Source: Thermoplasmata archaeon
GTDB lineage: Archaea > Thermoplasmatota > Thermoplasmata > Lutacidiplasmatales > UBA184
Length of the DNA stretch: 64,000 bases
Reading direction: 5' to 3'
Assembly: GCA_035502455.1 (NCBI GenBank)
Contig: DATJUI010000015.1
Coordinates: forward strand, 50,249-114,248
Shown here: in pieces, positions 1 to 64,000 of the stretch
How the letters are laid out: each line of letters starts with the position of its first letter
How positions within the stretch are numbered: the stretch's first letter is position 1
Program-made: the position numbers and the translations under genes
The notes under the pieces: model-generated
What the model was told of the DNA's origin: nothing
Database searches by the model: none
What the model saw: only the letters and a program-made list of their open reading frames with translations

Positions 1-193
1 CGACGGGACCTGGGCGCTCGACGCCGACCACCCCGACCTCGATCCCGAGCGCGGAGGGTACGCGATCCGCCGCCCGGTCCTCCCCCTGCGGCTCGAGCCG
101 ATCGGCCGGCCGAGCCGCTGGGCGACGGTGGAGGCCCTGAGCGTCCTCGCCCGCGTGGACGCCGCCCGCCGGACCGGACGCGCTCCGGCGTAG
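1..193 (+). CDS. C-terminal end of a gene that begins upstream of the window (hypothetical protein)
   Basis: Open frame running in from the window edge to TAG at 191-193, with GC3-rich codon usage typical of the real genes here; no family assignable from 63 aa. Confidence 0.3.
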   Translation, partial: DGTWALDADHPDLDPERGGYAIRRPVLPLRLEPIGRPSRWATVEALSVLARVDAARRTGRAPA

Positions 194-214
194 GGCGCGG
201 CGCGCCCCCGTCGC

Positions 215-439
215 CTACGTGCCGCGCTTGCGGCGCATGTACCGGGTCGCGTACCCGGCGATTCGGTTGGCGAGCTTCTTGTGCGTGACCTGGATCTTCC
301 CGTCGACGACGACGCCGAGGTCGGTCAGCTCGAGGACCTTCTGCTTGTTCTTCGCGAAGTCGCCCGAGAAATCGTTCGGATAGTGACGGATCAGCTCGAT
401 CGCGACCCGCTTGATGTACGTCTGGCGGATGTTGCCCAT
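215..439 (-). CDS. rps17e: 30S ribosomal protein S17e
   Basis: The C-terminal 74 aa of minus ORF 215..1066 (MGNIRQTYIKRVAIELIRHYP...KKLANRIAGYATRYMRRKRGT) match the archaeal S17e family. ATG at 437-439; the upstream part of the listed ORF is GC-driven read-through. Confidence 0.85.
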   Translation of the reverse strand: MGNIRQTYIKRVAIELIRHYPNDFSGDFAKNKQKVLELTDLGVVVDGKIQVTHKKLANRIAGYATRYMRRKRGT

Positions 440-463
440 GCGGGGGCGCGGACCCAGGTGCCG

Positions 464-470
464 TTTATAA
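464..470 (-). promoter_or_regulatory. TATA box (TTATAAA on the minus strand) about 25-31 nt upstream of the rps17e ATG
   Basis: AT-rich TTTATAA island in otherwise 70% GC DNA at canonical archaeal spacing for a leaderless transcript. Confidence 0.45.
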
Positions 471-653
471 CCGTAGCTCTCCCGCCGGTCGTTCCGCCTC
501 GTGCGGGGGCCGCCGTCGCCGGCCCGGCCGGCCGTTCGGCGGAACGCACAAATACCCAGCCCTGGGTAATTGTTGACCGTGCGCAACGGCGGAGCCGTCC
601 GGGGGGGCTCCCGGTCCGGGTAGGACCGGCTCTTCGGACCCCGCGCGCGGTCG

Positions 654-2165
654 ATGCCGGACGACACAGCTTCCTCCAACCCTGTTCCCGCACGGGAACG
701 GAACGTGCTCCTGCTCGACCTTTCGAAGAGCATGCTCGCCCCGCTGCCGGACTCGGAGAACGGGTCGTCGGTGGAGCGGCAGAAGATCGAGGTCGCCCGC
801 ACCGCGGTCTTCCAGATCCTGCAGGACGCGGTGAACGCGAGCTCGCTGTTCGGCCTCGTGACCTTCACCGAGACGGTCCGGGTCCCCGTGCCGCTCGGCG
901 AGATCCACCGGGAGAACCTCCCGTACATCGAGAACCTGATCGCGCTCCTCCAGCCGAGCGGCCGGTCCGCCATCTGGGACGCCCTGGCCGTCGGCGCGGA
1001 CCTGCTGCGGTCGGGGACGAACGGGGTCCGCGGCAACCTCGTGCTCGTCACGGACGGCTGGGACAACGCGTCGACGCGGTTCGACGTGCGCGCGAAGCCG
1101 GACGCCGCGCTCGGCGCGGGCCGGGTCGACCTGGTCCCCTACGTCCTGCCGGCGAACTCGAAGGTGACGCTGCGGATCATCGGGATCGGCAGCGGCGCCG
1201 AGCGCGACAAGGGCGTCGACGTCGGGCGGATGGGCCAGTTCCTCGAGCAGATGAACGGGCGCGCGTCGTCCCTCGGGCTCCCGGCCGCGTTCACCTTCCA
1301 GGAGGTGACGACCGGCGGCCAGCTGTTCGCGCAGATGGTCAACGCGTTCGTCGACGTCGGCTACGACGACGACGCGCCGATCGAGGACCTCCATCCCGAG
1401 GAGCTCGCGCGCCACGCGGCGAACGCCGCGCGGGCGCTCAAGGAGCCGCAGCAGCACGCGACGGTCGCCAAGATCCACGCCGGGGCGCCCGCGTCCCGGG
1501 CCGACCCGGACACCACGTTCTCGGAGGCACCCGACCTCGAGGTCGACGTCGTCGCGACGGCGACCCACGGGGGCGCCCCGATCTCGCTCAAGGAGCGGTA
1601 CGGTCCGCTCGGCGAGGTGATCGAGGCGTACCAGGCCGGCGACTTCGACACCGCGCTCCAGTTGATCGGTCGGACCCAGGGCGTGGTGCCGCCCGTCACC
1701 CGACTCTACTGGGAGGCCCGCATCCAGTACGCCCGGCGCGCGATCGTCGAGGCGGCGCGCGCGCTCCTGCAGGCGTGGACCGAGGCGGAGAAGCTGCCGC
1801 CGGCGACGCAGGCGCGGATCCTGCGCCGGCTCGCGCTGCTCCAGGCGCGCATGCAGAACGACAAGGAGACGGAGACGCTCGTCCGGTTCATCGACGAGAC
1901 GGAGCACCGGCTCGGCAACGGCGACCCGAAGGGCCGCGAGCGGCTCATGGACCTGTTCACGAAGCTGATGGAGCTGCGGGGAACGTACCAGCTCACCCAG
2001 CTCGCCGGCGAGGGCGACCTCCAGGACGCCGCCTTAAAGCACGAGGCGGCGGTCGAGGAGGTCTTCGGCCTCCTCCAGGACGCCCGCCTCGACCTCTCGT
2101 CGTCCGGCTCGGTCGTCGAGGGGGCGCTCGACTTCATCGAGATATGCCTCGCGGAGATGCGGTAG
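654..2165 (+). CDS. von Willebrand factor A (vWA) domain protein with a helical C-terminal region
   Basis: N-terminal MIDAS signature (VLLLDLSKSM ... GRSAIWDAL ... LVLVTDGWDN), i.e. the DxSxS...T...D metal-site pattern of vWA domains. The C-terminal ~250 aa are predicted helical. Confidence 0.8.
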   Translation: MPDDTASSNPVPARERNVLLLDLSKSMLAPLPDSENGSSVERQKIEVARTAVFQILQDAVNASSLFGLVTFTETVRVPVPLGEIHRENLPYIENLIALLQPSGRSAIWDALAVGADLLRSGTNGVRGNLVLVTDGWDNASTRFDVRAKPDAALGAGRVDLVPYVLPANSKVTLRIIGIGSGAERDKGVDVGRMGQFLEQMNGRASSLGLPAAFTFQEVTTGGQLFAQMVNAFVDVGYDDDAPIEDLHPEELARHAANAARALKEPQQHATVAKIHAGAPASRADPDTTFSEAPDLEVDVVATATHGGAPISLKERYGPLGEVIEAYQAGDFDTALQLIGRTQGVVPPVTRLYWEARIQYARRAIVEAARALLQAWTEAEKLPPATQARILRRLALLQARMQNDKETETLVRFIDETEHRLGNGDPKGRERLMDLFTKLMELRGTYQLTQLAGEGDLQDAALKHEAAVEEVFGLLQDARLDLSSSGSVVEGALDFIEICLAEMR

Positions 2166-2175
2166 GGAGAACGGG

Positions 2176-3342
2176 ATGCCCGCGGTGAAGGTGACCACAC
2201 GGACCCGACGCCCGGCCGGCGCGAAGCGCGAGATGAAGCGGGGCCCGGACACGGCGCGGATCGCCGTCGTCGGGATCCCGGCCTCGGGCAAGACGACGTA
2301 CTTCAGGTTCCTCTCGGGGCATTTCGGGCTCAACCTGCCGATCCTGTACATCCCGGCCCGGGTCGACAACGGGACGATGCCGCTGTACGGGGACCTCGAG
2401 AACGACGTCGCGCTCGAGGAGACGACGTACGAGACGACCGACCCCACCGACCCCGAGGGGAGCCTCGAGACGACGACCCGGTACTACGTCAATCGGCCGA
2501 TGGAGGACCGGCGCAAGCTGTGGGTCGAGCTCTCGGCGGGCCGGGAGGACCAGGGGATCCTCACGAAGTACCCGCTGCCGACCAAGTTCAACCAGTTCGT
2601 CGAGATGAAGCTCCGCTTCCGCTACGGGGCCGCCGACGGCGACGCCGGCTCGCGGCCGATGGAGCTGCAGACGATCGACGAGGCGGGCGGGATCATCGCC
2701 GACTACTTCACCTACGATCGGCTCTGGCTCGACTCGACCGACGCCGAGGTCTCCGAGAAGTCGTGCCGGGTGATCCCGCACTTCGACTCGTGGCGCCCCG
2801 ACCGCCGGGACCTCTGGCGCCGCGGGCTCACCCTGCTGGGACGGTTCGTCCAGGAGGCCGACGCGATCATCCTCCTGCTCGCCCCCGGGCTCCCGTCGCT
2901 GCGCGACCAGGCCCAGCAGGTCAACCTCGCCCGCGGCGTGTTCCGGTACGTCCGGGCCCGCAACCTCCCGCTCGTCATCGCGATCTCGAAGTCGGACAAG
3001 CTCAACGAGTTCTACGGCGAGGTCGAGCAGTCCGTGCGGGACCGCACGTTCCGCAGCGCGTTCGATCCCGTCGACTTCCTGCTCCGGCGCGACGGGGCCG
3101 GGATGGGCACGATCCTCGTCGCCCAGGAAGGGCGGGGGATCTCGGTGAAGGAGGACGTCTACCTGATCGCGTCCGCGGTCTCGACCGGCGAAGGGCACCC
3201 GCTGTTCATCGGCGAGACCGGTCAGGAGGCGCCGACGTCCGGCACGACCACGCTGGGGGTCCCCGTGATGGTCAACACGACCCTGCCGCTCGCGCGCGCC
3301 TGCGAGCGGATCCTCGCGCTCCGCGCGACCAAGGGGTCGTGA
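2176..3342 (+). CDS. Divergent Ras-like small GTPase (P-loop NTPase) with a long insertion between G1 and G3
   Basis: G1 GIPASGKTT, G3 IDEAGG (DxxG), G4 AISKSDK (NKxD variant SKSD) and G5 ASAV in canonical order. It starts 10 nt after the vWA gene, and its stop overlaps the next start (ATGA). Confidence 0.7.
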   Translation: MPAVKVTTRTRRPAGAKREMKRGPDTARIAVVGIPASGKTTYFRFLSGHFGLNLPILYIPARVDNGTMPLYGDLENDVALEETTYETTDPTDPEGSLETTTRYYVNRPMEDRRKLWVELSAGREDQGILTKYPLPTKFNQFVEMKLRFRYGAADGDAGSRPMELQTIDEAGGIIADYFTYDRLWLDSTDAEVSEKSCRVIPHFDSWRPDRRDLWRRGLTLLGRFVQEADAIILLLAPGLPSLRDQAQQVNLARGVFRYVRARNLPLVIAISKSDKLNEFYGEVEQSVRDRTFRSAFDPVDFLLRRDGAGMGTILVAQEGRGISVKEDVYLIASAVSTGEGHPLFIGETGQEAPTSGTTTLGVPVMVNTTLPLARACERILALRATKGS

Positions 3343-6332
3343 TGGCCGCGGCCGAGCCGCGCGCCGTCGGGACCCTCGCGCCGATCGCGGTCGTCTGGTG
3401 CCGGCAGGTCGACAACGAGGCGGAGAGCCCGGGCTACACGACGATCCCCGAGGAGTTCCCCGGCCGGCGGGACACCCTGGAGACGATCCGGCACGTCGGG
3501 AACCTCACGATCAACGTCGCCGACACCCACGACTACTGGGACCCCGAGCCCGGGCAGACGCTGTCGTACTACCCGAACCTGTTCCTGTACCCCACCGCCG
3601 GCGGACGTCACATCTGCGTCGGCCGGATGTTCCTCTCCACCGAGGACCGCCCGCGGCTCGGGATGAAGACGCTCGTCTTCGACACCGCCACGCTGGTCGA
3701 GTCCGGGGACTTCGGCGGGGCCCTCCTGCGCGCCCACGCGACGATGGGGTCGAGGTCCGAGGGGCCGCGCAAGGCGGAGGCCGAGCCCGACCCGTCCGTG
3801 ATCGCGGCGGTCGGCGAGGGGTTCCTCTTCCACCGCGGCTCGACCGAGGCGGTCGTCCTCGTCGCCGCCGAGCAGTGGGAGGCCGCCAACCGGGTGCTCG
3901 CCGAGCTCGTGCGGCGGCTGCCCGTCTCGCTCGTCGCCCTCGGCGCGTTCCTGTCGTTCCCGTACTTCCTGCCCGAGGCGAAGGTGAACCTCCACGAGTT
4001 CACCGAGTCGCTGCCGCTCGCGCTGGCGATCATGCGCGTCCCCCGCGGCGAGGCCCAGGGCGAACGGCACGCGAAGCGCCTGTCGAGCTGGGAGGCCGGC
4101 CCCGTCGCGGTCCGCGACCTCACCCGCCCGTCGCCCGGCCGCGCGAAGGAGACCCTCCCGACCGTCCTCCAGTACGTCCGCGACCACGCCGACGACAAGC
4201 TCGCGGAGATCGCCCGGCGCGTCGATCTCGTCGAGCTGCCCCGCCTGCGCTCCTCCGGGACGGATCCCGAGCACCAGACCGGCCGCGACCGGCGCAAGGA
4301 GATGTGGCGGATCGGGACGGCGATGGAGACCGCCGCGCTCCTGATCGCGCGCCCGAAGGGCCGGACCGTGCCCGTGAGCGCCGACGCGAGCCGGCGGGCG
4401 AACGAGTACCTGCGCGCCCGTCCGGCCGACGGCGTCGGCCCGGTCGAGCCGACCGCGCCGCCCCCGCTCGATCTCCCCGCCCCGGCGGCGTCGCCCCTCG
4501 TCGCCCAGCTCCCGCCGTGGCTGCAGCGGCCGGCCGAGGTGACGCTCCCGCCGGCCGGCCCGGTCGCCGTGCCGGTGTCGATCAGCGACGACCCGTCGCT
4601 CCAGCGCAATCCGGCGCCGCCCGCCGTCGCGAGCGGCCCGACCCCGGGCGCCCCGCCCGGGGCGAACGACCCCGACCTCGAGGCCTGGCTCCGCCGGGAG
4701 GTCGAGGCCCGGTTCCAGGAGCTCAGCCGCGCGCTGCCCCCGAGCCCCGGCACCGCCGCCTTCGAGCAGCGGATGCAGGAGCTCGGCCGCGAGCTCGAGT
4801 CGAAGTGGACCCGGGCCCTCGAGACCCGGGTGCGCGAGGTCGCCGAGGTCGAGGCCCGGGCGATCCTGTCGCTCCAGCACGACCTCTCGGGCCGGCTCAA
4901 CGCCGTGGAGGCGCGGCCGGTCCCCGTGCTGCCGCCGAGCGCCGACGAGACAGCCCAGCAGATCCGCACGGCCGTCGAGGCGCGGGCGCAGCTGCTCGCC
5001 GAGACGCTGCGCGAGAGCGTCCGCCAGTCGAGCGAGATGTGGGCGGCCGCGCTCAAGCTCGAGCTCCACCGGTCCGTCGACGAGCTCGCGGCGAAGTCGG
5101 CCCGCTCCGAGGAGGAGCTCCGCGCCGGCCTCGTCGCCCAGCTCGACCTCGAGCTGCGGGAGACGAAGGAGCAGGCGACCGCGCTGCGCGAGGAGGTCGA
5201 AGGGCGGGTGCGCGACCTCCTCAACGAGCGGTGGAACGAGATCGACCAGCGGCGCCAGAAGGAGGTCCGGGACGTGGAGCAGCGGCTCACGCTCCTCTCC
5301 GACGGGCGCGCGAAGGACCTCGAGGCGAAGCTGACGTCGATGATCGCCGCGGAACGGGAGCGCACCCAGGCCGCCTTCGAAGAGCGGGTCCAGGCCGCCG
5401 AGCGCCGGCTCGCCGTCGAGCAGGAGTCCCGGGCGACCGAGGTCTCCGAATCGCAGGGCCAGTCGCTCGCCGGGTTCCAGGTGAGGATGCAGGCGTTCTT
5501 CGAGCAGAAGCTCCGGGAGAACCAGGAGCGGGAACGCGAGAAGTACGTGGAACTGCTCGCCCGCTTCAAGGGCGAGGTCGACTCGGCCCTCGGCCGCACG
5601 ATCGACTCGACCAAGTTCGACGCGGCCGTTCGGGAGCGCGTCGCGCGCGTCCTGGACGCGGCGCGCGCGGACCAGGAGAAGACGATCGCCTCGCGCGTCA
5701 CCGACGCCGAGGTCCGCCTGCGCTCGGCGCAGGAGGAGGCCGCGCTGCGGCTCGAGCGGGTCGAGTCGAAGCTCCAGCAGCGGGAGACCGACCTCGCGCG
5801 CATCGAGCGGTCGGTGCGGCACGACGCGGAGGAGATCGAGCGCCGGGTGCAGGTGCTGACCGACCGGATGCTGCCGCTCGTCCGCAAGACGTGGCTCAAG
5901 GTCGGCGAGCTCGAGAAGGCCGGTCCGATCCCGGGCGACGTCGAGGCCCGGACCGAGGCGATCCGGCGGGAGATGACCCGCGAGCTGCGCCGCATCGAGG
6001 GCGAGATGCTCGAGCAGACGACGGAGCTCCGCGACCGGCTCGAGACCACGATCTCCCAGCAGGGCCGCATCTGGCTCAACTTCGTCCACCAGCTCGCGGA
6101 GGCCGGCGCGAACCTGATGCCGGCCGATGCGTCGAGCGGCCGCTCGTCGCGCCGGCTCGCGCCGCGGCCGAACCTCGGCCGCGCCGAGGACGCGGACGTC
6201 GACCTGCGGGCGACCGCCGGGGTCGACGCGTTCGCCGAGGACCCCGCGAACCCGCTCGACCCGGATCCGCTCGCCGATCCCGAGGCGGGCCGGGACGTCC
6301 GCCGCCGCAGCCGCCCCCGGACGGGCGGCTAG
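3342..6332 (+). CDS. Large (~996 aa) protein: globular N-terminal region, Pro/Ala-rich linker, ~450-aa coiled coil
   Basis: Internal ATG at 3342 overlaps the upstream stop, so the listed ORF 2520..6332 is over-extended at the N-terminus. Residues ~480-930 are continuous heptad-like charged, Ala/Leu/Glu/Arg-rich sequence (EARAILSLQHDLSGRLNAVE... ELRAGLVAQLDLELRETKEQ...). Confidence 0.7.
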   Translation: MAAAEPRAVGTLAPIAVVWCRQVDNEAESPGYTTIPEEFPGRRDTLETIRHVGNLTINVADTHDYWDPEPGQTLSYYPNLFLYPTAGGRHICVGRMFLSTEDRPRLGMKTLVFDTATLVESGDFGGALLRAHATMGSRSEGPRKAEAEPDPSVIAAVGEGFLFHRGSTEAVVLVAAEQWEAANRVLAELVRRLPVSLVALGAFLSFPYFLPEAKVNLHEFTESLPLALAIMRVPRGEAQGERHAKRLSSWEAGPVAVRDLTRPSPGRAKETLPTVLQYVRDHADDKLAEIARRVDLVELPRLRSSGTDPEHQTGRDRRKEMWRIGTAMETAALLIARPKGRTVPVSADASRRANEYLRARPADGVGPVEPTAPPPLDLPAPAASPLVAQLPPWLQRPAEVTLPPAGPVAVPVSISDDPSLQRNPAPPAVASGPTPGAPPGANDPDLEAWLRREVEARFQELSRALPPSPGTAAFEQRMQELGRELESKWTRALETRVREVAEVEARAILSLQHDLSGRLNAVEARPVPVLPPSADETAQQIRTAVEARAQLLAETLRESVRQSSEMWAAALKLELHRSVDELAAKSARSEEELRAGLVAQLDLELRETKEQATALREEVEGRVRDLLNERWNEIDQRRQKEVRDVEQRLTLLSDGRAKDLEAKLTSMIAAERERTQAAFEERVQAAERRLAVEQESRATEVSESQGQSLAGFQVRMQAFFEQKLRENQEREREKYVELLARFKGEVDSALGRTIDSTKFDAAVRERVARVLDAARADQEKTIASRVTDAEVRLRSAQEEAALRLERVESKLQQRETDLARIERSVRHDAEEIERRVQVLTDRMLPLVRKTWLKVGELEKAGPIPGDVEARTEAIRREMTRELRRIEGEMLEQTTELRDRLETTISQQGRIWLNFVHQLAEAGANLMPADASSGRSSRRLAPRPNLGRAEDADVDLRATAGVDAFAEDPANPLDPDPLADPEAGRDVRRRSRPRTGG

Positions 6333-6364
6333 GCTAAGCCCGCGCCCGCGCTGCCCGCGGCCCC

Positions 6365-6553
6365 GTGACCGTTCCCGACGACCACCGGCACTGCAAGGTC
6401 TGCGGACGGGCGTGCGCGCCGGAGTCCGAGACGTGCAGCCGGGCGTGCGCCCAGCGCCGGGCCGACCAGCTCCAGACCCGCCGGATGTACAGCTACCTCA
6501 TGTATGGCGCGATCGCGCTCCTGGTCATCGTGCTGGTCTCGCACTACCTGTAG
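6365..6553 (+). CDS. Small zinc-ribbon protein with a C-terminal transmembrane helix
   Basis: CKVCGRACAPESETCSRAC (CxxC...CxxxC) followed by a hydrophobic tail YLMYGAIALLVIVLVSHYL. Short, so uncertain. Confidence 0.4.
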   Translation: MTVPDDHRHCKVCGRACAPESETCSRACAQRRADQLQTRRMYSYLMYGAIALLVIVLVSHYL

Positions 6554-6565
6554 GGGCGGCGCGCG

Positions 6566-7363
6566 ATGCCTCGGTTCGGGACGGCGGTCCTGGGCGGCAC
6601 GTTCGACCGGTTCCACGTCGGCCACGCGGCCCTGCTGGCCGCGGCGTTCGCCGCCGGACGGACCGTCGCGATCGGCCTCACGACCCCGGGGTACCTCGCC
6701 GCCCACCCGAAGCCGGACGGCGGCCGGATCCAGCCGTACGCGACGCGGCGAGCGGCCGTCGTGCGCTGGATCCGCCGGGCCCGGCCCCACGCCGCCTTCC
6801 GGATCGTGGCGCTCCGCGACCCGTTCGGCGGGTCGGTCGGCCCCGGGGTCGACGTGCTGGTCGTCTCCGCGGAGACCCGGCGCGGCGGGGCGGCGGTCAA
6901 CCGGGAGCGCCGGCGCCGCGGCCTCCCCGCCGTCCCCGTCGTCACCGTCCCGATCGTGCTCGCCGACGACCTCGGTCCGGTCAGCTCCCGGCGGATCCGC
7001 GCGGGCGAGATCGACCGGTCGGGGGGGCGACGCGCACCGATCGCGATCGGGCTCTCGGTCCCGCCCGCGCTCCGCGCGTCGGCGGTCCGCGGCGTGCGGC
7101 GGGCGTTCCCGACCGCCCGCCTCGCGCTCCTCGGCGGGCCGTTCCCGCGAGCGGGCCCCCCGCGGCGCGGGCTCTCGAGGCTCGCCGCGGCGGCGGGCGC
7201 CGGCCGCGACCTGGGGGTCGCGGTCCGGGTCGGACCGGCGGGCGACGCGTGGGCCGCCGAGGCGACGGCGACCGTCGCGCTCGCCCCGACGCTCCTGACC
7301 CGGCCCGACGCGGGCCGGATCGCCGCCTGGCTGGCCCCGTCCCGTCGGCGCAAGTCCTTTTGA
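6566..7363 (+). CDS. coaD: Archaeal-type phosphopantetheine adenylyltransferase-like cytidylyltransferase with a ~110-aa low-complexity C-terminal extension
   Basis: N-terminal GGTFDRFHVGH (nucleotidyltransferase HxGH motif) and the ISxxxIR-like region SSRRIRAGEI. The C-terminal third is Ala/Arg/Pro-rich low complexity. Confidence 0.65.
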   Translation: MPRFGTAVLGGTFDRFHVGHAALLAAAFAAGRTVAIGLTTPGYLAAHPKPDGGRIQPYATRRAAVVRWIRRARPHAAFRIVALRDPFGGSVGPGVDVLVVSAETRRGGAAVNRERRRRGLPAVPVVTVPIVLADDLGPVSSRRIRAGEIDRSGGRRAPIAIGLSVPPALRASAVRGVRRAFPTARLALLGGPFPRAGPPRRGLSRLAAAAGAGRDLGVAVRVGPAGDAWAAEATATVALAPTLLTRPDAGRIAAWLAPSRRRKSF

Positions 7364-7385
7364 CGGGCGGCGCCTCGTCCGGGCG

Positions 7386-7607
7386 ATGGAAACCTACCTT
7401 CGGGTGACGTTCGACAGCGAGGGCGGCAAACCGAGCGAGGTCGGGAACCGGCTGCGCTCGTGCGGGTTCGTCCCGACCCAGGGGAACTACGACTTCGTCT
7501 ACGACTGGAACGGACCGGCGACCCGGGACCAGATCCTCGACCTCTCGGACGAGCTCACCCGGCAGCTCCGCTCGTACCGGGTGCTGTTCGAGATCGAGAC
7601 GATCTGA
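7386..7607 (+). CDS. Small conserved protein of unknown family (paralogue of 47374..47604)
   Basis: 73 aa; shares the pattern DSEG...GF.P..G.YDFVYDW..PAT.D..L...D......RV.F.IE with the ORF at 47374..47604. Confidence 0.6.
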   Translation: METYLRVTFDSEGGKPSEVGNRLRSCGFVPTQGNYDFVYDWNGPATRDQILDLSDELTRQLRSYRVLFEIETI

Positions 7608-7649
7608 GCGCCGGTAGGGCTTTTATCGCGTCCCACCCGTACTCGGCCG

Positions 7650-7967
7650 ATGCAGCGCTACCCGGTCCGGCCGACCCACCGCAAGGGACTCGCGGCCGAG
7701 CCGCTCGCGGAGCTCCTTCGGGCGTCGTTCGAGGAGGTGCGCGTGGAGGGAGACGGCGCGTCGGCGTCGTTCGGGGCGATCGTGCGGATCGTCGCGCGCC
7801 CCGAGGGCCGGGAGCTCGCGATCGAGGTCACGATGAACCCGAAGGTCCCCGAGGAGGTCGCCGCCGAGACGATCCAGCGGTACAACCGCTTCCTCGAGGC
7901 GGTGACCGGATACTCCGCGAAGGAGCGGGCGAAGCGCCTCCGCAAAACCGCCGCCGGTGGGGAGTAA
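7650..7967 (+). CDS. Hypothetical small protein
   Basis: 105-aa ORF with balanced composition in the gap between flanking genes; no recognisable motif. Confidence 0.45.
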   Translation: MQRYPVRPTHRKGLAAEPLAELLRASFEEVRVEGDGASASFGAIVRIVARPEGRELAIEVTMNPKVPEEVAAETIQRYNRFLEAVTGYSAKERAKRLRKTAAGGE

Positions 7968-9552
7968 CGGCGTGCCGGCCGGGGGTTCCGGTCCGCTCCC
8001 GTCGGGCGCCGGGGGTTCCGAGCTCGAGCGGATCCGCGCGATCGTCGCCGCCTACTTTCCGGTCTACGAGACCCGGGTCGGGCCCCAGTCGCTCCTGCTC
8101 GCGATCCACCCGGACCCCGCGACCCTCGAGACGAAGTTCGACGCGCTACGGCGCGAGCTGTGGCCGAAGCAGTACGTGCCGCTCCTGCGGCGGCAGTCCG
8201 GCGAGGAGTTCATCGAGGTCGTCCGCCGGCCGCCGGTCGGCCCGTCGCGGACCTGGATCAACCTCCTGCTGCTCGCCGGCACGGTCCTCACCACGACGTT
8301 CGCCGGCGCGCTGATCTGGCTCGCGTACGTCGGCAGCAACACCCTCGGCCTCGGGGACTTCGCCTACGGCGCGCTCTACTTCGCGGCGCCGGTGCTCCTC
8401 ATCCTCGGGCTCCACGAGTTCGCCCACTTCTGGATGGCCCGCCGCCACCACCTGGACGCGTCGCTCCCGTACTTCATCCCGGTCCCGCCGCCGCTCCTGT
8501 TCGGGACGCTCGGGGCGTTCATCTCGATCCGCGAGCCGTTCCCGGACAAGAAGGCGCTGTTCGACGTCGGCGTCGCGGGCCCGCTGGCCGGGTTCGCCGT
8601 CTCGATCCCGATCGCGATCGCCGGGCTGTTCCTCTCCGTGCACGCCCCGTCGGTCCCGGCGAGCTACTGCGGGCCGACGATCCTCGGGGTCAGCTACGGG
8701 AACCTGCTCATCGGCACGCCGCTCCTCTGGCTCGGGCTCCAGCTGTTCGTCCCCGTGAGCACGAGCCTGAGCCCGCTCGCGCTCGCGGGCTGGGTCGGGA
8801 TCCTGGTCACCGCGATCAACCTCCTGCCCGCCGGTCAGCTCGACGGCGGCCACGTCTTTCGGGCGCTGTTCGGCGACCGGGTCCGCTGGGTGAGCTACGG
8901 CGCCGTGCTCGTGATGTTCGGCATCGGGATCTTCTTCTACGCCGGCTGGCTGTTCTTCGCCCTCCTGATCCTGCTCCTCGGGGTCCGCCATCCGCCGCCG
9001 CTCAACGACCTCAGTCCCCTCGACTGGAAACGGGGGGCCATCGGCGCGTTCGCGATCGGGGTGCTCGTCGTCGGGTTCGTGCTGACGCCGCTCGCGACGC
9101 CCGCCGGGGCGGTCGCGTTCCAGAACAACGGGATCGGCTACCCGACGGCCCCGCCGGGGGCCGCCGTGTACACGAACCTCTCGACGCAGCTCGCCAACCA
9201 GGACCCGCTGCCGCACGGGTTCGTCGTCGCGGGGTCGGTCGTCAACGTCTCGGTGCCCGTGGGGAACTCGAGCGAGTACCTGACCGGGGCGGCGTTCGCG
9301 AGCTGGACCGCGAACGTGACGTGGACGGTCTACCTGCCGCACGGGGCGGTCTACACCGCCCGCGGGGCGTCGTTCGCGCTGCCGTCGAGCGACTTCCTGA
9401 CGATCAACGGGACGACCTGGGCGCCGCTCGCGATCGGCTTCGCGAGCCCCGCGGCGGCCACCAGCGCGGGGATCGACCTCTCGGCCTCGGAGTTCTGCGC
9501 GCTGACCGGCGGGTCCGCCTCGACCTCGTTCGCGCCGAGCTGGGACGCCTAG
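7957..9552 (+). CDS. Site-2 protease family (M50) membrane metalloprotease with a C-terminal extracytoplasmic domain
   Basis: HEFAHFWMARRH (HExxH inside a TM helix), the LDGG motif (LLPAGQLDGGHVF) and multiple TM segments. The C-terminal ~150 aa carry N-glycosylation sequons. Confidence 0.85.
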   Translation: MGSNGVPAGGSGPLPSGAGGSELERIRAIVAAYFPVYETRVGPQSLLLAIHPDPATLETKFDALRRELWPKQYVPLLRRQSGEEFIEVVRRPPVGPSRTWINLLLLAGTVLTTTFAGALIWLAYVGSNTLGLGDFAYGALYFAAPVLLILGLHEFAHFWMARRHHLDASLPYFIPVPPPLLFGTLGAFISIREPFPDKKALFDVGVAGPLAGFAVSIPIAIAGLFLSVHAPSVPASYCGPTILGVSYGNLLIGTPLLWLGLQLFVPVSTSLSPLALAGWVGILVTAINLLPAGQLDGGHVFRALFGDRVRWVSYGAVLVMFGIGIFFYAGWLFFALLILLLGVRHPPPLNDLSPLDWKRGAIGAFAIGVLVVGFVLTPLATPAGAVAFQNNGIGYPTAPPGAAVYTNLSTQLANQDPLPHGFVVAGSVVNVSVPVGNSSEYLTGAAFASWTANVTWTVYLPHGAVYTARGASFALPSSDFLTINGTTWAPLAIGFASPAAATSAGIDLSASEFCALTGGSASTSFAPSWDA

Positions 9553-10547
9553 GGCGCGCGGGCGTACGCCCGGAACGTCCGGGTCAGGCTGCGGTGGACG
9601 CGGACCGGCACCGAGACGACGGGCGTCCACGGCGGACCGAGCGGCTCGTAGCCGCCCGGGAAGATCACGACGACCCGGCCGCCGTCGCGGACGCGGTCCG
9701 CCCACCGGGGGAGCACGCGCGCGACGAGCTCGGCCGCGACGGCGCCGCCCGTGCTCGACGAGCGGCCGTACGGCGGGTCCGTGATCACCGCGTCGCACGG
9801 CAGGGCCCCGGTCTCGATCGTCCCGGCGTCCCCGACGTGGAGCTCCTCCGCGGAGAGTCCCAGGTGGGCGAGGTTGCGCAGCGCGCCCCGCACCATCGCC
9901 GGATCGACGTCGATCCCGACCAGCCGCGCGCCCAGCAGCCCGGCCTCGGCGAGCAGCGCGGCGGTCCCCACGAACGGGTCGACGACCCGATCCCCGGGCC
10001 GGACCCGGGCGAGGTTCACCGCGGCCCGGGCGAGCCGCGGCGGAAGGCCGACGGGGCGCTGGAACGGGAGCGTCGGCATCCGGCGCCGGCCCGGACCGGA
10101 CCGGTCGACGGGCGCGATCTCCTCGAACAGTGCGTCGCCGCCGTCGTCCGCGACGAGCCAGAACCTCCGCGCCGGGTCGTCGAGGTCGATGCGTCCCCCA
10201 CCGCTCCGGTACGCGGCACCGGCCGCCCCCACGCCGGGGTCCCGGCCGCCGCCCGTCGCGTGGCCGATGCGCCGCACGGCCGCGCCGGCCCCGCTGCGCC
10301 CTTCGATCGCCAGCTGGGCGGCGACCTCGCCGGGACCGGCGAGGCGCACGAGGCACCGGCGGGCGAGGGCGAGCCGGCCCGCGAGCTCGATCGCGGCCGC
10401 CCGGTCCGGGACGTCGAGGGCCACGAGGTCGGAGGGCGTTCGGGGCGCGGGCCCCGGGCGGCCGCCGACCGCCTCGGCGGCGGCGGCCGCCTCCGCCCCC
10501 GCGAGCGCCGGCGCCTCGAGCGACCGCTCCACGAAGACCCGGATCAT
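9549..10547 (-). CDS. THUMP-domain tRNA (guanine-N2)-methyltransferase, Trm-G10/Trm11-like
   Basis: The C-terminal 333 aa of ORF 9549..10952 carry VVDPFVGTAALLAEA (SAM motif I) and ITDPPYG (motif IV, amino-methyltransferase class). Start is the ATG at 10545-10547; the upstream part of the ORF is Arg/Ala junk. Confidence 0.75.
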   Translation of the reverse strand: MIRVFVERSLEAPALAGAEAAAAAEAVGGRPGPAPRTPSDLVALDVPDRAAAIELAGRLALARRCLVRLAGPGEVAAQLAIEGRSGAGAAVRRIGHATGGGRDPGVGAAGAAYRSGGGRIDLDDPARRFWLVADDGGDALFEEIAPVDRSGPGRRRMPTLPFQRPVGLPPRLARAAVNLARVRPGDRVVDPFVGTAALLAEAGLLGARLVGIDVDPAMVRGALRNLAHLGLSAEELHVGDAGTIETGALPCDAVITDPPYGRSSSTGGAVAAELVARVLPRWADRVRDGGRVVVIFPGGYEPLGPPWTPVVSVPVRVHRSLTRTFRAYARAP

Positions 10548-11020
10548 GGCCCGATCTCCGCGGACCACGCGGCGAGCCGCTGGCGCACGCGCGCCGTGTG
10601 GGACCCCTCCCAGTAACGATGGCCGCACCGGGCGCAACGGACGGTCGGTCCGCCCCGCGGCGCGAGCGGTCCGGCGGCGTCGGGGGCGCCGCCGGACGGC
10701 GGCGCGCCGACGTCCGGCACGAGCGGACCGTTGCAGAGCGTGCACCGCGTCATCGCGACGGTGCGGGGGATCTCGGGGAAGGCCCGGGCCACGGCGATCC
10801 ACTGGTCGCGGAGCGATCCGCTCGAAAGGAGCAGCGCGCGCGGCGCGCGGCGGGCGAGCGCGCGGTCGCGCGTGACGATCACCCGGCCCTCCTCCGCGGC
10901 CCGCCGCAGCACCTCGTCGTCGGACGCGCCCCGCACGTACTCCGTGTCGCACCCCTGGAAGCGGAGGTACCGGGCCAGACGACCGACCATCTCGTCCGCC
11001 AGGAGCCGGGGCCCGTCCAT
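10544..11020 (-). CDS. Mut7-C (DUF82/PIN-like) RNase-domain protein with a C-terminal zinc ribbon
   Basis: The C-terminal 158 aa of ORF 10544..12460 (MDGPRLLADEMVGRLARYLRFQGCDT... then CTLCNG...CARCGH). Its TGA overlaps the ATG of the downstream methyltransferase (ATGA). Confidence 0.6.
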   Translation of the reverse strand: MDGPRLLADEMVGRLARYLRFQGCDTEYVRGASDDEVLRRAAEEGRVIVTRDRALARRAPRALLLSSGSLRDQWIAVARAFPEIPRTVAMTRCTLCNGPLVPDVGAPPSGGAPDAAGPLAPRGGPTVRCARCGHRYWEGSHTARVRQRLAAWSAEIGP

Positions 11021-11095
11021 CGTCGACCGCGCGCGTCCGCGCAGGGCGGTCCGTGATATAGCGCCCAACCCGTGGGGGCGACGAACGGAGGTACG

Positions 11096-12478
11096 ATGGG
11101 CGAGCGCCTGTTCGGGACGAACGGGATCCGGCGGGTGGTCGGCGAGGAGCTCACGGCGCCGTTCGTGACCCAGGTCGCGGAGGCGATCGCGGCCACGGTG
11201 CCCCCCGGCGCGCCGATCGTCGTCGGCTGGGACGGCCGGACGTCGAGCGTCCCGTTCGCCCGGATCGTCGGGGCGTCGCTCGCGCTCGCCGGCCATCACG
11301 TGATCGAGGTCGGGCTGCTGCCGACCCCCGCGGTCCAGTTCAGCGTCCGGCGTCTCGGCGCCCAGCTCGGGGTGATCGTGACCGCGTCCCACAACCCCCC
11401 CGAGTTCAACGGCCTGAAGTGCATCGCGGCGGACGGGCTCGAGGTCCCCCGGAGCGTCGAGGAGGCGATCGAGACCGGCGTCGAGCGCCGGGTCACGGCG
11501 GTCGCTCCGTACCCGAAGGTCGGCACGATCTCGAGCGACGCGCACGGGGCGTCCCACTACCTCGACGGGATCCTCGCCCAGGTCGACGTCGCGCGCGTTC
11601 GGGAGCGCCGCTTCTCGGTGGTCCTCGACTGCGGGAACGGCGCGTCGGTCGTGACGAGCCCCACGCTGCTGCGTCGGCTCGGCTGCCGCACGGTCACGCT
11701 GAACGGACACGTCGACGGCACGTTCCCGGGCCACCTGTCGGAGCCGACCGAGGCGAACCTGAGCGATCTCCTCAAGGTCGTGCCGGCGTCCGGCGCGGAC
11801 CTCGGGATCGCGCACGACGGCGACGCCGACCGCGCGGTGTTCGTCGAGGCGAGCGGCCGGTTCGTGCCCGGCGAGGAGATGCTGACCCTCCTCGCCCGCG
11901 ACGCGGTCGAGCGGCACCCCGGGGGGCTCGTCGTCTCGCCGGTCTCCGCCTCGCAGGCGGTCGAGGACGCGATCCGACCGTTCGGGGGCCGGGTGCTGTA
12001 CACCCGGGTCGGCTCCCCGAGCGTCACGCACGCGATGCAGGAGCACTCCGCCGTCTTCGGCGGCGAGGAGAACGGGGGCCTCATCTTCCCCGCCTTCCAG
12101 CTCGCCCGCGACGGGGCGATGACCGCCGCCATGGTCCTCGACCTGCTCGCCCGCCAGGGCGGGTCCCTCACCGACCTGCTCGCGACGATCCCCCGCTACA
12201 CGATGGTGAAGGAGAAGACCGCCTGCCCGGTCGCCCTGCGCGAGCCCGTGCTGAGCGCCGTGCGCGCCGCGCTCGAGCCGGGGAGCGCGGGGATCGAGAC
12301 GATCGACGGGCTCAAGGTCCGCTTCGCCGACGGCTGGCTCCTGCTCCGCCCGTCCGGCACGGAGCCGCTGTTCCGCGTGTTTGCCGAGTCGAAGGACCCG
12401 GCCCGGGCCCGCGCCCTCGCCGACCGGGGGCTCGCGGCCGTCCGCAGCGCGCTCGAGCACGTCGGCTCCGTCGCGTAG
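11096..12478 (+). CDS. glmM: Phosphoglucosamine mutase / phosphomannomutase (alpha-D-phosphohexomutase)
   Basis: N-terminal LFGTNGIRR and the active-site loop TASHNPPEFNGLK. The start is probably the second ATG in the frame, at 11096. Confidence 0.85.
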   Translation: MGERLFGTNGIRRVVGEELTAPFVTQVAEAIAATVPPGAPIVVGWDGRTSSVPFARIVGASLALAGHHVIEVGLLPTPAVQFSVRRLGAQLGVIVTASHNPPEFNGLKCIAADGLEVPRSVEEAIETGVERRVTAVAPYPKVGTISSDAHGASHYLDGILAQVDVARVRERRFSVVLDCGNGASVVTSPTLLRRLGCRTVTLNGHVDGTFPGHLSEPTEANLSDLLKVVPASGADLGIAHDGDADRAVFVEASGRFVPGEEMLTLLARDAVERHPGGLVVSPVSASQAVEDAIRPFGGRVLYTRVGSPSVTHAMQEHSAVFGGEENGGLIFPAFQLARDGAMTAAMVLDLLARQGGSLTDLLATIPRYTMVKEKTACPVALREPVLSAVRAALEPGSAGIETIDGLKVRFADGWLLLRPSGTEPLFRVFAESKDPARARALADRGLAAVRSALEHVGSVA

Positions 12479-12493
12479 GCGCGCCGGGCCGCG

Positions 12494-12844
12494 TCAGCGG
12501 ATGAGCGGCCCGAGGACGAGCAGGCCGAACAGGAGCAGCGCGAGCACGGTCGCGGTGACGATCGTCATCCCGCGCTCCCCGGCCCGCTCGAAGTAGATCG
12601 AGCCGGAGAGGACGCGCACGAGCGGCGTCGCGACGAGCACGAGCAGCCCGAGGGTGAGGTACGCGCTCGGCTGGCCGCTCGCGAGGCCCGCGGCGAGGCC
12701 GGAGATCCCGAGGTACCCCAGGATCGGGTTCGTCGCGAGGACGTCGCCCGACGTCGCCCCCGGATTCGCGATCAGGTACGCGATCAGCGCGCCGAGGAGT
12801 AGGACGACGGCGGCGACGAGCCCGATGCGCAGCACCCGGGTCAT
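12494..12844 (-). CDS. DUF1634-like small membrane protein
   Basis: Three predicted TM helices (MTRVLRIGLVAAVVLLLGALIAYLI...); it sits immediately downstream of a TauE/SafE gene, a common pairing. Confidence 0.5.
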   Translation of the reverse strand: MTRVLRIGLVAAVVLLLGALIAYLIANPGATSGDVLATNPILGYLGISGLAAGLASGQPSAYLTLGLLVLVATPLVRVLSGSIYFERAGERGMTIVTATVLALLLFGLLVLGPLIR

Positions 12845-12918
12845 CCAGACGTACGCCGACGGGGCGAGCTGCCCCTCCTCCTCCTCGACCGTCGGGCCCG
12901 GCGGCGCCCCCGAGGCGG

Positions 12919-13785
12919 TCACGGCAGGCCCAACCCCCGCAGGATCACTTCGATCGCGAGCACCAGGATCACCGGCGCGAAGAGCAGGCGCACGGTGCGG
13001 TTGCGCAGCCCGGGGAGGACCCGGCTGCCGGCGTAGGCGCCGAGCGCCGTGCCGACCGCCGCGGGGGCGGCGATGACCGGGTTGACGAACCCCGCCGCGA
13101 ACAGGACGCCGGCACCGGCCGCCGCCGTGACCCCGATCATGAAGTTGCTCGTCGCGGTCGAGACCTTCATCGGGAGGTTCAGGAACCGGTCCAGCGCGAG
13201 CACCTTGAACACCCCGCCGCCGATGCCGAACATCCCCGAGACCAACCCCGCCCCGAACATCACCCCGAGCGCGGGCGACGTGTCGGCCGCCTCGTACGTC
13301 ACCTCCCGGTCGAGCGCCTGGTCGCGGTAGACCCCGCGCAGCCCGAGCGCCCGGGAGCGCGCATCGGGGGGCCGAGGCTCCGGCAGCTCCTGGCCCCGCC
13401 GCGCGAGGCTGCCGGGGACGATCAGGACCAGCACGACGCCGAGCGCGATCAGGAGCGCGTCGGAGAGGCTCGCGTGGACTAGGAAGACCGTCGCCGTCGC
13501 GCCGATGAGCGCGCCGGGCACGGTCGCGATCTCGAGGAACATCCCGATGCGCAGGTCGCTCAAGCGATCGCGGACGTAGGCCGCGCCGGTGGTCGAGGAG
13601 GTCGCGAGGATCGTGACCAGCCCGGTGCCGGCCGCGAGCGGGAACGGGACCGCGAACAGGACCACGAGCGCCGGGATGATCACCACCCCGCCGCCCAGGC
13701 CCGTCAAGGACCCGATGAGGCCGGCCGCGATCCCCGTCAGCGCGATGAGGAGCAGCAGCAGCCAGAGGTCCACGGCGGCGGACAC
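12919..13785 (-). CDS. TauE/SafE (DUF81) family anion exporter
   Basis: 288-aa polytopic membrane protein with duplicated halves and Gly-rich TM motifs (LTGLGGGVVIIP ... GMFGIGGGVF). Confidence 0.8.
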   Translation of the reverse strand: MSAAVDLWLLLLLIALTGIAAGLIGSLTGLGGGVVIIPALVVLFAVPFPLAAGTGLVTILATSSTTGAAYVRDRLSDLRIGMFLEIATVPGALIGATATVFLVHASLSDALLIALGVVLVLIVPGSLARRGQELPEPRPPDARSRALGLRGVYRDQALDREVTYEAADTSPALGVMFGAGLVSGMFGIGGGVFKVLALDRFLNLPMKVSTATSNFMIGVTAAAGAGVLFAAGFVNPVIAAPAAVGTALGAYAGSRVLPGLRNRTVRLLFAPVILVLAIEVILRGLGLP

Positions 13786-13880
13786 GCACTCCGCGGGAAA
13801 AGGCCGACGTTCGAGTCCGGGGGACCGGCGGTCCTGAAACTTGATGCGGGCCCGCCGCTACGGCGGTCGGAGCGTGGACG

Positions 13881-16349
13881 GTGGAGCCCCGGGGAACGCG
13901 GATCGCGAGCGGTGGGCCGGGGATGGCCCCGCGCTGGTCGCACAGCAACAAGGACGGCGTCGGCACGGCCTACAGCGCCGACTCGAGGATCTGGTACACC
14001 GTCTGGCGGGGCATCGTGACGGAGGTCTACTTTCCGACCATCGACCGCCCGCAGCTGCGGGACCTCGAGTTCCTGCTGACGGACGGGGCCACGTTCTTCC
14101 ACGAGGAGAAGCGGCTCCCGAACCCCGTGACCGAGCGGTCGGGGGAGCATGCGCTCTCGTTCCGGACGCGCGCGGGCGACGGGCAGGGGCGGTACCGGAT
14201 CCACAAGGAGATCATCGCGGACCCGCACCTCCCGTGCCTGTTGCTGCGGAGCCGGCTCGAGCTGCTCGCCCCCGAACTGGCCGGCCGACTCAGACTGTTC
14301 GTGCTCGCCGCGCCCCACCTCGACGTCGGCGGATGGGGGAACTCCGCGACCGTCTACCAGGTGCTCGGCCAGCAGATCCTCGCGGCCGAGAAGGACGGGG
14401 TCGCGCTCGCGCTGGGGGCCACGGTACCGTTCCTCCGGGCGAGCGCGGGCTACGTCGGCACGAGCGACGGCTGGACCGATCTCTCCCGGAACCTCGACCT
14501 CACCGAGGAGTTCGACCGCGCCCCCGACGGGAACGTCGCCCTGACGGGCGAGGTGCCGACCGCGGCCCACCGGGAGTTCACGCTCGGGCTCGCGTTCGGC
14601 GAGAACATCCAGGAGGCCGTCACCACGCTGTTCCAGTCGCTCAGCACGCCGTTCGAGCTCCATCTTCGACGGTTCCACGAGCAGTGGCGCCGGCTCGCGG
14701 TCCACGAGCGTCCGATCTCCGGCGTCGCCCACGACGGCGGCCGGCTCTACCGCGCGAGCCGATCGGTGATGCTCGCCCACGAGGACAAGGTCTACCCCGG
14801 TGCGTTCATCGCCTCCCTCTCGATCCCGTGGGGCGCCGCGAAGGGGGACGAGGACCGGGGCGGCTACCACCTCGTGTGGACCCGCGACATGGTCCAGACC
14901 GCGAGCGCCCTGCTCGCCTCGGGGACCCCCCAGGCGCCGTTGCGCGCGCTCGTCTACCTCGCGACCCGCCAGCAGCCGGACGGGGGCTTCCCGCAGAACT
15001 TCTGGGTGACCGGCGAGCCGTACTGGCGGGGGATCCAGCTCGACGAGGTCGCGTTCCCCCTGATCCTCGCCCACCGGCTGCGCGAGGCGAACGAGCTCGC
15101 GCAGTTCGACCCGTTGCCGATGCTGCGGGCCGCGGGCCGGTTCCTGATCCAGCACGGCCCGGCGACGGAGCAGGACCGGTGGGAGGAGGTCGGGGGATAC
15201 TCGCCGTCGACGATCGCGGTCTCGATCGCCGCGCTCACGGTCGCCGCGAAGCTGGCCGGCCAGCGGGGCCACGACCGGGACGCCGCGTTCATCCAGGAGT
15301 ACGCGGACTTCCTCGAGCAGCACGTCGATCGGTGGACCGTCACGGAGCGCGGCACGCTCGTGCCGGGGATCCCGCGCCACTACGTTCGGATCCGCCCCGT
15401 CGCGATGGACGACGTGACGCCGGACGAAGGGCCGGATCTCGGGATGGTGCGGCTGCCGAACCTGCCGCCCGGGACCCCCGGTCTGGTGCCGGCGGCGGAG
15501 GTCGTCGACGGCGGCTTCCTCGATCTCGTCCGCTACGGGATCCGGTCGCCGCACGACCCGCTCGTCGTCGACTCGGTGGCCGTGCTCGACCACGTCCTCA
15601 AGGTCGACACGCCGCTCGGACCGGTCTGGCGCCGGTACAACCACGACGGCTACGGCACCCGCGCCGACGGCGGCCCGTACGACGGGTGGGGCCAGGGGCG
15701 CGCCTGGCCCCTCCTCACGGGCGAGCGGGGCCACTACGAGCTCGCCGCGGGACGCGACCCGGTCCCGTACCTGCACGCGATGGAGCGGCTGGCGACCTCC
15801 ACGGGCCTCCTACCGGAGCAGGTGTGGGACGAGCCCGACCGACCGGCGCTCCACCTCGAGCTCGGCCGCCCGACCGAGTCGGCCGTCCCGCTCGTCTGGG
15901 CGCACGCGGAGTACGTGAAGCTGCTGCGCTCGTGCGCGGACGGGCACGTCTTCGACATGCTGCCCGAGGTCGAGTCCCGCTACCGGCATCGGCCCGGCCA
16001 CCTGCGCCGGTTCGAGGTCTGGAAGCGCAACCGCCAGCCGGCGACGGCCCGGACCGACGAGACGATCCGGATCATCCTCGACCGGCCGTTCGTCGTCCAC
16101 GCGAGCGACGACGGCTGGGCGACCGTCGTCGATCGGCCGTCCGAGGAGTCGATCCTCGGCCTCCACTACGCGGACCTCGCCCCCCTCGAACGCCCCGGTC
16201 GGGTCTGGCGGTTCACGTTCCACTTCCCCGGCCCCGGCACCTGGGAGGGGAAGGACTACGCCGTCCTCGCGGTCGACGGGGCGGCCTCGGCGGCGGCGGC
16301 GACGCCCGAGGCTCACTCCACCGCGAGCCACCGGCTCGAGACGAAGTAG
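13881..16349 (+). CDS. Glycoside hydrolase family 15 glucoamylase / glucodextranase-like enzyme with a ~180-aa C-terminal extension
   Basis: N-terminal beta-sandwich signature (WSHSNKDGVGTAYSADSRIWYT) and the catalytic (alpha/alpha)6 region (GGYHLVWTRDMVQTASALLASG). Alternative start at the ATG at 13923. Confidence 0.85.
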   Translation: MEPRGTRIASGGPGMAPRWSHSNKDGVGTAYSADSRIWYTVWRGIVTEVYFPTIDRPQLRDLEFLLTDGATFFHEEKRLPNPVTERSGEHALSFRTRAGDGQGRYRIHKEIIADPHLPCLLLRSRLELLAPELAGRLRLFVLAAPHLDVGGWGNSATVYQVLGQQILAAEKDGVALALGATVPFLRASAGYVGTSDGWTDLSRNLDLTEEFDRAPDGNVALTGEVPTAAHREFTLGLAFGENIQEAVTTLFQSLSTPFELHLRRFHEQWRRLAVHERPISGVAHDGGRLYRASRSVMLAHEDKVYPGAFIASLSIPWGAAKGDEDRGGYHLVWTRDMVQTASALLASGTPQAPLRALVYLATRQQPDGGFPQNFWVTGEPYWRGIQLDEVAFPLILAHRLREANELAQFDPLPMLRAAGRFLIQHGPATEQDRWEEVGGYSPSTIAVSIAALTVAAKLAGQRGHDRDAAFIQEYADFLEQHVDRWTVTERGTLVPGIPRHYVRIRPVAMDDVTPDEGPDLGMVRLPNLPPGTPGLVPAAEVVDGGFLDLVRYGIRSPHDPLVVDSVAVLDHVLKVDTPLGPVWRRYNHDGYGTRADGGPYDGWGQGRAWPLLTGERGHYELAAGRDPVPYLHAMERLATSTGLLPEQVWDEPDRPALHLELGRPTESAVPLVWAHAEYVKLLRSCADGHVFDMLPEVESRYRHRPGHLRRFEVWKRNRQPATARTDETIRIILDRPFVVHASDDGWATVVDRPSEESILGLHYADLAPLERPGRVWRFTFHFPGPGTWEGKDYAVLAVDGAASAAAATPEAHSTASHRLETK

Positions 16350-17089
16350 CCGATCGTCAGCATCGTGCCGGCGAACAGTCCGAGGTAGCCGAGGTACGCC
16401 CAGTTCGGCGCCGTCCCGAGCACGAAGCTGCGGCCGAGCAGCGCCGAGAACGTGATGGGGTTCACGTTCGAGATGTCCTGCATCCACGTCGGGAAGTGCG
16501 AGCTCCCGAACAGCGCCGCGCTCGCGAACATGAGCGGCATGGTGATGAAGTTCGAGACGACGCCCGGCGTCTGCCAGTCGGTCGAGCGGGCCGTGATCGC
16601 GAGGAACAGGCTGCAAAAGCCGATCGCGAGCAGCATGAGCGTGACGATCCAGGCGAACCAGTCGAGCGGCGAGAGGTGGAACGAGACGCCGAAGGCGATC
16701 GCCGCGGCGATCATCACCGGGAACTGCACGAGGCCCCGCGTCGCGGACCCGAGCGCCTTCGTGACGAACACGAGCCCCTTCGAGGTCGGCGTGATCAGGA
16801 TCCGCTTCATGAAGCCGAACCGCTTGTCCTGGATGGTGCTCATCGAGCCGAACATCCCGACGGTGAGCATCGACGTCGAGAGGACGCCGGGCAGCAGGAA
16901 CTGGATGTAGTTGCTCGCGCCGAACAGCGTTTCGAGCTCCGAAGCGGGAAGGAGCGAAAAGCTGCTGCCGAAGAATGCGAGCCACATGAACGGCTGCACG
17001 ATCGTGATCAGCAGCACGAACGGGTTGCGGAACGTCCGGAGGATCTCCCGGGAGTACAGGCCCCAGAACGGGCTCCACTGCAGCTTCAT
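16313..17089 (-). CDS. ABC-2 type transporter permease
   Basis: The C-terminal 258 aa of ORF 16313..19294 form a six-TM hydrophobic protein; the start ATG overlaps the stop of the ATPase gene (ATGA). Confidence 0.8.
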   Translation of the reverse strand: MKLQWSPFWGLYSREILRTFRNPFVLLITIVQPFMWLAFFGSSFSLLPASELETLFGASNYIQFLLPGVLSTSMLTVGMFGSMSTIQDKRFGFMKRILITPTSKGLVFVTKALGSATRGLVQFPVMIAAAIAFGVSFHLSPLDWFAWIVTLMLLAIGFCSLFLAITARSTDWQTPGVVSNFITMPLMFASAALFGSSHFPTWMQDISNVNPITFSALLGRSFVLGTAPNWAYLGYLGLFAGTMLTIGYFVSSRWLAVE

Positions 17090-18078
17090 CGACGGGCCCT
17101 CTGCATCTGGGCGTAGAACTTCCGGACGTCCCGGATCGGCTCGTCCTCGCCGATCCGCCGGCCGGTGATCTCGAGGAAGACCGTCTCGAGGCTGGGCTTC
17201 TCGACGCTGATCCGGCGGATCCGGTCGGGGTGGATCGCCGCGAACAGGCGCGGCAGCACCTCCTCGGACGAGGTCACCCGGAGCGTCCAGCCATCGCCCT
17301 GGCCGCGGACCTCCTGCACGCCGGGCACCGCCGCGAGCGCGCCCGAGTCGAGGGCTTCCGCCGTTTCGAGCTGCACGATGTCCGCCTTGACCCGCGCCTT
17401 GAGCTCGGACGGGGTCCCCTCGGCGAGGATCCGGCCCCGGTCGATGATGGCGATGCGCTCGCAGAGCGCATCGGCCTCCTCGATGTAGTGCGTCGTCAGG
17501 AGGACGGTCACGCCGAACTCCTTGTGCACCTGGGTGACGATGTCCCAGAGCATCCGCCGGGTGCTGACGTCGAGCCCGATCGTCGGCTCGTCCATGAAGA
17601 TCACGCTCGGCTGGTGGAGGAGCGCGAGCGCGATCTCGAGCTTCTTGCGCATCCCCGTCGAGAAGTGGCTGACCTTGTCGTCGGCGCGGTCCTTGAGCGA
17701 GAAGTACTCGAGCAGCTGCTCCGCCCGCTCCTCCCATCCCGTGAGGCTCTGCAGCTTCGCCTGCAACCAGAGGTTCTCGCGGGCGGTGAAGTCGTCGTCG
17801 AGTATCACCTCGGCCGCGACCCAGCCGATCCGGGCCTTCGCCTCCATCGGCTGGAGCTGGATGTCGAACCCGGCGACCAGGCCGTGCCCTTCCGTGATGT
17901 CGGTGATCCCCGTGAGGACCTTGATGAGGGTCGTCTTGCCGGCGCCGTTCGGGCCGAGCAGGCCGAAGACCATCCCCTTCGGGATCGTGAGGTTGACGTG
18001 GTCGAGCGCCTTCACGCCGCGCTCGGGCGAGCCGTAGATCTTGGTGAGGTTGTTCACCACGATCGCGGCCTCGGTCAT
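17086..18078 (-). CDS. ABC transporter ATP-binding protein (ABC-2 / drug-exporter type)
   Basis: Walker A GPNGAGKTT, ABC signature FSTGMRKK, Walker B IFMDEPT. Confidence 0.9.
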   Translation of the reverse strand: MTEAAIVVNNLTKIYGSPERGVKALDHVNLTIPKGMVFGLLGPNGAGKTTLIKVLTGITDITEGHGLVAGFDIQLQPMEAKARIGWVAAEVILDDDFTARENLWLQAKLQSLTGWEERAEQLLEYFSLKDRADDKVSHFSTGMRKKLEIALALLHQPSVIFMDEPTIGLDVSTRRMLWDIVTQVHKEFGVTVLLTTHYIEEADALCERIAIIDRGRILAEGTPSELKARVKADIVQLETAEALDSGALAAVPGVQEVRGQGDGWTLRVTSSEEVLPRLFAAIHPDRIRRISVEKPSLETVFLEITGRRIGEDEPIRDVRKFYAQMQRARR

Positions 18079-18629
18079 CGGCCGCCCCTCCCGCGCGCGG
18101 GGACGGCCCCGCCCCGACGCACCGGTCGCGTCCGATCGAGCCGCTGGACCGCCGCCGAGAGGTCCGCGATCGCGGCCTCGCGCAGCGGGATCGAGCCGAT
18201 CTTCGCGTCCGGGCGCCGCGCCAGGAACGTGTCGAGCCCCTCGAGGTGCCGACGCAGGTGCCGCAGGAGGTGGTCACCGGGGTCGTCCGAGCCGGCGATC
18301 TCGGCCCAGAGCAGGCCGAGATCCGGCGCCCCCGGACCGGGACCGGCCATCTGCTCGCGGATCCGGCGCAGCAGCGCGTGGCCCGCCGGCGTGATCGAGT
18401 AGACGCGGCGGCTGCCGTCGATCGAGGACCGAGCCGCCCCCCGCTCGACGAGCGAGCGGAGCGCGGGATAGATCGCCCCCGGGCCTGGCCGCCAGGTCCC
18501 GTCCGTCCGGTTCGCGATCCGATCGGCCAGCGAGTACCCGTACAGGCTGCCCTCCCGGTCGAGCGTCGCCAACGCGTACAGCCACAGGACGCGTCCCGGC
18601 ATCGGTCCGGGCGTCGAAGGTCGCGCCAT
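18075..18629 (-). CDS. padR: PadR family transcriptional regulator
   Basis: YGYSLADRI...GTWRPGPGAIYPALRSLVERGA...RRVYSITPAG matches the PadR winged helix. An internal start at Met10 is possible. It overlaps the downstream ABC ATPase by 4 nt. Confidence 0.8.
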   Translation of the reverse strand: MARPSTPGPMPGRVLWLYALATLDREGSLYGYSLADRIANRTDGTWRPGPGAIYPALRSLVERGAARSSIDGSRRVYSITPAGHALLRRIREQMAGPGPGAPDLGLLWAEIAGSDDPGDHLLRHLRRHLEGLDTFLARRPDAKIGSIPLREAAIADLSAAVQRLDRTRPVRRGGAVPARGRGGR

Positions 18630-18661
18630 ACAACGGACTCTGTATCGAGTTCGATATATAA
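18628..18661 (-). promoter_or_regulatory. padR promoter: TATA box (18654-18661) plus dyad ATACA-N8-TGTAT (18628-18645) overlapping the start codon
   Basis: TTATATAT island 25-32 nt upstream of the ATG, and a perfect 5-nt inverted repeat with an 8-nt spacer, the spacing typical of PadR operators (ATGT-N8-ACAT class). Confidence 0.4.
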
Positions 18662-18826
18662 CTCCTCACTGAACCCCGATGGACGGGATGGGCCGACGGG
18701 CGCCCCGCCGGTCCCGGTCGGTCCTCGCCGCGCCGCAGGAGCCCCGGGGAGGGGGGCCCCGCGGACGCTCGCCCCCCGGTAAACCATTAACGGAGCGGGC
18801 CCCTCGAACCGGACGGTCGATCCCCC

Positions 18827-21595
18827 GTGTTCCGCCGGAACCGTTCGCCCCTCCGCGTCGTCGACGGCCCGCGTCGGGGTCTCCGCGGCGCGGTCGCCGC
18901 GCTCGTGGTACTGCTCGTCGTCCTCGGCGGATGGCCCGCGCTGGCCGAGGGGCTCCCGTCGGGCGGATCGCCAGCTGCACCGGCGAGCGCTCCCGGTCCC
19001 TCGGCGCTGTGCGCGGCGCCCGGGTCGCGCGAGGCCCCTTCCGCTCCCGGGCCGAGCTGTCCCGCCGTGGGCCCGGCGGCCCCGGGAGCCTCGGGCGACC
19101 CCTCGGGCCAGCACGTCTCGTGGGCGCAGCTGCCCGGCGCACCGGTCGGCGTCGGACAGGGCACGGGGATGGCCGCCGATGCCGCGGGCGCGGAAGCGGT
19201 CGTGTTCGGCGGGAACGTTTCGGGCGCGCTCTCCAACACCACGCAGGTCTACGACGAGGCGATCGCGAGCTGGTCGACCGTGGCGACGACGCACGCGCCC
19301 TCCCCCCGCAGCGACTTCGGCTTCGCCACCAACGACTCGGCGCGGCTGGCGGTGCTGTTCGGGGGGGTCGTGGACCTCGCCTCCCGGGCCGTCGACAACT
19401 CCACCTGGCTGTTCGACTTCGGGTCGAACACCTGGACGAACGTCTCGGGGCCAGTGGCCCCCCCCGCGCGCGCGGATCCCGCGCTCGCGGTCGATCCGAG
19501 CTCCGACCTCGCGCTCCTGTACGGCGGGTGGGACCAGGACTACCGGTCGAGCGGCACCCTCACGTTCGGCGATCTATGGGCGTTCAACTTCTCGACGGAC
19601 GCCTGGACGCAGTGGCAGCCCAGCGGCCCGAGCCCTCCTCCGCTCGAGGGGGCGTCCTTCGGCTGGGACTCTCAGAGCGGGACGTTCCTCCTGTACGGGG
19701 GCTGCTACCCGTGCAGCTCCACGGTCTGGCAGCTCGATCCGGTCTCGCGGACCTGGTCGGTGGTCTCCCCCGCGGACGCGGCCCCGACGCCGCGCGCGCA
19801 GAGCGCCGTCGCCTGGAATCCGATCGACAGTGCGCTGACCGTGTTCGGCGGGACGAACGGCGCCGTCGCCTTCAACGACACCTGGGAGTTCGCCCCCGCG
19901 ACCGGCAACTGGACCGCCGAGGCGGCGGGGACCGCCCCGGCGGCGCGATGGAGCGCCGCGTCCGCCTGGCTGAACGTCCCGGGCAATCAGACCCTCCTGA
20001 TGACGGGAGGGACCGGGGCCGGCACGCTCCCGAACGCACTGTGGCGGCTCGCCCCGACGGCGAACCTGACCCTGCTCGTCGAGAACGCCTCGAGCGGGCT
20101 GCCCGTCGCCTCCGCGAAGGTCGTCCTGGGGAGCGGTCCGGCCGCATCGACCAACGCGTCCGGCTACCTCAACCTCACGGCCGTCACGGCCAACGAGACG
20201 ACCGTCAATGTCTCGCACATCGGGTTCGCGGACAGCCAACGGTCGTTCTGGATCGCCCCCGACTCCACCGCCTTCGAGCAGTTCCTGCTCTCCCCCGTGC
20301 CCGACGGCAACGTGAGCGTGCGGATCGTCAACGAGTCCGGTGCCCCGGTCGCGGGCGCCGCCGTGAGCCTTCGGATCGCCGGCGCGTACCTCCCGGACTC
20401 GAACGGGACGTCCGACCTCCAAGGGTACGTGAGCTACCCGAACGTCCCGAGCGGGGTCCCCGCGCCGACGGGCGTCGTCACCGCGTCGGGCCCGGGCAGC
20501 TACTCGAACTCAACGGCGTTCGTGCTCCCCCCCGGGGCCCGCGTCTCCGTCGTCGTCGTGCTCGTGTCGTACCCCCGGCTGGTGATCCAGGTGACCGGGG
20601 CGCTCGCGAACCTTCAGCTGGCCGACGTCGCGCACGCCAACATCAGCGAGAACGACCTGTTGCTGGGCTCCACCGACGCGGCGGGCTGGCTCAACGCCAC
20701 CTCGATCCTGCCCGGCGGAACGGTCCAGCTCGCGATCGTCGCCGAGGGGTTCTCGGTCCTGGGGAGCAAGATCGTCCTGCCGCACTCGGGCACCCTCAAC
20801 GAGTCGTATCGGCTCTCCGGGCTCGAGTTCGGCCGGATCGCGGTCGCGGTCGACGACGGCTCGACGGGCGACCCGATCGGCGGGGCGACGGTGGCGGCGA
20901 CCGCCGACCCGTCCGTGTCGAGCGTCGCGTACACCGACTCGCACCCGACGACCGACGCGGGGTCGGTCACGCTGAGCGTGCCGCAGGGCGCCTACTGGGT
21001 CAACGTCTCTTCGTACGGCTACTATCCGGACGACATCGGACCGGTCTGGGTGCCCTCGGCCGGCACGGTGAGCCTCGGCGCGAACCTCTCGCTCGAACCG
21101 GGGGCGAACGTGAGCGTCTTCGTCCGGGTCTACCACCACGGGCCGCCGGTCGTCGGGGCCCGGGTGCTGGCCGGGGCCGCCCTGCCGGTCAACACCTCCG
21201 ACACGGGGTGGGCGAACTTCACGGACCTTCGCTTCGGGCCGACGCTCGTGAACGTGACCGCGGTCGGCTTCCTGCCCAACGAGACGCTCGTCGTGCTCGC
21301 GCCGTTCGAGACGATCTCGGAGTACCTCGTGAACCTCACCCCGGCGCCCCTCGTCCCGGGCCACACGTCGAACGGGACGTACGCGTACGGCGGGGTCCTG
21401 CCGACCCTCGCGGCGCTCCCGGCGTACCTCGTCCTGCTCGCGCTCGCCGTCGGGGGCGCGCTCGTCTTCCTGCTGTATTTGCGGATCGACCGGGGCGCCG
21501 CCCCGGACGATCTCCCGCCGCCGCCGTTCGAAGGGGCCGGCCCCGGGCCCGCCGCGGCGCCGGAGGCACCGGGCGAGGCGCCGGGGCCGCCCTAG
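18827..21595 (+). CDS. Secreted Kelch-repeat (beta-propeller) surface protein with tandem Ig/PEGA-like domains and a C-terminal TM anchor
   Basis: Signal peptide; repeated ...LFGG/LYGG...W...propeller blades (VLFGGVVD, LLYGGWDQ, LLYGGCYP, TVFGGTNG); about 45 N-x-S/T sequons; C-terminal TM helix plus Pro-rich tail. GTG start. Confidence 0.75.
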   Translation: MFRRNRSPLRVVDGPRRGLRGAVAALVVLLVVLGGWPALAEGLPSGGSPAAPASAPGPSALCAAPGSREAPSAPGPSCPAVGPAAPGASGDPSGQHVSWAQLPGAPVGVGQGTGMAADAAGAEAVVFGGNVSGALSNTTQVYDEAIASWSTVATTHAPSPRSDFGFATNDSARLAVLFGGVVDLASRAVDNSTWLFDFGSNTWTNVSGPVAPPARADPALAVDPSSDLALLYGGWDQDYRSSGTLTFGDLWAFNFSTDAWTQWQPSGPSPPPLEGASFGWDSQSGTFLLYGGCYPCSSTVWQLDPVSRTWSVVSPADAAPTPRAQSAVAWNPIDSALTVFGGTNGAVAFNDTWEFAPATGNWTAEAAGTAPAARWSAASAWLNVPGNQTLLMTGGTGAGTLPNALWRLAPTANLTLLVENASSGLPVASAKVVLGSGPAASTNASGYLNLTAVTANETTVNVSHIGFADSQRSFWIAPDSTAFEQFLLSPVPDGNVSVRIVNESGAPVAGAAVSLRIAGAYLPDSNGTSDLQGYVSYPNVPSGVPAPTGVVTASGPGSYSNSTAFVLPPGARVSVVVVLVSYPRLVIQVTGALANLQLADVAHANISENDLLLGSTDAAGWLNATSILPGGTVQLAIVAEGFSVLGSKIVLPHSGTLNESYRLSGLEFGRIAVAVDDGSTGDPIGGATVAATADPSVSSVAYTDSHPTTDAGSVTLSVPQGAYWVNVSSYGYYPDDIGPVWVPSAGTVSLGANLSLEPGANVSVFVRVYHHGPPVVGARVLAGAALPVNTSDTGWANFTDLRFGPTLVNVTAVGFLPNETLVVLAPFETISEYLVNLTPAPLVPGHTSNGTYAYGGVLPTLAALPAYLVLLALAVGGALVFLLYLRIDRGAAPDDLPPPPFEGAGPGPAAAPEAPGEAPGPP

Positions 21596-22491
21596 TCGAG
21601 CGGGCGGCGCTCGACGACGACGACCGCGCCGACCGATGCGACCACGGCGATCGCGAGCGCGAGCAGGAAGGCGGCCGGCAGCCCCGCGTCGGCGATCAGG
21701 ACCCCGGCGCCGGCCGCGGCGGCGCCGAGGAGCGCGGCGAGCCCGGGGAGCCGGCCCATCGGGGGTCCGACGGCGGACGACCGGCTCTCGAACAGTCCGC
21801 GGAAGCGCGGCGTGAGCCGCCGCGCGATCGCGGGATCGATCGCGGGCCCGGGGCGCTCCGCCCCGGCGGTCGGCAGGACGATCCCCCGGCCCGTGACCGG
21901 GCGCAGGAAGGTGACGAACGTCGCGAGCACCGCGAGGCCGGCGAGCCCCGCGAACCACGGGTCCCCCACCCCGGCGAGCGGCAGGCTCGCGGCCGACCGC
22001 CCCACGAGCAGGTGAGCGACGCCGACGAGCTGCGCGTCCAGCGCGGCGAAGGTGTTGCGGACGAGGAGGCCCGGTTGGCCCGCCGAGCCGGCGGCGACGG
22101 CCGCCAGGAGCAAGAGCCCGAGCGCGAGCGCGAACTGCAGCCCGACGACCCGCGTCCCCGCACCCTCGTTGGGGGCGACGAACGTGAGGAACAGGAGCGC
22201 CGGACCGGCGAGCAGGGCCCCCCACCCGACCGCGTCGAGCACGAGGCCCGCGCCGACCGGGTCGATGCTGACCACCATCAGCACCACCAGGAGGGCGAGC
22301 AGCCCGAGCGCCCCGAACCGGGGTCCGTGCACCGGCTCGACCAACGGATAGGTGGCGAGCCCGAGCGCGACCAGGAACGCGGCGAGCGAGACCCCGATCG
22401 CGGCGCCGGGCAGGTGGCGCATCCCGGCCGCGGCCACGTACAGGAACGGCGGCAGACCGAGCGCCACCGCGGCGAGGAACCACCGGTTCAC
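21592..22491 (-). CDS. Polytopic membrane protein (last gene of the MoxR operon)
   Basis: 299-aa hydrophobic protein; GTG start whose codon overlaps the TGA of the DUF58 gene (GTGA). Confidence 0.5.
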   Translation of the reverse strand: MNRWFLAAVALGLPPFLYVAAAGMRHLPGAAIGVSLAAFLVALGLATYPLVEPVHGPRFGALGLLALLVVLMVVSIDPVGAGLVLDAVGWGALLAGPALLFLTFVAPNEGAGTRVVGLQFALALGLLLLAAVAAGSAGQPGLLVRNTFAALDAQLVGVAHLLVGRSAASLPLAGVGDPWFAGLAGLAVLATFVTFLRPVTGRGIVLPTAGAERPGPAIDPAIARRLTPRFRGLFESRSSAVGPPMGRLPGLAALLGAAAAGAGVLIADAGLPAAFLLALAIAVVASVGAVVVVERRPLD

Positions 22492-23834
22492 GGCGAGACC
22501 ACCCCGAACCGGACCCCCGCGTAGCCCCGGGTCACCTGGTCGATGAGATCGCTCCGTCCGAACAGCTGCGTCGTGACCCCCGCCTCGCGCAGCCGCCGCG
22601 CGGCCTCGTGCCGGAGGGCCACGAGCGGATCGGCCGCGAATCGGACCGCGCGCTCGGCGAGCGGGTCCGGGAGCGGCGGGAACAGCGCGAGCGGGTCCGG
22701 CGCGTGGAGGAAGAGGCGGTGACCGGCCCCGCGGAAGGCGGAGAGCCCTCCGCGCGTGAGATCCGGCGGGGGGTCGAGCGCCGCGAAGGCGAAGACGGCC
22801 GAGGGGTGACCGAGGTTCCGCGCGAGGAACTGCGCGGCGTCCTCGATCTCGAACTTCCCCGGGACCACCACCGCGGCGCTCAGGGTCCGATCGATCTCGA
22901 ACGCGTGGTCGACGGTGCGGCCGAGCGGCAGGAACTTCCGCGCGCCGTCGGCCCACAGGAGCAGCGCGGTCCGGTCGCCCTGGCTGAACGCGTAGCGGGC
23001 GAGCAGCAGGGCGGCATCGACCGCGAGGTCGAGGGCCTCGCCGCCGGGCGGCCCCTGTCCCATCGGACGGCTCACGTCGAGGACGAGGGCGATGTCGAGA
23101 CGGTTCTCGGTCTCGTTCTCCTTCACGAGCAGCCGCTCGTAGGTCGACCGCTTCCAGACGATCGACCGGAAGTCGTCCTCGGGCTGGTACTCGCGGAGGG
23201 ACCGGAACTCGGTCCCGCTGCCGCGGGGCCCCGCGAGGATCCGCCCGACCATCTCGTGGCGCAGCCGCTCCGTGATCTCCGACTTCCAGAGCGCGACGTC
23301 CGGCAGCACCTCCACCGGCCAGCGGTCCTCGACGACCGCCGTGCGGAAGGCGAGCCCGAAGGCGTCGTGCGCGATCGCGACCACCGGGCCGAGCTCGAGG
23401 GCGCCCCGCTTGGTCCCGCGGTAGACGTACGCCACCGTCCGGGTCGAGCGCGCCTCGACCCACGACAGCACGTTCGGGGAGCCCGCGACCGGCACGAGCC
23501 CGTCCGGCACCCGATCGTAGAGCTCGAGGTAGAAGCCGGCGGCGCGGCGGACCTCGATCCGCGTCGCCATCGTGCCGTGGCCCCCGACGGGAAGGAGGGC
23601 CGTGTTCTCGGTGCGCTGCACCGCGAGGTCGCTGGACCGGAACCCGCGTGTCCGCCAGGCGAACGCGAGCACGTCCACGAGGACGAACGCGACGACGATC
23701 GCCCCGACGAGCAGCAGGAGGAGGTTGACCGCGAGGAGCCCGACCGTGAGCGCCGCGAGCCCGCCCGCCAGCAGCCCCCACCCGCGCGGAGTATGGACGA
23801 CCCGCGACTCGGTCACCGACGGCTCCCCGCCCAC
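22488..23834 (-). CDS. DUF58 (vWA-like) protein, MoxR partner
   Basis: N-terminal TM helices, then the signature GTEFRSLREYQPEDDFRSIVWKRS and the vWA-like core. Confidence 0.85.
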   Translation of the reverse strand: MGGEPSVTESRVVHTPRGWGLLAGGLAALTVGLLAVNLLLLLVGAIVVAFVLVDVLAFAWRTRGFRSSDLAVQRTENTALLPVGGHGTMATRIEVRRAAGFYLELYDRVPDGLVPVAGSPNVLSWVEARSTRTVAYVYRGTKRGALELGPVVAIAHDAFGLAFRTAVVEDRWPVEVLPDVALWKSEITERLRHEMVGRILAGPRGSGTEFRSLREYQPEDDFRSIVWKRSTYERLLVKENETENRLDIALVLDVSRPMGQGPPGGEALDLAVDAALLLARYAFSQGDRTALLLWADGARKFLPLGRTVDHAFEIDRTLSAAVVVPGKFEIEDAAQFLARNLGHPSAVFAFAALDPPPDLTRGGLSAFRGAGHRLFLHAPDPLALFPPLPDPLAERAVRFAADPLVALRHEAARRLREAGVTTQLFGRSDLIDQVTRGYAGVRFGVVSP

Positions 23835-23838
23835 TCGC

Positions 23839-24903
23839 TCAGCGGGGCGCGTTCGATCGGGCGAGTACGGCCTCGAGGACCCCGCGGAGGACGGCGGACG
23901 ATCCCGCCGACCGATCGGTGGGGGTCGCCGTCCGCATCGCCTCGGGCCGCACCACGATCCGGTGGTTGAGGACCGGGTACGCGAGCTCCTGCACGTCGTC
24001 CGGGATCACGTAGCTCCGCCGGTCGAGCGCGGCCGCCGCTCGCGCGGCCAGGGTCAGGTGAACGCCGGCGCGCGGGGACGCCCCGACGAGGATCTTTGGG
24101 TCGCGCCGCGTCTCCCGGACGATCGCCGCGACGTACTGCAGGATGTCCGGGTGGACGTACGTCGCCCGGAGCGCGGCCCGCAGCTCGGTGACCTCGTCGG
24201 CCGAGACGACCTGCCGCGGCTCCGCCGGGACCGTTCCGGCGCCCTGGGTCTCAAGGATCCGCATCTCGTCGTGCGCCGCAGGGTACTGGAGCACCTCGCG
24301 GAACAGGAACCGGTCGAGCTGCGACTCGGGCAGCGGGTACGTGCCTTCCTGATCGAGCGGATTCTGGGTCGCGATCACGAGGAACGGGCGCGGCAGCGGG
24401 TACGACCGGCCGTCGACGGTGACCTGGAACTCCTGCATCGCCTCGAGCAGCGCGGACTGGACCTTGGGCGGCGCTCGATTGATCTCGTCGGCGAGCACGA
24501 TGTTCGCGAAGATCGGGCCGGGTCGGAACTCGAACTGCTGGTTCTTCGGATCGAGGATGACATTCCCGACGATGTCGAGCGGGAGCAGATCGGGGGTGAA
24601 CTGGATGCGATGGAACGAGAGGTCGAGCGCCCGGGCGAACGACCGGACGAGGTACGTCTTCGCGAGCCCCGGGAGGCCCTCCACGAGGACGTGCCCCTCG
24701 CAGGCCAGCGCGATCGTCAGGGCACGGATCGGATCGTCGTAGCCGATGACCGTCCGCCCGATCGCCTGCTGCAGCCGGGTGAGGAGGGCCCCCGGTTCGC
24801 CGGCGGACGGCGCCGGTCCCGCGGGGGCGGCACCCGTCCGTGCCGGGGCCGACGTCGACGCGGCCGGGGCGGCGCCGGGCACGGCTCCCGCGGGCAGCGT
24901 CAC
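23839..24903 (-). CDS. moxR: MoxR family AAA+ ATPase
   Basis: VIGYDDPIRALTIALACEGHVLVEGLPGLAKT (Walker A variant), ILADEINRAPPKVQSALLEAMQE (Walker B / sensor). GTG start overlapping the upstream stop. Confidence 0.9.
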   Translation of the reverse strand: MTLPAGAVPGAAPAASTSAPARTGAAPAGPAPSAGEPGALLTRLQQAIGRTVIGYDDPIRALTIALACEGHVLVEGLPGLAKTYLVRSFARALDLSFHRIQFTPDLLPLDIVGNVILDPKNQQFEFRPGPIFANIVLADEINRAPPKVQSALLEAMQEFQVTVDGRSYPLPRPFLVIATQNPLDQEGTYPLPESQLDRFLFREVLQYPAAHDEMRILETQGAGTVPAEPRQVVSADEVTELRAALRATYVHPDILQYVAAIVRETRRDPKILVGASPRAGVHLTLAARAAAALDRRSYVIPDDVQELAYPVLNHRIVVRPEAMRTATPTDRSAGSSAVLRGVLEAVLARSNAPR

Positions 24904-25418
24904 GTCGGAGCGCCCTCCGCGGACGGGGGCGCCCGCAGTGCGTCGAGCGCCGCGTCCAGGTCCGCGCGGGCCCGCGCGCGCCAGGCGTCGCGTCGCCAGC
25001 TGGCGAACGGGTCGTCGGGCGACGCCCCCTCCGCCCGGGCCGCCAGTCGGTGGGCGGTGACGAGCGAGCGTCGGATCTCGAGGAGCGATGCCTCGTCGGA
25101 CGACCGCGGACGATCGCCGCTAAAGCGCCGGGTCCGCTCCGTCCCGGTCGAGCCGGCGGGAACCGCCAGCAGCTCGTCGACCCGCGCGATCGTCGCCGTG
25201 ATCGCCGGGTCGATCCCGCCGTCGCGCAGGGACGCTTCCAGCGCGTCGATCGGCCCCTTCACCCATCGTCGGTCCGGGGGCACCGTCTCGAGCACGGGCG
25301 GCGGCCGGGCGAACCGGGCCAACGCCCAACCCGCGGTCAGCCCCGCCGTCAGCGCGACGGGGAGCCCGTACGTGACCGCGGTGGTGACGTCGCTCAGCAG
25401 CGACGACGCCCCGGTCAC
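24900..25418 (-). CDS. Membrane-anchored hypothetical protein in the MoxR operon
   Basis: The C-terminal 172 aa of ORF 24900..25967: one TM segment (VTTAVTYGLPVALTAGLTAGWALA) followed by a soluble domain. GTG start overlapping the upstream stop. Confidence 0.5.
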   Translation of the reverse strand: MTGASSLLSDVTTAVTYGLPVALTAGLTAGWALARFARPPPVLETVPPDRRWVKGPIDALEASLRDGGIDPAITATIARVDELLAVPAGSTGTERTRRFSGDRPRSSDEASLLEIRRSLVTAHRLAARAEGASPDDPFASWRRDAWRARARADLDAALDALRAPPSAEGAPT

Positions 25419-25876
25419 CAGCGGTTCCCCCCGGTCGCTTCGGGGAGGGGCCGGGTCGCGGGGAGCGGGGCGGGGACCCGGACCGAATAGGTGGGGACGG
25501 CCGGGGCGCCGCGCCGGGCGAGCACGGTGGACTCGTAGATCCGGCGGACGGTGGCGACGACGTCGCCCGGGGGGACCGCCTCGGGCGGTCCGAACCGGAC
25601 CGGCTCGTAGATCTCGTAAAGACGGAACAGCAGCGGGACGAGGCCGCCGGCGTCGGTCCGGAGGTCCTGGGCGAGCACCTGCCGGGCCGTGTGCGACCGC
25701 GGGAACGGCGAACCGAATGCCGCCTCGACCTCCCGCATCACGGTCGGGAACACCTCGAGTACGGCGCCGCGCGCGTCGCCGCGCCGGACCGCCTCCTCGA
25801 CCGTTCGGACCGCGGGCGGACCGACACTGGGAGGCGGTTGGGCGCCGTCCGGTCGGGCAGGCGTCCCCGTCGCCAT
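25415..25876 (-). CDS. DUF4129-like protein (first gene of the MoxR operon)
   Basis: Internal region RSHTARQVLAQDLR...LYEIYEPVRFGPP resembles the DUF4129 T.RE...YE.ARYG signature often found upstream of MoxR/DUF58. Confidence 0.5.
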   Translation of the reverse strand: MATGTPARPDGAQPPPSVGPPAVRTVEEAVRRGDARGAVLEVFPTVMREVEAAFGSPFPRSHTARQVLAQDLRTDAGGLVPLLFRLYEIYEPVRFGPPEAVPPGDVVATVRRIYESTVLARRGAPAVPTYSVRVPAPLPATRPLPEATGGNRW

Positions 25877-26118
25877 CCCTCGGCTTAAACCGCACCCCTA
25901 CATGTACGCGACGCGCGGGCCGGCGCGGTGCGGAAAACCCTCGCGCCGTCTCCCCTCGCACGCCCATCCGAATCCCCGCAACGCCGCACCGTTCGTCCGG
26001 GATCGGGCGATGAGCTCCGGGTTCGCCGCACGAATCCGCAGACGGAATTCTCGACGGGGCGCGACCCGGGCGGGAGGCGATAAGCCCTCAAACGCCGCCC
26101 TCCTGGGCCCTCTACTCG

Positions 26119-27009
26119 ATGGAACGCTTCGAGAGGCAGCTTCGGCAGGCGGAACCCGGGTTTCGCGAGCTGATCGACCGGATCCCGCTCCAGGCGACGC
26201 CCCCGCTCCCGCCGGAGTGGCTTCGCGTGGAGATGCTGGAGCGGAGCCTGCTCCTGCGGCGGGTCCCCGACCTCGAGGGTCGGACGGTCCTCGAGGTCGG
26301 ATCGGGGGCTCACGCCATCTCGACGGTTCCCCTCGCCTGGCGGGTCGGGGGCGCGGGACGGGTCGTCGCGCTCGAACGGTCGCGATGGGGCCAGTTCCGG
26401 CCGGTCGTGACCGCCAGCGGCCTCCTCGAGCGGATCCGACCCGTGGCGGGAGATGCCCGCCGGCTGCCACTGCGCTCCGACGCGGCGGACCTCGCGGTAT
26501 GCCTCCACGGGCTCCGATCCCTGCGGGGCGACGAAAACACCGTCCGGGTCGTCCGCGAGATGCTCCGGATCGCGGAGCGCGTCGTCCTCGCGGAGTCGCT
26601 TCCCATCGCGAGGACCGATGGCCAACGGGCCCATCTCGCCATGTACAACCTCCGCGCGGAGGTGTTCGGGGCGAGCCTGGGAGTTCGCGATGACCTACCG
26701 TACCTGCCGCTCGATCGTCTCGCCTCCTTGGTGGAGCGGGCCGGCGGCGCCGACGTAGAGGCCCGGACCGAGGAGATCGACCTCCCCCACTTCCTCGGCT
26801 ACTTTCCCCGGACGCTCGTGGAGGCGGTCCCTCGGGGCCGTCGACGGGAGGAGCTCCTGGAACGATGGGACGAGGCGGAGGCGATGCGGCGGAGATACGG
26901 CGCCGACCACCCCCCAGTGGGAATCGTCTCGGCGCGGCGGTCCCGGAGCCGGTTCACCCCCGGGGACCCGGAACGACCCCCACCCGGGGCGCGAGGTCCT
27001 GCGGACTGA
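26119..27009 (+). CDS. Class I SAM-dependent methyltransferase
   Basis: VLEVGSGAHAIS (motif I), VVALERS (motif II), DLAVCLHGL (motif III-like). Confidence 0.55.
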   Translation: MERFERQLRQAEPGFRELIDRIPLQATPPLPPEWLRVEMLERSLLLRRVPDLEGRTVLEVGSGAHAISTVPLAWRVGGAGRVVALERSRWGQFRPVVTASGLLERIRPVAGDARRLPLRSDAADLAVCLHGLRSLRGDENTVRVVREMLRIAERVVLAESLPIARTDGQRAHLAMYNLRAEVFGASLGVRDDLPYLPLDRLASLVERAGGADVEARTEEIDLPHFLGYFPRTLVEAVPRGRRREELLERWDEAEAMRRRYGADHPPVGIVSARRSRSRFTPGDPERPPPGARGPAD

Positions 27010-27261
27010 CCGCGCGGCTCGCAGAAGCGCGGCGCGACTTGCCTGGCCCTCCTTCGGACGGACGGGCGAGGGGTCCGGGTCGGGAGACGCCCGAGCAACT
27101 TCCGGCTCGAATTTCGCCATTTTCGTTCGCACCGATCCTCGATCAATGCATCCAGGAATTCTCTCGCAAACGGATTTCCTGCGAGCGGGACCCGCCACGG
27201 CGGGCTTCCGGGGCTCACTGGGCTCTCGGCGCCCGGCTCGAGCCACCTCGGGAGGACGGTT

Positions 27262-27864
27262 TCACCGAACGCTTCTGCGGACCAGCACGTTGCTCTGTCC
27301 GAACGGCCGGACGACGGCAAAACCTTCGCGTTCGAACATGCCGGCCGATCCGAACCAAGTGGCCACCGCCCTTTCGTGGGTCGCGGGATACGCCTCTACG
27401 ATACCCCCACCGTGCCGCCGAATCGCCTGGAGCGCGGCATGCAGCGCGAACCGCGCGACCCCCGACCTTCGGAACGGTCGGTCGACAAAGAAGCAGGTAA
27501 TCCTCCAGCTCGGCGCCGGACCGAGGCGGTCCGCTATCGACCGGTACTTTCGACCGCGATCGACTCGTGGCAGATCCTCGCGGCGACCGAACTGGCACCA
27601 TCCGACCGGTCGGCCACCTTGGTAGACCAGGATCCCGTGGGCGCGACCCCGCATCAGCAGGGCACGATGGTCACGTCGGTTTGCGTCCTGGCGAGCCCTG
27701 CTCTCAAGGGGCCCCGTGGGACCCCCTCGATGGTAGAACATGCACCAGCATCCGGCCTGGACCCCGCGGTACTTTCGAAACAGGGTTTCGAAGGCCGACC
27801 AGGTCGAGGGCGAAAGTTCGCGGGCCTCCAACGTCCGCTCGACCGGTCCGCTCGTTCGCGACAC
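27262..27864 (-). CDS. GNAT family N-acetyltransferase
   Basis: ITCFFVDRPFRRSGVARFALHAAL (acetyl-CoA binding motif A: Q/RxxGxG/A). Confidence 0.7.
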   Translation of the reverse strand: MSRTSGPVERTLEARELSPSTWSAFETLFRKYRGVQAGCWCMFYHRGGPTGPLESRARQDANRRDHRALLMRGRAHGILVYQGGRPVGWCQFGRREDLPRVDRGRKYRSIADRLGPAPSWRITCFFVDRPFRRSGVARFALHAALQAIRRHGGGIVEAYPATHERAVATWFGSAGMFEREGFAVVRPFGQSNVLVRRSVR

Positions 27865-27886
27865 GCTCTCGACTCAATGAGCCTGG

Positions 27887-28519
27887 ATGGCCGAAGAAGA
27901 TTCGCATCGGGTGGGGCTCGGTACCGTTCCGCCAGGTCTGCCCACCGTTTATGGCCGCATCGAAGTCTGTGCTCCCTGCCGGAGGACATCGCCCGTGACC
28001 GAACTGGACGCGTTACGAACGTTCTATCGCTACAATGCCAGGGTCCGACGCCGGTACCTGGCCGCGATCCTCGCCCTGCCTCCGGCCGAACGATTGAAGG
28101 ATCGAGGGGCCTCGTATCCCTCGCTCCAGGAGGTCTTCGTTCATGTTCTGGATGGGATCTTCTGGTGGTTGCAGTACGTCGCTCAGGACCGGACGAGCGA
28201 GGCCGAGCAGCTCCCGGCCCGCGAGCTGACCCCCGATCGGTTGGGCGCGGAACTAGCCCGGGCCGAACGGCTGGCGACGGAGTACCTGGACTCGCTCGAG
28301 GAGAGTGACCTTTCCGAAGAGATGGTTTGCCACCTCACCGAGGGCGGGAGCAGCTCCGAAGCGCGCTTCCCGATCGCCGACGTACTGTGGCATCTCGTGG
28401 AAGAAGAGCTCCAGCACCGGGGAGAGCTCAACGCCTTGCTCTGGCAGATGAACGTTGACCCTCCGATCGCCACGGTCGAGGACTGGAACGCGTCGAAGGG
28501 GACGGCGCTTCCCGGGTGA
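27887..28519 (+). CDS. DinB/YfiT-like (DinB_2) metal-dependent four-helix-bundle protein
   Basis: LRTFYRYNARVRRRYL ... EVFVHVLDGIFWWL ... WHLVEEELQHRGEL gives the His-triad spacing of the DinB superfamily. An in-frame GTG at 27995 with a TTTAT box ~45 nt upstream is a likely true start. Confidence 0.7.
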   Translation: MAEEDSHRVGLGTVPPGLPTVYGRIEVCAPCRRTSPVTELDALRTFYRYNARVRRRYLAAILALPPAERLKDRGASYPSLQEVFVHVLDGIFWWLQYVAQDRTSEAEQLPARELTPDRLGAELARAERLATEYLDSLEESDLSEEMVCHLTEGGSSSEARFPIADVLWHLVEEELQHRGELNALLWQMNVDPPIATVEDWNASKGTALPG

Positions 28520-28830
28520 CCTCGCTCTCAACCCATCTGCGACACCGATCCCGGGGCGTGGGGTGCGCCCGCACGGGGTAGGGCCGGACGGTTCCCGCAG
28601 GTTGAAGCCGAGCGGAGGGACTGGACCGAGTACGAGGACAGGTGAGGAGTCTCGGCACCGCTACGGTCGAGGATGGAGAACCTCGCGGCCGATACCTTGG
28701 AAGTTCGATCGCTCTTCGGCCGGCAGTCATCGCAGGAAGGAGGCGGCTGTTCGCCTCCGCTGGGACCGAATCGGCCAGGGCGGTCCACGGCGGATCCTGA
28801 GCCACCGCGAAGCAGCTCGTTCGCACGCGA

Positions 28831-29109
28831 TAGCTTTCGGTAGAAGCCCGGGCGTGCGCGGAATCCTCCAACCTTCACGGTCTCGCGGTCTACGATGTAG
28901 AACATGCGAAATCCGTTGACCTTCATCGCCCAAATAGAAAGGACGACCCCGGGAGGCGGAGATCGCGGCGATACCTCGTACCCCGGGCCGGAAGCGAACG
29001 GATCCCTCGCCATCCTTCGAATCCCCCGCTCGTCGACCGCCCGTACGTGCGGGGGCAGCGGAAAGAACTCCGGCGGGGCCCTGCGGTGACGAACGACCCG
29101 GAAGGGCAC
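28831..29109 (-). pseudogene. Possible degraded ParE/RelE-family toxin remnant
   Basis: Within ORF 28528..29109: ...RAVDERGIRRMARDPFASGPGYEVSP...GFRMFYIVDRETVKVGGF... echoes the ParE pattern (G.p...L.pg.R...YRiiYrv.ed.v.Ilrv.H). The catalytic His/Arg region is altered and there is no in-frame stop, so it reads through. Confidence 0.2.
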
Positions 29110-29342
29110 GCTGCCGGCCCCGGGCCCGGCGGGTGCGAGACTCCGCGAGCATTCCCTCGACCGGCTCGAACTCCTCCGAACGGCAGCGTCGGTGGAGCTC
29201 CGCTCAATTCGGGCGGTTCGGATGAGCCGCCGATCGCATCACGACGACGTCGTCGTACGACTCCTCGCCGGATTTGAGCATCCCCGGAAGTTCTCGGGTC
29301 CGTCGACTGACCGCTCGCGTCGTGCCCATACATCGAGACGCA

Positions 29343-29362
29343 CGCTATAATGGAAATAACAG
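29343..29362 (-). terminator. T-rich tract downstream of tRNA-Arg (putative archaeal terminator)
   Basis: Minus-sense TGTTATTTCCATTATAG shortly after the tRNA 3' end. Confidence 0.25.
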
Positions 29363-29382
29363 CGCGGACGGAGCCGGCGACA

Positions 29383-29457
29383 CGGGCGCGGAGGGATTTG
29401 AACCCTCGACCGCCGGGTTAGGAACCCGGTGCCCTATCCAAGCTAGGCTACGCGCCC
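29383..29457 (-). tRNA. tRNA-Arg (anticodon CCU), CCA not encoded
   Basis: Cloverleaf: acceptor GGGCGCG/CGCGCCC, D-arm GCCT-AGCTTGGATA-GGGC, anticodon stem CCGGG/CCCGG with loop TTCCTAA, variable CGGTC, T-arm GAGGG-TTCAAAT-CCCTC, discriminator G. T-rich stretch downstream. Confidence 0.85.
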
Positions 29458-29483
29458 GATCCCGTCCGACCCTCGGCGGGTTA

Positions 29484-30545
29484 TCATGACTTCGCGACCG
29501 CGCGACGGTCGCCGGACAGGAGACGGTCGTAGCGGTGGTCCATCGGGGCGGAGAAGTCGGTCGCCGCCTCCTGGGCGATCTCGATCCCCTCGAGATGCTC
29601 GCGGATCGTCGGGAGGACGGGACGACGGGGCGCGCCGTCGGAGACGGCCGGGGAAGAGCCCCCCAGCGCCCCCAGCAACCACCGGTCCTCCCCGACCACG
29701 AAGAGGAACGGGTACACCCGCGATTCCCGCGTGAGCGCGGCGAACAGGAGCTCGGGCCGGGCCCCGGAGCGCGGCGAACCCGACAGCAGCACGACCTGGT
29801 CGCCGGATCGCCCGCGGTACGGGGGGAGCCGGGCCGGGTCGAGCAGGGTCCGGTGCGTGATCCATCCCTTCGCGAGCATCCGCCGCTGCGAGAACGGGAG
29901 GCCGAACGGCCCGACCAGGTGGGGGCCCTTACCCTGCGCCGGGGCCACGAACGGTCGGTCGAGCAGCTCGCCGACCGCCCACCGTTGGTGGGCGGTGATC
30001 GGCACGGGCGTCCCGTCGTCCCGCTCCTCGGGCAGCGCGCCCCCCAACCCGTGCGGGTACGCGAGCGTGCCGGAAAGGCCCGCGAGATGGCACCAGAGCC
30101 CCTCGAAGTCGAAGTAGACGGGGACGGTCGGGGCGTCCGAACGGACGGTGATCGCGAGCGGGTTCGCCGCGAGGCGGTCCGTCCCGAGCTTCTCGGTGAG
30201 CTTCGCGCCGTCCTGCGGGCGCGCGTGGAGGACGACCGCGATCCCGATCTGGGAGCCCGTCCAGAGCACCACGTTCCCGGGTTCCCGGGTGATCCGTTGG
30301 ACGAACTCCTCGAACCGGTCGACGTACGGCCGGGCCACGACGAACGTGGCGAACGGAAGACCGAGCCGGCCCGGATGCGGGACGTACCGGTCCCGCAGCC
30401 ACCCTTCCTCGTACGCCCGGCGGCGGACGGCGTGGTAGGTCGACCGGGGGATCCCGACCTGGTGGAGTCGCTCCCGCTCCCGATCCGGCCGCGCGGCGAG
30501 GAGCACCGCGATCACGCGGGCCTCGGAGTCGGTCAGCGCCCGCAC
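29484..30545 (-). CDS. Lrp/AsnC-like winged-HTH regulator with duplicated C-terminal effector-like domains
   Basis: N-terminal HTH LTDSEARVIAVLL...GIPRSTYHAVRRRAYEEGWL followed by two similar halves (RYVPHPGRLGLPFATFVVARP... / RRMLAKGWITHRTLLDPARL...). Confidence 0.5.
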   Translation of the reverse strand: MRALTDSEARVIAVLLAARPDRERERLHQVGIPRSTYHAVRRRAYEEGWLRDRYVPHPGRLGLPFATFVVARPYVDRFEEFVQRITREPGNVVLWTGSQIGIAVVLHARPQDGAKLTEKLGTDRLAANPLAITVRSDAPTVPVYFDFEGLWCHLAGLSGTLAYPHGLGGALPEERDDGTPVPITAHQRWAVGELLDRPFVAPAQGKGPHLVGPFGLPFSQRRMLAKGWITHRTLLDPARLPPYRGRSGDQVVLLSGSPRSGARPELLFAALTRESRVYPFLFVVGEDRWLLGALGGSSPAVSDGAPRRPVLPTIREHLEGIEIAQEAATDFSAPMDHRYDRLLSGDRRAVAKS

Positions 30546-30677
30546 TGGGAAGGCTCCCTCCGGTTGCGACGGTCTAGCACGCGGTCCAACGCCCCGAACG
30601 GGGCGCGGAACTTTGCTTTAAGCGGTCCGCGCCGCATCGACGGCCCGAGTCGGGCCGGTAGGGGGCGGAACGCATCC

Positions 30678-32117
30678 ATGGCGCAGGTGGGCCGGGGCAT
30701 CACGGTGGCGGTCGCGCTACTGGTCGGGGTCCTCATGGTCTTTGTCCTCCCCGCGTCGGCGGCCGCCCCCGGCGCGTCCGCGTCCCCGTACGCGGCGGGT
30801 TCGACGTGGGCGTACGGCGGGGTGAAGACGGTCACCTACTCCGGAGCGGTCGGCAGCTGGCAGTACGTCGGCCAGGCGACCTTCGGATACTCCGTCCTTC
30901 TCGAAGAGAACTCGAGCAGCTCCCCGTTCGAGGTCTACGTCGACCGGACGATGGGGGCGCTCGTCACGACCGAGTTCTGCACCCCGAGCTGCGACCACCC
31001 GACCGACGCGGCGAACCTCACCTACCACACGTGGGAGACCGAGCAGGCCTGGGCGAACTTCACGACCGCGGGGTCGGTGACCGAAGGCTCGGCCTCGGTC
31101 GCCGCGATCGCCCTCGAGAACTCGCACGCGGTGGTCAACGGCTCCCTGACCGAGTCGTCGACGTCCGATCTCGCGGGCGTCGACCGGGCCCGGACGCTCA
31201 ACGTGACCGTCGGCGGCGACTCGAACGTCTCGTTCGACACTCCCCTCGGGCTGCTGCCGCTCTCGCTCTCCGCGGGCACCGGGCAGAGCTGGTCGTCGAC
31301 GAGCGCGTTCGCGGCCTCGGGCGGTTCGTCGTGGGCGCTCGTCTACACCGTGGTCGGACCGGCGGGCGGGATCGTCTCGGTCGCCCGCTCGGGAAACGGG
31401 ACGGTCAACTCGACGGGCGAGGTGGGCCTCGTCGGTATGTACGCGCCGGGCCAGTCGTTCTCGTACAACGGCACGACCTACCCCGCGGTGGCGATCCAGG
31501 TGACCGGACCGTTCGCGGTGCGCGAAGGGTTCATCTTCCTGCCGTCGGGCTCCGACCTCTTCGGCACGTCGGCCCAGCCGTGGAGCGGGAACCAGTCGGG
31601 CGCCGCGACGGCGTCGCTCGAGTTCGTCGACGCCCTCCCGTTCGTCGCGGGCCACTTGGGTCTCGTGGCGTCGGCGTGGCAGTACGCCCCGACCGCCTCG
31701 TTCGATACGGCCGCCCTCCAACCGGCCGGCCCCGACGGACCGGTCGCCGACGCGGCGCCGGTGAACGTCTCGCCGTCGCCGACGACCGTGCAGGGGCAGC
31801 CGCAGTCCCCCAACGATGCGGAGCAGGACCACAACTGCCTCGTCAACGGCCAGGGCTGCCCCTCGGCCGCGACGCAACCCGGCCCGGGTCCGTCGCTCCA
31901 TGGGCTGTTCGGCTACCTCCTGGTCGCGGTCGTCCTCGGGGCGATCATCGGGGCGGTCGTGGTCGTGGACCGCCGCCGGGTGCCGCCGCCGCAGTACCCC
32001 AACGCGGCGCTCTATCCCCCCGGCGAGAGCGGATCCACGGACCGCCCGACCGGGGCGCCGGCCCCGTCGGCGCCGGAGCCGCCGCCCGAGGACGACCCGC
32101 TCAGCCACCTGTGGTAG
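30678..32117 (+). CDS. Secreted, heavily N-glycosylation-sequon-rich surface protein with a C-terminal TM anchor
   Basis: Internal ATG of ORF 29535..32117; signal peptide MAQVGRGITVAVALLVGVLMVFVLPASAAAPGASA; about 20 N-x-S/T sequons; C-terminal TM helix (LFGYLLVAVVLGAIIGAVVVV) plus Pro-rich tail. Confidence 0.65.
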   Translation: MAQVGRGITVAVALLVGVLMVFVLPASAAAPGASASPYAAGSTWAYGGVKTVTYSGAVGSWQYVGQATFGYSVLLEENSSSSPFEVYVDRTMGALVTTEFCTPSCDHPTDAANLTYHTWETEQAWANFTTAGSVTEGSASVAAIALENSHAVVNGSLTESSTSDLAGVDRARTLNVTVGGDSNVSFDTPLGLLPLSLSAGTGQSWSSTSAFAASGGSSWALVYTVVGPAGGIVSVARSGNGTVNSTGEVGLVGMYAPGQSFSYNGTTYPAVAIQVTGPFAVREGFIFLPSGSDLFGTSAQPWSGNQSGAATASLEFVDALPFVAGHLGLVASAWQYAPTASFDTAALQPAGPDGPVADAAPVNVSPSPTTVQGQPQSPNDAEQDHNCLVNGQGCPSAATQPGPGPSLHGLFGYLLVAVVLGAIIGAVVVVDRRRVPPPQYPNAALYPPGESGSTDRPTGAPAPSAPEPPPEDDPLSHLW

Positions 32118-33417
32118 GCGCGGATCCGGGCGACGCCCCCGAGCGCGGGGGCACCGCGCGAGTGGCGAGCGGGTAGCGCAGGATCGCGGCGACCCCCTGG
32201 AACGCCTTCTGGAGCATCTCGCCCTCCTCGCTCTCCGTGGAGATCAGCCGGACGGTGGCGCCGGACTCCGCGGCGCGCCGGAACAGGCTCTCCACGAAGT
32301 CCTCGCGGCGCGCCTCGGTGAGCGACCGCTGGCCGCAGTGCGGGCACGGGCCGTCGAGGACGGCGTCGATCGCGTCGTCGGCGAGCGTGCGCACGAACTC
32401 CTGCTGGCACGCGGTGCAGCGGAAGGTGACGCGGTGCTGGCGGATCCCTTCGGAGATGAGCAGCGTGTCGACGGCGCCCGCGTCGAGCGCCCGGTTGACG
32501 TCGACCTCGCCGTAGGCGGCGAGCCCGCTCTCGGCCTTACGGATCTCGGCGAGCAGCCGCTGGATGATCCGCTTCTCCTCGGTGATCTCGAGCCCATGGA
32601 GGGTCTGGGTCGCCTTCTCCACGAGCTCGCGGAGGCCGTACTCGTCGGTGTAGCCGGTGTCGAACAGCGGCTGGACGACCTTCGCCTGCAGCTCGTGGTG
32701 GAGGTACCCTTCCTTGTAGAAGTACTCCTTCGTGGCGCCGGGCCCGCCGAGCAGGATCCCCTTGAGCTCGTCCTTGCGCGGCAGGAACAGCTCGCCCGCG
32801 ATCTCGCCGATGCGCACGAAGAACTCGTGGGCGGCGTGCTCGATCATCCGCTCGAACCGGTGGGCCGACTGGCCGCCCCGCCCGTGCTTGCTCGGCACCT
32901 GCGACTGGCGGTTCCGCAGCGGCTCCACGCGCTTGCCGCGGAGCAGGCCGAGGGTGACCTCCGCCCGGTCCATCACGATCAGTCCCCAGACGTCCGGTTC
33001 GTGGACCATCGCCAGGAGCGGGTCGAGGAAGAACGTCGAGTCGCAGCGGTAGAGGTAGGTGTTGAGCGGCTCGGGCGGCTCGACGATGAACGTCACGGGC
33101 TCCGACTTGTCGGCGCCCACCGCGCGGCTGCCGACGAAGAAGGCGACGCCGTGCGGCGGCGCCTCCCGGTACGCCCGGACGCGGCCCATGATCGACTCGA
33201 TCGCCCACATGACGTTCTTGCGGGTCGTGCGGCTCTTGATGTTCGAGCTCTGGGCGTACTCGTTGCGGAGGTACGCCATGACGTCCGAGATCTGCTTGCC
33301 CGGCGGCACGTAGAGCGAGATCAGCTCGGTCGCGCGCCCGCGGCACGCCGCGATCTCATCGAGCTTGCGCTGGAACGAGTAGCGGGCCAGCTGCAGCTCG
33401 GCGGACGGGAGGCTCAT
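32101..33417 (-). CDS. prf1: Peptide chain release factor aRF1
   Basis: NIKS motif (SSNIKSRTTRKN) and GGQ motif (HGRGGQSAHRF). The C-domain contains CTAC...CPHC. Start is the ATG at 33415-33417 within ORF 32101..33744. Confidence 0.9.
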   Translation of the reverse strand: MSLPSAELQLARYSFQRKLDEIAACRGRATELISLYVPPGKQISDVMAYLRNEYAQSSNIKSRTTRKNVMWAIESIMGRVRAYREAPPHGVAFFVGSRAVGADKSEPVTFIVEPPEPLNTYLYRCDSTFFLDPLLAMVHEPDVWGLIVMDRAEVTLGLLRGKRVEPLRNRQSQVPSKHGRGGQSAHRFERMIEHAAHEFFVRIGEIAGELFLPRKDELKGILLGGPGATKEYFYKEGYLHHELQAKVVQPLFDTGYTDEYGLRELVEKATQTLHGLEITEEKRIIQRLLAEIRKAESGLAAYGEVDVNRALDAGAVDTLLISEGIRQHRVTFRCTACQQEFVRTLADDAIDAVLDGPCPHCGQRSLTEARREDFVESLFRRAAESGATVRLISTESEEGEMLQKAFQGVAAILRYPLATRAVPPRSGASPGSAPTTGG

Positions 33418-33509
33418 CGCGCCCCCCGGCTCGACGGAGAAACCGGGCTCGGGGCTCGCTGCGCGCCCACCGGTCCCGCCGGCCGGCGCCCGTCCCCCGG
33501 GCGGGAGAG

Positions 33510-33827
33510 TCAGAGAAGACGGCGGATGTGCTCGTCGATGACCTCTTCGGGGTACGCGCCCACGATCCGGTCGACGAGCTTGCCCTGCTTGTAGAACAGC
33601 AGCGTGGGGATGCTCATGATGCCGAGCGCCCCCGCCTTGTCGCCGTTGTCGTCCGAGTTCATCTTGCCGAACGCGACCTGGCCCTGGTACTTCTGGCTGA
33701 GCCGGTCGACGATCGGCGAGACCATCCGGCACGGCCCGCACCACGGCGCCCAGATGTCGACCACGACCGCGCCGTTCTCCTGCGCGAACTTGTCGAAGTT
33801 GCTACTGCCGATCTCTTGAACGGACAT
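33510..33827 (-). CDS. trxA: Thioredoxin
   Basis: WAPWCGPC active site, 105 aa. Confidence 0.9.
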   Translation of the reverse strand: MSVQEIGSSNFDKFAQENGAVVVDIWAPWCGPCRMVSPIVDRLSQKYQGQVAFGKMNSDDNGDKAGALGIMSIPTLLFYKQGKLVDRIVGAYPEEVIDEHIRRLL

Positions 33828-33858
33828 GGAGTCCCACGGCGAGGGAAGGCGTGCGCGT

Positions 33859-33868
33859 CTATTTTATG
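33859..33868 (-). promoter_or_regulatory. TATA box (CCATAAAATAG on the minus strand) upstream of trxA
   Basis: AT-rich island 32-41 nt upstream of the ATG. Confidence 0.4.
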
Positions 33869-33994
33869 GTTCACGGAAGCGGGCGTAAGTTTCCGGCGGG
33901 ACCGGCCGCCTCCGGCGCGTCCGGTCGCGGCGCGCGCGCCGGCCCCCCTCGACCCCCCCAAGCGTCTTTGTAGAGCCGGCGCCTCTCCTCGCCC

Positions 33995-34813
33995 GTGACG
34001 TACGCACCCGCGGGCGGTGCGACGGGCGACGGGTTCCCCGCCCCGACGGGCGAGGCGGTGCCCGCGCTCGTGCGCGGCTCCCGGCGGCCGGCGCTGCTGA
34101 CGCCGTCCGCCCGCAAGGGGATCCGGCAGCGGATGCTGCGGTTCCGCCAGGCCGCGCTCGATCGGATCGTCGCGCTCACCGGCGTCGCGCCCGCCGAGCT
34201 GCAGCGGTTCCGGCGCGAGCTGCGCGAGAGCGACCTCCCCGACGTGCTCATCCAGCGCGGTGCCGGCGAGGCGTTCGCCCGGGAGCTGCCGCAGGGCGCG
34301 CTCCTCTACCTGCTCGTGCGGGCGCTGCGGCCGACGTACGTGGTCGAGACCGGGGTGCGCCCGGGCTACTCGACCGCCTGGATCCTGGCGGCGCTCGACG
34401 CGGAGGCGAACGGATCGCTGACCTCGGTGGGCCCGGGTCCCACGGCGGGCCGCAACCTCGGGGTGCGCGACGTCACCGTGGGACAGTTCGTCCCGCCCGC
34501 GCTGCGGGGCCGTTGGACCCTCGCGCTCGGGAACACCGAAGAGCGCGTCCGGGAGATCCTCGACCGCGCCCGGCACGTCGACCTGTTCTTCTACGACAAC
34601 GGACCCGACGCGGACCGGGCCCGGTTCGAGCTTCGGGCCGGCTGGGAGTCGCTCTCCGAGCGGGGGATCGTGCTGGCGCACCACGTGGAGGCGAACGCGG
34701 CGTGGGCCGACTTCTGCCGCTGGCAGGGACTGTCGCCCCAGCTGTTCGACCCCGGACCGCCGCCGATGGGCGCGCTCGGGGTCCGCGCGACGGCCCGCGC
34801 GCGGACGCGCTAG
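33995..34813 (+). CDS. Class I SAM-dependent O-methyltransferase (Methyltransf_24 / TylF-like)
   Basis: LLYLLVRALRPTYVVETGVRPGYSTAWILAAL ... VDLFFYDNGPDADRARFEL. Confidence 0.6.
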   Translation: MTYAPAGGATGDGFPAPTGEAVPALVRGSRRPALLTPSARKGIRQRMLRFRQAALDRIVALTGVAPAELQRFRRELRESDLPDVLIQRGAGEAFARELPQGALLYLLVRALRPTYVVETGVRPGYSTAWILAALDAEANGSLTSVGPGPTAGRNLGVRDVTVGQFVPPALRGRWTLALGNTEERVREILDRARHVDLFFYDNGPDADRARFELRAGWESLSERGIVLAHHVEANAAWADFCRWQGLSPQLFDPGPPPMGALGVRATARARTR

Positions 34814-35331
34814 CGCTCGAGCTCCTCGACCAGGTGGATCGCGGCGGGGACGATCAGCTTCTCGACCGCCGTGCGCACCGCGCGCTCGCTGCCCGGCAGC
34901 GCGAAGACCGGCTTTCCGTTGAGGACGAACAGCGAGGCTCGGCTGATGATCGCGAGCGGCCCCACCTCCTGGAAGCTCAGGGCCCGGTAGATCTCCCCGA
35001 ACCCCTCGAGCCGCTTGCCGCCCATCGTCTCGAGCGCCGTGACCGTGAGGTCGCGCGAGCTCACGCCGGTCCCGCCCACGGTGACGGCCGCCTCGACCCC
35101 GACGTCCTTCAGCCACGGGTCGAGGGCGTCGCGCACGTCGGCGACCGAGTTCGCGACCAGCCGGTAGTGCACGACCTGGTGGCCGCCGTGCTGGAGCAGC
35201 GCGCGCGCGAGGTGACCGGACGGATCGTCGTCCTCGGTGTGGGTGTCGGAGACCGACAGCACCCCGAAGCCGAGCGCCCGGGTGCCGCCGAGGTGGTGGC
35301 GCGACGTGGCCTGGGGCGGAGCGTCGGTCAT
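34810..35331 (-). CDS. moaB: Molybdenum cofactor biosynthesis protein B (MoaB/MogA family)
   Basis: GFGVLSVSDT...GGTGVSSRD (GGTG motif). Start is the internal ATG at 35329-35331 of ORF 34810..35439. Confidence 0.8.
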   Translation of the reverse strand: MTDAPPQATSRHHLGGTRALGFGVLSVSDTHTEDDDPSGHLARALLQHGGHQVVHYRLVANSVADVRDALDPWLKDVGVEAAVTVGGTGVSSRDLTVTALETMGGKRLEGFGEIYRALSFQEVGPLAIISRASLFVLNGKPVFALPGSERAVRTAVEKLIVPAAIHLVEELER

Positions 35332-35777
35332 GGGGTGCGGATCGCCTGCTTCTCCTTGCGCACCACGCGCACGGGCCCGAGGGCGGTGTGCGGGTAGAGC
35401 CCCCGCGCATCCTTCTCGAGGTACTTGACCATGTCCCATACGGTGAGCAGCGCGACGGTGGCGCCGACGAGCGCCTCCATCTCGACGCCGGTCGGGCCGA
35501 TCGACTCCGCCTCCACGCGGACGCGCACCCCGCGACGCGAGGGGCCGATCGTCACGGCGCTCGACGTGAGCGGGACGATGTGGCAGTGCGGGACCAGCTC
35601 CGCCGTGCGCTTCATCGCGAGCAGTCCGGCGACCTCGCCGGTCGCGATCGGGTCGCCCTTCGCCACCCGGCGCTGTGCGATCGCGCGGCGGGTGGCGGCC
35701 CCGAGGGCGAGCTCGCCGTCGACGACCGCCGTGCGGTGGACCGGGGGCTTCGCCCCGACGTCGCGCTGCCGGGCCAT
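35328..35777 (-). CDS. moaC: Cyclic pyranopterin monophosphate synthase accessory protein MoaC
   Basis: The C-terminal 149 aa of ORF 35328..37340 (KGDPIATGEVAGLLAMKRTAELVPHCHIVPL...) match MoaC; 4-nt overlap with moaB. Confidence 0.85.
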   Translation of the reverse strand: MARQRDVGAKPPVHRTAVVDGELALGAATRRAIAQRRVAKGDPIATGEVAGLLAMKRTAELVPHCHIVPLTSSAVTIGPSRRGVRVRVEAESIGPTGVEMEALVGATVALLTVWDMVKYLEKDARGLYPHTALGPVRVVRKEKQAIRTP

Positions 35778-35782
35778 CCGGG

Positions 35783-36769
35783 TCAGCTCCCGGCCGCCGG
35801 CGCGCCGGCGGCGAGATGGGCGAGCACCGCCTCGAGCTGGACCCGCTCCGAGGCGCCCTGCGCGAGCCGGAAGTCGACCTCGCCGAGGTACTCGACGAGG
35901 CGGATCTTGTCGCGCTCGGGGAGGAGCTCCGGGCTCAGGTCGGGGAGATACCCGTGGATGGCGTGCAGGATCTCCTCGCCGCTCGCCCCCCGGTCCGTGA
36001 GGAGCGCGTAGAGACGCTCGCGCGCCTCGCCGAAGCGGCCCGAGAGGGCGGCCCCGAGCATCGCCTCGACCTCGCGGCGCAGCGGGACCGTGGCGTACTC
36101 CTTCACCGTCTCGGGGGTGACGGTGTCCGAGTGGGTCGCGGTGAGCTGGAGCAGGTTCACCGCCCGTCGCATGTCGCCCGCCCCGGCCGTGACGAGCGTC
36201 GCGAGGGCGTCCGGCGTGATCCGCTTGCCCTCCGCCTTCGCGATCCGCTCGAGCTGCGTGCGGATCGCCTCGGGCGAGTAGCCGCGGAAGCGGAAGACCG
36301 CGCACCGCGACTGGATCGGGTCGATGATCCGGGACGAGTAGTTGCACGAGAGGATGAACCGGCACGAACCGGAATACCGCTCCATCAGGCGGCGGAGGGC
36401 GGCCTGCGCGTCCGAGGTGAGGTTGTCGGCCTCGTCCAAAAAGAGGATCTTGAACCCGACCTCCCCGATCGGGGCGGTCCGGGCGTACTCCTTGATCGTC
36501 GTCCGGACCGTGTCGATCCCGCGGGTGTCCGAGCTGTTGAGCTCGAGGAAGTTCTGCCGCCACTCGGCGCCGTAGAGGTCGTGCGCGAGCGCGAGCGCCG
36601 CGGTCGTCTTGCCGGCGCCGGGCGGTCCCGCGAACAGGAGATGGGGCATCGAGCGCTTCGCGGCGTACGCCCGGAGGAACGGGACGATCGACTCCTGGCC
36701 GACCATCTCCGCGAGCGACGTCGGCCGGTACTTCTCGACCCAGACGGCCTCGGTCGCGCGGTCCGGCAT
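35783..36769 (-). CDS. rfcS: Replication factor C small subunit (no intein)
   Basis: VEKYRP (RFC box II), Walker A GPPGAGKTT, DEAD-like FLDEADNL, SRC motif (IQSRCAVFRF); 328 aa from the ATG at 36767-36769. Confidence 0.9.
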   Translation of the reverse strand: MPDRATEAVWVEKYRPTSLAEMVGQESIVPFLRAYAAKRSMPHLLFAGPPGAGKTTAALALAHDLYGAEWRQNFLELNSSDTRGIDTVRTTIKEYARTAPIGEVGFKILFLDEADNLTSDAQAALRRLMERYSGSCRFILSCNYSSRIIDPIQSRCAVFRFRGYSPEAIRTQLERIAKAEGKRITPDALATLVTAGAGDMRRAVNLLQLTATHSDTVTPETVKEYATVPLRREVEAMLGAALSGRFGEARERLYALLTDRGASGEEILHAIHGYLPDLSPELLPERDKIRLVEYLGEVDFRLAQGASERVQLEAVLAHLAAGAPAAGS

Positions 36770-36807
36770 GAGCTCCGCGGCCGGTCTCCCGACCCGGGTA
36801 CTTAGGT

Positions 36808-37239
36808 TTAGCGCGGCGGGGGCGCCCCGCCCGCGGCGAACCGGCGCTCGTCCCGGCGGTGCCGACGGACCGCCTCCGCGAGGATCCGGCCGTACTGGCC
36901 GAGCGCCTGTCGATGCCCGCCGTGGTCCTCGGCGTCGACGACCGCGAAGAGCCCGCCGAGCTGATCGATCGAACCGAGGAACCAGGCGTGGTCCGAGCGC
37001 AGCCGCGCGGCGAGCTCCCGCTGCGCTCGCGGGGCCGACGGGCCGGGGTCCGGCACCTCCGTTTGCATGTGAGCGGCGAGGATCGACCGCGCGGCCCCCA
37101 CGGCGGCGCGAAGATCGTCGAGCGCGTACGCTTCCAGCAGGACCAGCCGAAGGCTCCAGGACTCGAGCCAGTCGACCGCCTCGTCGAACCCCGGGGGCGG
37201 GGGAGGGAGCGGCGGCGCCGCGTGCGCCGAGTCGTCCAC
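36808..37239 (-). CDS. Hypothetical protein, weakly hemerythrin/HHE-like
   Basis: 143-aa ORF filling the gap upstream of rfcS; the His/Glu/Asp spacing (H...E...DH...H) is suggestive only. Confidence 0.3.
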   Translation of the reverse strand: MDDSAHAAPPLPPPPPGFDEAVDWLESWSLRLVLLEAYALDDLRAAVGAARSILAAHMQTEVPDPGPSAPRAQRELAARLRSDHAWFLGSIDQLGGLFAVVDAEDHGGHRQALGQYGRILAEAVRRHRRDERRFAAGGAPPPR

Positions 37240-37541
37240 GCCCCCGGCCGGCGGCGCGAGGGGGTAACGGTTGCGCCGCCGTGCGCTCGCTCACCGGAAG
37301 TGAGCTTCGCGGGTGGTGTCTCGGGGTGCGTCCGGGGCATCCCCCACCAAGCGATCTCCCGATCGATGAACGCCCTCGTCCCCCGACCGCTGACCGAGCT
37401 GCCCGCGCTGACCCGAACGAACTTCGCCCGCTCGCCCGTCGAGAGCGGACGCCCGGCCCTTCTCCCGCGCGCCGGCGCGCGGGCGCCGCGCGCGGCGGAC
37501 CGGCGGACCCGCCGGCTCTGGAGCGAGTTCCTGGCACCGCT

Positions 37542-38567
37542 CTAGGGCGGGCCGCCCTCGCCGGCCGCCCCGCCGCCGGGGGGCCCGGGCGCGACGGCGG
37601 GGCGTCCGGCCCCGAGCGCGAGTCGTCGTCCGAGCCGGTACTGGAGATAGGCCATCACCGCCGCGACGAGCAGGACGCCCGGAACCGAGAGCTCGATCAC
37701 GCCGTCCCAGACGAACAGGACGAGCAGCATCCCGGTCGCGAAGTAGTACTCGGAACGGACGAGGTCGTCCTGGCCGGCCCGCGTCACCACGAGCGCGATC
37801 GCCACGAGGTCCGCGACGGCGAAGAGCACCGCCGGGACGGCGGCCGGCACCTGCGCGATCCCGGCGAACAGCAGGACGAGCACCCACGCGTCGAACGAGA
37901 GGGTGCCCACGAGCACCCACCCGAGCGGCCGGAGGCGCGACGGCCCGGGGCGGGCCGAGAGGAGGTGGGCGGGCGCGCGGAACGCGAGGACGATCAGGAG
38001 CGCGACGACCGCCAGGAAGAACCCGAACTCGGCCGGAGTGGGGCCGTGGCCGACGAGGAGCGCGAAGGCGAACACCACGAGGAGGTAGATCGCCGCCGTG
38101 AGGCCGACCGCGCCGCGGTCGAGCCAGCGGCGGCCCTTCGCCTCGGGGAACCAGAGGCCGGTGAGGAGGATCGGGAGCGCGATCGAGTACGTCGCGTGAA
38201 AGACGGTGAGGCCGAGCGCCCAGAGCCAGTTGACCCCGAACGCGTGCCCGTAGCTGCCGAGGGCACCGACCGGCGACCCGCCCGGCTGGAAGAACGTGTG
38301 GACGGCGAACCCCTCCTCCGCGATCCCGTACGCCGCCCCGAGGAGCAGCGTGGACGCCCATCCCTTGCGGTAGTAGACGACGAACTCCCGGATGAGGAGC
38401 GCGCCGGTCCCGTAGAGCCCGATGTCGATGCCGAACGAGACGAGGAACTGGACCGGGTCGACGAACAGCGTCGTGATCGGGGTCGAACCCGTGAGGAGCT
38501 CGGGGATCGTCGGCGCGAACAGGAGGAGCGCGAGGACCGGGAGACGCGGCCTCAGCAGGATGCGCAC
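37542..38567 (-). CDS. Polytopic integral membrane protein (8-9 TM), unknown function
   Basis: Strongly hydrophobic 341 aa with regular TM periodicity and conserved-looking Trp/Tyr/His residues. Confidence 0.6.
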   Translation of the reverse strand: MRILLRPRLPVLALLLFAPTIPELLTGSTPITTLFVDPVQFLVSFGIDIGLYGTGALLIREFVVYYRKGWASTLLLGAAYGIAEEGFAVHTFFQPGGSPVGALGSYGHAFGVNWLWALGLTVFHATYSIALPILLTGLWFPEAKGRRWLDRGAVGLTAAIYLLVVFAFALLVGHGPTPAEFGFFLAVVALLIVLAFRAPAHLLSARPGPSRLRPLGWVLVGTLSFDAWVLVLLFAGIAQVPAAVPAVLFAVADLVAIALVVTRAGQDDLVRSEYYFATGMLLVLFVWDGVIELSVPGVLLVAAVMAYLQYRLGRRLALGAGRPAVAPGPPGGGAAGEGGPP

Positions 38568-38661
38568 GCCCTCACCGGGGCCCGAGGGATAGAAGAACTA
38601 TCCGTACGGAACGCGACCCGTCCGACCTTAAGAACCCGGTCGGGCTCGTCGCGGGAGCCCC

Positions 38662-39456
38662 ATGCGCGAGCGTCTCGCCCAGGTCACGTTCCGCGGCACG
38701 ATCCGGGAGCGGTCGGTCGATCCGTTCGTCCGGCTGCTGAAGGGCCTTCGGACCCGGAGCCGGGTGAAGGGCGTTCTCCTCGACATCTCGAGCGGGGGCG
38801 GCGAGTCGGTGGCGTCGGAGGACCTGTACCTCGCCGTGAAGCGCCTCGACCAGGTGAAGCCGGTCTACGCGTCGATCGGCTCGATCGGGGCCTCGGGCGC
38901 CTACCTCGCGGCGCTGGGCGCGCGCCGGATCTTCGCCTATCCGGACTCGACGGTCGGCTCGATCGGGATCATCTACCCGCACCTCGCGGTGCGCGACCTC
39001 CTGCGCCGGCTCGGCATCGAGGTCGATCTCCTCCACAAGGGGGAGCACAAGGACGCCTTCCAGGGGCTCCGCCCGCTCACCGACGTCGAGCGCGCGAAGA
39101 TGCTCGAGGTCCTCGAGGAAGGATACCGCGACTTCATCGGCACCGTCGCGCGCGAGCGCAAGCAGTCCGACGACGCCGTCCGGGCGCTCGCGACGGGCGA
39201 GGTCTGGACCGGGGCCCAGGCGGTGCGGTTGGGCCTCGTCGACGCGCTGGCGGACCGCGAGTTGGCGCTCGAGGAGCTCGCGCGCTTCACCGGGGTGCCG
39301 GTGCGCAAGACGGTCCGCCTCAGCCCGCCGCGCCCGTTCCTCGACCGTCTACTGTCGGGCGGGTCCGCGTCCGCGGGGGGCGGACTCTCGGCGCGGTTCC
39401 ACGACGCGCTCGAGGACGTCCTCGTCGACTGGGGCGGCGGGGGCTTCCGCCGGTAG
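38662..39456 (+). CDS. sppA: Signal peptide peptidase SppA (S49 family)
   Basis: GVLLDISSGGGESVASE and GSIGASGAYLAALGA (catalytic Ser region), plus the HKGEHKDAF region. Confidence 0.8.
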   Translation: MRERLAQVTFRGTIRERSVDPFVRLLKGLRTRSRVKGVLLDISSGGGESVASEDLYLAVKRLDQVKPVYASIGSIGASGAYLAALGARRIFAYPDSTVGSIGIIYPHLAVRDLLRRLGIEVDLLHKGEHKDAFQGLRPLTDVERAKMLEVLEEGYRDFIGTVARERKQSDDAVRALATGEVWTGAQAVRLGLVDALADRELALEELARFTGVPVRKTVRLSPPRPFLDRLLSGGSASAGGGLSARFHDALEDVLVDWGGGGFRR

Positions 39457-39473
39457 CTCGGGCGCCGGCGGCC

Positions 39474-39482
39474 GTTAAATAG
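39474..39482 (+). promoter_or_regulatory. TATA box (GTTAAATAG) upstream of the Sec61-beta gene
   Basis: 25-33 nt upstream of the ATG at 39507. Confidence 0.4.
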
Positions 39483-39506
39483 CGCGACCGCGCTGGGACC
39501 GATGCG

Positions 39507-39668
39507 ATGCCGGACAACCGTCGGAGCGGCTTCTCGAGCGCCGCCGGGCTCATCCAATACTACGACATGGAGGAGTCGAAGGCGCTCAAGATCTCTCCCT
39601 ACCTCGTCTTCGGGATGGGGATCGGCGCCGCCTTCGTCGTCTCGATCCTGAGCTGGCGCGTGGTCTAG
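39507..39668 (+). CDS. secG: Preprotein translocase subunit Sec61-beta (archaeal SecG)
   Basis: 53-aa ORF not in the supplied track: MPDNRRSGFSSAAGLIQYYDMEE..KISPYLVFGMGIGAAFVVSILSW has the SSAGLIRY[YF]DEE signature and a single C-terminal TM. Confidence 0.8.
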   Translation: MPDNRRSGFSSAAGLIQYYDMEESKALKISPYLVFGMGIGAAFVVSILSWRVV

Positions 39669-40639
39669 GCGACCGCCATCGGGAGCGCGGCCCCGGTCGG
39701 GGTGCGACCGGGCAGGTACCGTCCCGCCTCCGTCCGTCCGAGCAGGTAGACCTTCGATTCGGGCGACTCGTCGAGCACGAGATAGCCCGTGCGCGCCGCC
39801 AGCCGGCGGGCGAACGCACCGATCTCCTCGTGCGACGGCACGTGGTCCCGCCCCAGCCGCTGGCGCGACTTGCCCATGTAGACGTACCCCTTCGGTTCGA
39901 TGAAGTCGGGGCGGGCGAGCGCGTCGAGCTCGGCGTACGCCGCGACCCATCCCAGGTTCCATCCCTTCACGAGGGTGTGGCGCACGACCCGACGGGTGGG
40001 GAGGTCGCGGACGATCGCGAGCGACTCGCGGAGGCGCTCGAACGCGTCGTCGTGCGCGGGCAGGGTGAGCCGGCGGAACACCTCGGCGTTCGGGGCCGTC
40101 ACCGAGACGTAGAGCTGCGTCGGCAGCGGGTCGAGCGCCCGCAGCGCGTCCGGGTTCGTCCCGTTCGTGACGAGGAAGGTCGTGATCCCGCGCGCGTGGC
40201 AGAGCTCGAGGAACCGGTTCATCTTCGGGTAGAGCGTCGGTTCGCCCGTCAGCGAGATCGCGATGTGGCGGGGCGTCTGGGAGTCGTCCCAGCGCGCGAC
40301 GTCGACCGTCGGATCGCCCTTGAACCCGGAGAGGATCCGCCGCTGCGCGTCGATCGAGCGGTCGAGCAGCGTCTCGGGGTCGTCGAACTCCGGCATGACC
40401 GCGTCGTTCTCCCAGCCCTGGTTCCGCCAGCAGAACCGGCAGTGGAGGTTGCACGAGTCGATCGCCGGCGACATCTGAAGGCAGCGGTGGCTCTCGATGC
40501 CGTAGAAGCGCCCCTTGTAGCAGTCGCGGCCGCGGGTCAGCGACTCGCGGGTCCAGTAGCAGAGCTTGACCGCGCTATGCCGGCCGACGAGCTGGTAGCC
40601 CTGACCGGCGAGCTCGTTCGAGAGGTCCTGGTCGCCCAT
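39665..40639 (-). CDS. taw1: tRNA 4-demethylwyosine synthase Taw1/TYW1 (radical SAM)
   Basis: The C-terminal 324 aa of ORF 39665..41395: HSAVKLCYWTRESL, CYKGRFYGIESHRCLQM, radical-SAM CNLHCRFCW (CxxxCxxC). Confidence 0.85.
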   Translation of the reverse strand: MGDQDLSNELAGQGYQLVGRHSAVKLCYWTRESLTRGRDCYKGRFYGIESHRCLQMSPAIDSCNLHCRFCWRNQGWENDAVMPEFDDPETLLDRSIDAQRRILSGFKGDPTVDVARWDDSQTPRHIAISLTGEPTLYPKMNRFLELCHARGITTFLVTNGTNPDALRALDPLPTQLYVSVTAPNAEVFRRLTLPAHDDAFERLRESLAIVRDLPTRRVVRHTLVKGWNLGWVAAYAELDALARPDFIEPKGYVYMGKSRQRLGRDHVPSHEEIGAFARRLAARTGYLVLDESPESKVYLLGRTEAGRYLPGRTPTGAALPMAVA

Positions 40640-40698
40640 CGGACCCGCGGTCGACGGGCCGCACCGCCATAAGCCTTTTCCGACGGCGTCGTCCCGGC

Positions 40699-41562
40699 CT
40701 ACGTGAACTGCTCGCGGTCGAACAGCCAGAGGCCCCCGAGCGTCGTGCCGACGAAGTAGCCGAGCATCACGGAGATCCCCTGGAGGTACGTCGGGACGAG
40801 GATGATCGATCGGGCGGCGATGCCGGCGCCGACGGGAAGCCCGGTGATGGGGTACGAGAGGGTCGCGGACGCCCAGGTGATGACGAACCAGGGGGTGATC
40901 CCGACCAGACCCTCGACGAGGCCCTCGACCACCGAGAACCCGAACAGGAACATGATCGCGACGAGGATCACGCCGTACATGCTCGTCTTGAACAGCGAGC
41001 TGAACAGAAACGTCGTGCCCAGCACCGCGGCGAGGTACAGGGCCGTGATCGCCACGGACTCGAACACGCCCGCGGAGAGCGAGTTGCCCCCCACGAAGTA
41101 GAGGCCCGCCAGCACGACCACGACGAAGTAGGCGAGGATCGTCACCAGCGACGCGCCGAACGCCGCGAGGTACTTCCCGGCGTAGACGGTCCAGCGCTTG
41201 ATCGGGAGCCCCATGAGGAAGTAGCCGGTCCGGTTCTGGAACTCCCCCGCGATCGCGTCGCCGCCGAAGATGATCGCCGCGAAGATGATCAGGATCTCCG
41301 CGCCGCCGATCCAGAGGCTGCCGTAGAACGCCGCGCCCGTCCCGATCAGTCCGGCCGGCCGATAGTAGCCGACCAGCGAGAGCAGGATGACGCACACGGC
41401 GGCCACGATGCTCATCATCAGGATGAACCGGTTCGATCGGAGGTAATCGCGGAACTGGTACCGCGACAGGAGCAACGACTGCGCGACGCTGCCGGGCACC
41501 CGACTTCCGTCCGGCACCGCGCCCGCCGCGGCCGACGGCGCGCTCGCCACGGCGGCGCTCAC
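40699..41562 (-). CDS. ABC-2 type transporter permease
   Basis: Hydrophobic 287-aa protein; GTG start whose codon overlaps the TGA of the upstream ATPase gene. Confidence 0.7.
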   Translation of the reverse strand: MSAAVASAPSAAAGAVPDGSRVPGSVAQSLLLSRYQFRDYLRSNRFILMMSIVAAVCVILLSLVGYYRPAGLIGTGAAFYGSLWIGGAEILIIFAAIIFGGDAIAGEFQNRTGYFLMGLPIKRWTVYAGKYLAAFGASLVTILAYFVVVVLAGLYFVGGNSLSAGVFESVAITALYLAAVLGTTFLFSSLFKTSMYGVILVAIMFLFGFSVVEGLVEGLVGITPWFVITWASATLSYPITGLPVGAGIAARSIILVPTYLQGISVMLGYFVGTTLGGLWLFDREQFT

Positions 41563-42503
41563 GCGTCCCCCTGGGAGATCTCGCGCAGATAGACCTCCTC
41601 GAGCGCGCTCCGCGATTCGCGGAAGCTCAACAGGCCCAAGTGCCGGGACGCGACGCTCTCGAGCAGTTGCACCTGCTCGGTCGGGCCCCCCTTGACAGCG
41701 AGCTGGAGGCGGTTCGGGCCGAGCCGGGTGCAGCCCGACACCCCGGGGAGCGTCGCGATGGGGCCGACCGCGGCGTCGTCGAGCGGGGCGGCGAACTCCA
41801 CCTCGACCGTCCGCGTCCCGCTGCCGAGCCGGCGCTCGACGTTCTCCAACCGATCGTAGAACAGGAGCTTCCCGCGGTCGAGCAGGGCGACCTCGTCGCA
41901 GACGTCGGTGACCTCGCTCAAGATGTGGCTGCTCATGAAGATCAGCCGGTCCTCCTTCTTGAGCGCCCGCACGATCGACCGCACCTCGGCCATCCCGCGC
42001 GGATCGAGGCCCGTGCTCGGCTCGTCCAGGATCACGACCTCGGGGTCCGAGAGGAGCGCCGCGGCGATGTTCACCCGCTGCTTCATCCCCTTCGAGAACC
42101 GCCCGACCTTCTGGTCCGCCCACTCGGTCATCTTGACCTCTTCGAGGACGGTCTTCGTGCGGTCCCGGATCTCGGCCGCGCTGAGCCCGCGGAGCGCCCC
42201 GCTCATCTCGAGCGCCTCGCGGGGCGAGAGGGACGGGTAGATCTCGGGAGTCTCGATGAGGTCCCCGCAGCTCGAGAGCGCGCGCTTGCGGTCGCCCTGG
42301 ACCGAGATCCCGTTGACGAACGCCTCGCCCTCCGTCGGGAAGATCAGGTCGGTGAACATCTTGAGGGTCGTCGTCTTGCCCGCGCCGTTCGGACCGAGGA
42401 AGCCGATGCACTTCGACCCCTCGATCTTGAGATTGAGATGGTCGACCGCGACGAAGCTGTTGAACCGCTTCGTGAGCTGGACCGCTTCGAGACTCGGCGC
42501 CAT
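41559..42503 (-). CDS. ABC transporter ATP-binding protein
   Basis: Walker A GPNGAGKTT, signature FSKGMKQR, Walker B ILDEPSTGLD. Start is the ATG at 42501-42503 inside ORF 41559..42605. Confidence 0.9.
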   Translation of the reverse strand: MAPSLEAVQLTKRFNSFVAVDHLNLKIEGSKCIGFLGPNGAGKTTTLKMFTDLIFPTEGEAFVNGISVQGDRKRALSSCGDLIETPEIYPSLSPREALEMSGALRGLSAAEIRDRTKTVLEEVKMTEWADQKVGRFSKGMKQRVNIAAALLSDPEVVILDEPSTGLDPRGMAEVRSIVRALKKEDRLIFMSSHILSEVTDVCDEVALLDRGKLLFYDRLENVERRLGSGTRTVEVEFAAPLDDAAVGPIATLPGVSGCTRLGPNRLQLAVKGGPTEQVQLLESVASRHLGLLSFRESRSALEEVYLREISQGDA

Positions 42504-42531
42504 ACTGACGTTGCGGGGTCTCGCAAGCCGG

Positions 42532-42539
42532 GTTAAAAG
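42532..42539 (-). promoter_or_regulatory. TATA box (GCTTTTAAC on the minus strand) upstream of the ABC ATPase gene
   Basis: 29-36 nt upstream of the ATG. Confidence 0.35.
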
Positions 42540-42641
42540 CGGAGCGGCCGAGTGCGTCGCCGGCGCACGACCCCGGCGTCTCCCGGCCCGGCCCCGTCCC
42601 GGCACCGAAACCTACTCACGCCGCCGGGAGTTCGCGGTCGC

Positions 42642-42968
42642 GTGGTCGAGGAACTGGAGCCCGAGGAGGTCGTCCGCCGGCTGAAGCAGGATCCGCACGG
42701 CGTGCTGCTGCTCGACGTGCGGGAGCCGTTCGAGCGCGAGCTCGCGGTCATCGAGCCCTCGGTGCACATCCCGATGGGCGAGGTCTCCCAGCGGCTCGAC
42801 GAGCTCCCGCGGGACCGGCCCATCGTGGTCTACTGCCACGGCGGGGGCCGTTCCGCGATGATCGCCGCGTACCTGGAGAGCGAGGGGTACCGATCGGTCG
42901 CGAACCTGAGCGGCGGCATCGACGCCTGGTCGCTCACGGTGGACCCGAAGGTCCCGCGGTACGGCTGA
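42642..42968 (+). CDS. Single-domain rhodanese (sulfurtransferase) protein
   Basis: VYCHGGGRSAMIAAYLESEGY...NLSGGIDAW (active-site Cys loop). The ORF as listed starts at 42552 in Arg/Pro junk; GTG at 42642 is the proposed start. Confidence 0.6.
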   Translation: MVEELEPEEVVRRLKQDPHGVLLLDVREPFERELAVIEPSVHIPMGEVSQRLDELPRDRPIVVYCHGGGRSAMIAAYLESEGYRSVANLSGGIDAWSLTVDPKVPRYG

Positions 42969-42977
42969 GGCGCCCGC

Positions 42978-43310
42978 TCAGCGGCGCCGGACCGGTCCCG
43001 CGGACGGAGGGCGCTCGAGCAGCTCGACGTAGCCGCGCATCTTCCAGTAGGTGTCGAGGAACTCCTGCCCGCGCGGTGTGATGTCGTACGCGGGGCGCCC
43101 GTCCACCTCCTCGGCGCGCAGGAGACCGAGCGCCATCAGCCGCTCCACGAAGGTGCGCAGCCGGTCGACCGGCATCCCCGCGCCGTACGAGACGCGCGTG
43201 ATCCGCGCGGCCCCGTGGTAGCGCTTCACGACCTCGAGGACGGTGGCGTAGAGGTCCGTGGCCTCGCGACGACGCGCCGTGCGGGCGCCGTCGTTCGGCC
43301 CGACCGCCAT
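42978..43310 (-). CDS. Winged-helix DNA-binding protein
   Basis: LYATVLEVVKRYHGAARITRVSYGAGMPVDRLRTFVERLMALGLLRAEEVDGRPAYDITPRGQEFL looks like a wHTH with a beta-hairpin wing. Confidence 0.5.
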   Translation of the reverse strand: MAVGPNDGARTARRREATDLYATVLEVVKRYHGAARITRVSYGAGMPVDRLRTFVERLMALGLLRAEEVDGRPAYDITPRGQEFLDTYWKMRGYVELLERPPSAGPVRRR

Positions 43311-43319
43311 CGTCGCCCC

Positions 43320-44537
43320 TCAGAGCGGAAACGCGGGCAGGCTATCGGCCTTCAGGGGACCCGAGGTGACCGTCGCGCCCTGGCCGACGTCCACCTCCCC
43401 CGTGTACGTGACCTCCCCGACCCGGGCCCGGTCGCGCAGGCGGACGACCCGCGCGAAGATCCGCCGGGCCTCCGCCCGCTCGTGCAGCTCCACCTCGTCG
43501 GCGTAGATGTCCTCGGCCTCGGCGCGGCTGCGCAGGACGACGCTCCGTCCGACGAGCGGGCCGTGCGCCCGCGAGCGGCTGTTGAGCTCGATCCGGTCGG
43601 CCTTGAGCCCGTCGCGGGTGCTGACGGCCCCTCCGATCTCGGCCTCGCCGGCGAAGACCGCCCGCTCCGCCTCGAGCGAGCCGCCGACCGTCGCCGTGCG
43701 GCCGGAGAGCGGGCCGCGCACCTCGATCGATCCGCCGACCTCGAGGTGGTCGGTGAGCTCGAGCGGACCCTGGACCTCGAACCGTCCCCCGATCTCGACC
43801 GACCCTCCCTGGCCCCGCCCTCCGATCGAGCCGATGCCGCCGATCGAGAGCTTTTGGAACGTGAGGTCGGAGCGGGCGGTGAGCATCCCGCCGACGTCGA
43901 TCGACCCGCCCGTCGCGGGGCCCCGGAACTCGACGAAGCCGCCCACATCGAGCGCGCCGAACGTCAGCGCGGACTCCGCGAGGAATTTGCCACCGGCCTC
44001 GATCGAGCGACGGACCGCACCGCCGCCGATCCGGGCGAGGCCCCCGACCTCCAGCGAGTCGAGATCGACCTCCCCGAGCTCGATCGTCCCCCCGGCCTCG
44101 ATCGAGCCGGCGGTGACCTTGCCGGCCGCCGCGAACCGCCCGCCGACCGAGACCGTCTTCGCGTCGAGCGTGGAGCGCGCCTCGAACTGGCCGCCCACCT
44201 CGAACTCCTCGGCGGTGGCCGCACCTCCGATGATCAGCTTGCGGTCGACGTCGACGCGGCCCCCCGAGAGCGCACCGGTCGTCTCGATCCCCCCGTCGTG
44301 GTACTCGAGCCGTCCCGCGACCTTGAGCCCGCCCTCGATGCGGAGCGTGCCATCTTCGCCCTCCAGGCGGGCGCACTCGAGGTCGCCGTGGACTTCGCAG
44401 CTGCCGCGGAAGCGCGCCTCGCCGGCCACCACGATCTTCCCGTCGGCGTCGAGGCGGGCGTTCGGCTCCACGCGGAGGTCCCCCTCGACCGCGCCGAGGC
44501 GGACGTGCGCCCCGCGGGGCACGTGGGTCTCGCTCAT
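43320..44537 (-). CDS. Bactofilin-like polymer-forming beta-helical repeat protein
   Basis: About 15 tandem repeats of ~17-19 aa with the h-x-h-G-G periodicity (KVAGRLE, IIGGAAT, VGGQFEA, VGGRFAA, IEAGGTIE, EVGGLARIGGG, VGGFVEF, VGGMLTA, IGGIGSIGG, EIGGRFEV, VGGSIEV, VGGSLEA, IGGAVST) typical of the bactofilin/CcmA fold. Confidence 0.6.
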   Translation of the reverse strand: MSETHVPRGAHVRLGAVEGDLRVEPNARLDADGKIVVAGEARFRGSCEVHGDLECARLEGEDGTLRIEGGLKVAGRLEYHDGGIETTGALSGGRVDVDRKLIIGGAATAEEFEVGGQFEARSTLDAKTVSVGGRFAAAGKVTAGSIEAGGTIELGEVDLDSLEVGGLARIGGGAVRRSIEAGGKFLAESALTFGALDVGGFVEFRGPATGGSIDVGGMLTARSDLTFQKLSIGGIGSIGGRGQGGSVEIGGRFEVQGPLELTDHLEVGGSIEVRGPLSGRTATVGGSLEAERAVFAGEAEIGGAVSTRDGLKADRIELNSRSRAHGPLVGRSVVLRSRAEAEDIYADEVELHERAEARRIFARVVRLRDRARVGEVTYTGEVDVGQGATVTSGPLKADSLPAFPL

Positions 44538-44560
44538 CGGAACTCCTCAGGGGGACCCCC

Positions 44561-44569
44561 TTCTATAGG
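44561..44569 (-). promoter_or_regulatory. TATA box for the bactofilin-like gene
   Basis: CCTATAGAA (minus sense) 24-32 nt upstream of the ATG at 44537. Confidence 0.4.
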
Positions 44570-44624
44570 AGTGAGTCACGTGGAGTGAGCACCGGCGGCG
44601 CGGAGGCGGCGGGGGGCCCGATCC

Positions 44625-44632
44625 TCTATAGT
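44625..44632 (+). promoter_or_regulatory. TATA box for udg
   Basis: CTCTATAG 20-27 nt upstream of the GTG at 44652. Confidence 0.4.
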
Positions 44633-44651
44633 CGCCCCGCGCTGGGGGAGC

Positions 44652-45365
44652 GTGGGCGATTCGCTCGAGGGGCTCCGCCGGGAGATCGTCGAGTGCCGCC
44701 GATGCCCCCGGCTCGTCGCCTACCGCGAGCGGGTGGCGCGCGACCGCAAGAAGGAGTTCCGCGCGCAGAGCTACTGGGGCCGGCCCGTGCCGGGATTCGG
44801 GGACCCCCGCGCCCGGCTGGTGGCGGTCGGGCTCGCCCCGGCCGCGCACGGCTCGAACCGGACCGGCCGGGTGTTCACGGGGGACCGGTCGGCCGCCTTC
44901 CTCGTCCGGGCGTTCTACGAGGCCGGCCTCGCGAACCAGCCCACCTCGACCCATCGGGGAGACGGCCTCCGGTACCGCGATCTGTACCTGACCGCGGCCG
45001 TCCGCTGCGCGCCTCCGGACAACCGGCCTACCCCCGAGGAGCGGGTCCGGTGCGCCCCCTACCTCGAGCGGGAGCTGCGCCAGCTCCCCGAGGTACGGGC
45101 GATCCTCGCCCTCGGCGGGTTCGCCTGGGACGCGGTCCGCGACCTCGTCCCCCCGGTCTACGGCGTCGCCCGTCCGAACGTGGCGTTCGCGCACGGCGCC
45201 TGCGCCCCGCTCGGTCCGGGGAAGCCGATGCTGTGGGCGTCGTACCATCCGAGCCCGCAGAACACGCAGACCGGCAAGCTGACCCCGGCGATGCTGACGG
45301 GCCTCCTGCGCACGATCCAGGGATCGTACGGGGCCGCCCCGGTGGGTCCGGGGCGGCACGCTTAA
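44652..45365 (+). CDS. udg: Uracil-DNA glycosylase, family 5 (UdgB-like)
   Basis: CRRCPRL (motif A region), GLAPAAHGSNRTGRVFTGD (family 5 GLAPA motif) and the late HPSPQN motif. Confidence 0.8.
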   Translation: MGDSLEGLRREIVECRRCPRLVAYRERVARDRKKEFRAQSYWGRPVPGFGDPRARLVAVGLAPAAHGSNRTGRVFTGDRSAAFLVRAFYEAGLANQPTSTHRGDGLRYRDLYLTAAVRCAPPDNRPTPEERVRCAPYLERELRQLPEVRAILALGGFAWDAVRDLVPPVYGVARPNVAFAHGACAPLGPGKPMLWASYHPSPQNTQTGKLTPAMLTGLLRTIQGSYGAAPVGPGRHA

Positions 45366-45377
45366 CGCGCGGGCCGC

Positions 45378-47333
45378 GTGGCCGCTGGGATGGTCGACTT
45401 CGAGCTCCTCGAGCGCGACGGCCTCGCGCGGCTCGGCCGGTTCTCGACCCCGCACGGGACGGTCGAGACCCCGAGCCTCCTCCCGGTCGTCCACCCGGAT
45501 CCGGCGCGGCAACCGGTCGCGCCGACGCGCATGCGCGAGGAGTTCGGGCTCCGTGCGCTGATCACATCCGCGTACATCACCTGGCGGACCCCGCCGCTGC
45601 GGGCGGTGGCGGAACGCGACGGGATCCACGGACTGGTCCATTTTGACGGGCCGATCATGACCGACTCGGGCGCCTTCCAGCAGCACGCCTACGGCTCGGT
45701 CGAGGTCGGCCCGGACGAGATCATGGACTTCCAGCAGCGGATCGGTTCCGACATCGCGACGGTGCTCGATCGCTTCACCGAACCCGAGTCGCCCCGGGCC
45801 GCGGCCGAAGCGGCCCTCGCCGAGACGCTCGACCGGGCGGTCTCCGCCCGGGCCCGGCACCCCGGCCTCCTCGCCGTGCCGATCCAGGGGGGCGCCTTCG
45901 ACGACCTCCGGGTCCGCTCGGCCGCCGCCGCGAGCGAGCTCGGCGACGTGCTGGCGCTCGGGGGCGTCGTTCCGCTGCTCGAGCAGTATCGGTTCGTCGA
46001 TCTCGCGCGCGCCGTCGCGGCCGCGCGTCCGTCGATCACCCCGGGCGCGCCGCTGCACCTGTTCGGCGCCGGGCACCCGCTCGTCTTCGCGTTCGCGGCG
46101 CTCGCCGGGGTCGATCTCGTCGACTCGTCGGCCTACCACAAGTTCGCCCGGCGCGGCGAGCTCCTCTTCTCCGAGGGGACCGTCGCGCTCGATGACGTAC
46201 GCGAGGAGATCTGCCGGTGCGCGCTCTGCCGCGAGCGACCGCTGCCCGAGCTGCGGCGGCGGCCGGCGGCGGAGCGGGAGGCCCACCTCGCCGCGCACAA
46301 CCTGCTCGTTTCGTCCGAGGAGATGGCGCGGGTCCGCCAGGCGATCCGGGACGGCACCCTGTGGGAGCTCGCCGAGCGGCGGGCGACCGCCCACCCGGCC
46401 CTGCGCGCCGGCCTCGAGGAGCTCGCGCGGCATCCCGAGATCTTCCTTCCAGTGGAGCCGGAGTCGCGGCGCGCCTTCCGCGAGACGGGACCGGGTTCGC
46501 TCGGTCGGCCGAGCGCCGTGCGGTTCCGTCGTCGCCTCTCCGCCTTCGGTGGCTCCGCCCCGACGGCGCACCGCGTCCCCCGGGTCGCGCTCACTCCCGA
46601 GTTCCTCGGCCGGATCCCGCCCGACGATCCGAACGGGCGTCCGGTCCGCTGGGAGGTCGACTCCCCGTTCGGCCCGGTGCCGATCGAACTGTCCGACCTC
46701 TACCCGGTCGGCCCGTTCCTCGGGATCTCCGAGTTCCTCGGGGAGCGGCGCCGCACCTCCCCGGGCGAGCTCGGCCGCATCGCGGCCGCCGAACGGGGCG
46801 CCACGCCCTCCCCGGACCGCGACTGGTCCGCGGAGTGGGACCGGCGGCAGGTCGACGCGCTCCTGCGCTGGCAGTACGGCCCGGAGGTCGCGGCCGGCCT
46901 GGGGGCCGAACTGACCGCGGAGCGGTCCCGCCGGACGGGGCGGATCCGCCGGCTGGTCGCCGGGCACGCCCCGTGGTTCGTCGTCGGGGACGACGGCCTC
47001 CCGCGGCCGACGTTCCGCGGCGCGACGCGCCTCCACGCCCTGTGGACCCACGGGGAGCGCCGCGTCGCGGTCGCCGACGACGCGGTCCCGTTCGTCCGGG
47101 CCGGGCGGAGCCTGTTCGCGCGGTTCGTGGTCGGGGCCGACCCGGCGCTGGTGCCCGACGCGAGCGCCCTCCTCGTCGACGGGGACGACGCCCTCCTCGC
47201 GGTGGGCCGACTCCTGCTCGCGCCGCACGAGATCCCTCGGTTCCGTCGGGGGGTCGCCGCCCGGGTCACGAGCCACGCGGCCGCGCCGGACGTCGCCGAC
47301 GACGCGCCCGACGCGCCCGAGTCGGACCGGTGA
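45378..47333 (+). CDS. tgtA: Archaeosine tRNA-guanine transglycosylase (ArcTGT) with C-terminal domains
   Basis: RLGRFSTPHGTVETP, FDGPIMTDSGAFQ (TGT catalytic core), zinc site CRCALCRE...H; 651 aa. Confidence 0.85.
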   Translation: MAAGMVDFELLERDGLARLGRFSTPHGTVETPSLLPVVHPDPARQPVAPTRMREEFGLRALITSAYITWRTPPLRAVAERDGIHGLVHFDGPIMTDSGAFQQHAYGSVEVGPDEIMDFQQRIGSDIATVLDRFTEPESPRAAAEAALAETLDRAVSARARHPGLLAVPIQGGAFDDLRVRSAAAASELGDVLALGGVVPLLEQYRFVDLARAVAAARPSITPGAPLHLFGAGHPLVFAFAALAGVDLVDSSAYHKFARRGELLFSEGTVALDDVREEICRCALCRERPLPELRRRPAAEREAHLAAHNLLVSSEEMARVRQAIRDGTLWELAERRATAHPALRAGLEELARHPEIFLPVEPESRRAFRETGPGSLGRPSAVRFRRRLSAFGGSAPTAHRVPRVALTPEFLGRIPPDDPNGRPVRWEVDSPFGPVPIELSDLYPVGPFLGISEFLGERRRTSPGELGRIAAAERGATPSPDRDWSAEWDRRQVDALLRWQYGPEVAAGLGAELTAERSRRTGRIRRLVAGHAPWFVVGDDGLPRPTFRGATRLHALWTHGERRVAVADDAVPFVRAGRSLFARFVVGADPALVPDASALLVDGDDALLAVGRLLLAPHEIPRFRRGVAARVTSHAAAPDVADDAPDAPESDR

Positions 47334-47373
47334 TGTTATCCCGCGATATCCGTAGCTCGTCGTTCGCGGCCCG

Positions 47374-47604
47374 ATGACGAAGACCTTCCTCCTGCTCCAG
47401 CTCGACAGCGAGGGGGCTCCGTACTCCTCGGTCGCCGAGGTCCTCGAGGACCTCGGCTTTCGGCCGGAGACGGAGGGCTACGACTTCGTCTACGACTGGC
47501 AACGGCCCGCGACGATCGACGAGTCGCTCGCGTTCGCCGACCGGATCCAGGAAGCGCTGCGCGGGAAACGCGTCCGGTTCCGGATCGAGTCGACCGACGA
47601 CTGA
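47374..47604 (+). CDS. Small conserved protein of unknown family (paralogue of 7386..7607)
   Basis: 76 aa: LDSEGAPYSSVAEVLEDLGFRPETEGYDFVYDWQRPATIDESL...RVRFRIES. Confidence 0.6.
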   Translation: MTKTFLLLQLDSEGAPYSSVAEVLEDLGFRPETEGYDFVYDWQRPATIDESLAFADRIQEALRGKRVRFRIESTDD

Positions 47605-47623
47605 ACTCGAACCGACCCCGTCC

Positions 47624-47631
47624 GTTATAAT
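47624..47631 (+). promoter_or_regulatory. TATA box (GTTATAAT) upstream of kae1
   Basis: 22-29 nt upstream of the ATG at 47653. Confidence 0.45.
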
Positions 47632-47652
47632 CCGACCCCCGGTTCGCCGCCG

Positions 47653-48639
47653 ATGATCGTCCTCGGGATCGAGTCGACGGCGCACACGGCGTCCGTCGGC
47701 ATCGTCGACGGGACGGCGACGGTCCTCGGGCTCGCGTCGGACATGTACCGACCGCCCGCGGGCGGGATCCACCCGCGCGAGGCGGCGAACCACCATGTCG
47801 AGCGGTTCCCGTCGCTGGTCCGGGGCGCGCTCGAGGCCGCCCAGGTGCGGCCGTCGGAGATCGACGCGGTCGCGTTCGCCCAGGGGCCCGGACTCGGCCC
47901 GTGCCTGCGGGCCGGCGCGACGGTCGCCCGGGTCCTCGCGCTCTCGTGGGACCGGCCGCTCGTCCCGGTCAACCACTGCGTCGCGCACGTGGAGATCGCG
48001 CGCGTGCTGAGCGGGCTCGACGACCCGCTCTTGTTGTACGCGAGCGGCGGTAACACCCAGGTGATCGCCCACGGCCGCGGGCGCTACCGCGTCCTCGGCG
48101 AGACGCTCGACATCGGCATCGGGAACTTCCTCGACAAGCTGTGGATCGACCTCGGCGGGGTCTTTCCGGGCGGCCCGGCGATCGAGCAGGAGGCGAAGCT
48201 CGGGCAGTCGCTCCTGCCGCTCCCGTACTCGGTGCACGGCATGGACGTCGCGTTCTCGGGGATGCTCACCGCCGCGCTCGCGCTCCGCGAGAAGGGGGCG
48301 AGCCGGCCCGACCTCTCGTACTCCGTGGAGGTGACCGCCTACGCGATGCTGACGGAGATCACGGAGCGGGCGCTCGCCCACCGCCGGCGCGACGGCGTCG
48401 TCCTCGGCGGCGGGGTCGCGTGCAACGAGCGGCTCCGCGGGATGGTGCGCGCGATGGTGGAGAGCCGCGGCGGCACGATGTTCGCGCCGCCCCGCAGCCT
48501 CTGCGTCGACAACGGCGCGATGATCGCCTGGACCGGCCTCCTCGGGCACCGCGCGGGGCTGCGCGTCGCCATCGCCGATTCCGCGATCCAGCCCCGCCAG
48601 CGGACGGACCTCGTGGAAACGCCGTGGCGCGGGAGCTGA
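47653..48639 (+). CDS. kae1: tRNA N6-adenosine threonylcarbamoyltransferase Kae1 (KEOPS catalytic subunit), not fused to Bud32
   Basis: LGIESTAHTASVGIVD, HHVERF (metal-binding His pair), GGGVACNERLR. Confidence 0.9.
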   Translation: MIVLGIESTAHTASVGIVDGTATVLGLASDMYRPPAGGIHPREAANHHVERFPSLVRGALEAAQVRPSEIDAVAFAQGPGLGPCLRAGATVARVLALSWDRPLVPVNHCVAHVEIARVLSGLDDPLLLYASGGNTQVIAHGRGRYRVLGETLDIGIGNFLDKLWIDLGGVFPGGPAIEQEAKLGQSLLPLPYSVHGMDVAFSGMLTAALALREKGASRPDLSYSVEVTAYAMLTEITERALAHRRRDGVVLGGGVACNERLRGMVRAMVESRGGTMFAPPRSLCVDNGAMIAWTGLLGHRAGLRVAIADSAIQPRQRTDLVETPWRGS

Positions 48640-48682
48640 GCCGCCCCGGACCCTCCTTATACCGAGCTCCGCTCGGCCGGCC

Positions 48683-49927
48683 GTGGAGACGGTCGACGTC
48701 CTCGTGGTGGGTGCGGGACCCGCCGGCTCCACGGCGGCCGAGGCGCTCGCGCGGGCCGGCCACCGCGTCCGGGTCGTGGAGGAGCACCCTCGGGTCGGCT
48801 ACCCGGTCCAGTGCGCCGGCCTCGTCTCGCAGCGGGTGCTCGATCTCGCCGGCGACCGGTCGTTCGTCCGCCGGCCCGTCGTCGGCGCCTCCGTCTTCGG
48901 TCCGGCGCTCGCCGCGGTGTCGTTCAAGGCCCCGGATCCCCGGGCCTACGTGATCGACCGGGGGGCGCTCGACGTCCACCTCGCCGACCGTGCGGCCCGG
49001 GCGGGGGCCGAGTTCGAGACCGGCGCGACGTTCCGTCGCCGCCGACCCTCGGCCGACGGCCACGAGGCGATCGAGCTGCGCCGCGACGACGGGACGACCG
49101 CCGAGGTCGCGGCCCGGGTCGTGGTCGGGGCCGACGGCGTCGCGAGCGCGGTCGCGCGCGCCTACCGGCTGCGGCGCCCGATCGAGATCCTGCCCGCGTT
49201 CGAGGCCGAGTTCCCCCATAGCCCGGGCGACCCCGACACGGTCGAGGTCTACCTCGGGCGGCGGATCTCGCCCGGGCTGTTCGGCTGGTGGATCCCCGAC
49301 GGCGCCGGCGGGGCGCGCGTGGGGGTCGCCGCCGACGCGGACGGCACCTCCGCGCGCCGCTACTTCGATCGCCTCGTCGCCCGGCTCGAGACGCGGTTCG
49401 GAGTGCGCCTCGCGAGCCCGACCGCGTACCTCGCGTCCGGGATCCCGATCGGCGACGTCCCCCGGACCCACGGCGACCGCGTGGTGCTCGTCGGGGACGC
49501 CGCGGCGCAGGTGAAGCCGCTGTCGGGCGGCGGCATCTTCACCGGCATGCGCTGCGCGGCCCTCGCGGCCGCCGCGATCGACCGCGCGCTCCGCGCCGGG
49601 GACGTCTCGGCGGCCGGCCTCGCGCCGTACGAGGCCGCGTGGCGCGCCGAGTTCGGTGAGGAGTTCCGCCGGGCGCTCCATCTTCGGCGGGTGCTCGCCC
49701 GGCTCACGGACCGCGATCTCGACGCGGTCGTGGAGGCGCTCCGGACCGGGCGCCACGGGCCGACGATCGTGGCGTTCGGCGACATCGACTTCCCGACCCA
49801 CCTCGCGCGGCGGCTGCTCGCCGACTCGCCACGGCTCGTCCGGCTCCTGCCGAAGGCGCTCGGCGCGTGGTTCTCGTCCGGCGACTACCGCACGCCCGAG
49901 CTGGATTTCGAGGTGCGCCGGAAGTAG
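48683..49927 (+). CDS. Geranylgeranyl reductase family FAD-dependent oxidoreductase
   Basis: VLVVGAGPAGSTAAEALARAGHRVRVVEE (FAD Rossmann GxGxxG), VVGADGVAS, GDAAAQVKPLSGGGI. GTG start. Confidence 0.85.
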   Translation: METVDVLVVGAGPAGSTAAEALARAGHRVRVVEEHPRVGYPVQCAGLVSQRVLDLAGDRSFVRRPVVGASVFGPALAAVSFKAPDPRAYVIDRGALDVHLADRAARAGAEFETGATFRRRRPSADGHEAIELRRDDGTTAEVAARVVVGADGVASAVARAYRLRRPIEILPAFEAEFPHSPGDPDTVEVYLGRRISPGLFGWWIPDGAGGARVGVAADADGTSARRYFDRLVARLETRFGVRLASPTAYLASGIPIGDVPRTHGDRVVLVGDAAAQVKPLSGGGIFTGMRCAALAAAAIDRALRAGDVSAAGLAPYEAAWRAEFGEEFRRALHLRRVLARLTDRDLDAVVEALRTGRHGPTIVAFGDIDFPTHLARRLLADSPRLVRLLPKALGAWFSSGDYRTPELDFEVRRK

Positions 49928-50631
49928 ACGTACGCGCCCGCCCCGACCAGGACGACCCCCGCCCCGGCGACCGCGGCGAGCGCCCAGTCGATCCCGTTCG
50001 AGCTCACGAGGACGGCCGTCTCGGCGAGGACGCCCGACACCCCGAGGCGGGTCAGGTTGATCGTCACGCTCCCGTTCGGCAGCTCGGTCGCGTTGGCCCA
50101 CTCGCTCGCGGAGAACCAGCCCCGCGACGCGAGCCGGTAGCCCGTGCCGTTCTCGGTGAACGTGAGGGCCGTCCGGATCGCGTACGTTCCGCTCGGGGTC
50201 GTCGCGGAGGTCGCGATCGCCACGGCGCCCGGGACGGAGGCGTGCGGGGCCACGCTGCCCAGCGAGACGTTCACCGTGGGGCCGGACGCCGTCGCATTGG
50301 CGAGCACGGGAGGGGCCGAGCTCGGCAGCACGCCGGTCGCGTTCCCCGGGAACCCGTTGAAGGCGTACAGGCCGACGGTGAGGACGGCACGAACGAGCGG
50401 CGCGTCGAGCGGATTGCCGACGGTGAACGAGACGGAGCCCCCGCCGCCCGGCGCGAGCGACGGCGCGGAGAGGTTCGAGAGGAACTCCCGGTCGTCGCCG
50501 ATCGGGAGCGGCGGGTAGCCGGCCGCCGGCGCGGCCGCGCGGGCCGCCCCGGGCGCGATCAGCAGCAGCGCGGCGACCGCGAGCGAGAGGGCGAGGGTCC
50601 CGGACCGCGCGAATCGACGCCGGTCAGCCAC
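49885..50631 (-). CDS. Secreted N-glycosylation-sequon-rich protein with a C-terminal TM anchor
   Basis: Signal peptide (LALSLAVAALLLIAPGAARA), about 10 N-x-S/T sequons, C-terminal TM (WALAAVAGAGVVLVGAGAYVYF) plus basic tail. Confidence 0.5.
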   Translation of the reverse strand: MADRRRFARSGTLALSLAVAALLLIAPGAARAAAPAAGYPPLPIGDDREFLSNLSAPSLAPGGGGSVSFTVGNPLDAPLVRAVLTVGLYAFNGFPGNATGVLPSSAPPVLANATASGPTVNVSLGSVAPHASVPGAVAIATSATTPSGTYAIRTALTFTENGTGYRLASRGWFSASEWANATELPNGSVTINLTRLGVSGVLAETAVLVSSNGIDWALAAVAGAGVVLVGAGAYVYFRRTSKSSSGVR

Positions 50632-51517
50632 CGGGCTCCTCCGGGTATCGTCCGCTCTCCGCGAGGGCGACGAGTCGCCGGATCCGCTCGACGGCCTGAC
50701 GACGGCCCCGGGCCCCGCCGACGCCGAGCAGGCCGGCCCCGAGTCCCGACATCGGCGCGACCCGGCTCGCCTTGAAGAGCGCCCGGGCGAGCGCCCGCGG
50801 GTGGTGCGTGAGCTCGACCGCGTCCCAGTCGGCCCGGAACTCCTCGCGCGCGGTCAGGGCGCTCGCCACGTAGCCGAGGACGGGGTCCCAGCGCATCATG
50901 CGGGCGAACGTGCGCAGGAACGTGAGGTAGCGGCCGTCGAGCTCCCGGGCGTGGCCGAGCTCGTGGGCGACGACCGCCGCCTGCTCGTCGTCGGTGAGGA
51001 GCTCGAGGAGCCCCTCCGAGATCAGCACGACGTCGCGGCGTCGGAGGCCGCCGGACGCCCCGCGCTCGAGCAGCGTGAAGGTGAACGCGTTCGGTTCGGG
51101 CCCGGCGTACGAGAGGAGGGAGGTCGGCGTGGCCGGCGCCGCGACGGCGGCCGGCCACGGGAGCGGGCGGGGGCGGAGGGCGAGGAGGAATCCCCGGCCG
51201 ACCGCCTGGCTCAGGAGGAAGGCGGCGAGGAAGACCCCGAAGGCGCCGGCCGCCCCCGCGACCCAGAACAGGTAGTACCGCGACTGGAACGGGGTGAACG
51301 GCGCGCGGGCGAGCACGAGGACCGCGCTCCAGCCCCCGTCCAGCGCGACCCAGACGAGCGCGGTCGTCGCAAAGACGGCCCACCCCGCGACGAACAGCAC
51401 CGCGAGCCGAAGGGCGGTGGCCGACGAGGCACGTCGCACGGCGACGGCGAGGCCGAGCCCCGCGGCGAGCCATCCCGCGACCGGTAGAAGCACCCAGACC
51501 AGGTCGGTCGCCTGCAT
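50624..51517 (-). CDS. BlaR1/M56-like (or M48) membrane zinc metallopeptidase
   Basis: Four N-terminal TM helices then HELGHARELD (HExxH...E). Confidence 0.7.
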   Translation of the reverse strand: MQATDLVWVLLPVAGWLAAGLGLAVAVRRASSATALRLAVLFVAGWAVFATTALVWVALDGGWSAVLVLARAPFTPFQSRYYLFWVAGAAGAFGVFLAAFLLSQAVGRGFLLALRPRPLPWPAAVAAPATPTSLLSYAGPEPNAFTFTLLERGASGGLRRRDVVLISEGLLELLTDDEQAAVVAHELGHARELDGRYLTFLRTFARMMRWDPVLGYVASALTAREEFRADWDAVELTHHPRALARALFKASRVAPMSGLGAGLLGVGGARGRRQAVERIRRLVALAESGRYPEEPGG

Positions 51518-51539
51518 GCCTCGGCTTCGATCCGGCCGT

Positions 51540-51905
51540 TCACTCGAGGCCGAGCCGACGGCGCAGCTCGCGCTCCTCCTTCGGATGGAGCTTCGCGATC
51601 TCCTCGTTCAAGTGGACGACCCCCGCGGGCCCGAACAGGGCCACGACCCCCTTAAGGAGGTTGATGAGGTACTTCTCCTCCACGTTGCCGGTCCGGTAGA
51701 CGTACCGCTCCCCGCCCCGGCAGGTCTCCCGGCGACGCCGGACGAGCCCCTTCGCATGGAGCCGGCCCAGGATCGTGGCGACCGTGGTGTAGGCGACCTT
51801 GGTCCCGCGCTTTTCGAGCGAGGCCCGGACGTCGCGGGCCGGCGCCTCTCCGAGGTCGCGGAGGCACGCGATCACCTGCGCCTCCAGCTCGCCGAGCATC
51901 TCCAC
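51540..51905 (-). CDS. BlaI/MecI/CopY family transcriptional repressor
   Basis: MLGELEAQVIACLRDLGEAPARDVRASL...AYTTVATILGRLHAKGLV is the penicillinase-repressor winged helix; it is immediately upstream of the M56-like peptidase. Confidence 0.8.
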   Translation of the reverse strand: MEMLGELEAQVIACLRDLGEAPARDVRASLEKRGTKVAYTTVATILGRLHAKGLVRRRRETCRGGERYVYRTGNVEEKYLINLLKGVVALFGPAGVVHLNEEIAKLHPKEERELRRRLGLE

Positions 51906-52031
51906 GCGGGGACGACCCGAGCGCCCGCCTTAAGGCATACGGCGGAGACGAACGAACCAGTACGTACCGTGCGATTTCCGGCGGCCCCGACCGTCCGCCC
52001 GGCCCCGCGGGGGCCGCCGCGACGACAATTG

Positions 52032-52039
52032 ACTTATGG
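52032..52039 (+). promoter_or_regulatory. TATA box (ACTTATGG) upstream of the CBS gene
   Basis: 22-29 nt upstream of the GTG at 52061. Confidence 0.35.
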
Positions 52040-52060
52040 GGAGGCCCCCTCGCGGCGCCG

Positions 52061-53458
52061 GTGACCGGGGCCCCCCGCCCGCAGAGCATCCTCGACCTGG
52101 TCGGCAACACGCCGGTCGTCCCGCTGCGCCGGGTGTCGGCGGGCGCCCCGTACCGGCTCCTCGCGAAGCTCGAGTATCTCAATCCGGGCGGCTCGGTCAA
52201 GGACCGCATCGGCGCGTCGATGATCGACGAGGCCGAGCGCAAGGGCCTGTTGAAACCGGGCGGGACCATCGTCGAGGCGACGAGCGGCAACACCGGGGTC
52301 GGCCTCGCCCTGATCGCCGCCGTGCGCGGCTACCGCTCGGTGTTCGTCCTCCCCGACAAGATGAGCTCGGAGAAGATCCGGCTCCTGCGGGCGTACGGGG
52401 CGCGGGTGATCGTCACCCCGAGCCAGCTCCCGCCGGACCATCCGATGAGCCACTACTCCGTGGCCCGCCGGCTGGCGCGGGAGATCCCGGGCGCCTACTA
52501 CCCCAACCAGTACGAGAACCCGGGCAATCCGGACGCGCACTACCGCACGACCGGGCCCGAGATCGACCGGGACGGCGGGGACGACCTTGCGGCGGTCATC
52601 GGCACCGTCGGCACCGGGGGCACGATGAGCGGCGTCGGCCGCTACTTCAAGGAGCGGCGGCCGACGGTGCGGATCGTCGCGGTCGACCCGGTCGGCTCCG
52701 TGCTCGGGCCGTTCTTCCGGACCCACGAGCTCACCCGGGCGGTCCCGTACCAGGTGGAGGGGATCGGCGAGGACATGGTCCCGAAGACGATCCACTTCCA
52801 GTACCTCGACGAGTTCGTGGAAGTGAACGACCGGCAGTCGTTCCAGATGGCCCGTCGGCTCGCCCGCGAGGAAGGGATGTTCGTCGGCGGGTCGGGCGGG
52901 GCCGCCGTCGCCGGCGCCCTCAAGTGGCTCGCCGACCGTCCCGTCCCCGAGGGGTCGACGGTCGTCGTGATCCTCCCCGACTCCGGGGACCGGTACCTGT
53001 CGAAGTTCTACTCGGACGAGTGGATGCGCGAGAAGGGGTTCGTGGAGGTCGGCTCGACGGCGCGGGACCTGATCGGCCGGAAGGCGGGCACGCCGTTCCT
53101 CGTCGCCGCCGATCCGACGACGGTCGTCCGGGACGCCCTTGCGATGCTGCGCCACTACGACATCGCGCAGATGCCGGTGATCGCCGGCACGACGAACGTG
53201 GGCAGCTTCCAGGAGGACGAGGTCCTGCGCCGGGCCCTCGCCGACGACACGGTCCTCGAGCGGACGGTCTCCGCCGTGCTCTCGCCGCCGTTCGCGGAGA
53301 TCGCCGCGGACGTGCCGGTCGGCGAGGTGCTGCACCGCCTCAAGGAGGAGAAGGCCCTGCTCGTCCGGGACGCGGCGACGGACACGCCGATCGGGGTCCT
53401 CACGCGGCACGATCTCCTCGGATTCCTGTCGGAGCAGGAGGGCGGCCATGCGGTTTGA
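52061..53458 (+). CDS. Cystathionine beta-synthase (PLP fold type II) with a C-terminal CBS-domain pair
   Basis: GGSVKDRIGASMI (PLP lysine), EATSGNTGVGLALIAA, GGTMSGVGRY, then a tandem CBS (Bateman) region. GTG start. Confidence 0.85.
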   Translation: MTGAPRPQSILDLVGNTPVVPLRRVSAGAPYRLLAKLEYLNPGGSVKDRIGASMIDEAERKGLLKPGGTIVEATSGNTGVGLALIAAVRGYRSVFVLPDKMSSEKIRLLRAYGARVIVTPSQLPPDHPMSHYSVARRLAREIPGAYYPNQYENPGNPDAHYRTTGPEIDRDGGDDLAAVIGTVGTGGTMSGVGRYFKERRPTVRIVAVDPVGSVLGPFFRTHELTRAVPYQVEGIGEDMVPKTIHFQYLDEFVEVNDRQSFQMARRLAREEGMFVGGSGGAAVAGALKWLADRPVPEGSTVVVILPDSGDRYLSKFYSDEWMREKGFVEVGSTARDLIGRKAGTPFLVAADPTTVVRDALAMLRHYDIAQMPVIAGTTNVGSFQEDEVLRRALADDTVLERTVSAVLSPPFAEIAADVPVGEVLHRLKEEKALLVRDAATDTPIGVLTRHDLLGFLSEQEGGHAV

Positions 53459-54590
53459 CACGCGCCTCATCCACGCGCGCCAGCCCGCGGACGCGCTCAC
53501 GGGAGCGGTCAACCCGCCGATCTACCTCTCCTCGACCTTTCGGCAGCGGGCGCCGAACCGGAACCAGGGATACGTCTACTCGCGTTCGGGCAACCCGACC
53601 CGGACGGTGCTCGAGGGGATCCTCGCCGACCTCGAGTCGGGGGCCCGGGGCCTCGCCTTCGCGTCGGGACTCGGGGCGCTGACCACCGTCCTCGAAGCGT
53701 TCCCGTCCGGGAGCCGGATCGTCTCCGTCGACGACGTCTACGGCGGGACGTGGCGCCTCTTCGAGCACCACCGTACGCAGTTCGGGATCCGGGTCGACTA
53801 CGTCGACCTCACCGACGCCGCGGCGACGGACGAGGCGCTCGCCACCCCGGCCGATCTCGTCTGGATCGAGACGCCGACCAATCCGCTCCTCAAGGTCGTC
53901 GACCTGAAGCGCGTGGTCCGGCGGGCCCACGCCGCCGGCGGGCTCGTGGGGGTCGACAACACGTTCGCCACGCCGGCGCTCCAGCGTCCGATCGAGTACG
54001 GCGCCGATCTCGTGCTCCACTCGACGACGAAGTACCTCGGCGGCCATTCGGACATCATCGGCGGGGCTCTCGTGCTCGCCCGCCCGCGGGACGGCGAGCG
54101 GTTCGCCTGGCTGCAGAACGCGGTCGGCGCCGTGCCGAGCCCGGTCGACGCGTTCCTGGTCGTGCGGGGCCTCCACACGCTCGGCCTGCGGATGCGCGCC
54201 CACGGCGCGGCGGCCGCCGCCGTCGCGGCCGCCCTCGACGGCCACCGGGCGGTCCGCACCGTGCACTACCCCGGCCTCTCGAGCCATCCGCAGCACGCCC
54301 TCGCCCGGCGCCAGATGTCGGGGTACGGCGGCATGGTGAGCGTCGAGCTCGCCGGGGGCGGGCGGGCCGCGCGGGCGTTCCTGCGACGCCTGAAGATCTT
54401 CACGCTCGCCGAGAGCTTGGGCGGGGTCGAGTCGCTGGTCGACCACCCGGCCTCGATGACGCACGCGAGCGTCCCGCGCGCCGAGCGGGAGGCCCACGGG
54501 GTCACGGACGGGCTGGTCCGCCTCTCCTGCGGCATCGAGGACCCGGCCGATCTGGTCGACGACGTCACCGCCGCCCTCCGGGACCCGTAG
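53448..54590 (+). CDS. Cystathionine gamma-synthase/gamma-lyase (Cys/Met metabolism PLP-dependent enzyme)
   Basis: TRLIHAR...PPIYLSSTF, HSTTKYLGGHSD (PLP lysine). Overlaps the CBS gene by 11 nt. Confidence 0.9.
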   Translation: MRFDTRLIHARQPADALTGAVNPPIYLSSTFRQRAPNRNQGYVYSRSGNPTRTVLEGILADLESGARGLAFASGLGALTTVLEAFPSGSRIVSVDDVYGGTWRLFEHHRTQFGIRVDYVDLTDAAATDEALATPADLVWIETPTNPLLKVVDLKRVVRRAHAAGGLVGVDNTFATPALQRPIEYGADLVLHSTTKYLGGHSDIIGGALVLARPRDGERFAWLQNAVGAVPSPVDAFLVVRGLHTLGLRMRAHGAAAAAVAAALDGHRAVRTVHYPGLSSHPQHALARRQMSGYGGMVSVELAGGGRAARAFLRRLKIFTLAESLGGVESLVDHPASMTHASVPRAEREAHGVTDGLVRLSCGIEDPADLVDDVTAALRDP

Positions 54591-54591
54591 C

Positions 54592-56040
54592 ATGCACCGG
54601 TTCACCGTCTACGACACGATGGCCCGGGCGCCGCGGGCGTTCGCGCCCCTCGTCCCGCCGTACGTCCGGATGTACGTCTGCGGGCTCACCCCGTACGCGG
54701 AGGCCCACATCGGGCACGGCCGGTTCGCGGTCGTCTTCGACATCGTCGCCCGCGCCCTGCGGCACTGGGGGTACCGGGTGCTCTACGTCCAGAACATCAC
54801 CAACCTCGACGACAAGCTGATCGCCCGGGCCGCCGAGCACGACGACGAGCCGCTCGCGCTCGCGGACCGGAACGCCGCCGAGTGGTTCCGCCTGATGGAC
54901 CGGCTCGGGGTGCGGTCGGTCGACGTCTACCCGTTCGCGACCGACTTCGTGCCCGAGATCCTCGCCCAGACCGCGCGGCTCGTGGAGCGGGGGTTCGCGT
55001 ACGTCGCCCGCGACGGCTCGGTGTACTTCCGGGTCGCGAAGTTCCCGGCGTACGGCCGACTCTCGGGGCAGCGGGTCGAGGCGCTCCAGCCCGGCGCCCG
55101 CGTCGAGATCGACGCGCGCAAGGAGGCGCCGGAGGACTTCGTGATCTGGAAGGCGGCGACGCCGGGCGAACCGAGCTGGGAGAGCCCGTGGGGCCCCGGC
55201 CGGCCGGGCTGGCACATCGAGGACACGGCGATGACCCTGCGGCTGTTCGGGGACCAGTACGACCTGCACGGCGGCGGCCTCGACCTCCTGTTCCCCCACC
55301 ACGAGGCCGAGATCGCCCTCGCCGAGTCGACGACGGGCGTGTCGCCGCTGGTCCGCTACTGGGTGCACAACGGTCTCCTGACGATGAACGGCGAGAAGAT
55401 GTCGAAGTCGATCGGCAACGTCTCGTCGCTCGCGGGGGCGATCGAGACGTACGGCGCGATGGTCGTGCGGTTCTTCTACGCGAACGCCCACTACCGCAGC
55501 CCGCTCGAGTTCCGCCCCGAGACGAGCCTCACCGAGGCGCGCGAGGCGTACCGTCGGCTCGCGGGGCCGGCCGAGCGGATCGCGGAGCTGCGGGCCGCCG
55601 GCGGCGACGACCGCCCCGGCCGCGACCTCCCCCCGACGCTCGCGCTCGAGGCCGAGCGGACGGTCGAGTCGCTCGACGCCGCGCTCGCGGACGACTTCAA
55701 CACCCGCGAGGCGATCGCGCAGCTGTTCGGCTGGGGGCGGCGCCTCGCGGAGGAGCTGCCGCGGCTCGCCGAGTACTCGGGGGAGGCGCTCGCGGAGCTG
55801 GACGCCCCGTACGTCTGGGGGCGCGAGGTGCTCGGGCTGTTCGAACGGCCCGGGGGCGGACCGTCCGGCGCGCTCGCGCGCATCGTCCCGGTCCTGCTCG
55901 ACGCCCGCGCCCGGGCCCGGGCGCGGGGCGACTACGCGGAGGCGGACCGGATCCGCGACGAGCTCCGCGCCGCGGGCGTCGAGATCGAGGACGACGCTTC
56001 GGCGACGCGCTGGCGCCTCGTCGAAACGGGCGGCGGGTGA
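54592..56040 (+). CDS. cysS: Cysteinyl-tRNA synthetase
   Basis: HIGH motif (PYAEAHIGHGR), KMSKS, and zinc-binding Cys in MYVCG. Confidence 0.9.
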   Translation: MHRFTVYDTMARAPRAFAPLVPPYVRMYVCGLTPYAEAHIGHGRFAVVFDIVARALRHWGYRVLYVQNITNLDDKLIARAAEHDDEPLALADRNAAEWFRLMDRLGVRSVDVYPFATDFVPEILAQTARLVERGFAYVARDGSVYFRVAKFPAYGRLSGQRVEALQPGARVEIDARKEAPEDFVIWKAATPGEPSWESPWGPGRPGWHIEDTAMTLRLFGDQYDLHGGGLDLLFPHHEAEIALAESTTGVSPLVRYWVHNGLLTMNGEKMSKSIGNVSSLAGAIETYGAMVVRFFYANAHYRSPLEFRPETSLTEAREAYRRLAGPAERIAELRAAGGDDRPGRDLPPTLALEAERTVESLDAALADDFNTREAIAQLFGWGRRLAEELPRLAEYSGEALAELDAPYVWGREVLGLFERPGGGPSGALARIVPVLLDARARARARGDYAEADRIRDELRAAGVEIEDDASATRWRLVETGGG

Positions 56041-56041
56041 C

Positions 56042-57082
56042 GTGCGCGGCTTCGGGTTCGCGGAGCACGGCGGGCTCGACCGCCTCGCCTACGTGGAGGT
56101 GCCCGAGCCCGTGGCGGGTCCAGGCGAGGTGCGCGTGCGCGTGGGCGCCTCCGCCTTCAACCGGCTCGACCGGTTCACCCTCGCCGGGATCCCGGGCGTT
56201 CCCGTGGAGCGGCCGCACGTGCTGGGCTCCGACGGGGCCGGATCCGTCGATGCGGTCGGCGACGGGGTGACAGGCTGGTCGCCGGGCGACCGGGTGCTCC
56301 TCAATCCGGGACTCTGGGACGGCACCTGCGACGAGTGCCGCGCGGGGCGCGAGGCGCTCTGCCGCTCGTTCCGGATCGTCGGCGAGCACACCCAGGGGAC
56401 CGCGGCGCCGTACGTCGTCGTGCCGGCGCGCAACGTCCACCGGCTGCCCGCCGGCTGGAGCTTCGCCCAGGGCGCCGCCGTGCCGCTCGTGTTCCAGACC
56501 GCATGGCGGGCGCTCGCCTCCGTGGGCGAGGTCGCGGCCGGCGAGCGCGTCGCGATCGTCGGGGCCGGCGGGGGGGTCCCGACGGCCGCCGTCCAGGTGG
56601 CGAAGCTGCTCGGGGCGCGGGTCGTGGTCGCGGCGCGCGGAACGGCCAAGGAAGCGCGGGTGCGGGCGCTCGGCGCGGACGACTTCGTCACCTTCGACGA
56701 AGAGCATCCGCTCGATCGCGTGCTCTGGCAGTGGAGCGAGAAGCGCGGCGTCGACGTCATCTTCGACTCGGTCGGGACGCCGACGGTGCCGCGGTCGCTG
56801 AAGGCGATCGGGCGCGGGGGTCGGATCGTCGTGATCGGGGCGACGGCCGGGCCCGTCGCCGAGGTCGATCTCCGCACCCTGTTCTGGCGTCAGGCGTCGA
56901 TCCGGGGCAGCACGATGGCGAACGCCGCCGAGTTCGCGACGGTGCTCGGCCACCTCGCGGCCGGCCGGCTCCGACCGGTGATCGACACCGCGTTCCCGTT
57001 CGACCGCGCTGCGGAGGCGTTCCGCCGGTTCGACGCCCCCGAGCTGTTCGGCAAGATCGTGCTGGAGCTGCCGGCCCCGTAG
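56042..57082 (+). CDS. Zinc-type alcohol dehydrogenase / quinone oxidoreductase (MDR superfamily)
   Basis: PGEVRVRVGASAFNRLD, the cofactor site VAIVGAGGGVPTAAVQVAKLLGARVV. GTG start 2 nt after cysS. Confidence 0.8.
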   Translation: MRGFGFAEHGGLDRLAYVEVPEPVAGPGEVRVRVGASAFNRLDRFTLAGIPGVPVERPHVLGSDGAGSVDAVGDGVTGWSPGDRVLLNPGLWDGTCDECRAGREALCRSFRIVGEHTQGTAAPYVVVPARNVHRLPAGWSFAQGAAVPLVFQTAWRALASVGEVAAGERVAIVGAGGGVPTAAVQVAKLLGARVVVAARGTAKEARVRALGADDFVTFDEEHPLDRVLWQWSEKRGVDVIFDSVGTPTVPRSLKAIGRGGRIVVIGATAGPVAEVDLRTLFWRQASIRGSTMANAAEFATVLGHLAAGRLRPVIDTAFPFDRAAEAFRRFDAPELFGKIVLELPAP

Positions 57083-57130
57083 CGCACCGCCGGAGAATCG
57101 CCGCCGGCGGCGGCCCTTCGAAGAAGGTCA

Positions 57131-57140
57131 TTTTTAAATA
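57131..57140 (+). promoter_or_regulatory. Strong TATA box (TTTTTAAATA) upstream of the giant surface protein gene
   Basis: The longest pure-AT run in the window, 25-34 nt upstream of the ATG at 57165. Confidence 0.5.
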
Positions 57141-57164
57141 CAGGGACTCCGCCTTTCTTCGGTC

Positions 57165-60100
57165 GTGAACCGTTCTTTGGGCCAGCCCTCGTCGACCGGG
57201 GGACCGGTGCTCTGGGACCGTCGATCGACCCGAGGAGCCGTCGTGGCCCTCGTGATCCTGTGCGTCGTGATGGGCGGGATCGCCGGCGTCGCGACCGCGA
57301 CCCACGCGGCCCCCGCGGCCGCGCCGGCTCCGCGCGGCGCCTCGGCCGTGCCGCTCGCCCCGGCCGTCACGAACGGCGACCTCAACGTCACGGGCACGGC
57401 GCCCTACATCATCGGACCGTCCCAGGGGCACGGGACCTACTACCAGGGAGGGAACATCACCGTCCAGCCCGGCGCGACCCTCATCGTCCGCAACACGACG
57501 CTCTCCTTCGTCCAGTACATCGGCTCTCAGGGCTCGATCCCCGAGCGCCTTTCGCACATTTACCGGTTCGTCGACCTCGGGACCGTCGAGTTCTACAACT
57601 CCACCCTCACGACGTTCACGCAGGTCCTCAACCTCTCGGCGAAGCTGTTCGTCTCCGTCACGGGCACGTGGACGGCGTGGAACAGCTCCTTCGAGTTCCC
57701 GGGCTGGTTCAACGTGGCCGGGGCCGGCGCCGTCGCGACGTTCAACGACTCGGCCATCGAGGCGAACCCGGCGATCCCGTTGCTCCCCGAGCCGGCGACC
57801 CTCGTCGGCGACACGGAGTACGCCCCGGTCCTCAACGTCTCGGCCGAAGGCGAGCTCAACCTGTTCGGCAGCTCCTACACCCAGCTCTACGCCGACAACT
57901 GGACGACGAACGGCCAGCCGACGATCCAGCCGCTCGACTACGCGCCCGTTGGCGGCATTGCGATCCCCGTGGCGGGCGTGAACGTGTCGGGCGTGGCGCT
58001 CACCTCGCAGCTCGTCGCGAACTCGACGCAGCTCGCCGAGGACATGCTCTACCCCGCCCAGGCGAGCTCGCTCGTCCTGGCGGTCGACTACACGAGCTCC
58101 AGCGGGACCGCGCAGACCTCCACGATCTACGCCTGGTACGACGGGGCCCGCTACGAGGTCGGCGTCGCCACGTTCGCGGCGGGCACCTCGGCCCAGCTGA
58201 CGTTCCCGCTCGGCGAGGGCTCTGCCCTCGTGCAGGCGATGGCGCGCACGGGCGTGCCGTTCTACGCGCTCGACGACCTCCAGTTCGCCGCGCCGAGCGG
58301 CACCGGCGTCACCCTCAACTCGATCGACGCCACGATGACCCCCGCGCCGAACTTCAACATCACCGCCTACGACCCCGGCGCGACGATCAACGTCGTCGGC
58401 TCCACCCTCGGGCTCAACTGGACCCCGACGATCGCCCAGACGACGATCGCGCCGTGGGAGTCGAACAAGATGGTCGTCACCGACTCCGCGCGCGCCTACC
58501 TCGCCGCGATGTCCGTGCCGTCCGTGATCCCGCAGGTCTCCAGCACCTCGGCGGTCCTCACCACGGACAACGGCGCTGCCGCGTTCTACCGGTGGGCTCA
58601 GTTCAACCTCACGGGGAAGGGCGGGTACCTGCCGATCGACGGGGCGCAGGTCGTCGCCTACCCCGGTCTCAACGCGAGCCAGGGCGCGAACGCGACCGCG
58701 ACCGAGCTCAACGCGCTCGCGACGACGGTGCCGGCGATCTGGCACTATGTCGAGTACCTCGACGCCTCCGCCGGCGCCCCCGGGTACGGGGAGTCGGGCC
58801 GCTCGGGGATCGCGTCGCTCCTCCTCGCCGCCGGTTACCTCGTCGAGCCGACGCTGCCGAACGGCAACTACACGGGCAGCTACCACGTCGGCATCACGAT
58901 CCCGACGCCCACGCCGGCGACCTCCTGGTTCAACTGGACCGTGACCCCCTACCCCGCCGGCGTCGCGAACGGCACGGTCGGCTACGGCACGGCGGACTTC
59001 GCGCCGCCCCAGACGTTCCCGTCGTACTTCGCGTCGATCGGCGTCGCGACGAGCGCGGTGACGTCGAACGGCACCGCCCTCGTGAACAACACCGTCGACG
59101 ACTACCGCGTGCTCGGGATCAACCTCACGATCACGGCGACCGGGACCGCGGACATCTTCAACCTCACGGGGAACCTGAGCTACGGCGGGTCCCCGCCGAT
59201 CGGGATCGCGTCGTTCCCGTTCACGAACGTCACGCTCGCGCCGGGGGCCTCGACCTCGATCCTGTTCACCTGGCTCGTGAACACGAGCGTGACGGGGCTC
59301 CAGGGCTCGGTGAACCACGCGTTCGACGCGACGATCGTCTATAACGGCGGGAGCGCGAAGTACGGCGGCGGCAACGTCTCCCACACGACGCTCGTGAGCA
59401 TCTCGCCGTACGTCGCCCACCTCGCGCCGACGTTCGTCCTCACGGGCAACGGCACCCTGCTGCCGAACAACGACACCGTCCGGATCGGCCAGCGGCTGGG
59501 CGTCAACGTGACCCTCGCCTTCAGCGGGGCCGCGACCGTGACGAGCATCTACGCGGCCGTGTACTACGGCAACACCAACGCCACGACGAAGCCGCTCGGC
59601 ACGTACAACGCGACGCACCTCGCGCTCGACACGCCCGGCGCGACCGTCGCGTTCCAGGTCGACTGGGTCGTGAACGACACGACGGTCGGGCTGCAGACGA
59701 AGACGATCGCCACGAACCTCTACCTGACCCTCGTCTGGAACAACGCCCAGACCGCCGTCGGGGGCAACACCTCGCGGACCGCCGAGCCGATGAACGTCGC
59801 GCCGTCCCAGGTCCGGTTCGTCTCGTTCAACCCGCCGCCCACGACCCTCTCGCTCTCGGGTTCCTACGAGTCGAGCGGGTTCGTCCAGTACAACGGGTCG
59901 GAGTACGCGACGATCACCGTCTCGGCGACCCCCCTGAGCGGCGGGCCGTCGGTCGATGTCGCCTACGGCCTCGCGGGTCCGGACCCGCACGGCGGCCCGG
60001 TCGACTTCGTCGTCGGCTGGAGCACGCTGAGCGGCATCCTGTCGCCGGGGACGACGTACACGCTCACGGCGAACATCTCCTACAACGGGGTCTACCAGGA

Positions 60101-60926
60101 CTATGTCGTGCCGGGCCAGTACTCGGTACCGCCCTCGAGCTCGCCGACGACGGGCATCCTGTTCGAGAAGTTCCTCGGTCTTCCCCTCTGGATCTGGCTC
60201 GCCATCGCGGCCGCGATCGTGGTCGCGATCGTCGCGCTCCTGCTCGTCTCCCGCCGCTCGGCGGCCGGGCGGCTCGTCGAGTGCGGGGAGTGCGGCAACC
60301 TGATCCCCGAGGACGCGACGGTCTGCCCGAAGTGCGGGGCCGAGTTCGAATCGGACCTGATCCGCTGCAGTCGATGCGCCTCCACGATCCCCGCGAACTC
60401 GAAGTTCTGCCCCGAGTGCGCCGCGCAGCTGCTGGGCAAGGCCGGCGAGGGCGGCGAAGAGGCGGAGCGCCAGGGCTACGCGGACTTCACCGAGAAGTAC
60501 CGGGCCGAGGCGAAGCGGGAGCTCGGCGAGAACTACACCGAGGGCTCGTTCTGGGACTGGTGGAAGCGCCAGCCGTCGTACGTCTCCTACAGCCAGTGGA
60601 AGCTCCAGCAGGGCGGCACCTCCCGCGTGGGGATGAGCGCCCCGCCGAGCGGCACCGAGACGAACCCGGCCGCGGCCCCGGGCGCGACCCCGGCAGCCCC
60701 CTCGCCGCCCACCCTGCCGCCGAAGGGCGGCGCGGGCGGCGCGGCCGCCGCGCCGGCGGCCGGCCCGATGACGCCCCCGCCCGCCGCGCCCCCGAAGGCG
60801 GGGGCGCCGCCGCCCGCCGGTGCGGCCGCCCCGAGCGGCGGGGCGCTCAAGCCGTGCCCGAACTGCGGCAACGAGATCCCGCCCGAGTACCTCGTCTGTC
60901 CGTTCTGCGGATCGGTGACGCAGTAG
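57165..60926 (+). CDS. Giant (1253 aa) surface glycoprotein candidate with a C-terminal TM anchor and a cytoplasmic double zinc-ribbon tail
   Basis: Signal/anchor segment; ~1000 aa rich in N-x-S/T sequons and Thr/Ser/Asn/Gly/Val with beta-helix-like repeats (NITVQPGATLIVRNTTLSF); TM helix LWIWLAIAAAIVVAIVALLLV; cytoplasmic CGECGN...CPKCGA...CSRCAS...CPECAA; a Pro/Ala-rich segment; final CPNCGN...CPFCGS. Confidence 0.8.
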   Translation: MNRSLGQPSSTGGPVLWDRRSTRGAVVALVILCVVMGGIAGVATATHAAPAAAPAPRGASAVPLAPAVTNGDLNVTGTAPYIIGPSQGHGTYYQGGNITVQPGATLIVRNTTLSFVQYIGSQGSIPERLSHIYRFVDLGTVEFYNSTLTTFTQVLNLSAKLFVSVTGTWTAWNSSFEFPGWFNVAGAGAVATFNDSAIEANPAIPLLPEPATLVGDTEYAPVLNVSAEGELNLFGSSYTQLYADNWTTNGQPTIQPLDYAPVGGIAIPVAGVNVSGVALTSQLVANSTQLAEDMLYPAQASSLVLAVDYTSSSGTAQTSTIYAWYDGARYEVGVATFAAGTSAQLTFPLGEGSALVQAMARTGVPFYALDDLQFAAPSGTGVTLNSIDATMTPAPNFNITAYDPGATINVVGSTLGLNWTPTIAQTTIAPWESNKMVVTDSARAYLAAMSVPSVIPQVSSTSAVLTTDNGAAAFYRWAQFNLTGKGGYLPIDGAQVVAYPGLNASQGANATATELNALATTVPAIWHYVEYLDASAGAPGYGESGRSGIASLLLAAGYLVEPTLPNGNYTGSYHVGITIPTPTPATSWFNWTVTPYPAGVANGTVGYGTADFAPPQTFPSYFASIGVATSAVTSNGTALVNNTVDDYRVLGINLTITATGTADIFNLTGNLSYGGSPPIGIASFPFTNVTLAPGASTSILFTWLVNTSVTGLQGSVNHAFDATIVYNGGSAKYGGGNVSHTTLVSISPYVAHLAPTFVLTGNGTLLPNNDTVRIGQRLGVNVTLAFSGAATVTSIYAAVYYGNTNATTKPLGTYNATHLALDTPGATVAFQVDWVVNDTTVGLQTKTIATNLYLTLVWNNAQTAVGGNTSRTAEPMNVAPSQVRFVSFNPPPTTLSLSGSYESSGFVQYNGSEYATITVSATPLSGGPSVDVAYGLAGPDPHGGPVDFVVGWSTLSGILSPGTTYTLTANISYNGVYQDYVVPGQYSVPPSSSPTTGILFEKFLGLPLWIWLAIAAAIVVAIVALLLVSRRSAAGRLVECGECGNLIPEDATVCPKCGAEFESDLIRCSRCASTIPANSKFCPECAAQLLGKAGEGGEEAERQGYADFTEKYRAEAKRELGENYTEGSFWDWWKRQPSYVSYSQWKLQQGGTSRVGMSAPPSGTETNPAAAPGATPAAPSPPTLPPKGGAGGAAAAPAAGPMTPPPAAPPKAGAPPPAGAAAPSGGALKPCPNCGNEIPPEYLVCPFCGSVTQ

Positions 60927-60963
60927 GCGGCCCGCGGCCCCGGGACCCGCTCCTTCCGCGCAC

Positions 60964-60971
60964 CTTTATCC
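60964..60971 (+). promoter_or_regulatory. TATA box (CTTTATCC) upstream of ahcY
   Basis: 26-33 nt upstream of the ATG at 60997. Confidence 0.4.
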
Positions 60972-60996
60972 CGCGGCCGGCTTCCGCCGGACGCCG

Positions 60997-62229
60997 ATGC
61001 CGGGCGATCTCGAGCGGGGCCGCCAAAAGGTCGCCTGGGCCGAGGGGCACATGCCGGTCCTCGCCGGCATCCGTCGTCGGTTCGAGGCGGAGCGCCCGTT
61101 CGCCGGCCTCACGGTCTCGATGGTCCTCCACGTCGAGGCGAAGACCGCCGCGCTCGCGCTCGCCGTCCGCGCGGGCGGCGCCGACGTCCGCCTGGCCGCC
61201 GGCAACCCGCTCTCGACCGACGACGACGCCGTCGCTGCCCTGCGGGCGGCCGGCGTCGAGACCCTCGCGGAGAAAGGGGAGTCGCTCGCCGCGTACCGGG
61301 CCGGCATCGAGGCGATGCTCGCCGCCGACCCGGACGTGATCGTCGACGACGGCGCCGACCTGGTCGCCCTCGTCCACACGCGTCGGCACGACCGCGGCAA
61401 GATCCGGGGATCGACGGAGGAGACGACCACGGGCGTGACCCGGTTGAAGGCGCTCGAGCGCGAGGGCCGCCTGCTCTTCCCGGCGATCGACGTCAACGAC
61501 GCCCGGATGAAGCACCTGTTCGACAACCGCTACGGGACGGGCCAGTCGACGCTGGACGGGATCCTCGCGGCGACGAACCTGCTCGTGGCCGGCCGGACCT
61601 GCGTCGTCGCGGGGTACGGCTGGTGCGGCAAGGGGGTCGCCTCGCGCCTCCGCGGCCTCGGGGCCGACGTCGTGGTGACCGAGATCCAGCCGATCCCCGC
61701 GTTCGAGGCGCGCATGGACGGCTTTCGCGTGATGCCGATGCTCGACGCCGCCGCGATCGCCGACCTCATCGTGACCGTGACGGGGAGCGTGGACGTCGTC
61801 CGCGAGCCGCACCTGAGGGTCCTCAAGGACGGCTGCCTGCTCGCGAACGCCGGCCACTTCGACGTCGAGGTCTCGAAGCGCGACCTCGCCGGGCTCGCGG
61901 TCCAGCGCGCGATCGCGCGGCCAAACGTCGAGGAGTACCGGTTCGCCGACGGGCGGCGGGCGTACCTGCTCGGCGACGGCCGCCTCATCAACCTCGCCGC
62001 CGGCCAGGGCCACCCGGTCGAGATCATGGACCTCTCGTTCTCCCTGCAGGCGCTCAGCGCGGAGCACCTCGCGAAGCACGGACCGTCGATGGCCGCGAAG
62101 GTCCACGCCGTCCCGGACGCCCTCGACCTCGCGGTCGCGCGGGCCGCGATGCCGAGCCTGGGGGTCCGGCTCGACGAGCCGACCGAGGCGCAGCTGCGCT
62201 ACGCCGCGAGCTGGGAGGGAGGAACCTGA
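60997..62229 (+). CDS. ahcY: Adenosylhomocysteinase (S-adenosyl-L-homocysteine hydrolase)
   Basis: N-terminal KVAWAEGHMPVL, NAD-binding GYGWCGKGVA, HFDVE. Confidence 0.9.
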   Translation: MPGDLERGRQKVAWAEGHMPVLAGIRRRFEAERPFAGLTVSMVLHVEAKTAALALAVRAGGADVRLAAGNPLSTDDDAVAALRAAGVETLAEKGESLAAYRAGIEAMLAADPDVIVDDGADLVALVHTRRHDRGKIRGSTEETTTGVTRLKALEREGRLLFPAIDVNDARMKHLFDNRYGTGQSTLDGILAATNLLVAGRTCVVAGYGWCGKGVASRLRGLGADVVVTEIQPIPAFEARMDGFRVMPMLDAAAIADLIVTVTGSVDVVREPHLRVLKDGCLLANAGHFDVEVSKRDLAGLAVQRAIARPNVEEYRFADGRRAYLLGDGRLINLAAGQGHPVEIMDLSFSLQALSAEHLAKHGPSMAAKVHAVPDALDLAVARAAMPSLGVRLDEPTEAQLRYAASWEGGT

Positions 62230-62624
62230 TGGAGACGTCGAAGGCACCGGACGACCGGAAGTACACGAAGTCGCACGAGTGGGTCCAGCTGGACGGCGAC
62301 CGCGCGACGGTCGGGATCACCGACCACGCCCAGGGCGAGCTCACCGACATCGTGTTCGTCGACCTGCCCGCGCCCGGGAAGTCGTACGCCGCCGGGGCGA
62401 GCGTGCTCGTGCTCGAGTCGGTGAAGACGGTCGCCGACGTCTACGCGCCCGGCGAGGGAACGCTCGAGGCGGCGAACCCCGACCTCAAGTCGCACCCCGA
62501 GTACATCAACCAGGACCCGTACGGCAAGGGCTGGGTCTTTAGGCTCCGCCTCACGCAACCGATCGATCCGGCGACGCTGCTCGACGCGGCCGGCTACCTC
62601 GCGTTCGTCGCCGGCGGGGGTTAG
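62229..62624 (+). CDS. gcvH: Glycine cleavage system H protein (lipoyl carrier)
   Basis: YTKSHEWVQLDGDRATVGITDHAQ and the lipoyl-lysine motif ESVKTV. The ATG overlaps the ahcY stop (TGATG). Confidence 0.85.
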   Translation: METSKAPDDRKYTKSHEWVQLDGDRATVGITDHAQGELTDIVFVDLPAPGKSYAAGASVLVLESVKTVADVYAPGEGTLEAANPDLKSHPEYINQDPYGKGWVFRLRLTQPIDPATLLDAAGYLAFVAGGG

Positions 62625-62626
62625 GG

Positions 62627-64000
62627 CTACTTCCCCTCGAACTTCGGCGGCCGCCGCTCGAGGAAGGCGCGCATCCCCTCGGTCCGGTCCGACGTCCCGA
62701 ACGTCTGGCCCGCCGAGACCCCTTCCAGGTGGAGCGCACCGGCGAGCGACGCGTCGATCCCCTGGTCGATCACCTTCTTCACCCAGCGGACCCCGAGCGG
62801 CGCCCGGCTCGCGATCGTCGTCGCGAGCGCCCGGGTCTCCGCGCGGGCCGTCGCGGCGGGGTAGACCTTCACCACGAACCCCATCCGGTACGCCTCCTCG
62901 GCGGAGACCGGCACGCCCGTGTACGTCAGCAGCTTCGTGCGGGCGCGGCCGATGATCCGGCCGAGCCGGGTCGCGCCGCCCATCCCGGGATGGATGCCGA
63001 CCGTGACCTCGGGGAGGCCGAGCTGCGCGCCCTCGGCCGCGACGATGAAGTCCGCCGCGAGGGCGAGCTCGAGGCCGCCGCCGAGCGCGTACCCCTCGAC
63101 GAGCGCGATCACCGGCGCGGGGAACCGCTCGACCCGCTCGGCGACCCGCTGGCCGACGAAGCCGAAGTCGATCCCCTCGGCGAGCGTCTTGCGCTCCATC
63201 TCGGCGATGTCGGCGCCGGCCGCGAACACCGGCGACGAGCCGGCGAGGACCACGACCCGCACGCCGTGGTCGTGCTCGAGCGAGCGGAACGCGGCGTCGA
63301 TCTGCTCGAGGAGCTCGCTGTTGAGCGAGTTCAGCACCTCGGGTCGATCGAGCAGGACCCAGGCGATCGGTCCGTCGCGCTCGACCCGCACGAGGCGCAG
63401 CGGCCAGCTCCGCTCCCCCCGGGCGGCCCGCTCGCGCAACGACTGGGAGACGGGGAAGTTGCCCGGCCACCGGTGCGCGTACGCCTCGACGAGGGCCAAT
63501 CCCTCGGGAACGCCGATCTGGGAGAGCTGGGCGAACGGACCGACGGACCGTCGCAGCCCGACGACCGCCCCCCGATCGACCGCTTCCGGCGTCGCCACGC
63601 CCTCCTCGACGAGGCGGGTCGCGATGCCCAGCGTCAGCCCGAGCAGCCGGTCCCGGACGGCCGCCTTCTGGGCCGGGTCGACCTCGGTCGTCCGCCACGG
63701 CCACGGCTGCCCGGCCCGGAACTGCTGCTCGAGGAGCCGGGCGGGGGCGTAGGCCGGGCCGAACGACCGGTAGAGCGAGCTCTCGGCGTGGAAGGCGATC
63801 GGGATGCCGGTGACGTTCATCAGCTCGAACGGCCCGAGCGAGGCGCCGAACGTCTCCCGCCCGACCTCCTCGATCGTCGCGAGGCTGGCGACCCCCTCCT
63901 CCGCGAGCCGGGCCGCCTCGTTGAGGTACGGCACGAAGTAGCGGTTGACGCAGAACCCGGCGGCATCGAGCGTCCGGATCGGGATCTTGCGGAGCAGGAA
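62627..64000 (-). CDS. 3-hydroxyacyl-CoA dehydrogenase / enoyl-CoA hydratase fusion protein; its N-terminal part lies past the window end
   Basis: The window-proximal part carries the 3HCDH C-terminal domain (GFCVNRYFVPYLNEAARLAEEG, the in-frame translation continues past 63934 to the window end) followed by the crotonase fold (VVLAGSSPVFAAGADI, ALVEGYALGGGLELALAAD). Confidence 0.8.
   Translation of the reverse strand, partial: FLLRKIPIRTLDAAGFCVNRYFVPYLNEAARLAEEGVASLATIEEVGRETFGASLGPFELMNVTGIPIAFHAESSLYRSFGPAYAPARLLEQQFRAGQPWPWRTTEVDPAQKAAVRDRLLGLTLGIATRLVEEGVATPEAVDRGAVVGLRRSVGPFAQLSQIGVPEGLALVEAYAHRWPGNFPVSQSLRERAARGERSWPLRLVRVERDGPIAWVLLDRPEVLNSLNSELLEQIDAAFRSLEHDHGVRVVVLAGSSPVFAAGADIAEMERKTLAEGIDFGFVGQRVAERVERFPAPVIALVEGYALGGGLELALAADFIVAAEGAQLGLPEVTVGIHPGMGGATRLGRIIGRARTKLLTYTGVPVSAEEAYRMGFVVKVYPAATARAETRALATTIASRAPLGVRWVKKVIDQGIDASLAGALHLEGVSAGQTFGTSDRTEGMRAFLERRPPKFEGK

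Follow-up and report, generated by a model that had tools for sequence, protein, structure and literature searches.

A bactofilin-related beta-helical rod gene and its winged-helix neighbor form a recurrent archaeal gene pair with a candidate operator

What role could a long beta-helical repeat protein play in an archaeon, and what would be the relevance of the gene for a small DNA-binding protein that immediately follows its own? This question is raised by a locus of an uncultured soil Thermoplasmata archaeon that we analyzed within a stretch of 64,000 nucleotides (the window). A sequence-only reading of this DNA had proposed a bactofilin-like polymer-forming protein and a co-oriented winged-helix protein in an archaeal host, and both open reading frames are indeed located where that reading had put them, on the reverse strand: the first (43320..44537) encodes a protein of 405 amino acids (aa), hereinafter the rod, and the second (42978..43310) a protein of 110 aa. 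The bactofilin homology held up as well. The Pfam profile PF04519 (Bactofilin) matches residues 249-338 of the rod with 28.6 bits, which is marginal with respect to the gathering cut-off of 27.9, and 55 of the 57 relatives of the rod match the same profile at E<=0.01 (best E 6e-19). A profile derived from the rod family produced a hit to the Thermus bactofilin TtBac (6ria; E 6e-4), and hhalign comparison of the rod with a TtBac fragment yielded probabilities of 59% and 49%; a phmmer search of the PDB sequences seeded with the single 405-aa protein gave no match. Given that 223 representatives of the family were recovered at E<1e-30 among the 1.84 billion proteins searched, neither the 405-aa protein nor the gene pair is a chance feature. 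Judged by its sequence, the 405-aa protein is a divergent member of the bactofilin superfamily.

The repeats with GG turns on which the earlier reading relied are real, but their period is 17 rather than ~18. Autocorrelations of glycine, of hydrophobic residues and of identity all have maxima at 17, 34 and 51 and lesser ones at 6 and 11, which points to three-faced windings of 17 residues. A single chain contains ~23 such windings, and ~12 of those in its center carry the motif hydrophobic-[D/E]-hydrophobic-G-G, so that an acidic ladder runs beside the GG turns. The structure prediction that had been suggested as a check bore out the expected fold class: the AlphaFold2 (AF2) model, generated from a 57-sequence alignment, is all-beta (pLDDT 97.1, pTM 0.87), without a single helix of 4 or more residues and with pLDDT of at least 86 over the entire chain, that is, with no low-confidence tails. 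The rise per winding of a beta-helix is typically 4.8 A, at which value the predicted rod would be ~11 nm long. Foldseek searches of the PDB, run with the full-length model and with a model of the C-terminal 157 aa, produced no significant match and did not retrieve 6ria or 2n3d; the best match, to the right-handed tapirin beta-helix (TMq 0.52), is non-significant and at most a weak hint at handedness. The N-terminal MSETHVPRG leads directly into the first strand, and the chain ends with an invariant hydrophobic tail, LPxFPL (LPAFPL in the window protein); Cys55 is conserved, too. The model is ordered with high confidence at either end (pLDDT ~86-89 in the tail), and hence the tail may constitute a capped end, which would count against end-to-end polymerization. 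The length of 405 aa is retained in 60 of the 74 orthologues (one per species). Neither a signal peptide nor a hydrophobic segment was found in the 405-aa sequence, and no ligand-binding or enzymatic domain was detected in profile searches. We also considered an acidic DNA mimic comparable to the beta-helical MfpA/Qnr proteins and rejected it because the rod, with a pI of 5.1, has a net charge of only -15 and because the pI exceeds 8 in several relatives.

The genomic context of the rod gene is strongly conserved. It is a single-copy gene that in 70+ species occupies a syntenic position among the housekeeping genes TGT, UDG and rhodanese, and it lies directly upstream of the winged-helix gene in 79 of 80 Thermoplasmata species genomes, which were collected via the winged-helix gene itself, using an alignment of four winged-helix sequences. 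The winged-helix gene is directly downstream of the rod gene in the window, at the loci L001, L002 (Nitrososphaera evergladensis), L005/6, L007 and L088-L090 and on the P0068 contig, and just upstream of it at L091. The pair is also adjacent in Nitrososphaerales and on a contig with Heimdallarchaeota as the closest named relatives; in Promethearchaeota, the two genes are 5 kb apart, which counts against the operon proposed below. The module of rod and winged helix is found in several phyla of archaea, with Asgard archaea among them. A fusion of the two proteins was encountered once, in P0031, a single SRC catalogue entry derived from error-prone reads; we downgraded it as Rosetta-stone support because sister entries in its cluster carry frameshifts and because it is not placed on a contig. 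Six other long or extended relatives of the rod contain no HTH domain. A search of the literature yielded no description of the rod family or of a bactofilin paired with a winged-helix protein in archaea.

The winged-helix assignment of the second gene is confirmed by a match of residues 14-92 of the 110-aa protein to PF14947 (HTH_45) with 33.9 bits, compared with a cut-off of 25.5. The protein is basic (pI 10.2), and its profile matches Sso10a-2 (4hw0, E 3e-8) and Sso10a (1r7j, E 1e-4); scoring 33 bits where the cut-off of the NCBIfam Sso10a subfamily NF053610 is 60, it is a relative rather than a member of that subfamily. Identity among the winged-helix proteins is ~79% across 75 species, compared with only ~52% among the rod orthologues, a difference that would be expected if a conserved DNA site must stay recognized. 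At the junction (43311..43322, reverse strand), the TGA stop codon of the rod gene is followed by a spacer of 9 nt (43311..43319), not 10 nt as previously counted, and a Shine-Dalgarno-like GAGGGG (43321..43316) precedes the ATG of the winged-helix gene. The spacer measures 0 to 26 nt at 73 of 74 orthologous loci and 78 nt at the remaining one, and the tight junction is operon-like. Programmed readthrough between the two genes, which share a reading frame in the window, was rejected in view of this variation of the spacer at other loci.

Upstream of the rod gene, the TATA box noticed in the earlier reading proved to be a conserved feature. It reads CTATAGAA (44561..44568, reverse strand), with its first T (44567) 30 nt upstream of the ATG (44537), and among the 76 related loci with the palindrome described below, 71 have it at the same position; its consensus over 75 loci is TATAGa. 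The transcription start site was predicted from the usual archaeal TATA-to-start distance, and with the observed spacing of the TATA box and the palindrome from the ATG, the mRNA would be leaderless or nearly so. A scan for bacterial-type promoters and terminators found none, as expected for an archaeon. The palindrome, a candidate operator of the form TCAC-N5-GTGA (44575..44589, exact match at 44576..44588), is situated 8 nt upstream of the TATA motif, adjoining the BRE position; it is conserved in the relatives and longer in most of them (GTCAC-N5-GTGAC). A spacer of exactly 5 nt is present at 76 of 82 loci, and the palindrome lies 36-37 nt from the ATG at 68 of these 76; in an unbiased alignment of the upstream regions, it is the sole conserved block apart from the TATA box. 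It is present even at the distant loci L007 and L089, both of which have no UDG neighbor, and palindromes with one mismatch or GTGAG half-sites are found 5-8 nt from the TATA box in Nitrososphaera, at L088, L090 and L091, and at the Promethearchaeota locus. Counting against the operator model, the Nitrososphaerales loci L005/6 have a different palindrome despite a similar recognition helix. Within the 64-kb window, exact TCAC-N5-GTGA occurs twice, compared with 0.43 copies expected; the other copy (37291..37303) has no TATA box beside it, and a relaxed version of the pattern is not enriched in the window; the idea of an operator regulon within these 64 kb was therefore dropped. The conservation of the module across phyla and the conserved palindrome beside its TATA box are both additions to the sequence-only reading.

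We propose, with about an even chance of being right, that the pair is an autoregulated two-gene operon, found across several archaeal phyla, that supplies the cytoplasm with a beta-helical rod or scaffold and also encodes the cognate regulator. The first gene would give rise to a cytoplasmic single-chain beta-helical rod, the length of which is fixed while its surface sequence drifts. The product of the second gene, a small, basic, Sso10a-like winged-helix protein, would most likely sit as a dimer on TCAC-N5-GTGA, where the half-sites are one DNA turn apart. Because the palindrome abuts the BRE/TATA of the predicted leaderless promoter of the operon, the winged-helix protein would control both genes. 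By analogy with the Bacillus bactofilins BacE/F, which bind the regulator BacR, the rod probably binds the winged-helix protein too, and through such contact transcription would become coupled to how much rod is present or to its state of assembly. As for its own role, the rod would be a scaffold or filament element and would, presumably, polymerize. Direct support from the data extends to the gene pair, its fold class and family link, the synteny, and the conserved arrangement of palindrome, TATA box and ATG, whereas recognition of the palindrome by the winged-helix protein, contact between rod and regulator, and polymerization are inferences.

The ordered ends of the rod model, with the conserved hydrophobic C-terminal tail, are also compatible with another scenario, possible although on balance unlikely, in which the rod does not polymerize at all but is a capped monomer or dimer of fixed length that acts as a regulatory partner (co-repressor, anti-repressor or sensor) of the winged-helix protein, with the pair controlling other genes as well. 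The strictly kept length of 405 aa would suit a defined particle better than an open polymer. The lack of disordered tails and of a membrane-targeting peptide is also in line with this scenario. Further targets are hinted at by a second copy of the operator upstream of an ABC-2 transporter operon at five loci, but these are likely to be close relatives. Moreover, a beta-helix of 405 aa would be costly as a partner of a regulator, the profile searches detected in it no domain that could bind a ligand or catalyze a reaction, and its homology is to polymer-forming proteins.

Two readings bring the rod into closer connection with DNA. The first, which we regard as doubtful, is that the pair is a previously unrecognized cytoskeleton-to-DNA module of Thermoplasmatota, Nitrososphaerota and Asgard archaea, in which the fixed-length 11-nm rod would dock onto the Sso10a-like dimer, so that its assembly state is read at the DNA. 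Docking might occur via the acidic ladder or the LPxFPL tail, the 11-nm rod might assemble further, and the whole would be a mechanical sensor, or one of assembly state, that feeds into transcription or into the anchoring of the nucleoid. The second, which appears rather improbable, is a nucleoid-organizing or DNA-positioning device in which an Sso10a-like chromatin or centromere adaptor tethers DNA to a rod scaffold. The Myxococcus bactofilins BacNOP, together with PadC, do likewise for ParABS. The closest solved relatives of the 110-aa protein, Sso10a and Sso10a-2, are architectural DNA-binding proteins (cf. PMC4941522), and the DNA-repair gene UDG neighbors the pair in two phyla. Profile matches of the winged-helix protein to the archaeal partition protein AspA point in the same direction but are weak and non-significant (E 0.025). 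Counting against this device, the only clearly conserved site is at the pair's own promoter, in the classic position of an operator and not in an array, and the loci inspected show no conserved ATPase of the ParA or SegA type in the neighborhood of the pair.

It is very improbable that the rod is an extracellular beta-solenoid of the ice-binding, antifreeze or adhesin type, the former two having been floated in the sequence-only reading, or a phage fibre-like protein. The match to pAdhesive_15, an ice-binding-like adhesin (PF20597), is sub-threshold (19.3 vs 23.8 bits); the family profile also matches a putative tail-fibre protein (9cuy, E 5e-12), through the repeats, and giant proteins of 1500-6400 aa have the same windings. 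However, the rod lacks a signal peptide and hydrophobic segments, its single-copy gene resides among housekeeping genes in what appears to be a cytoplasmic regulatory operon, and the gene for a DNA-binding regulator accompanies it. No phage or defense genes are located near the rod gene. A role in defense was considered separately and rejected: in PADLOC, the rod had no match and the winged-helix protein a single one below significance. Finally, a left-handed beta-helix (LbH, hexapeptide-repeat) enzyme of the acyltransferase type has a negligible probability: two relatives are labeled 'predicted acyltransferase (DUF342 family)' by JGI and 5 of the 57 relatives weakly match LbH_EIF2B, but the period is 17 rather than 18, the window protein has no Hexapep match and no catalytic or nucleotide-binding domain attached, and GlmU, LpxA and LpxD superpose poorly on the model (TM 0.2 or less, rmsd ~12 A).

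Archaeal bactofilins have been studied functionally only since 2024, when work on the haloarchaeal halofilins HalA and HalB appeared (PMC11459167), which makes the earlier remark that these proteins are sparsely reported in archaea dated. With the rod family, the superfamily also takes in soil Thermoplasmata, ammonia-oxidizing Nitrososphaerales, Heimdallarchaeota and Promethearchaeota. The family has a distinct architecture, a single chain of ~23 windings and fixed length, and it comes with a built-in experimental handle, namely the cognate winged-helix protein and a 15-bp candidate operator. If the rod binds the regulator, bactofilins would be seen to gate a DNA-binding protein for a second time, independently of Bacillus BacR, and this would suggest a general design principle; if the rod gene is merely an autoregulated structural gene, the locus would still provide a clean new family with a well-defined pair of promoter and operator from archaea.

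Of the bactofilin hallmarks claimed for the rod, the homology stands, and the rod shares with the canonical bactofilins (TtBac, 6RIA; Caulobacter BacA, 2N3D) the three-faced windings of ~17 residues, the turn glycines, the hydrophobic interior and, by prediction, the cytoplasmic location. In contrast, it has ~23 windings per chain instead of a core of ~6 and lacks both the disordered N- and C-terminal tails and the N-terminal membrane-targeting peptide, whereas the [D/E]-x-G-G acidic ladder and the LPxFPL tail set it apart. The halofilins of Haloferax volcanii and the BacE/F-like group are likewise archaeal or mixed superfamily members with non-canonical architectures and are reported to polymerize and to shape cells (PMC11459167). 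HalA consists of two six-winding subdomains arranged head-to-head with an alpha-helical hairpin between them, and HalB of a signal peptide, five transmembrane helices and an extracellular bactofilin domain (PMC11459167); AF2 predicts no helix corresponding to the HalA hairpin in the rod, and the signal peptide and transmembrane helices of HalB have no counterpart in its all-beta model. The BacE/F-like group has 13 windings, compared with ~23 in the rod, which fits none of the groups defined in that study, where neither Thermoplasmata nor Thaumarchaeota/Nitrososphaera nor a winged-helix partner is mentioned (PMC11459167). A close parallel to the pair is found in Bacillus subtilis, where BacR (YhbD) is co-operonic with the bactofilins BacE/F, binds DNA and regulates its own operon, and where BacE and BacF bind and sequester BacR, lowering its DNA binding (PMC13649987). 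In both cases, a small DNA-binding protein is encoded with long bactofilins, but BacR is a DUF4004 protein rather than HTH_45 and belongs to a bacterial, membrane-associated system; the likeness to the archaeal pair is one of logic and not of homology. The best solved-structure matches of the 110-aa protein, the Sulfolobus proteins Sso10a and Sso10a-2 (1R7J, 4HW0), are small, basic, dimeric winged HTH proteins and share HTH_45 with it. The segment following the wing is shorter in the 110-aa protein (~18 residues, likely a helix) than in Sso10a, so that the long Sso10a coiled-coil may be absent, and the 110-aa protein differs from Sso10a, too, in the specific palindrome conserved at its promoter.

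The gene for the 405-aa rod protein (43320..44537, minus strand) is followed on the same strand by that for the 110-aa winged-helix protein (42978..43310), from which it is separated by its TGA stop codon and 9 nt, with a GAGGGG motif overlapping the stop codon. The co-oriented downstream gene is thus where the sequence-only reading had placed it, at a distance of 9 rather than 10 nt. Neither gene has a second copy within the window, the G+C content of which is 68-77 % in 2-kb windows. Two metagenomic contigs, L092 and L093, are near-identical to the window, and the gene order derived from them is arcTGT and family-4 UDG (divergent), the rod gene followed by the winged-helix gene, a convergent rhodanese gene, ABC ATPase, ABC-2 permease and TYW1. 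The differences from these contigs are all synonymous in the rod gene (3 and 2 codons), as are 5 of the 7 codon differences in the winged-helix gene. In the window, the two genes share a reading frame (43308..43325), TGA and three codons apart, such that readthrough would yield a fusion protein; related loci do not preserve this shared frame, as their spacers range from 0 to 26 nt. The rod gene is also overlapped by long ORFs (344-457 aa) on the opposite strand (43215..44588, plus strand) and in other frames across 43320..44537; they do not match the rod or winged-helix profiles, and we rejected them as ordinary artefacts of 72-75 % G+C. The sole Rfam match at the gathering threshold in the window is a tRNA gene (29383..29457, minus strand).

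Autocorrelation of the rod sequence (glycine, hydrophobic residues and identity) has its maxima at lags of 17, 34 and 51 and lesser ones at 6 and 11, which points to windings of 17 residues with three short faces; the beta-helical repeats recognized earlier are confirmed, with a period of 17 instead of about 18 aa. An AlphaFold2 model generated from a 57-sequence alignment is all-beta, with zero helices (pLDDT 97.1, pTM 0.87) and high confidence up to both termini, and an independent model of residues 249-405 is concordant (pLDDT 97.0). The modeled rod comprises about 23 windings, from residue 3 to residue 396. Typical beta-helices rise by 4.8 A per winding, which would give the rod a length of about 11 nm. 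Foldseek searches of the PDB with either model yielded no significant match; the top match was the right-handed beta-helix of tapirin, and left-handed LbH enzymes superposed poorly. Judging from the models, the fold class is clear, a beta-helix of 17-residue windings; the non-significant top match gives a weak hint of right-handedness, and structural identity with bactofilins is putative.

The Pfam Bactofilin model (PF04519) matches residues 249-338 of the rod with 28.6 bits (gathering score 27.9) as well as 55 of the 57 rod relatives (best E 6e-19), in agreement with the original bactofilin assignment. The rod-family profile retrieved the Thermus bactofilin TtBac (6ria, E 6e-4) and Caulobacter BacA (E 0.011), and hhalign aligned a TtBac fragment, with modest probability, to both the N-terminal and the C-terminal thirds of the rod. 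The Hexapeptide/LbH, FapA and ice-binding adhesin models all remained below threshold for the rod, and the suggested ice-binding-like solenoid is unlikely, no signal peptide or hydrophobic segment being found in the rod sequence either.

The central rod (about residues 100-305) is made up of hydrophobic-[D/E]-hydrophobic-G-G windings; the [D/E] position faces outward, holds D or E in 65 % of 655 windings family-wide (background 15 %) and would form an acidic ladder along one edge. The protein as a whole is mildly acidic (pI 5.1) and some relatives are basic, which rules out charge-based DNA mimicry as a conserved trait. The orthologues are exactly 405 aa long in 60 of the 74 species and 404-407 aa in 73, and 60 of the 74 species-level orthologues align without gaps to the window rod, at a mean identity of only 52 %. 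Because repeat number is strictly kept despite sequence drift, rod length is probably constrained. The C-terminal LP[PA]FPL motif is present in 66 of the 74 Thermoplasmata orthologues, with L400, P401 and P404 invariant in the cross-phylum alignment. The rod may polymerise, as its bactofilin homology suggests, or may instead be a capped particle of defined size, with which its ordered ends, conserved hydrophobic tail and unvarying length would be compatible too. Windings of this kind are repeated many times over in giant proteins of 1500-6400 aa (P0126, P0132, P0138, P0152 and P0188), two of the three tested matching PF04519, so bactofilin-type windings build very large proteins too, presumably at the cell surface.

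The winged-helix protein matches HTH_45 above threshold, and among solved structures its profile comes closest to Sso10a-2 (4hw0, E 3e-8) and Sso10a (1r7j, E 1e-4); it scores below the NCBIfam Sso10a subfamily cut-off. It is basic (pI 10.2) and, with 79 % mean identity in the same genomes, much better conserved than the rod. Its gene comes immediately after the rod gene in a second Thermoplasmata genome (L001), in Nitrososphaerales MAGs (L005/6), in Nitrososphaera evergladensis (L002, rod NTE_00973), in L007, L088, L089 and L090, and on the contig of the related protein P0068; L091 has the winged-helix gene immediately ahead of the rod gene, and 5 kb separate the two in a Promethearchaeota MAG. 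The genes flanking the pair vary among these lineages. A search with the winged-helix alignment against one genome per GTDB species yielded 167 relatives, the best 80 of which all come from soil or peat Thermoplasmata MAGs; in 79 of these 80, the rod gene is directly upstream on the same strand, and in the single exception a contig end interrupts the locus. The rod family is of modest size (223 representatives at E<1e-30; roughly 70 full-length relatives among the 150 matches listed), named organisms among the matches are archaea in every case, and Heimdallarchaeota members of about 400 aa have E-values near that of P0068. In the MAG SMAG_U15087 the pair occurs twice, on different contigs (L021, DATJWA010000005.1; L044, DATJWA010000025.1), either through genuine duplication or because the bin is mixed.

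Alignment of the 90 nt preceding the rod start codon from 75 loci, assembled with no motif-based selection, revealed just two conserved blocks, a palindrome and a TATA motif, amid freely drifting sequence (ccggTgcTCACcg..cGTGACcTA.cccTATAGa). The TATA box previously noted upstream of the rod gene (44568..44561, minus strand) is accordingly conserved, and the candidate operator TCAC-N5-GTGA (44576..44588) combines an exact match with conservation across loci. It is present at 76 of 82 loci, invariably with a 5-nt spacer; the TATA motif begins 8 nt past it in 71 loci, and 36-37 nt separate its end from the start codon in 68. The archaeal TATA box usually lies at about -30 to -23, so the rod transcript would start at the ATG or 1 nt before it and would be leaderless.

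The family-4 UDG gene (44652..45365, plus strand), with its own TATA at 44627..44630, about 60 bp from that of the rod gene, lies divergently upstream of the pair across the whole Thermoplasmata clade; its Nitrososphaerales counterpart (L005/L006, 6630..7325), 59 % identical to the window UDG, is co-directional and downstream, such that the adjacency is seen in two phyla. Among loci with no UDG neighbor, L007 has GCTCAC-N5-GTGAGC upstream of the pair and L089 has TCAC-N5-GTGA followed 7 nt on by a TATA box; this shared architecture argues that the palindrome travels with the pair and not with UDG. N. evergladensis, L088, L090, L091 and the Promethearchaeota locus have either one-mismatch palindromes or GTGAG half-sites at 5-8 nt from the TATA box, and L005/6 have a different palindrome at the equivalent place.

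The 64-kb window contains 2 exact copies of TCAC-N5-GTGA against 0.43 expected. The other (37291..37303, CTCACCGGAAGTGAG) has perfect 5-bp arms and no TATA box beside it; it lies within a 670-aa ORF (35328..37340, minus strand), most of which is over-extension since the MoaC match is confined to the last 140 residues. In five Thermoplasmata genomes, a second palindrome (L012, 6127..6139; L044, L062, L068 and L078, at about 6107..6158) precedes an ABC-2-type transporter operon (ATPase and permease) located between the winged-helix and rhodanese genes, so the regulator may act on this operon too. The pair likewise has ABC-2 transporters for neighbors in the window (40699..42605), in Nitrososphaerales L005/6 and in L090.

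The data are best explained by an autoregulated operon that would encode a beta-helical rod or scaffold of the cytoplasm together with a cognate winged-helix regulator. The half-sites are one helical turn apart, which suits a dimeric winged helix, and the HTH_45 protein, being co-encoded and highly conserved, is the obvious candidate to bind TCAC-N5-GTGA as a dimer. The rod may also contact the regulator directly; the main argument for this is the parallel with Bacillus BacR, which is co-operonic with the long bactofilins BacE/F and regulates that operon, BacE/F binding BacR and keeping it off DNA (PMC13649987). The lone natural rod/winged-helix fusion, P0031, lends weak support to such contact: it is a single entry in a read-level catalogue, with frameshifted cluster-mates and no contig location found.

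Annotation pipelines already label rod relatives "polymer-forming cytoskeletal protein" or "CcmA (bactofilin family)", so the family assignment is not new; what is new are the rod architecture, the conserved winged-helix partner and the candidate operator. Our full-text literature search found no description of the rod family or of the pair, and the halofilin study mentions neither the rod-bearing lineages nor a winged-helix partner (PMC11459167). The finding would gain weight if rod-regulator coupling or filaments prove true, notably given the presence in Asgard archaea. The rod family is homologous to canonical bactofilins and shares their winding geometry but lacks the six-winding core, disordered tails and membrane-targeting peptide. 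The groups distinguished in the halofilin study do not accommodate it: an alpha-hairpin is present in HalA of Haloferax volcanii, TM helices in HalB and 13 windings in the BacE/F-like group (PMC11459167), whereas the rod is modeled with zero helices and about 23 windings and has no hydrophobic segment. The rod/winged-helix pair is real and well conserved, and it adds to the bactofilin superfamily a variant that has a clear and testable regulatory partner.

Follow-up and report, generated by a model that had tools for sequence, protein, structure and literature searches.

A putative surface N-glycoprotein of Thermoplasmata archaea with a conserved cytoplasmic zinc-ribbon module

The window, i.e., the whole 64-kb stretch of DNA analysed here, contains a gene for a large protein with a signal-like N-terminus, a predicted ectodomain, one transmembrane (TM) helix and a tail that carries three zinc ribbons. 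The features of the locus are:

57124..57164, + strand: archaeal promoter, with a purine-rich BRE-like stretch, a TATA box and a 25-nt spacer reaching the GTG
57129-57139, + strand: TATA box ATTTTTAAATA, ~25 nt upstream of the GTG
57165..60926, + strand: coding sequence, GTG start, 1253 aa plus stop, uninterrupted open reading frame (ORF)
57165..57308, + strand: N-terminal signal-like segment, aa 1-48 (hydropathy)
57360..59024, + strand: ectodomain head, aa ~66-620 (AlphaFold2 (AF2) model, conservation)
59025..59819, + strand: tandem pair of Ig-like domains of a divergent CARDB type, aa 621-752 and 753-885 (self-alignment, AF2 β-sandwich)
59820..60152, + strand: membrane-proximal β-sandwich, aa 886-985, then a Ser/Pro/Thr-rich stalk, aa 986-996, SVPPSSSPTTG (AF2, composition)
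60171..60254, + strand: single TM helix, aa 1003-1030, LGLPLWIWLAIAAAIVVAIVALLLV (hydropathy, AF2 helix)
60276..60428, + strand: double zinc ribbon, aa 1038-1088, CGEC..CPKC and CSRC..CPEC (Pfam DZR, AF2 β-hairpins)
60459..60614, + strand: three-helix Trp-rich domain, aa 1099-1150, unannotated (AF2, conservation)
60624..60848, + strand: Pro/Ala/Gly-rich disordered linker, aa 1154-1228, ~70 aa (AF2 pLDDT 45-58, composition)
60849..60923, + strand: third, C-terminal zinc ribbon, aa 1229-1253, CPNC..CPFC (best Zn_Ribbon_1 stretch 1231-1250)

In-frame GC3 stays at 0.90-1.00 in each 100-codon block of the ORF and gives no hint of a frameshift. The fear that two genes had been joined by an undetected frameshift is thus dispelled, also by the six-CxxC architecture that is common to 108 of the 118 aligned sequences (the window protein and 117 homologs). 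The identical protein (100 %) in a public ENA assembly, P0001, is called from a start 26 codons downstream; the position of the TATA box agrees with the longer start, GTG 57165. This box had been singled out as the best in the window, and it does stand out, since the 64 kb contain just three decamers that reach 9/10 A+T or more, ATTTTTAAATA among them. A TTAAATA-type box and its spacer (consensus GAACCCGGCCTTTCTTCGGTC) are kept in ~30 orthologous loci. Because the conserved 25-nt spacer runs up to the GTG, a leaderless or nearly leaderless mRNA is implied. The promoter is, as judged from these features, strong-looking and conserved.

Relatives are encoded in 170 candidate stretches of species-representative genomes (soil and peat MAGs). 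Nearly all the listed loci (77 of 78) are titled Thermoplasmata or Thermoplasmatales archaeon, and the carriers probably belong to UBA184/Lutacidiplasmatales (TMEG). The order CysRS-ADH-gene-SAHH-GcvH-ECH recurs in nearly every locus that retains flanking sequence, and the gene reads as a single-copy ortholog at a fixed locus. Its neighbours are housekeeping enzymes, with no candidate-partner gene among them. At the same loci, identity is 65-83 % for the flanking enzymes but 35-50 % for the ectodomain, which points to the fast evolution typical of exposed proteins.

Hydropathy gives two hydrophobic segments, at ~aa 21-49 and ~aa 1003-1030. The first lies in the signal-like segment, which has a basic n-region (DRRSTRG), a hydrophobic core at aa 24-46 and a putative cleavage site between ATHA and A. 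Most full-length homologs also have a hydrophobic N-terminus, in a region that is poorly conserved (18 % identity). As expected of an archaeal S-layer glycoprotein, the N-terminus is signal-like, and the bulk of the protein is predicted to be extracellular. The second segment, 63 % conserved, is the TM helix, and SRRSAAGR comes next. Across the 117 homologs, Lys and Arg average 0.77 per 15 aa before the helix and 3.09 after it, in keeping with the positive-inside rule. Asparagine sequons (N-x-S/T) number 36 in aa 61-1000, against 11.5±3.0 expected from composition-preserving shuffles (z ~8), and the tail of the window protein has one only; in the homologs their density is 3.28 per 100 aa outside and 0.38 per 100 aa in the tail, and the median for the family is 3.3 per 100 aa. 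Such enrichment would amount to a dense N-glycosylation signature outside the cell. Cys is absent from aa 61-1000, and all 12 tail Cys lie within six CxxC motifs (at 1040, 1054, 1068, 1082, 1231 and 1245). Because of the charge asymmetry, the sequon asymmetry and a Cys-free ectodomain with C4 sites in the tail, a type-I topology with the zinc ribbons inside is supported. The cytoplasmic ribbons of the original prediction are thereby supported, and its single TM helix agrees with the hydropathy and the AF2 model. The ectodomain before the helix comes to ~950 aa and not the ~1000 it had proposed. A PGF-CTERM/archaeosortase substrate was considered and rejected: no PGF motif was found before the helix (…FEKFLGLPLWIW…), and ~220 residues come after it instead of a short basic tail.

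The AF2 model of the ectodomain (m47dd849791ee) has a mean pLDDT of 89.3 and a pTM of 0.72. Its head shows short β-strands at regular spacing with GNITV/NSTLTT/NxS-type repeats (β-helix-like), together with inserted β-sandwiches and one helical insert. The head has no Pfam match. It is conserved better than the rest of the ectodomain (43-49 % identity at aa 61-250 and 421-620), and its motifs are found even in distant CARDB-rich relatives. The two Ig-like copies align with each other at 29 % identity (E 7e-10) and are, by this self-alignment, a tandem duplication. Alignment occupancy is 0.32 at aa 621-750; a copy number that differs among orthologs accounts for length classes of ~950, ~1100 and ~1250 aa. 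CARDB (PF07705) gave no match at E<=1 to the window protein in the Pfam search. It is detected in the homolog P0106 (23.6 bits, cut-off 22.7), below threshold in P0021 (18.5 bits) and at 1e-30 to 1e-61 in distant relatives. CARDB (COG1361) has been described as an 'S-layer domain' (PMC10354927). With Foldseek, the ectodomain matched only Ig-like domain arrays, including the H. volcanii S-layer protein (7ptp_A, E 4e-6), the Ig-like domains of integrin α chains, and PorU; with TM-scores of 0.1-0.2, these matches are generic. A β-sandwich/Ig-like array, as in archaeal S-layer glycoproteins, is seen in the AF2 model (pLDDT 89), in the Foldseek matches and through CARDB in homologs. The best reading has a putative β-helix-like head on a CARDB-like stalk. 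Haloarchaeal S-layer glycoproteins have an O-glycosylated stalk and, by analogy, we infer the same for the Ser/Pro/Thr stalk here.

The tail is conserved much better than the ectodomain. A double zinc ribbon had been proposed for it, and the DZR profile (PF12773) confirms this at 2e-11 and 44.3 bits (curated cut-off 27.3; aa 1040-1085). Zn_Ribbon_1 (PF13240) matches three stretches (2.9e-14, 52.8 bits, cut-off 25), and Zn_ribbon_3 and Zn_ribbon_15 likewise exceed their Pfam curated cut-offs. The ribbons have the CxxC...CxxC spacing with four Cys each and β-hairpin knuckles in the AF2 model, and on these profiles are bona fide DZR/Zn_Ribbon_1 members. Mean identity of the double ribbon to the 117 homologs is 87 %. 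In a set of 49 divergent family members, none of its eight Cys varies, nor do F1129 and W1132 in the three-helix domain. This domain (consensus YADFxEKYRAEAKxELGxNYxExxFWDWWKRQPSYxSYSQW; 72 % identity) is predicted as a compact bundle with pLDDT 92-97 and has no Pfam or PDB match; in the whole tail, nothing matched apart from generic zinc ribbons. The original layout, with ribbons flanking a Pro/Ala segment, is correct as far as it goes, but it overlooked the conserved three-helix domain before the linker and overstated the Pro/Ala/Gly-rich stretch, which is ~70 aa (1154-1228) rather than ~100. The linker is variable in length among homologs (33 % identity). The third ribbon, CPNC..CPFC, does follow it as described (Zn_Ribbon_1, 1231-1250); it ends the protein, is present in nearly all family members and has 77 % identity and an AF2 pLDDT of 85-89. 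Identity is 72-87 % in the structured parts of the tail versus 11-49 % in the ectodomain, and the tail is evidently under strong purifying selection.

We suggest, at somewhat better than even probability, that the gene encodes a putative major type-I surface N-glycoprotein of the S-layer type or glycocalyx, conserved and single-copy, in an uncultured soil archaeon of high GC content, and that its cytoplasmic module is an adaptor coupling the coat to a conserved intracellular partner. The surface-glycoprotein part is favoured because of the sequon enrichment, the fast evolution of the ectodomain, the Ig-like Foldseek matches and CARDB in homologs. The predicted extracellular part has a β-rich head, a CARDB-like Ig region of one to several domains and a stalk of Ser, Pro and Thr; it is free of Cys and dense in sequons throughout. 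The S-layer glycoprotein Csg of Haloferax volcanii (HVO_2072; 7ptp/7ptr) similarly combines an Ig-like β-sandwich array, heavy N-glycosylation (sequons in the window protein), a stalk near the membrane that is rich in Ser/Thr, and anchoring in the membrane at the C-terminus. In Csg there is a PGF-CTERM signal, with archaeosortase processing, a lipid anchor and essentially no cytoplasmic domain. In contrast, the window protein has no PGF motif, its TM helix leads into a structured tail of 220 aa, and its β-helix-like head has no counterpart in Csg. Surface-layer proteins of Methanosarcina contain β-helix, PKD and β-propeller domains (Jing et al. 2002, Structure 10:1453, in PMC10354927). Together with COG1361/CARDB proteins, they resemble the window family in joining a β-helix to Ig-like (PKD/CARDB) domains; they are not known to have a zinc-ribbon cytoplasmic module, and Pfam finds no sequence similarity for the head of the window protein.

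Instead of forming a lattice coat, the protein could be an adhesin or an integrin-like receptor, an unlikely alternative in which the head binds a mineral, a polymer or another cell and the module relays or stabilises the contact. Adhesins, too, are frequently built as a β-helix-like head with a stalk of Ig domains, integrin α chains and PorU are among the Foldseek matches, and distant relatives with the same tail, at 2000-3800 aa and with many CARDB repeats, look more like adhesins than S-layer subunits. However, a core structural protein fits better than an accessory adhesin with one copy per genome in a constant position, the occurrence in 170 candidate stretches and a promoter that looks strong and is conserved. 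In the Pfam search the tail also gave no match to a signalling domain such as a kinase, HAMP or PAS.

Given a surface glycoprotein, the tail probably ties the coat to an intracellular partner, and such a tie is not known for archaeal surface-layer proteins. Of the two roles first proposed for it, we infer 'anchoring or adaptor' over 'signalling'; nucleic-acid binding is unlikely since the ribbons are acidic. The module would act as a protein-binding adaptor linking the surface coat with a conserved partner in the cytoplasm. Its terminal ribbon, on the tether, would serve as a 'hook', and the ribbons next to the membrane, with the helices, would form the base. In architecture, the closest functional analogue is CdpC of Haloferax volcanii (HVO_0399), an FtsZ1 membrane anchor with a zinc ribbon, a linker that is disordered and, C-terminally, a C4 ribbon that binds FtsZ1 in a zinc-dependent manner; distant multi-zinc-ribbon relatives of CdpC are reported in all Thermoplasmatota classes (bioRxiv 10.64898/2026.07.16.738847). 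The window tail likewise ends in a disordered linker (1154-1228) and a C4 ribbon, CPNC..CPFC. CdpC differs in having an amphipathic N-terminal helix and a C3H first ribbon, a 243-aa linker (~70 aa here), no ectodomain and no three-helix Trp-rich domain. CdpC-type membrane attachment was thus rejected for the window protein, which has a TM helix and a C4+C4 double ribbon instead. Two further likenesses are functional only: Escherichia coli ZipA is a single-pass protein whose flexible Pro-rich tether reaches from the membrane to cytoskeletal filaments, and eukaryotic integrins, also single-pass, link the outside to such filaments through a short tail. To our knowledge, the cytoplasmic parts of ZipA and integrins are not homologous to the window tail, and ZipA lacks an ectodomain. 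By analogy with CdpC and ZipA, the most likely class of partner would be FtsZ or a similar component of the machinery for division or the cytoskeleton. At its most far-reaching, and doubtful as it stands, this would make the family a prokaryotic 'integrin-like' coupler across the sampled Thermoplasmatota, in which the tail ties the main coat glycoprotein to the FtsZ ring or another filament, the Trp-rich domain is a new interaction fold and the terminal ribbon is a CdpC-like FtsZ hook. If so, envelope growth and remodelling would be coordinated across the membrane with division and shape.

Conservation of the tail could instead mean self-association or packing at the membrane interface. A tail with no separate partner, in which the ribbons and Trp-rich helices oligomerise and/or rest on the inner membrane interface, holding the glycoprotein and spacing the ectodomains, seems to us rather improbable. 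The double ribbon does start 10-13 aa past the membrane in most family members checked, FWDWWKRQP is rich in interfacial aromatics, with a moderate hydrophobic moment (0.49) for its short helix, and conservation alone cannot tell self-binding from partner-binding. But a purely membrane-proximal anchor would hardly account for a long, variable, disordered tether with a strongly conserved end ribbon (77 %), and the three helices are predicted as a soluble bundle.

Pectate lyases and GH28 enzymes often have parallel β-helices, which could make the head a lyase or glycosidase and the protein a membrane-anchored extracellular carbohydrate-active enzyme. The lineage is described as organoheterotrophic with many glycoside hydrolases (PMC9287336). 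Nevertheless, this is a very improbable reading, as there is no Pfam/NCBIfam match to a CAZy-type family, even at E<=1, and the near-invariant ectodomain residues are mostly G, N, T and aromatics; Asp and Lys occur just twice each and Arg once among them, which is no typical catalytic constellation. An artefact, either a frameshift fusion or a spurious ORF, is effectively refuted: though long spurious ORFs are frequent in high-GC DNA and the public call is shorter, GC3 is high throughout, more than 100 homologs share the architecture end to end, the AF2 model is confident and the TATA spacing suits the long start.

The usual view of archaeal S-layer proteins is of an armour that is wholly external, with a lipid, a short helix or a stalk protein to hold it. 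For the main surface glycoprotein that we favour, a structured, strongly conserved cytoplasmic domain would connect the coat directly with the cell interior, mechanically or in its organisation. Such a link would matter for coat insertion and remodelling at the archaeal division site, and for the membrane anchoring of division or cytoskeletal filaments outside haloarchaea. The FWDWWKRQP three-helix bundle is an unannotated, confidently predicted domain, and the tail is compact and amenable to in vitro work without culturing the organism. Most described DZR/Zn_Ribbon_1 membrane proteins have N-terminal cytoplasmic ribbons before a TM helix and a small outer domain; here the ribbons lie at the C-terminal end of a giant glycoprotein, where a specific helical domain and a third ribbon join them. 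The combination had been called unusual, and so it is for an S-layer-like protein, but it is not the oddity of one genome, given the conserved ortholog and the recurrence of the module on other large surface proteins of Thermoplasmatota MAGs. At E<=1e-10, the TM-ribbons-helices module is found in 272 cluster representatives, always C-terminal and directly after the TM helix. These proteins have 900-3789 aa with CARDB repeats, and those with a named source are all from Thermoplasmatota MAGs; in distant relatives the third ribbon comes straight after the helical domain. It speaks against a coat that the UBA184/Lutacidiplasmatales lineage was named as a 'plasma', and we found no published description of its envelope in the literature. 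The family offers a candidate envelope protein for this abundant uncultured soil and peat group.

On alignment, the conserved part of the 1253-aa surface glycoprotein is its cytoplasmic tail, and this is our key result. Averaged over the homologs, identity to the window protein is 11-49% in the ectodomain segments, 63% in the TM helix, 87% in the double ribbon, 72% in the helical domain, 33% in the Pro/Ala linker and 77% in the terminal ribbon. In the same genomes, the flanking housekeeping enzymes are 60-87% identical, compared with 35-50% for the whole glycoprotein. Therefore, the outside of the protein is fast-evolving, as exposed proteins are, and its inside is as strictly conserved as a core enzyme. 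Strong purifying selection acts on the cytoplasmic module, which consists of three C4 zinc ribbons, a helical bundle and a flexible tether.

The tail begins after the TM helix with SRRSAAGR, followed by twelve cysteines, all in six CxxC motifs. Four Pfam profiles match above their curated cut-offs, i.e., Zn_Ribbon_1 (2.9e-14, three stretches), DZR (2e-11, residues 1040-1085), Zn_ribbon_3 and Zn_ribbon_15. By these profiles the ribbons are true DZR/Zn_Ribbon_1 members, in keeping with the double zinc ribbon of the original prediction. A model of the tail (pLDDT 77) has the TM helix and two zinc-ribbon hairpin pairs, and then the following parts.

Residues 1099-1150: three-helix bundle, compact, pLDDT 92-97
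After the three-helix bundle: disordered segment, pLDDT 45-58
After the disordered segment: third ribbon, pLDDT 85-89

The original prediction had overlooked a folded domain, also conserved, that separates the double ribbon from the Pro/Ala stretch. That stretch, first put at ~100 residues, has ~70 (1154-1228) and is disordered. Neither the three-helix bundle nor the whole tail has any likeness to solved structures beyond isolated zinc ribbons; a Foldseek search of the tail against the PDB returned only generic ones (ribosomal proteins, NZF/RanBP2 fingers, ArnA and PriA) at E>0.2. Nucleic-acid binding by the ribbons is unlikely, since they are net acidic (double ribbon, 6 K/R vs 8 D/E).

When residues 1036-1165 were searched exhaustively with phmmer against 1.84 billion cluster representatives, 1469 proteins matched at E <= 1e-3, 272 of them at E <= 1e-10. 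Obvious fragments aside, all of the 150 matches listed are large proteins (900-3789 aa) that carry the module close to the C-terminus. In most of the matches listed the double ribbon starts 10-13 residues past a strongly hydrophobic helix, and the third ribbon is almost always present. More distant carriers have several CARDB and CarboxypepD_reg domains. All carriers with a source name are MAGs of Thermoplasmata, 'Candidatus Thermoplasmatota' or 'Methanobacteriota/Euryarchaeota archaeon'. In 49 divergent members the eight double-ribbon cysteines, F1061, F1129 and W1132 are invariant, and all of these members can be recognised by the signature G[KR]xVECGECGxxIPE…CPKCGxEFE…CxxCGxxIP…CPECG…YxxYRxxAKxELGxxYxExxFxxWWKxQPxYxxFxxW, and the head motifs GNIT…GGxL…NSxxTT…FPG…YRW are also retained. 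With the 130-aa tail as query, a word-index search was uninformative, giving just 8 short fragments. The tail modules are plastic in evolution, both in order and in number, with the double ribbon and helical bundle fixed. In a distant group, the third ribbon directly follows the helical bundle and the low-complexity segment lies behind it; in the group of the window protein, the linker separates the two. Among the distant relatives P0118, P0162, P0165 and P0239, some have four tail ribbon units (P0118 has 8 CxxC), and some have a low-complexity Pro/Ala/Gln segment behind the third ribbon and then a basic tail end.

As a type-I membrane protein, the glycoprotein has a large β-rich ectodomain and a single TM helix. 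Hydropathy gives hydrophobic segments at residues ~21-49 and 1003-1030, and the ~950 residues between them hold no cysteine. In 117 homologs, mean Lys+Arg in the 15 residues flanking the TM helix rises from 0.77 before to 3.09 after, and sequon density is 3.28/100 aa N-terminal of the helix vs 0.38 in the tail. Because of these charge and sequon asymmetries, the Cys-free ectodomain and the C4 zinc sites, we place the ribbons in the cytoplasm; they are thus inside, as originally proposed, and not outside. The N-terminus gives no support in sequence for a Tat signal or a lipobox. The ectodomain has 36 N-x-S/T sequons, compared with 11.5±3.0 expected from composition-preserving shuffles, and is probably heavily N-glycosylated. 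Pfam finds nothing on it. AlphaFold2, run on residues 54-1002 with 117 homologs, gives a confident model (mean pLDDT 89.3, pTM 0.72) that is nearly all β and includes a stalk.

Stalk: three β-sandwich domains, the first two at residues 621-752 and 753-885 (AlphaFold2 model and alignment)

These first two domains arose by tandem duplication (29% identity, E 7e-10). Since the copy number of the duplicated domain differs between orthologs, they fall into length classes of ~950, ~1100 and ~1250 aa. In homologs, the stalk domains reach or approach the CARDB threshold. Foldseek matches of the ectodomain in the PDB are only generic Ig-like strings (mastigoneme, PorU, complement, integrin α and the Haloferax S-layer protein 7ptp, the last at E 4e-6), with TM-scores of 0.1-0.2. 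Sequence searches of the PDB gave nothing meaningful, whether the query was the protein or the family profile.

The G+C content of the window is 68-77%, and many long ORFs in such DNA are spurious. The gene and its promoter box are as follows.

57165-60926, + strand: ORF of the surface glycoprotein, GTG start, 1253 aa, placed as in the original prediction
57129-57139: AT-rich box ATTTTTAAATA, its end 25 nt before the GTG

Because third-position G+C is 0.90-1.00 in each 100-codon block from start to stop, the ORF is one coding frame. A hidden frameshift, fused genes and a spurious ORF are excluded. Only three decamers in the 64-kb window have A+T of at least 9/10, and ATTTTTAAATA is among them, so that the earlier remark on its TATA box holds. 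The 25-nt distance to the GTG is the geometry of a leaderless archaeal mRNA. A TTAAATA box and 25-nt spacer (consensus GAACCCGGCCTTTCTTCGGTC, then GTG) are kept across ~30 loci, and by this comparison the predicted promoter is conserved and consensus-like. In a public assembly the identical protein (P0001, 1227 aa) has its start called 26 codons further in, at 57243 and not 57165; the position of the TATA box, with a conserved GTG 25 nt downstream of it, supports the longer, leaderless start. The spacer itself (57140-57167 in the window; 5966-6003 in locus L001, for example) is strongly kept though the coding regions are only 35-50% identical, and this exceeds what a constraint on TATA-to-start distance alone would need. 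It may be a promoter-proximal element, an initiator element or a regulator site.

Database searches gave 118 relatives at E <= 1e-3, one being the identical protein from another assembly and the others 32-63% identical in the best local alignment. Those with a source name are always an uncultured 'Thermoplasmata archaeon', and no cultured organism is among them. In an alignment of the window protein with 117 of the 118, exactly six CxxC motifs are found in 108 of 118 sequences. The single TM helix and ~200-aa tail recur throughout, as does the Cys-poor, sequon-rich ectodomain (median 3.3 sequons/100 aa). One genome per prokaryotic species was scanned, and in these genomes 170 candidate stretches encode a relative. 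Among the 78 loci listed, all but one are titled Thermoplasmata or Thermoplasmatales archaeon, the exception being a TPA assembly titled 'bacterium'. The genomes are MAGs from soil, peat and the subsurface, UBA184 and UBA61 among them. UBA184 is a member of the order described as Lutacidiplasmatales, formerly the Terrestrial Miscellaneous Euryarchaeota Group, with a G+C of ~69% (PMC9287336). No relatives were found on viral contigs, and a profile search with 49 divergent full-length members returned mainly the same orthologs and spurious CARDB giants, with no cultured organism. Public labels of the relatives are 'zinc ribbon domain-containing protein', 'hypothetical protein' and a spurious 'RNA polymerase subunit RPABC4/Spt4'. 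JGI/IMG homologs (P0009, P0016 and P0170, for example) bear automatic names such as 'RNA polymerase subunit RPABC4/transcription elongation factor Spt4', 'ribosomal protein L40E' and 'subtilase family serine protease'; these arise artefactually from zinc-ribbon or CARDB matches, and the family is mislabelled by them. The surroundings of the gene were compared in loci L001-L078.

54592-63934: syntenic block of cysteinyl-tRNA synthetase, zinc-type alcohol dehydrogenase, the glycoprotein gene, S-adenosylhomocysteine hydrolase and GcvH, then enoyl-CoA hydratase/hydroxyacyl-CoA dehydrogenase on the opposite (minus) strand

Since nearly all loci with flanks have these neighbours in the same order, the gene is a vertically inherited single-copy ortholog, and it is a core gene. 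Some MAGs have two divergent copies (L050/L073 in DATJWA01, L040/L041 and L046/L075). Because L050 and L073, the one pair checked, both have the synthetase-dehydrogenase flank, these are probably mixed strains or species in bins and not paralogs.

We infer that the glycoprotein serves as the main surface-coat protein of its lineage, of S-layer type or glycocalyx, and that its tail works as a protein-binding adaptor. Relatives that are very long and rich in CARDB do look like adhesins, but an adhesin or receptor without a lattice is less probable here, as a core, single-copy ortholog at a fixed locus points to a structural role. It is also less probable that the tail is a self-contained anchor that needs no other partner, oligomerising or lying at the membrane interface; its Trp-rich motif and closeness to the membrane would permit this, but a conserved ribbon ends the variable tether. 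A membrane-anchored polysaccharide-degrading enzyme is unlikely, with no CAZy-type profile match on the protein in Pfam or NCBIfam and invariant ectodomain residues that are mainly Gly, Asn, Thr and aromatics. For the adaptor, the membrane-proximal base and the conserved ribbon on a ~70-residue Pro/Ala leash, ~20 nm if fully extended, suggest a tether design. By analogy, we favour a tether that would couple the surface coat to division or cytoskeletal machinery. The contents of the locus include no candidate partner gene, the window has no FtsZ signature, and the Lutacidiplasmatales paper and its supplements do not mention S-layer, FtsZ or ESCRT (PMC9287336).

Bacterial ZipA, with a TM helix, a Pro/Gln-rich tether and an FtsZ-binding domain, follows the same logic. 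The closest functional precedent is CdpC, the FtsZ1 membrane anchor of Haloferax volcanii; the authors of that study also describe distant relatives with several ribbons from every class of Thermoplasmatota (bioRxiv 10.64898/2026.07.16.738847). The ectodomain is of a known kind, i.e., archaeal surface glycoproteins of Ig-like/CARDB domains and β-helices, such as Haloferax Csg, Methanosarcina surface proteins (Jing et al. 2002) and the COG1361 'S-layer domain', the latter two as cited in PMC10354927. By its sequence, the protein falls outside the PGF-CTERM/archaeosortase substrates. Even in cultured Thermoplasmatales the S-layer gene is regarded as unidentified (PMC10354927). The novelty lies in the combination: giant surface glycoproteins bear at the C-terminus a cytoplasmic module that is phylum-level, structured and strongly conserved and that includes an unannotated three-helix Trp-rich domain. 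Full-text literature searches found no paper describing a giant surface glycoprotein with such a tail.

Other ORFs in the window are listed here.

18827-21595, + strand: second secreted, sequon-rich protein, 922 aa, 3.5 sequons/100 aa, Kelch β-propeller and CarboxypepD_reg
2520-6332, + strand: long ORF, 1270 aa
29535-32117, + strand: long ORF, 860 aa
49885-50631, - strand: small ORF, 248 aa
16452-16910, + strand: small ORF, 152 aa

The N-terminal signal region of the 922-aa protein is very like that of the glycoprotein, and the ORF begins ~170 nt downstream of an AT-rich box (18654-18663), another of the three decamers. As a Kelch/CarboxypepD_reg protein unrelated by BLASTP, it is not a paralog. 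The two long ORFs have a coding-like GC3 (0.86-0.87) and no Pfam match at E<=0.001. The two small ORFs, also without a Pfam match, have 3.2-3.3 sequons/100 aa, and the N-terminus of the 248-aa one is signal-like. By sequence, both may be further small surface glycoproteins.
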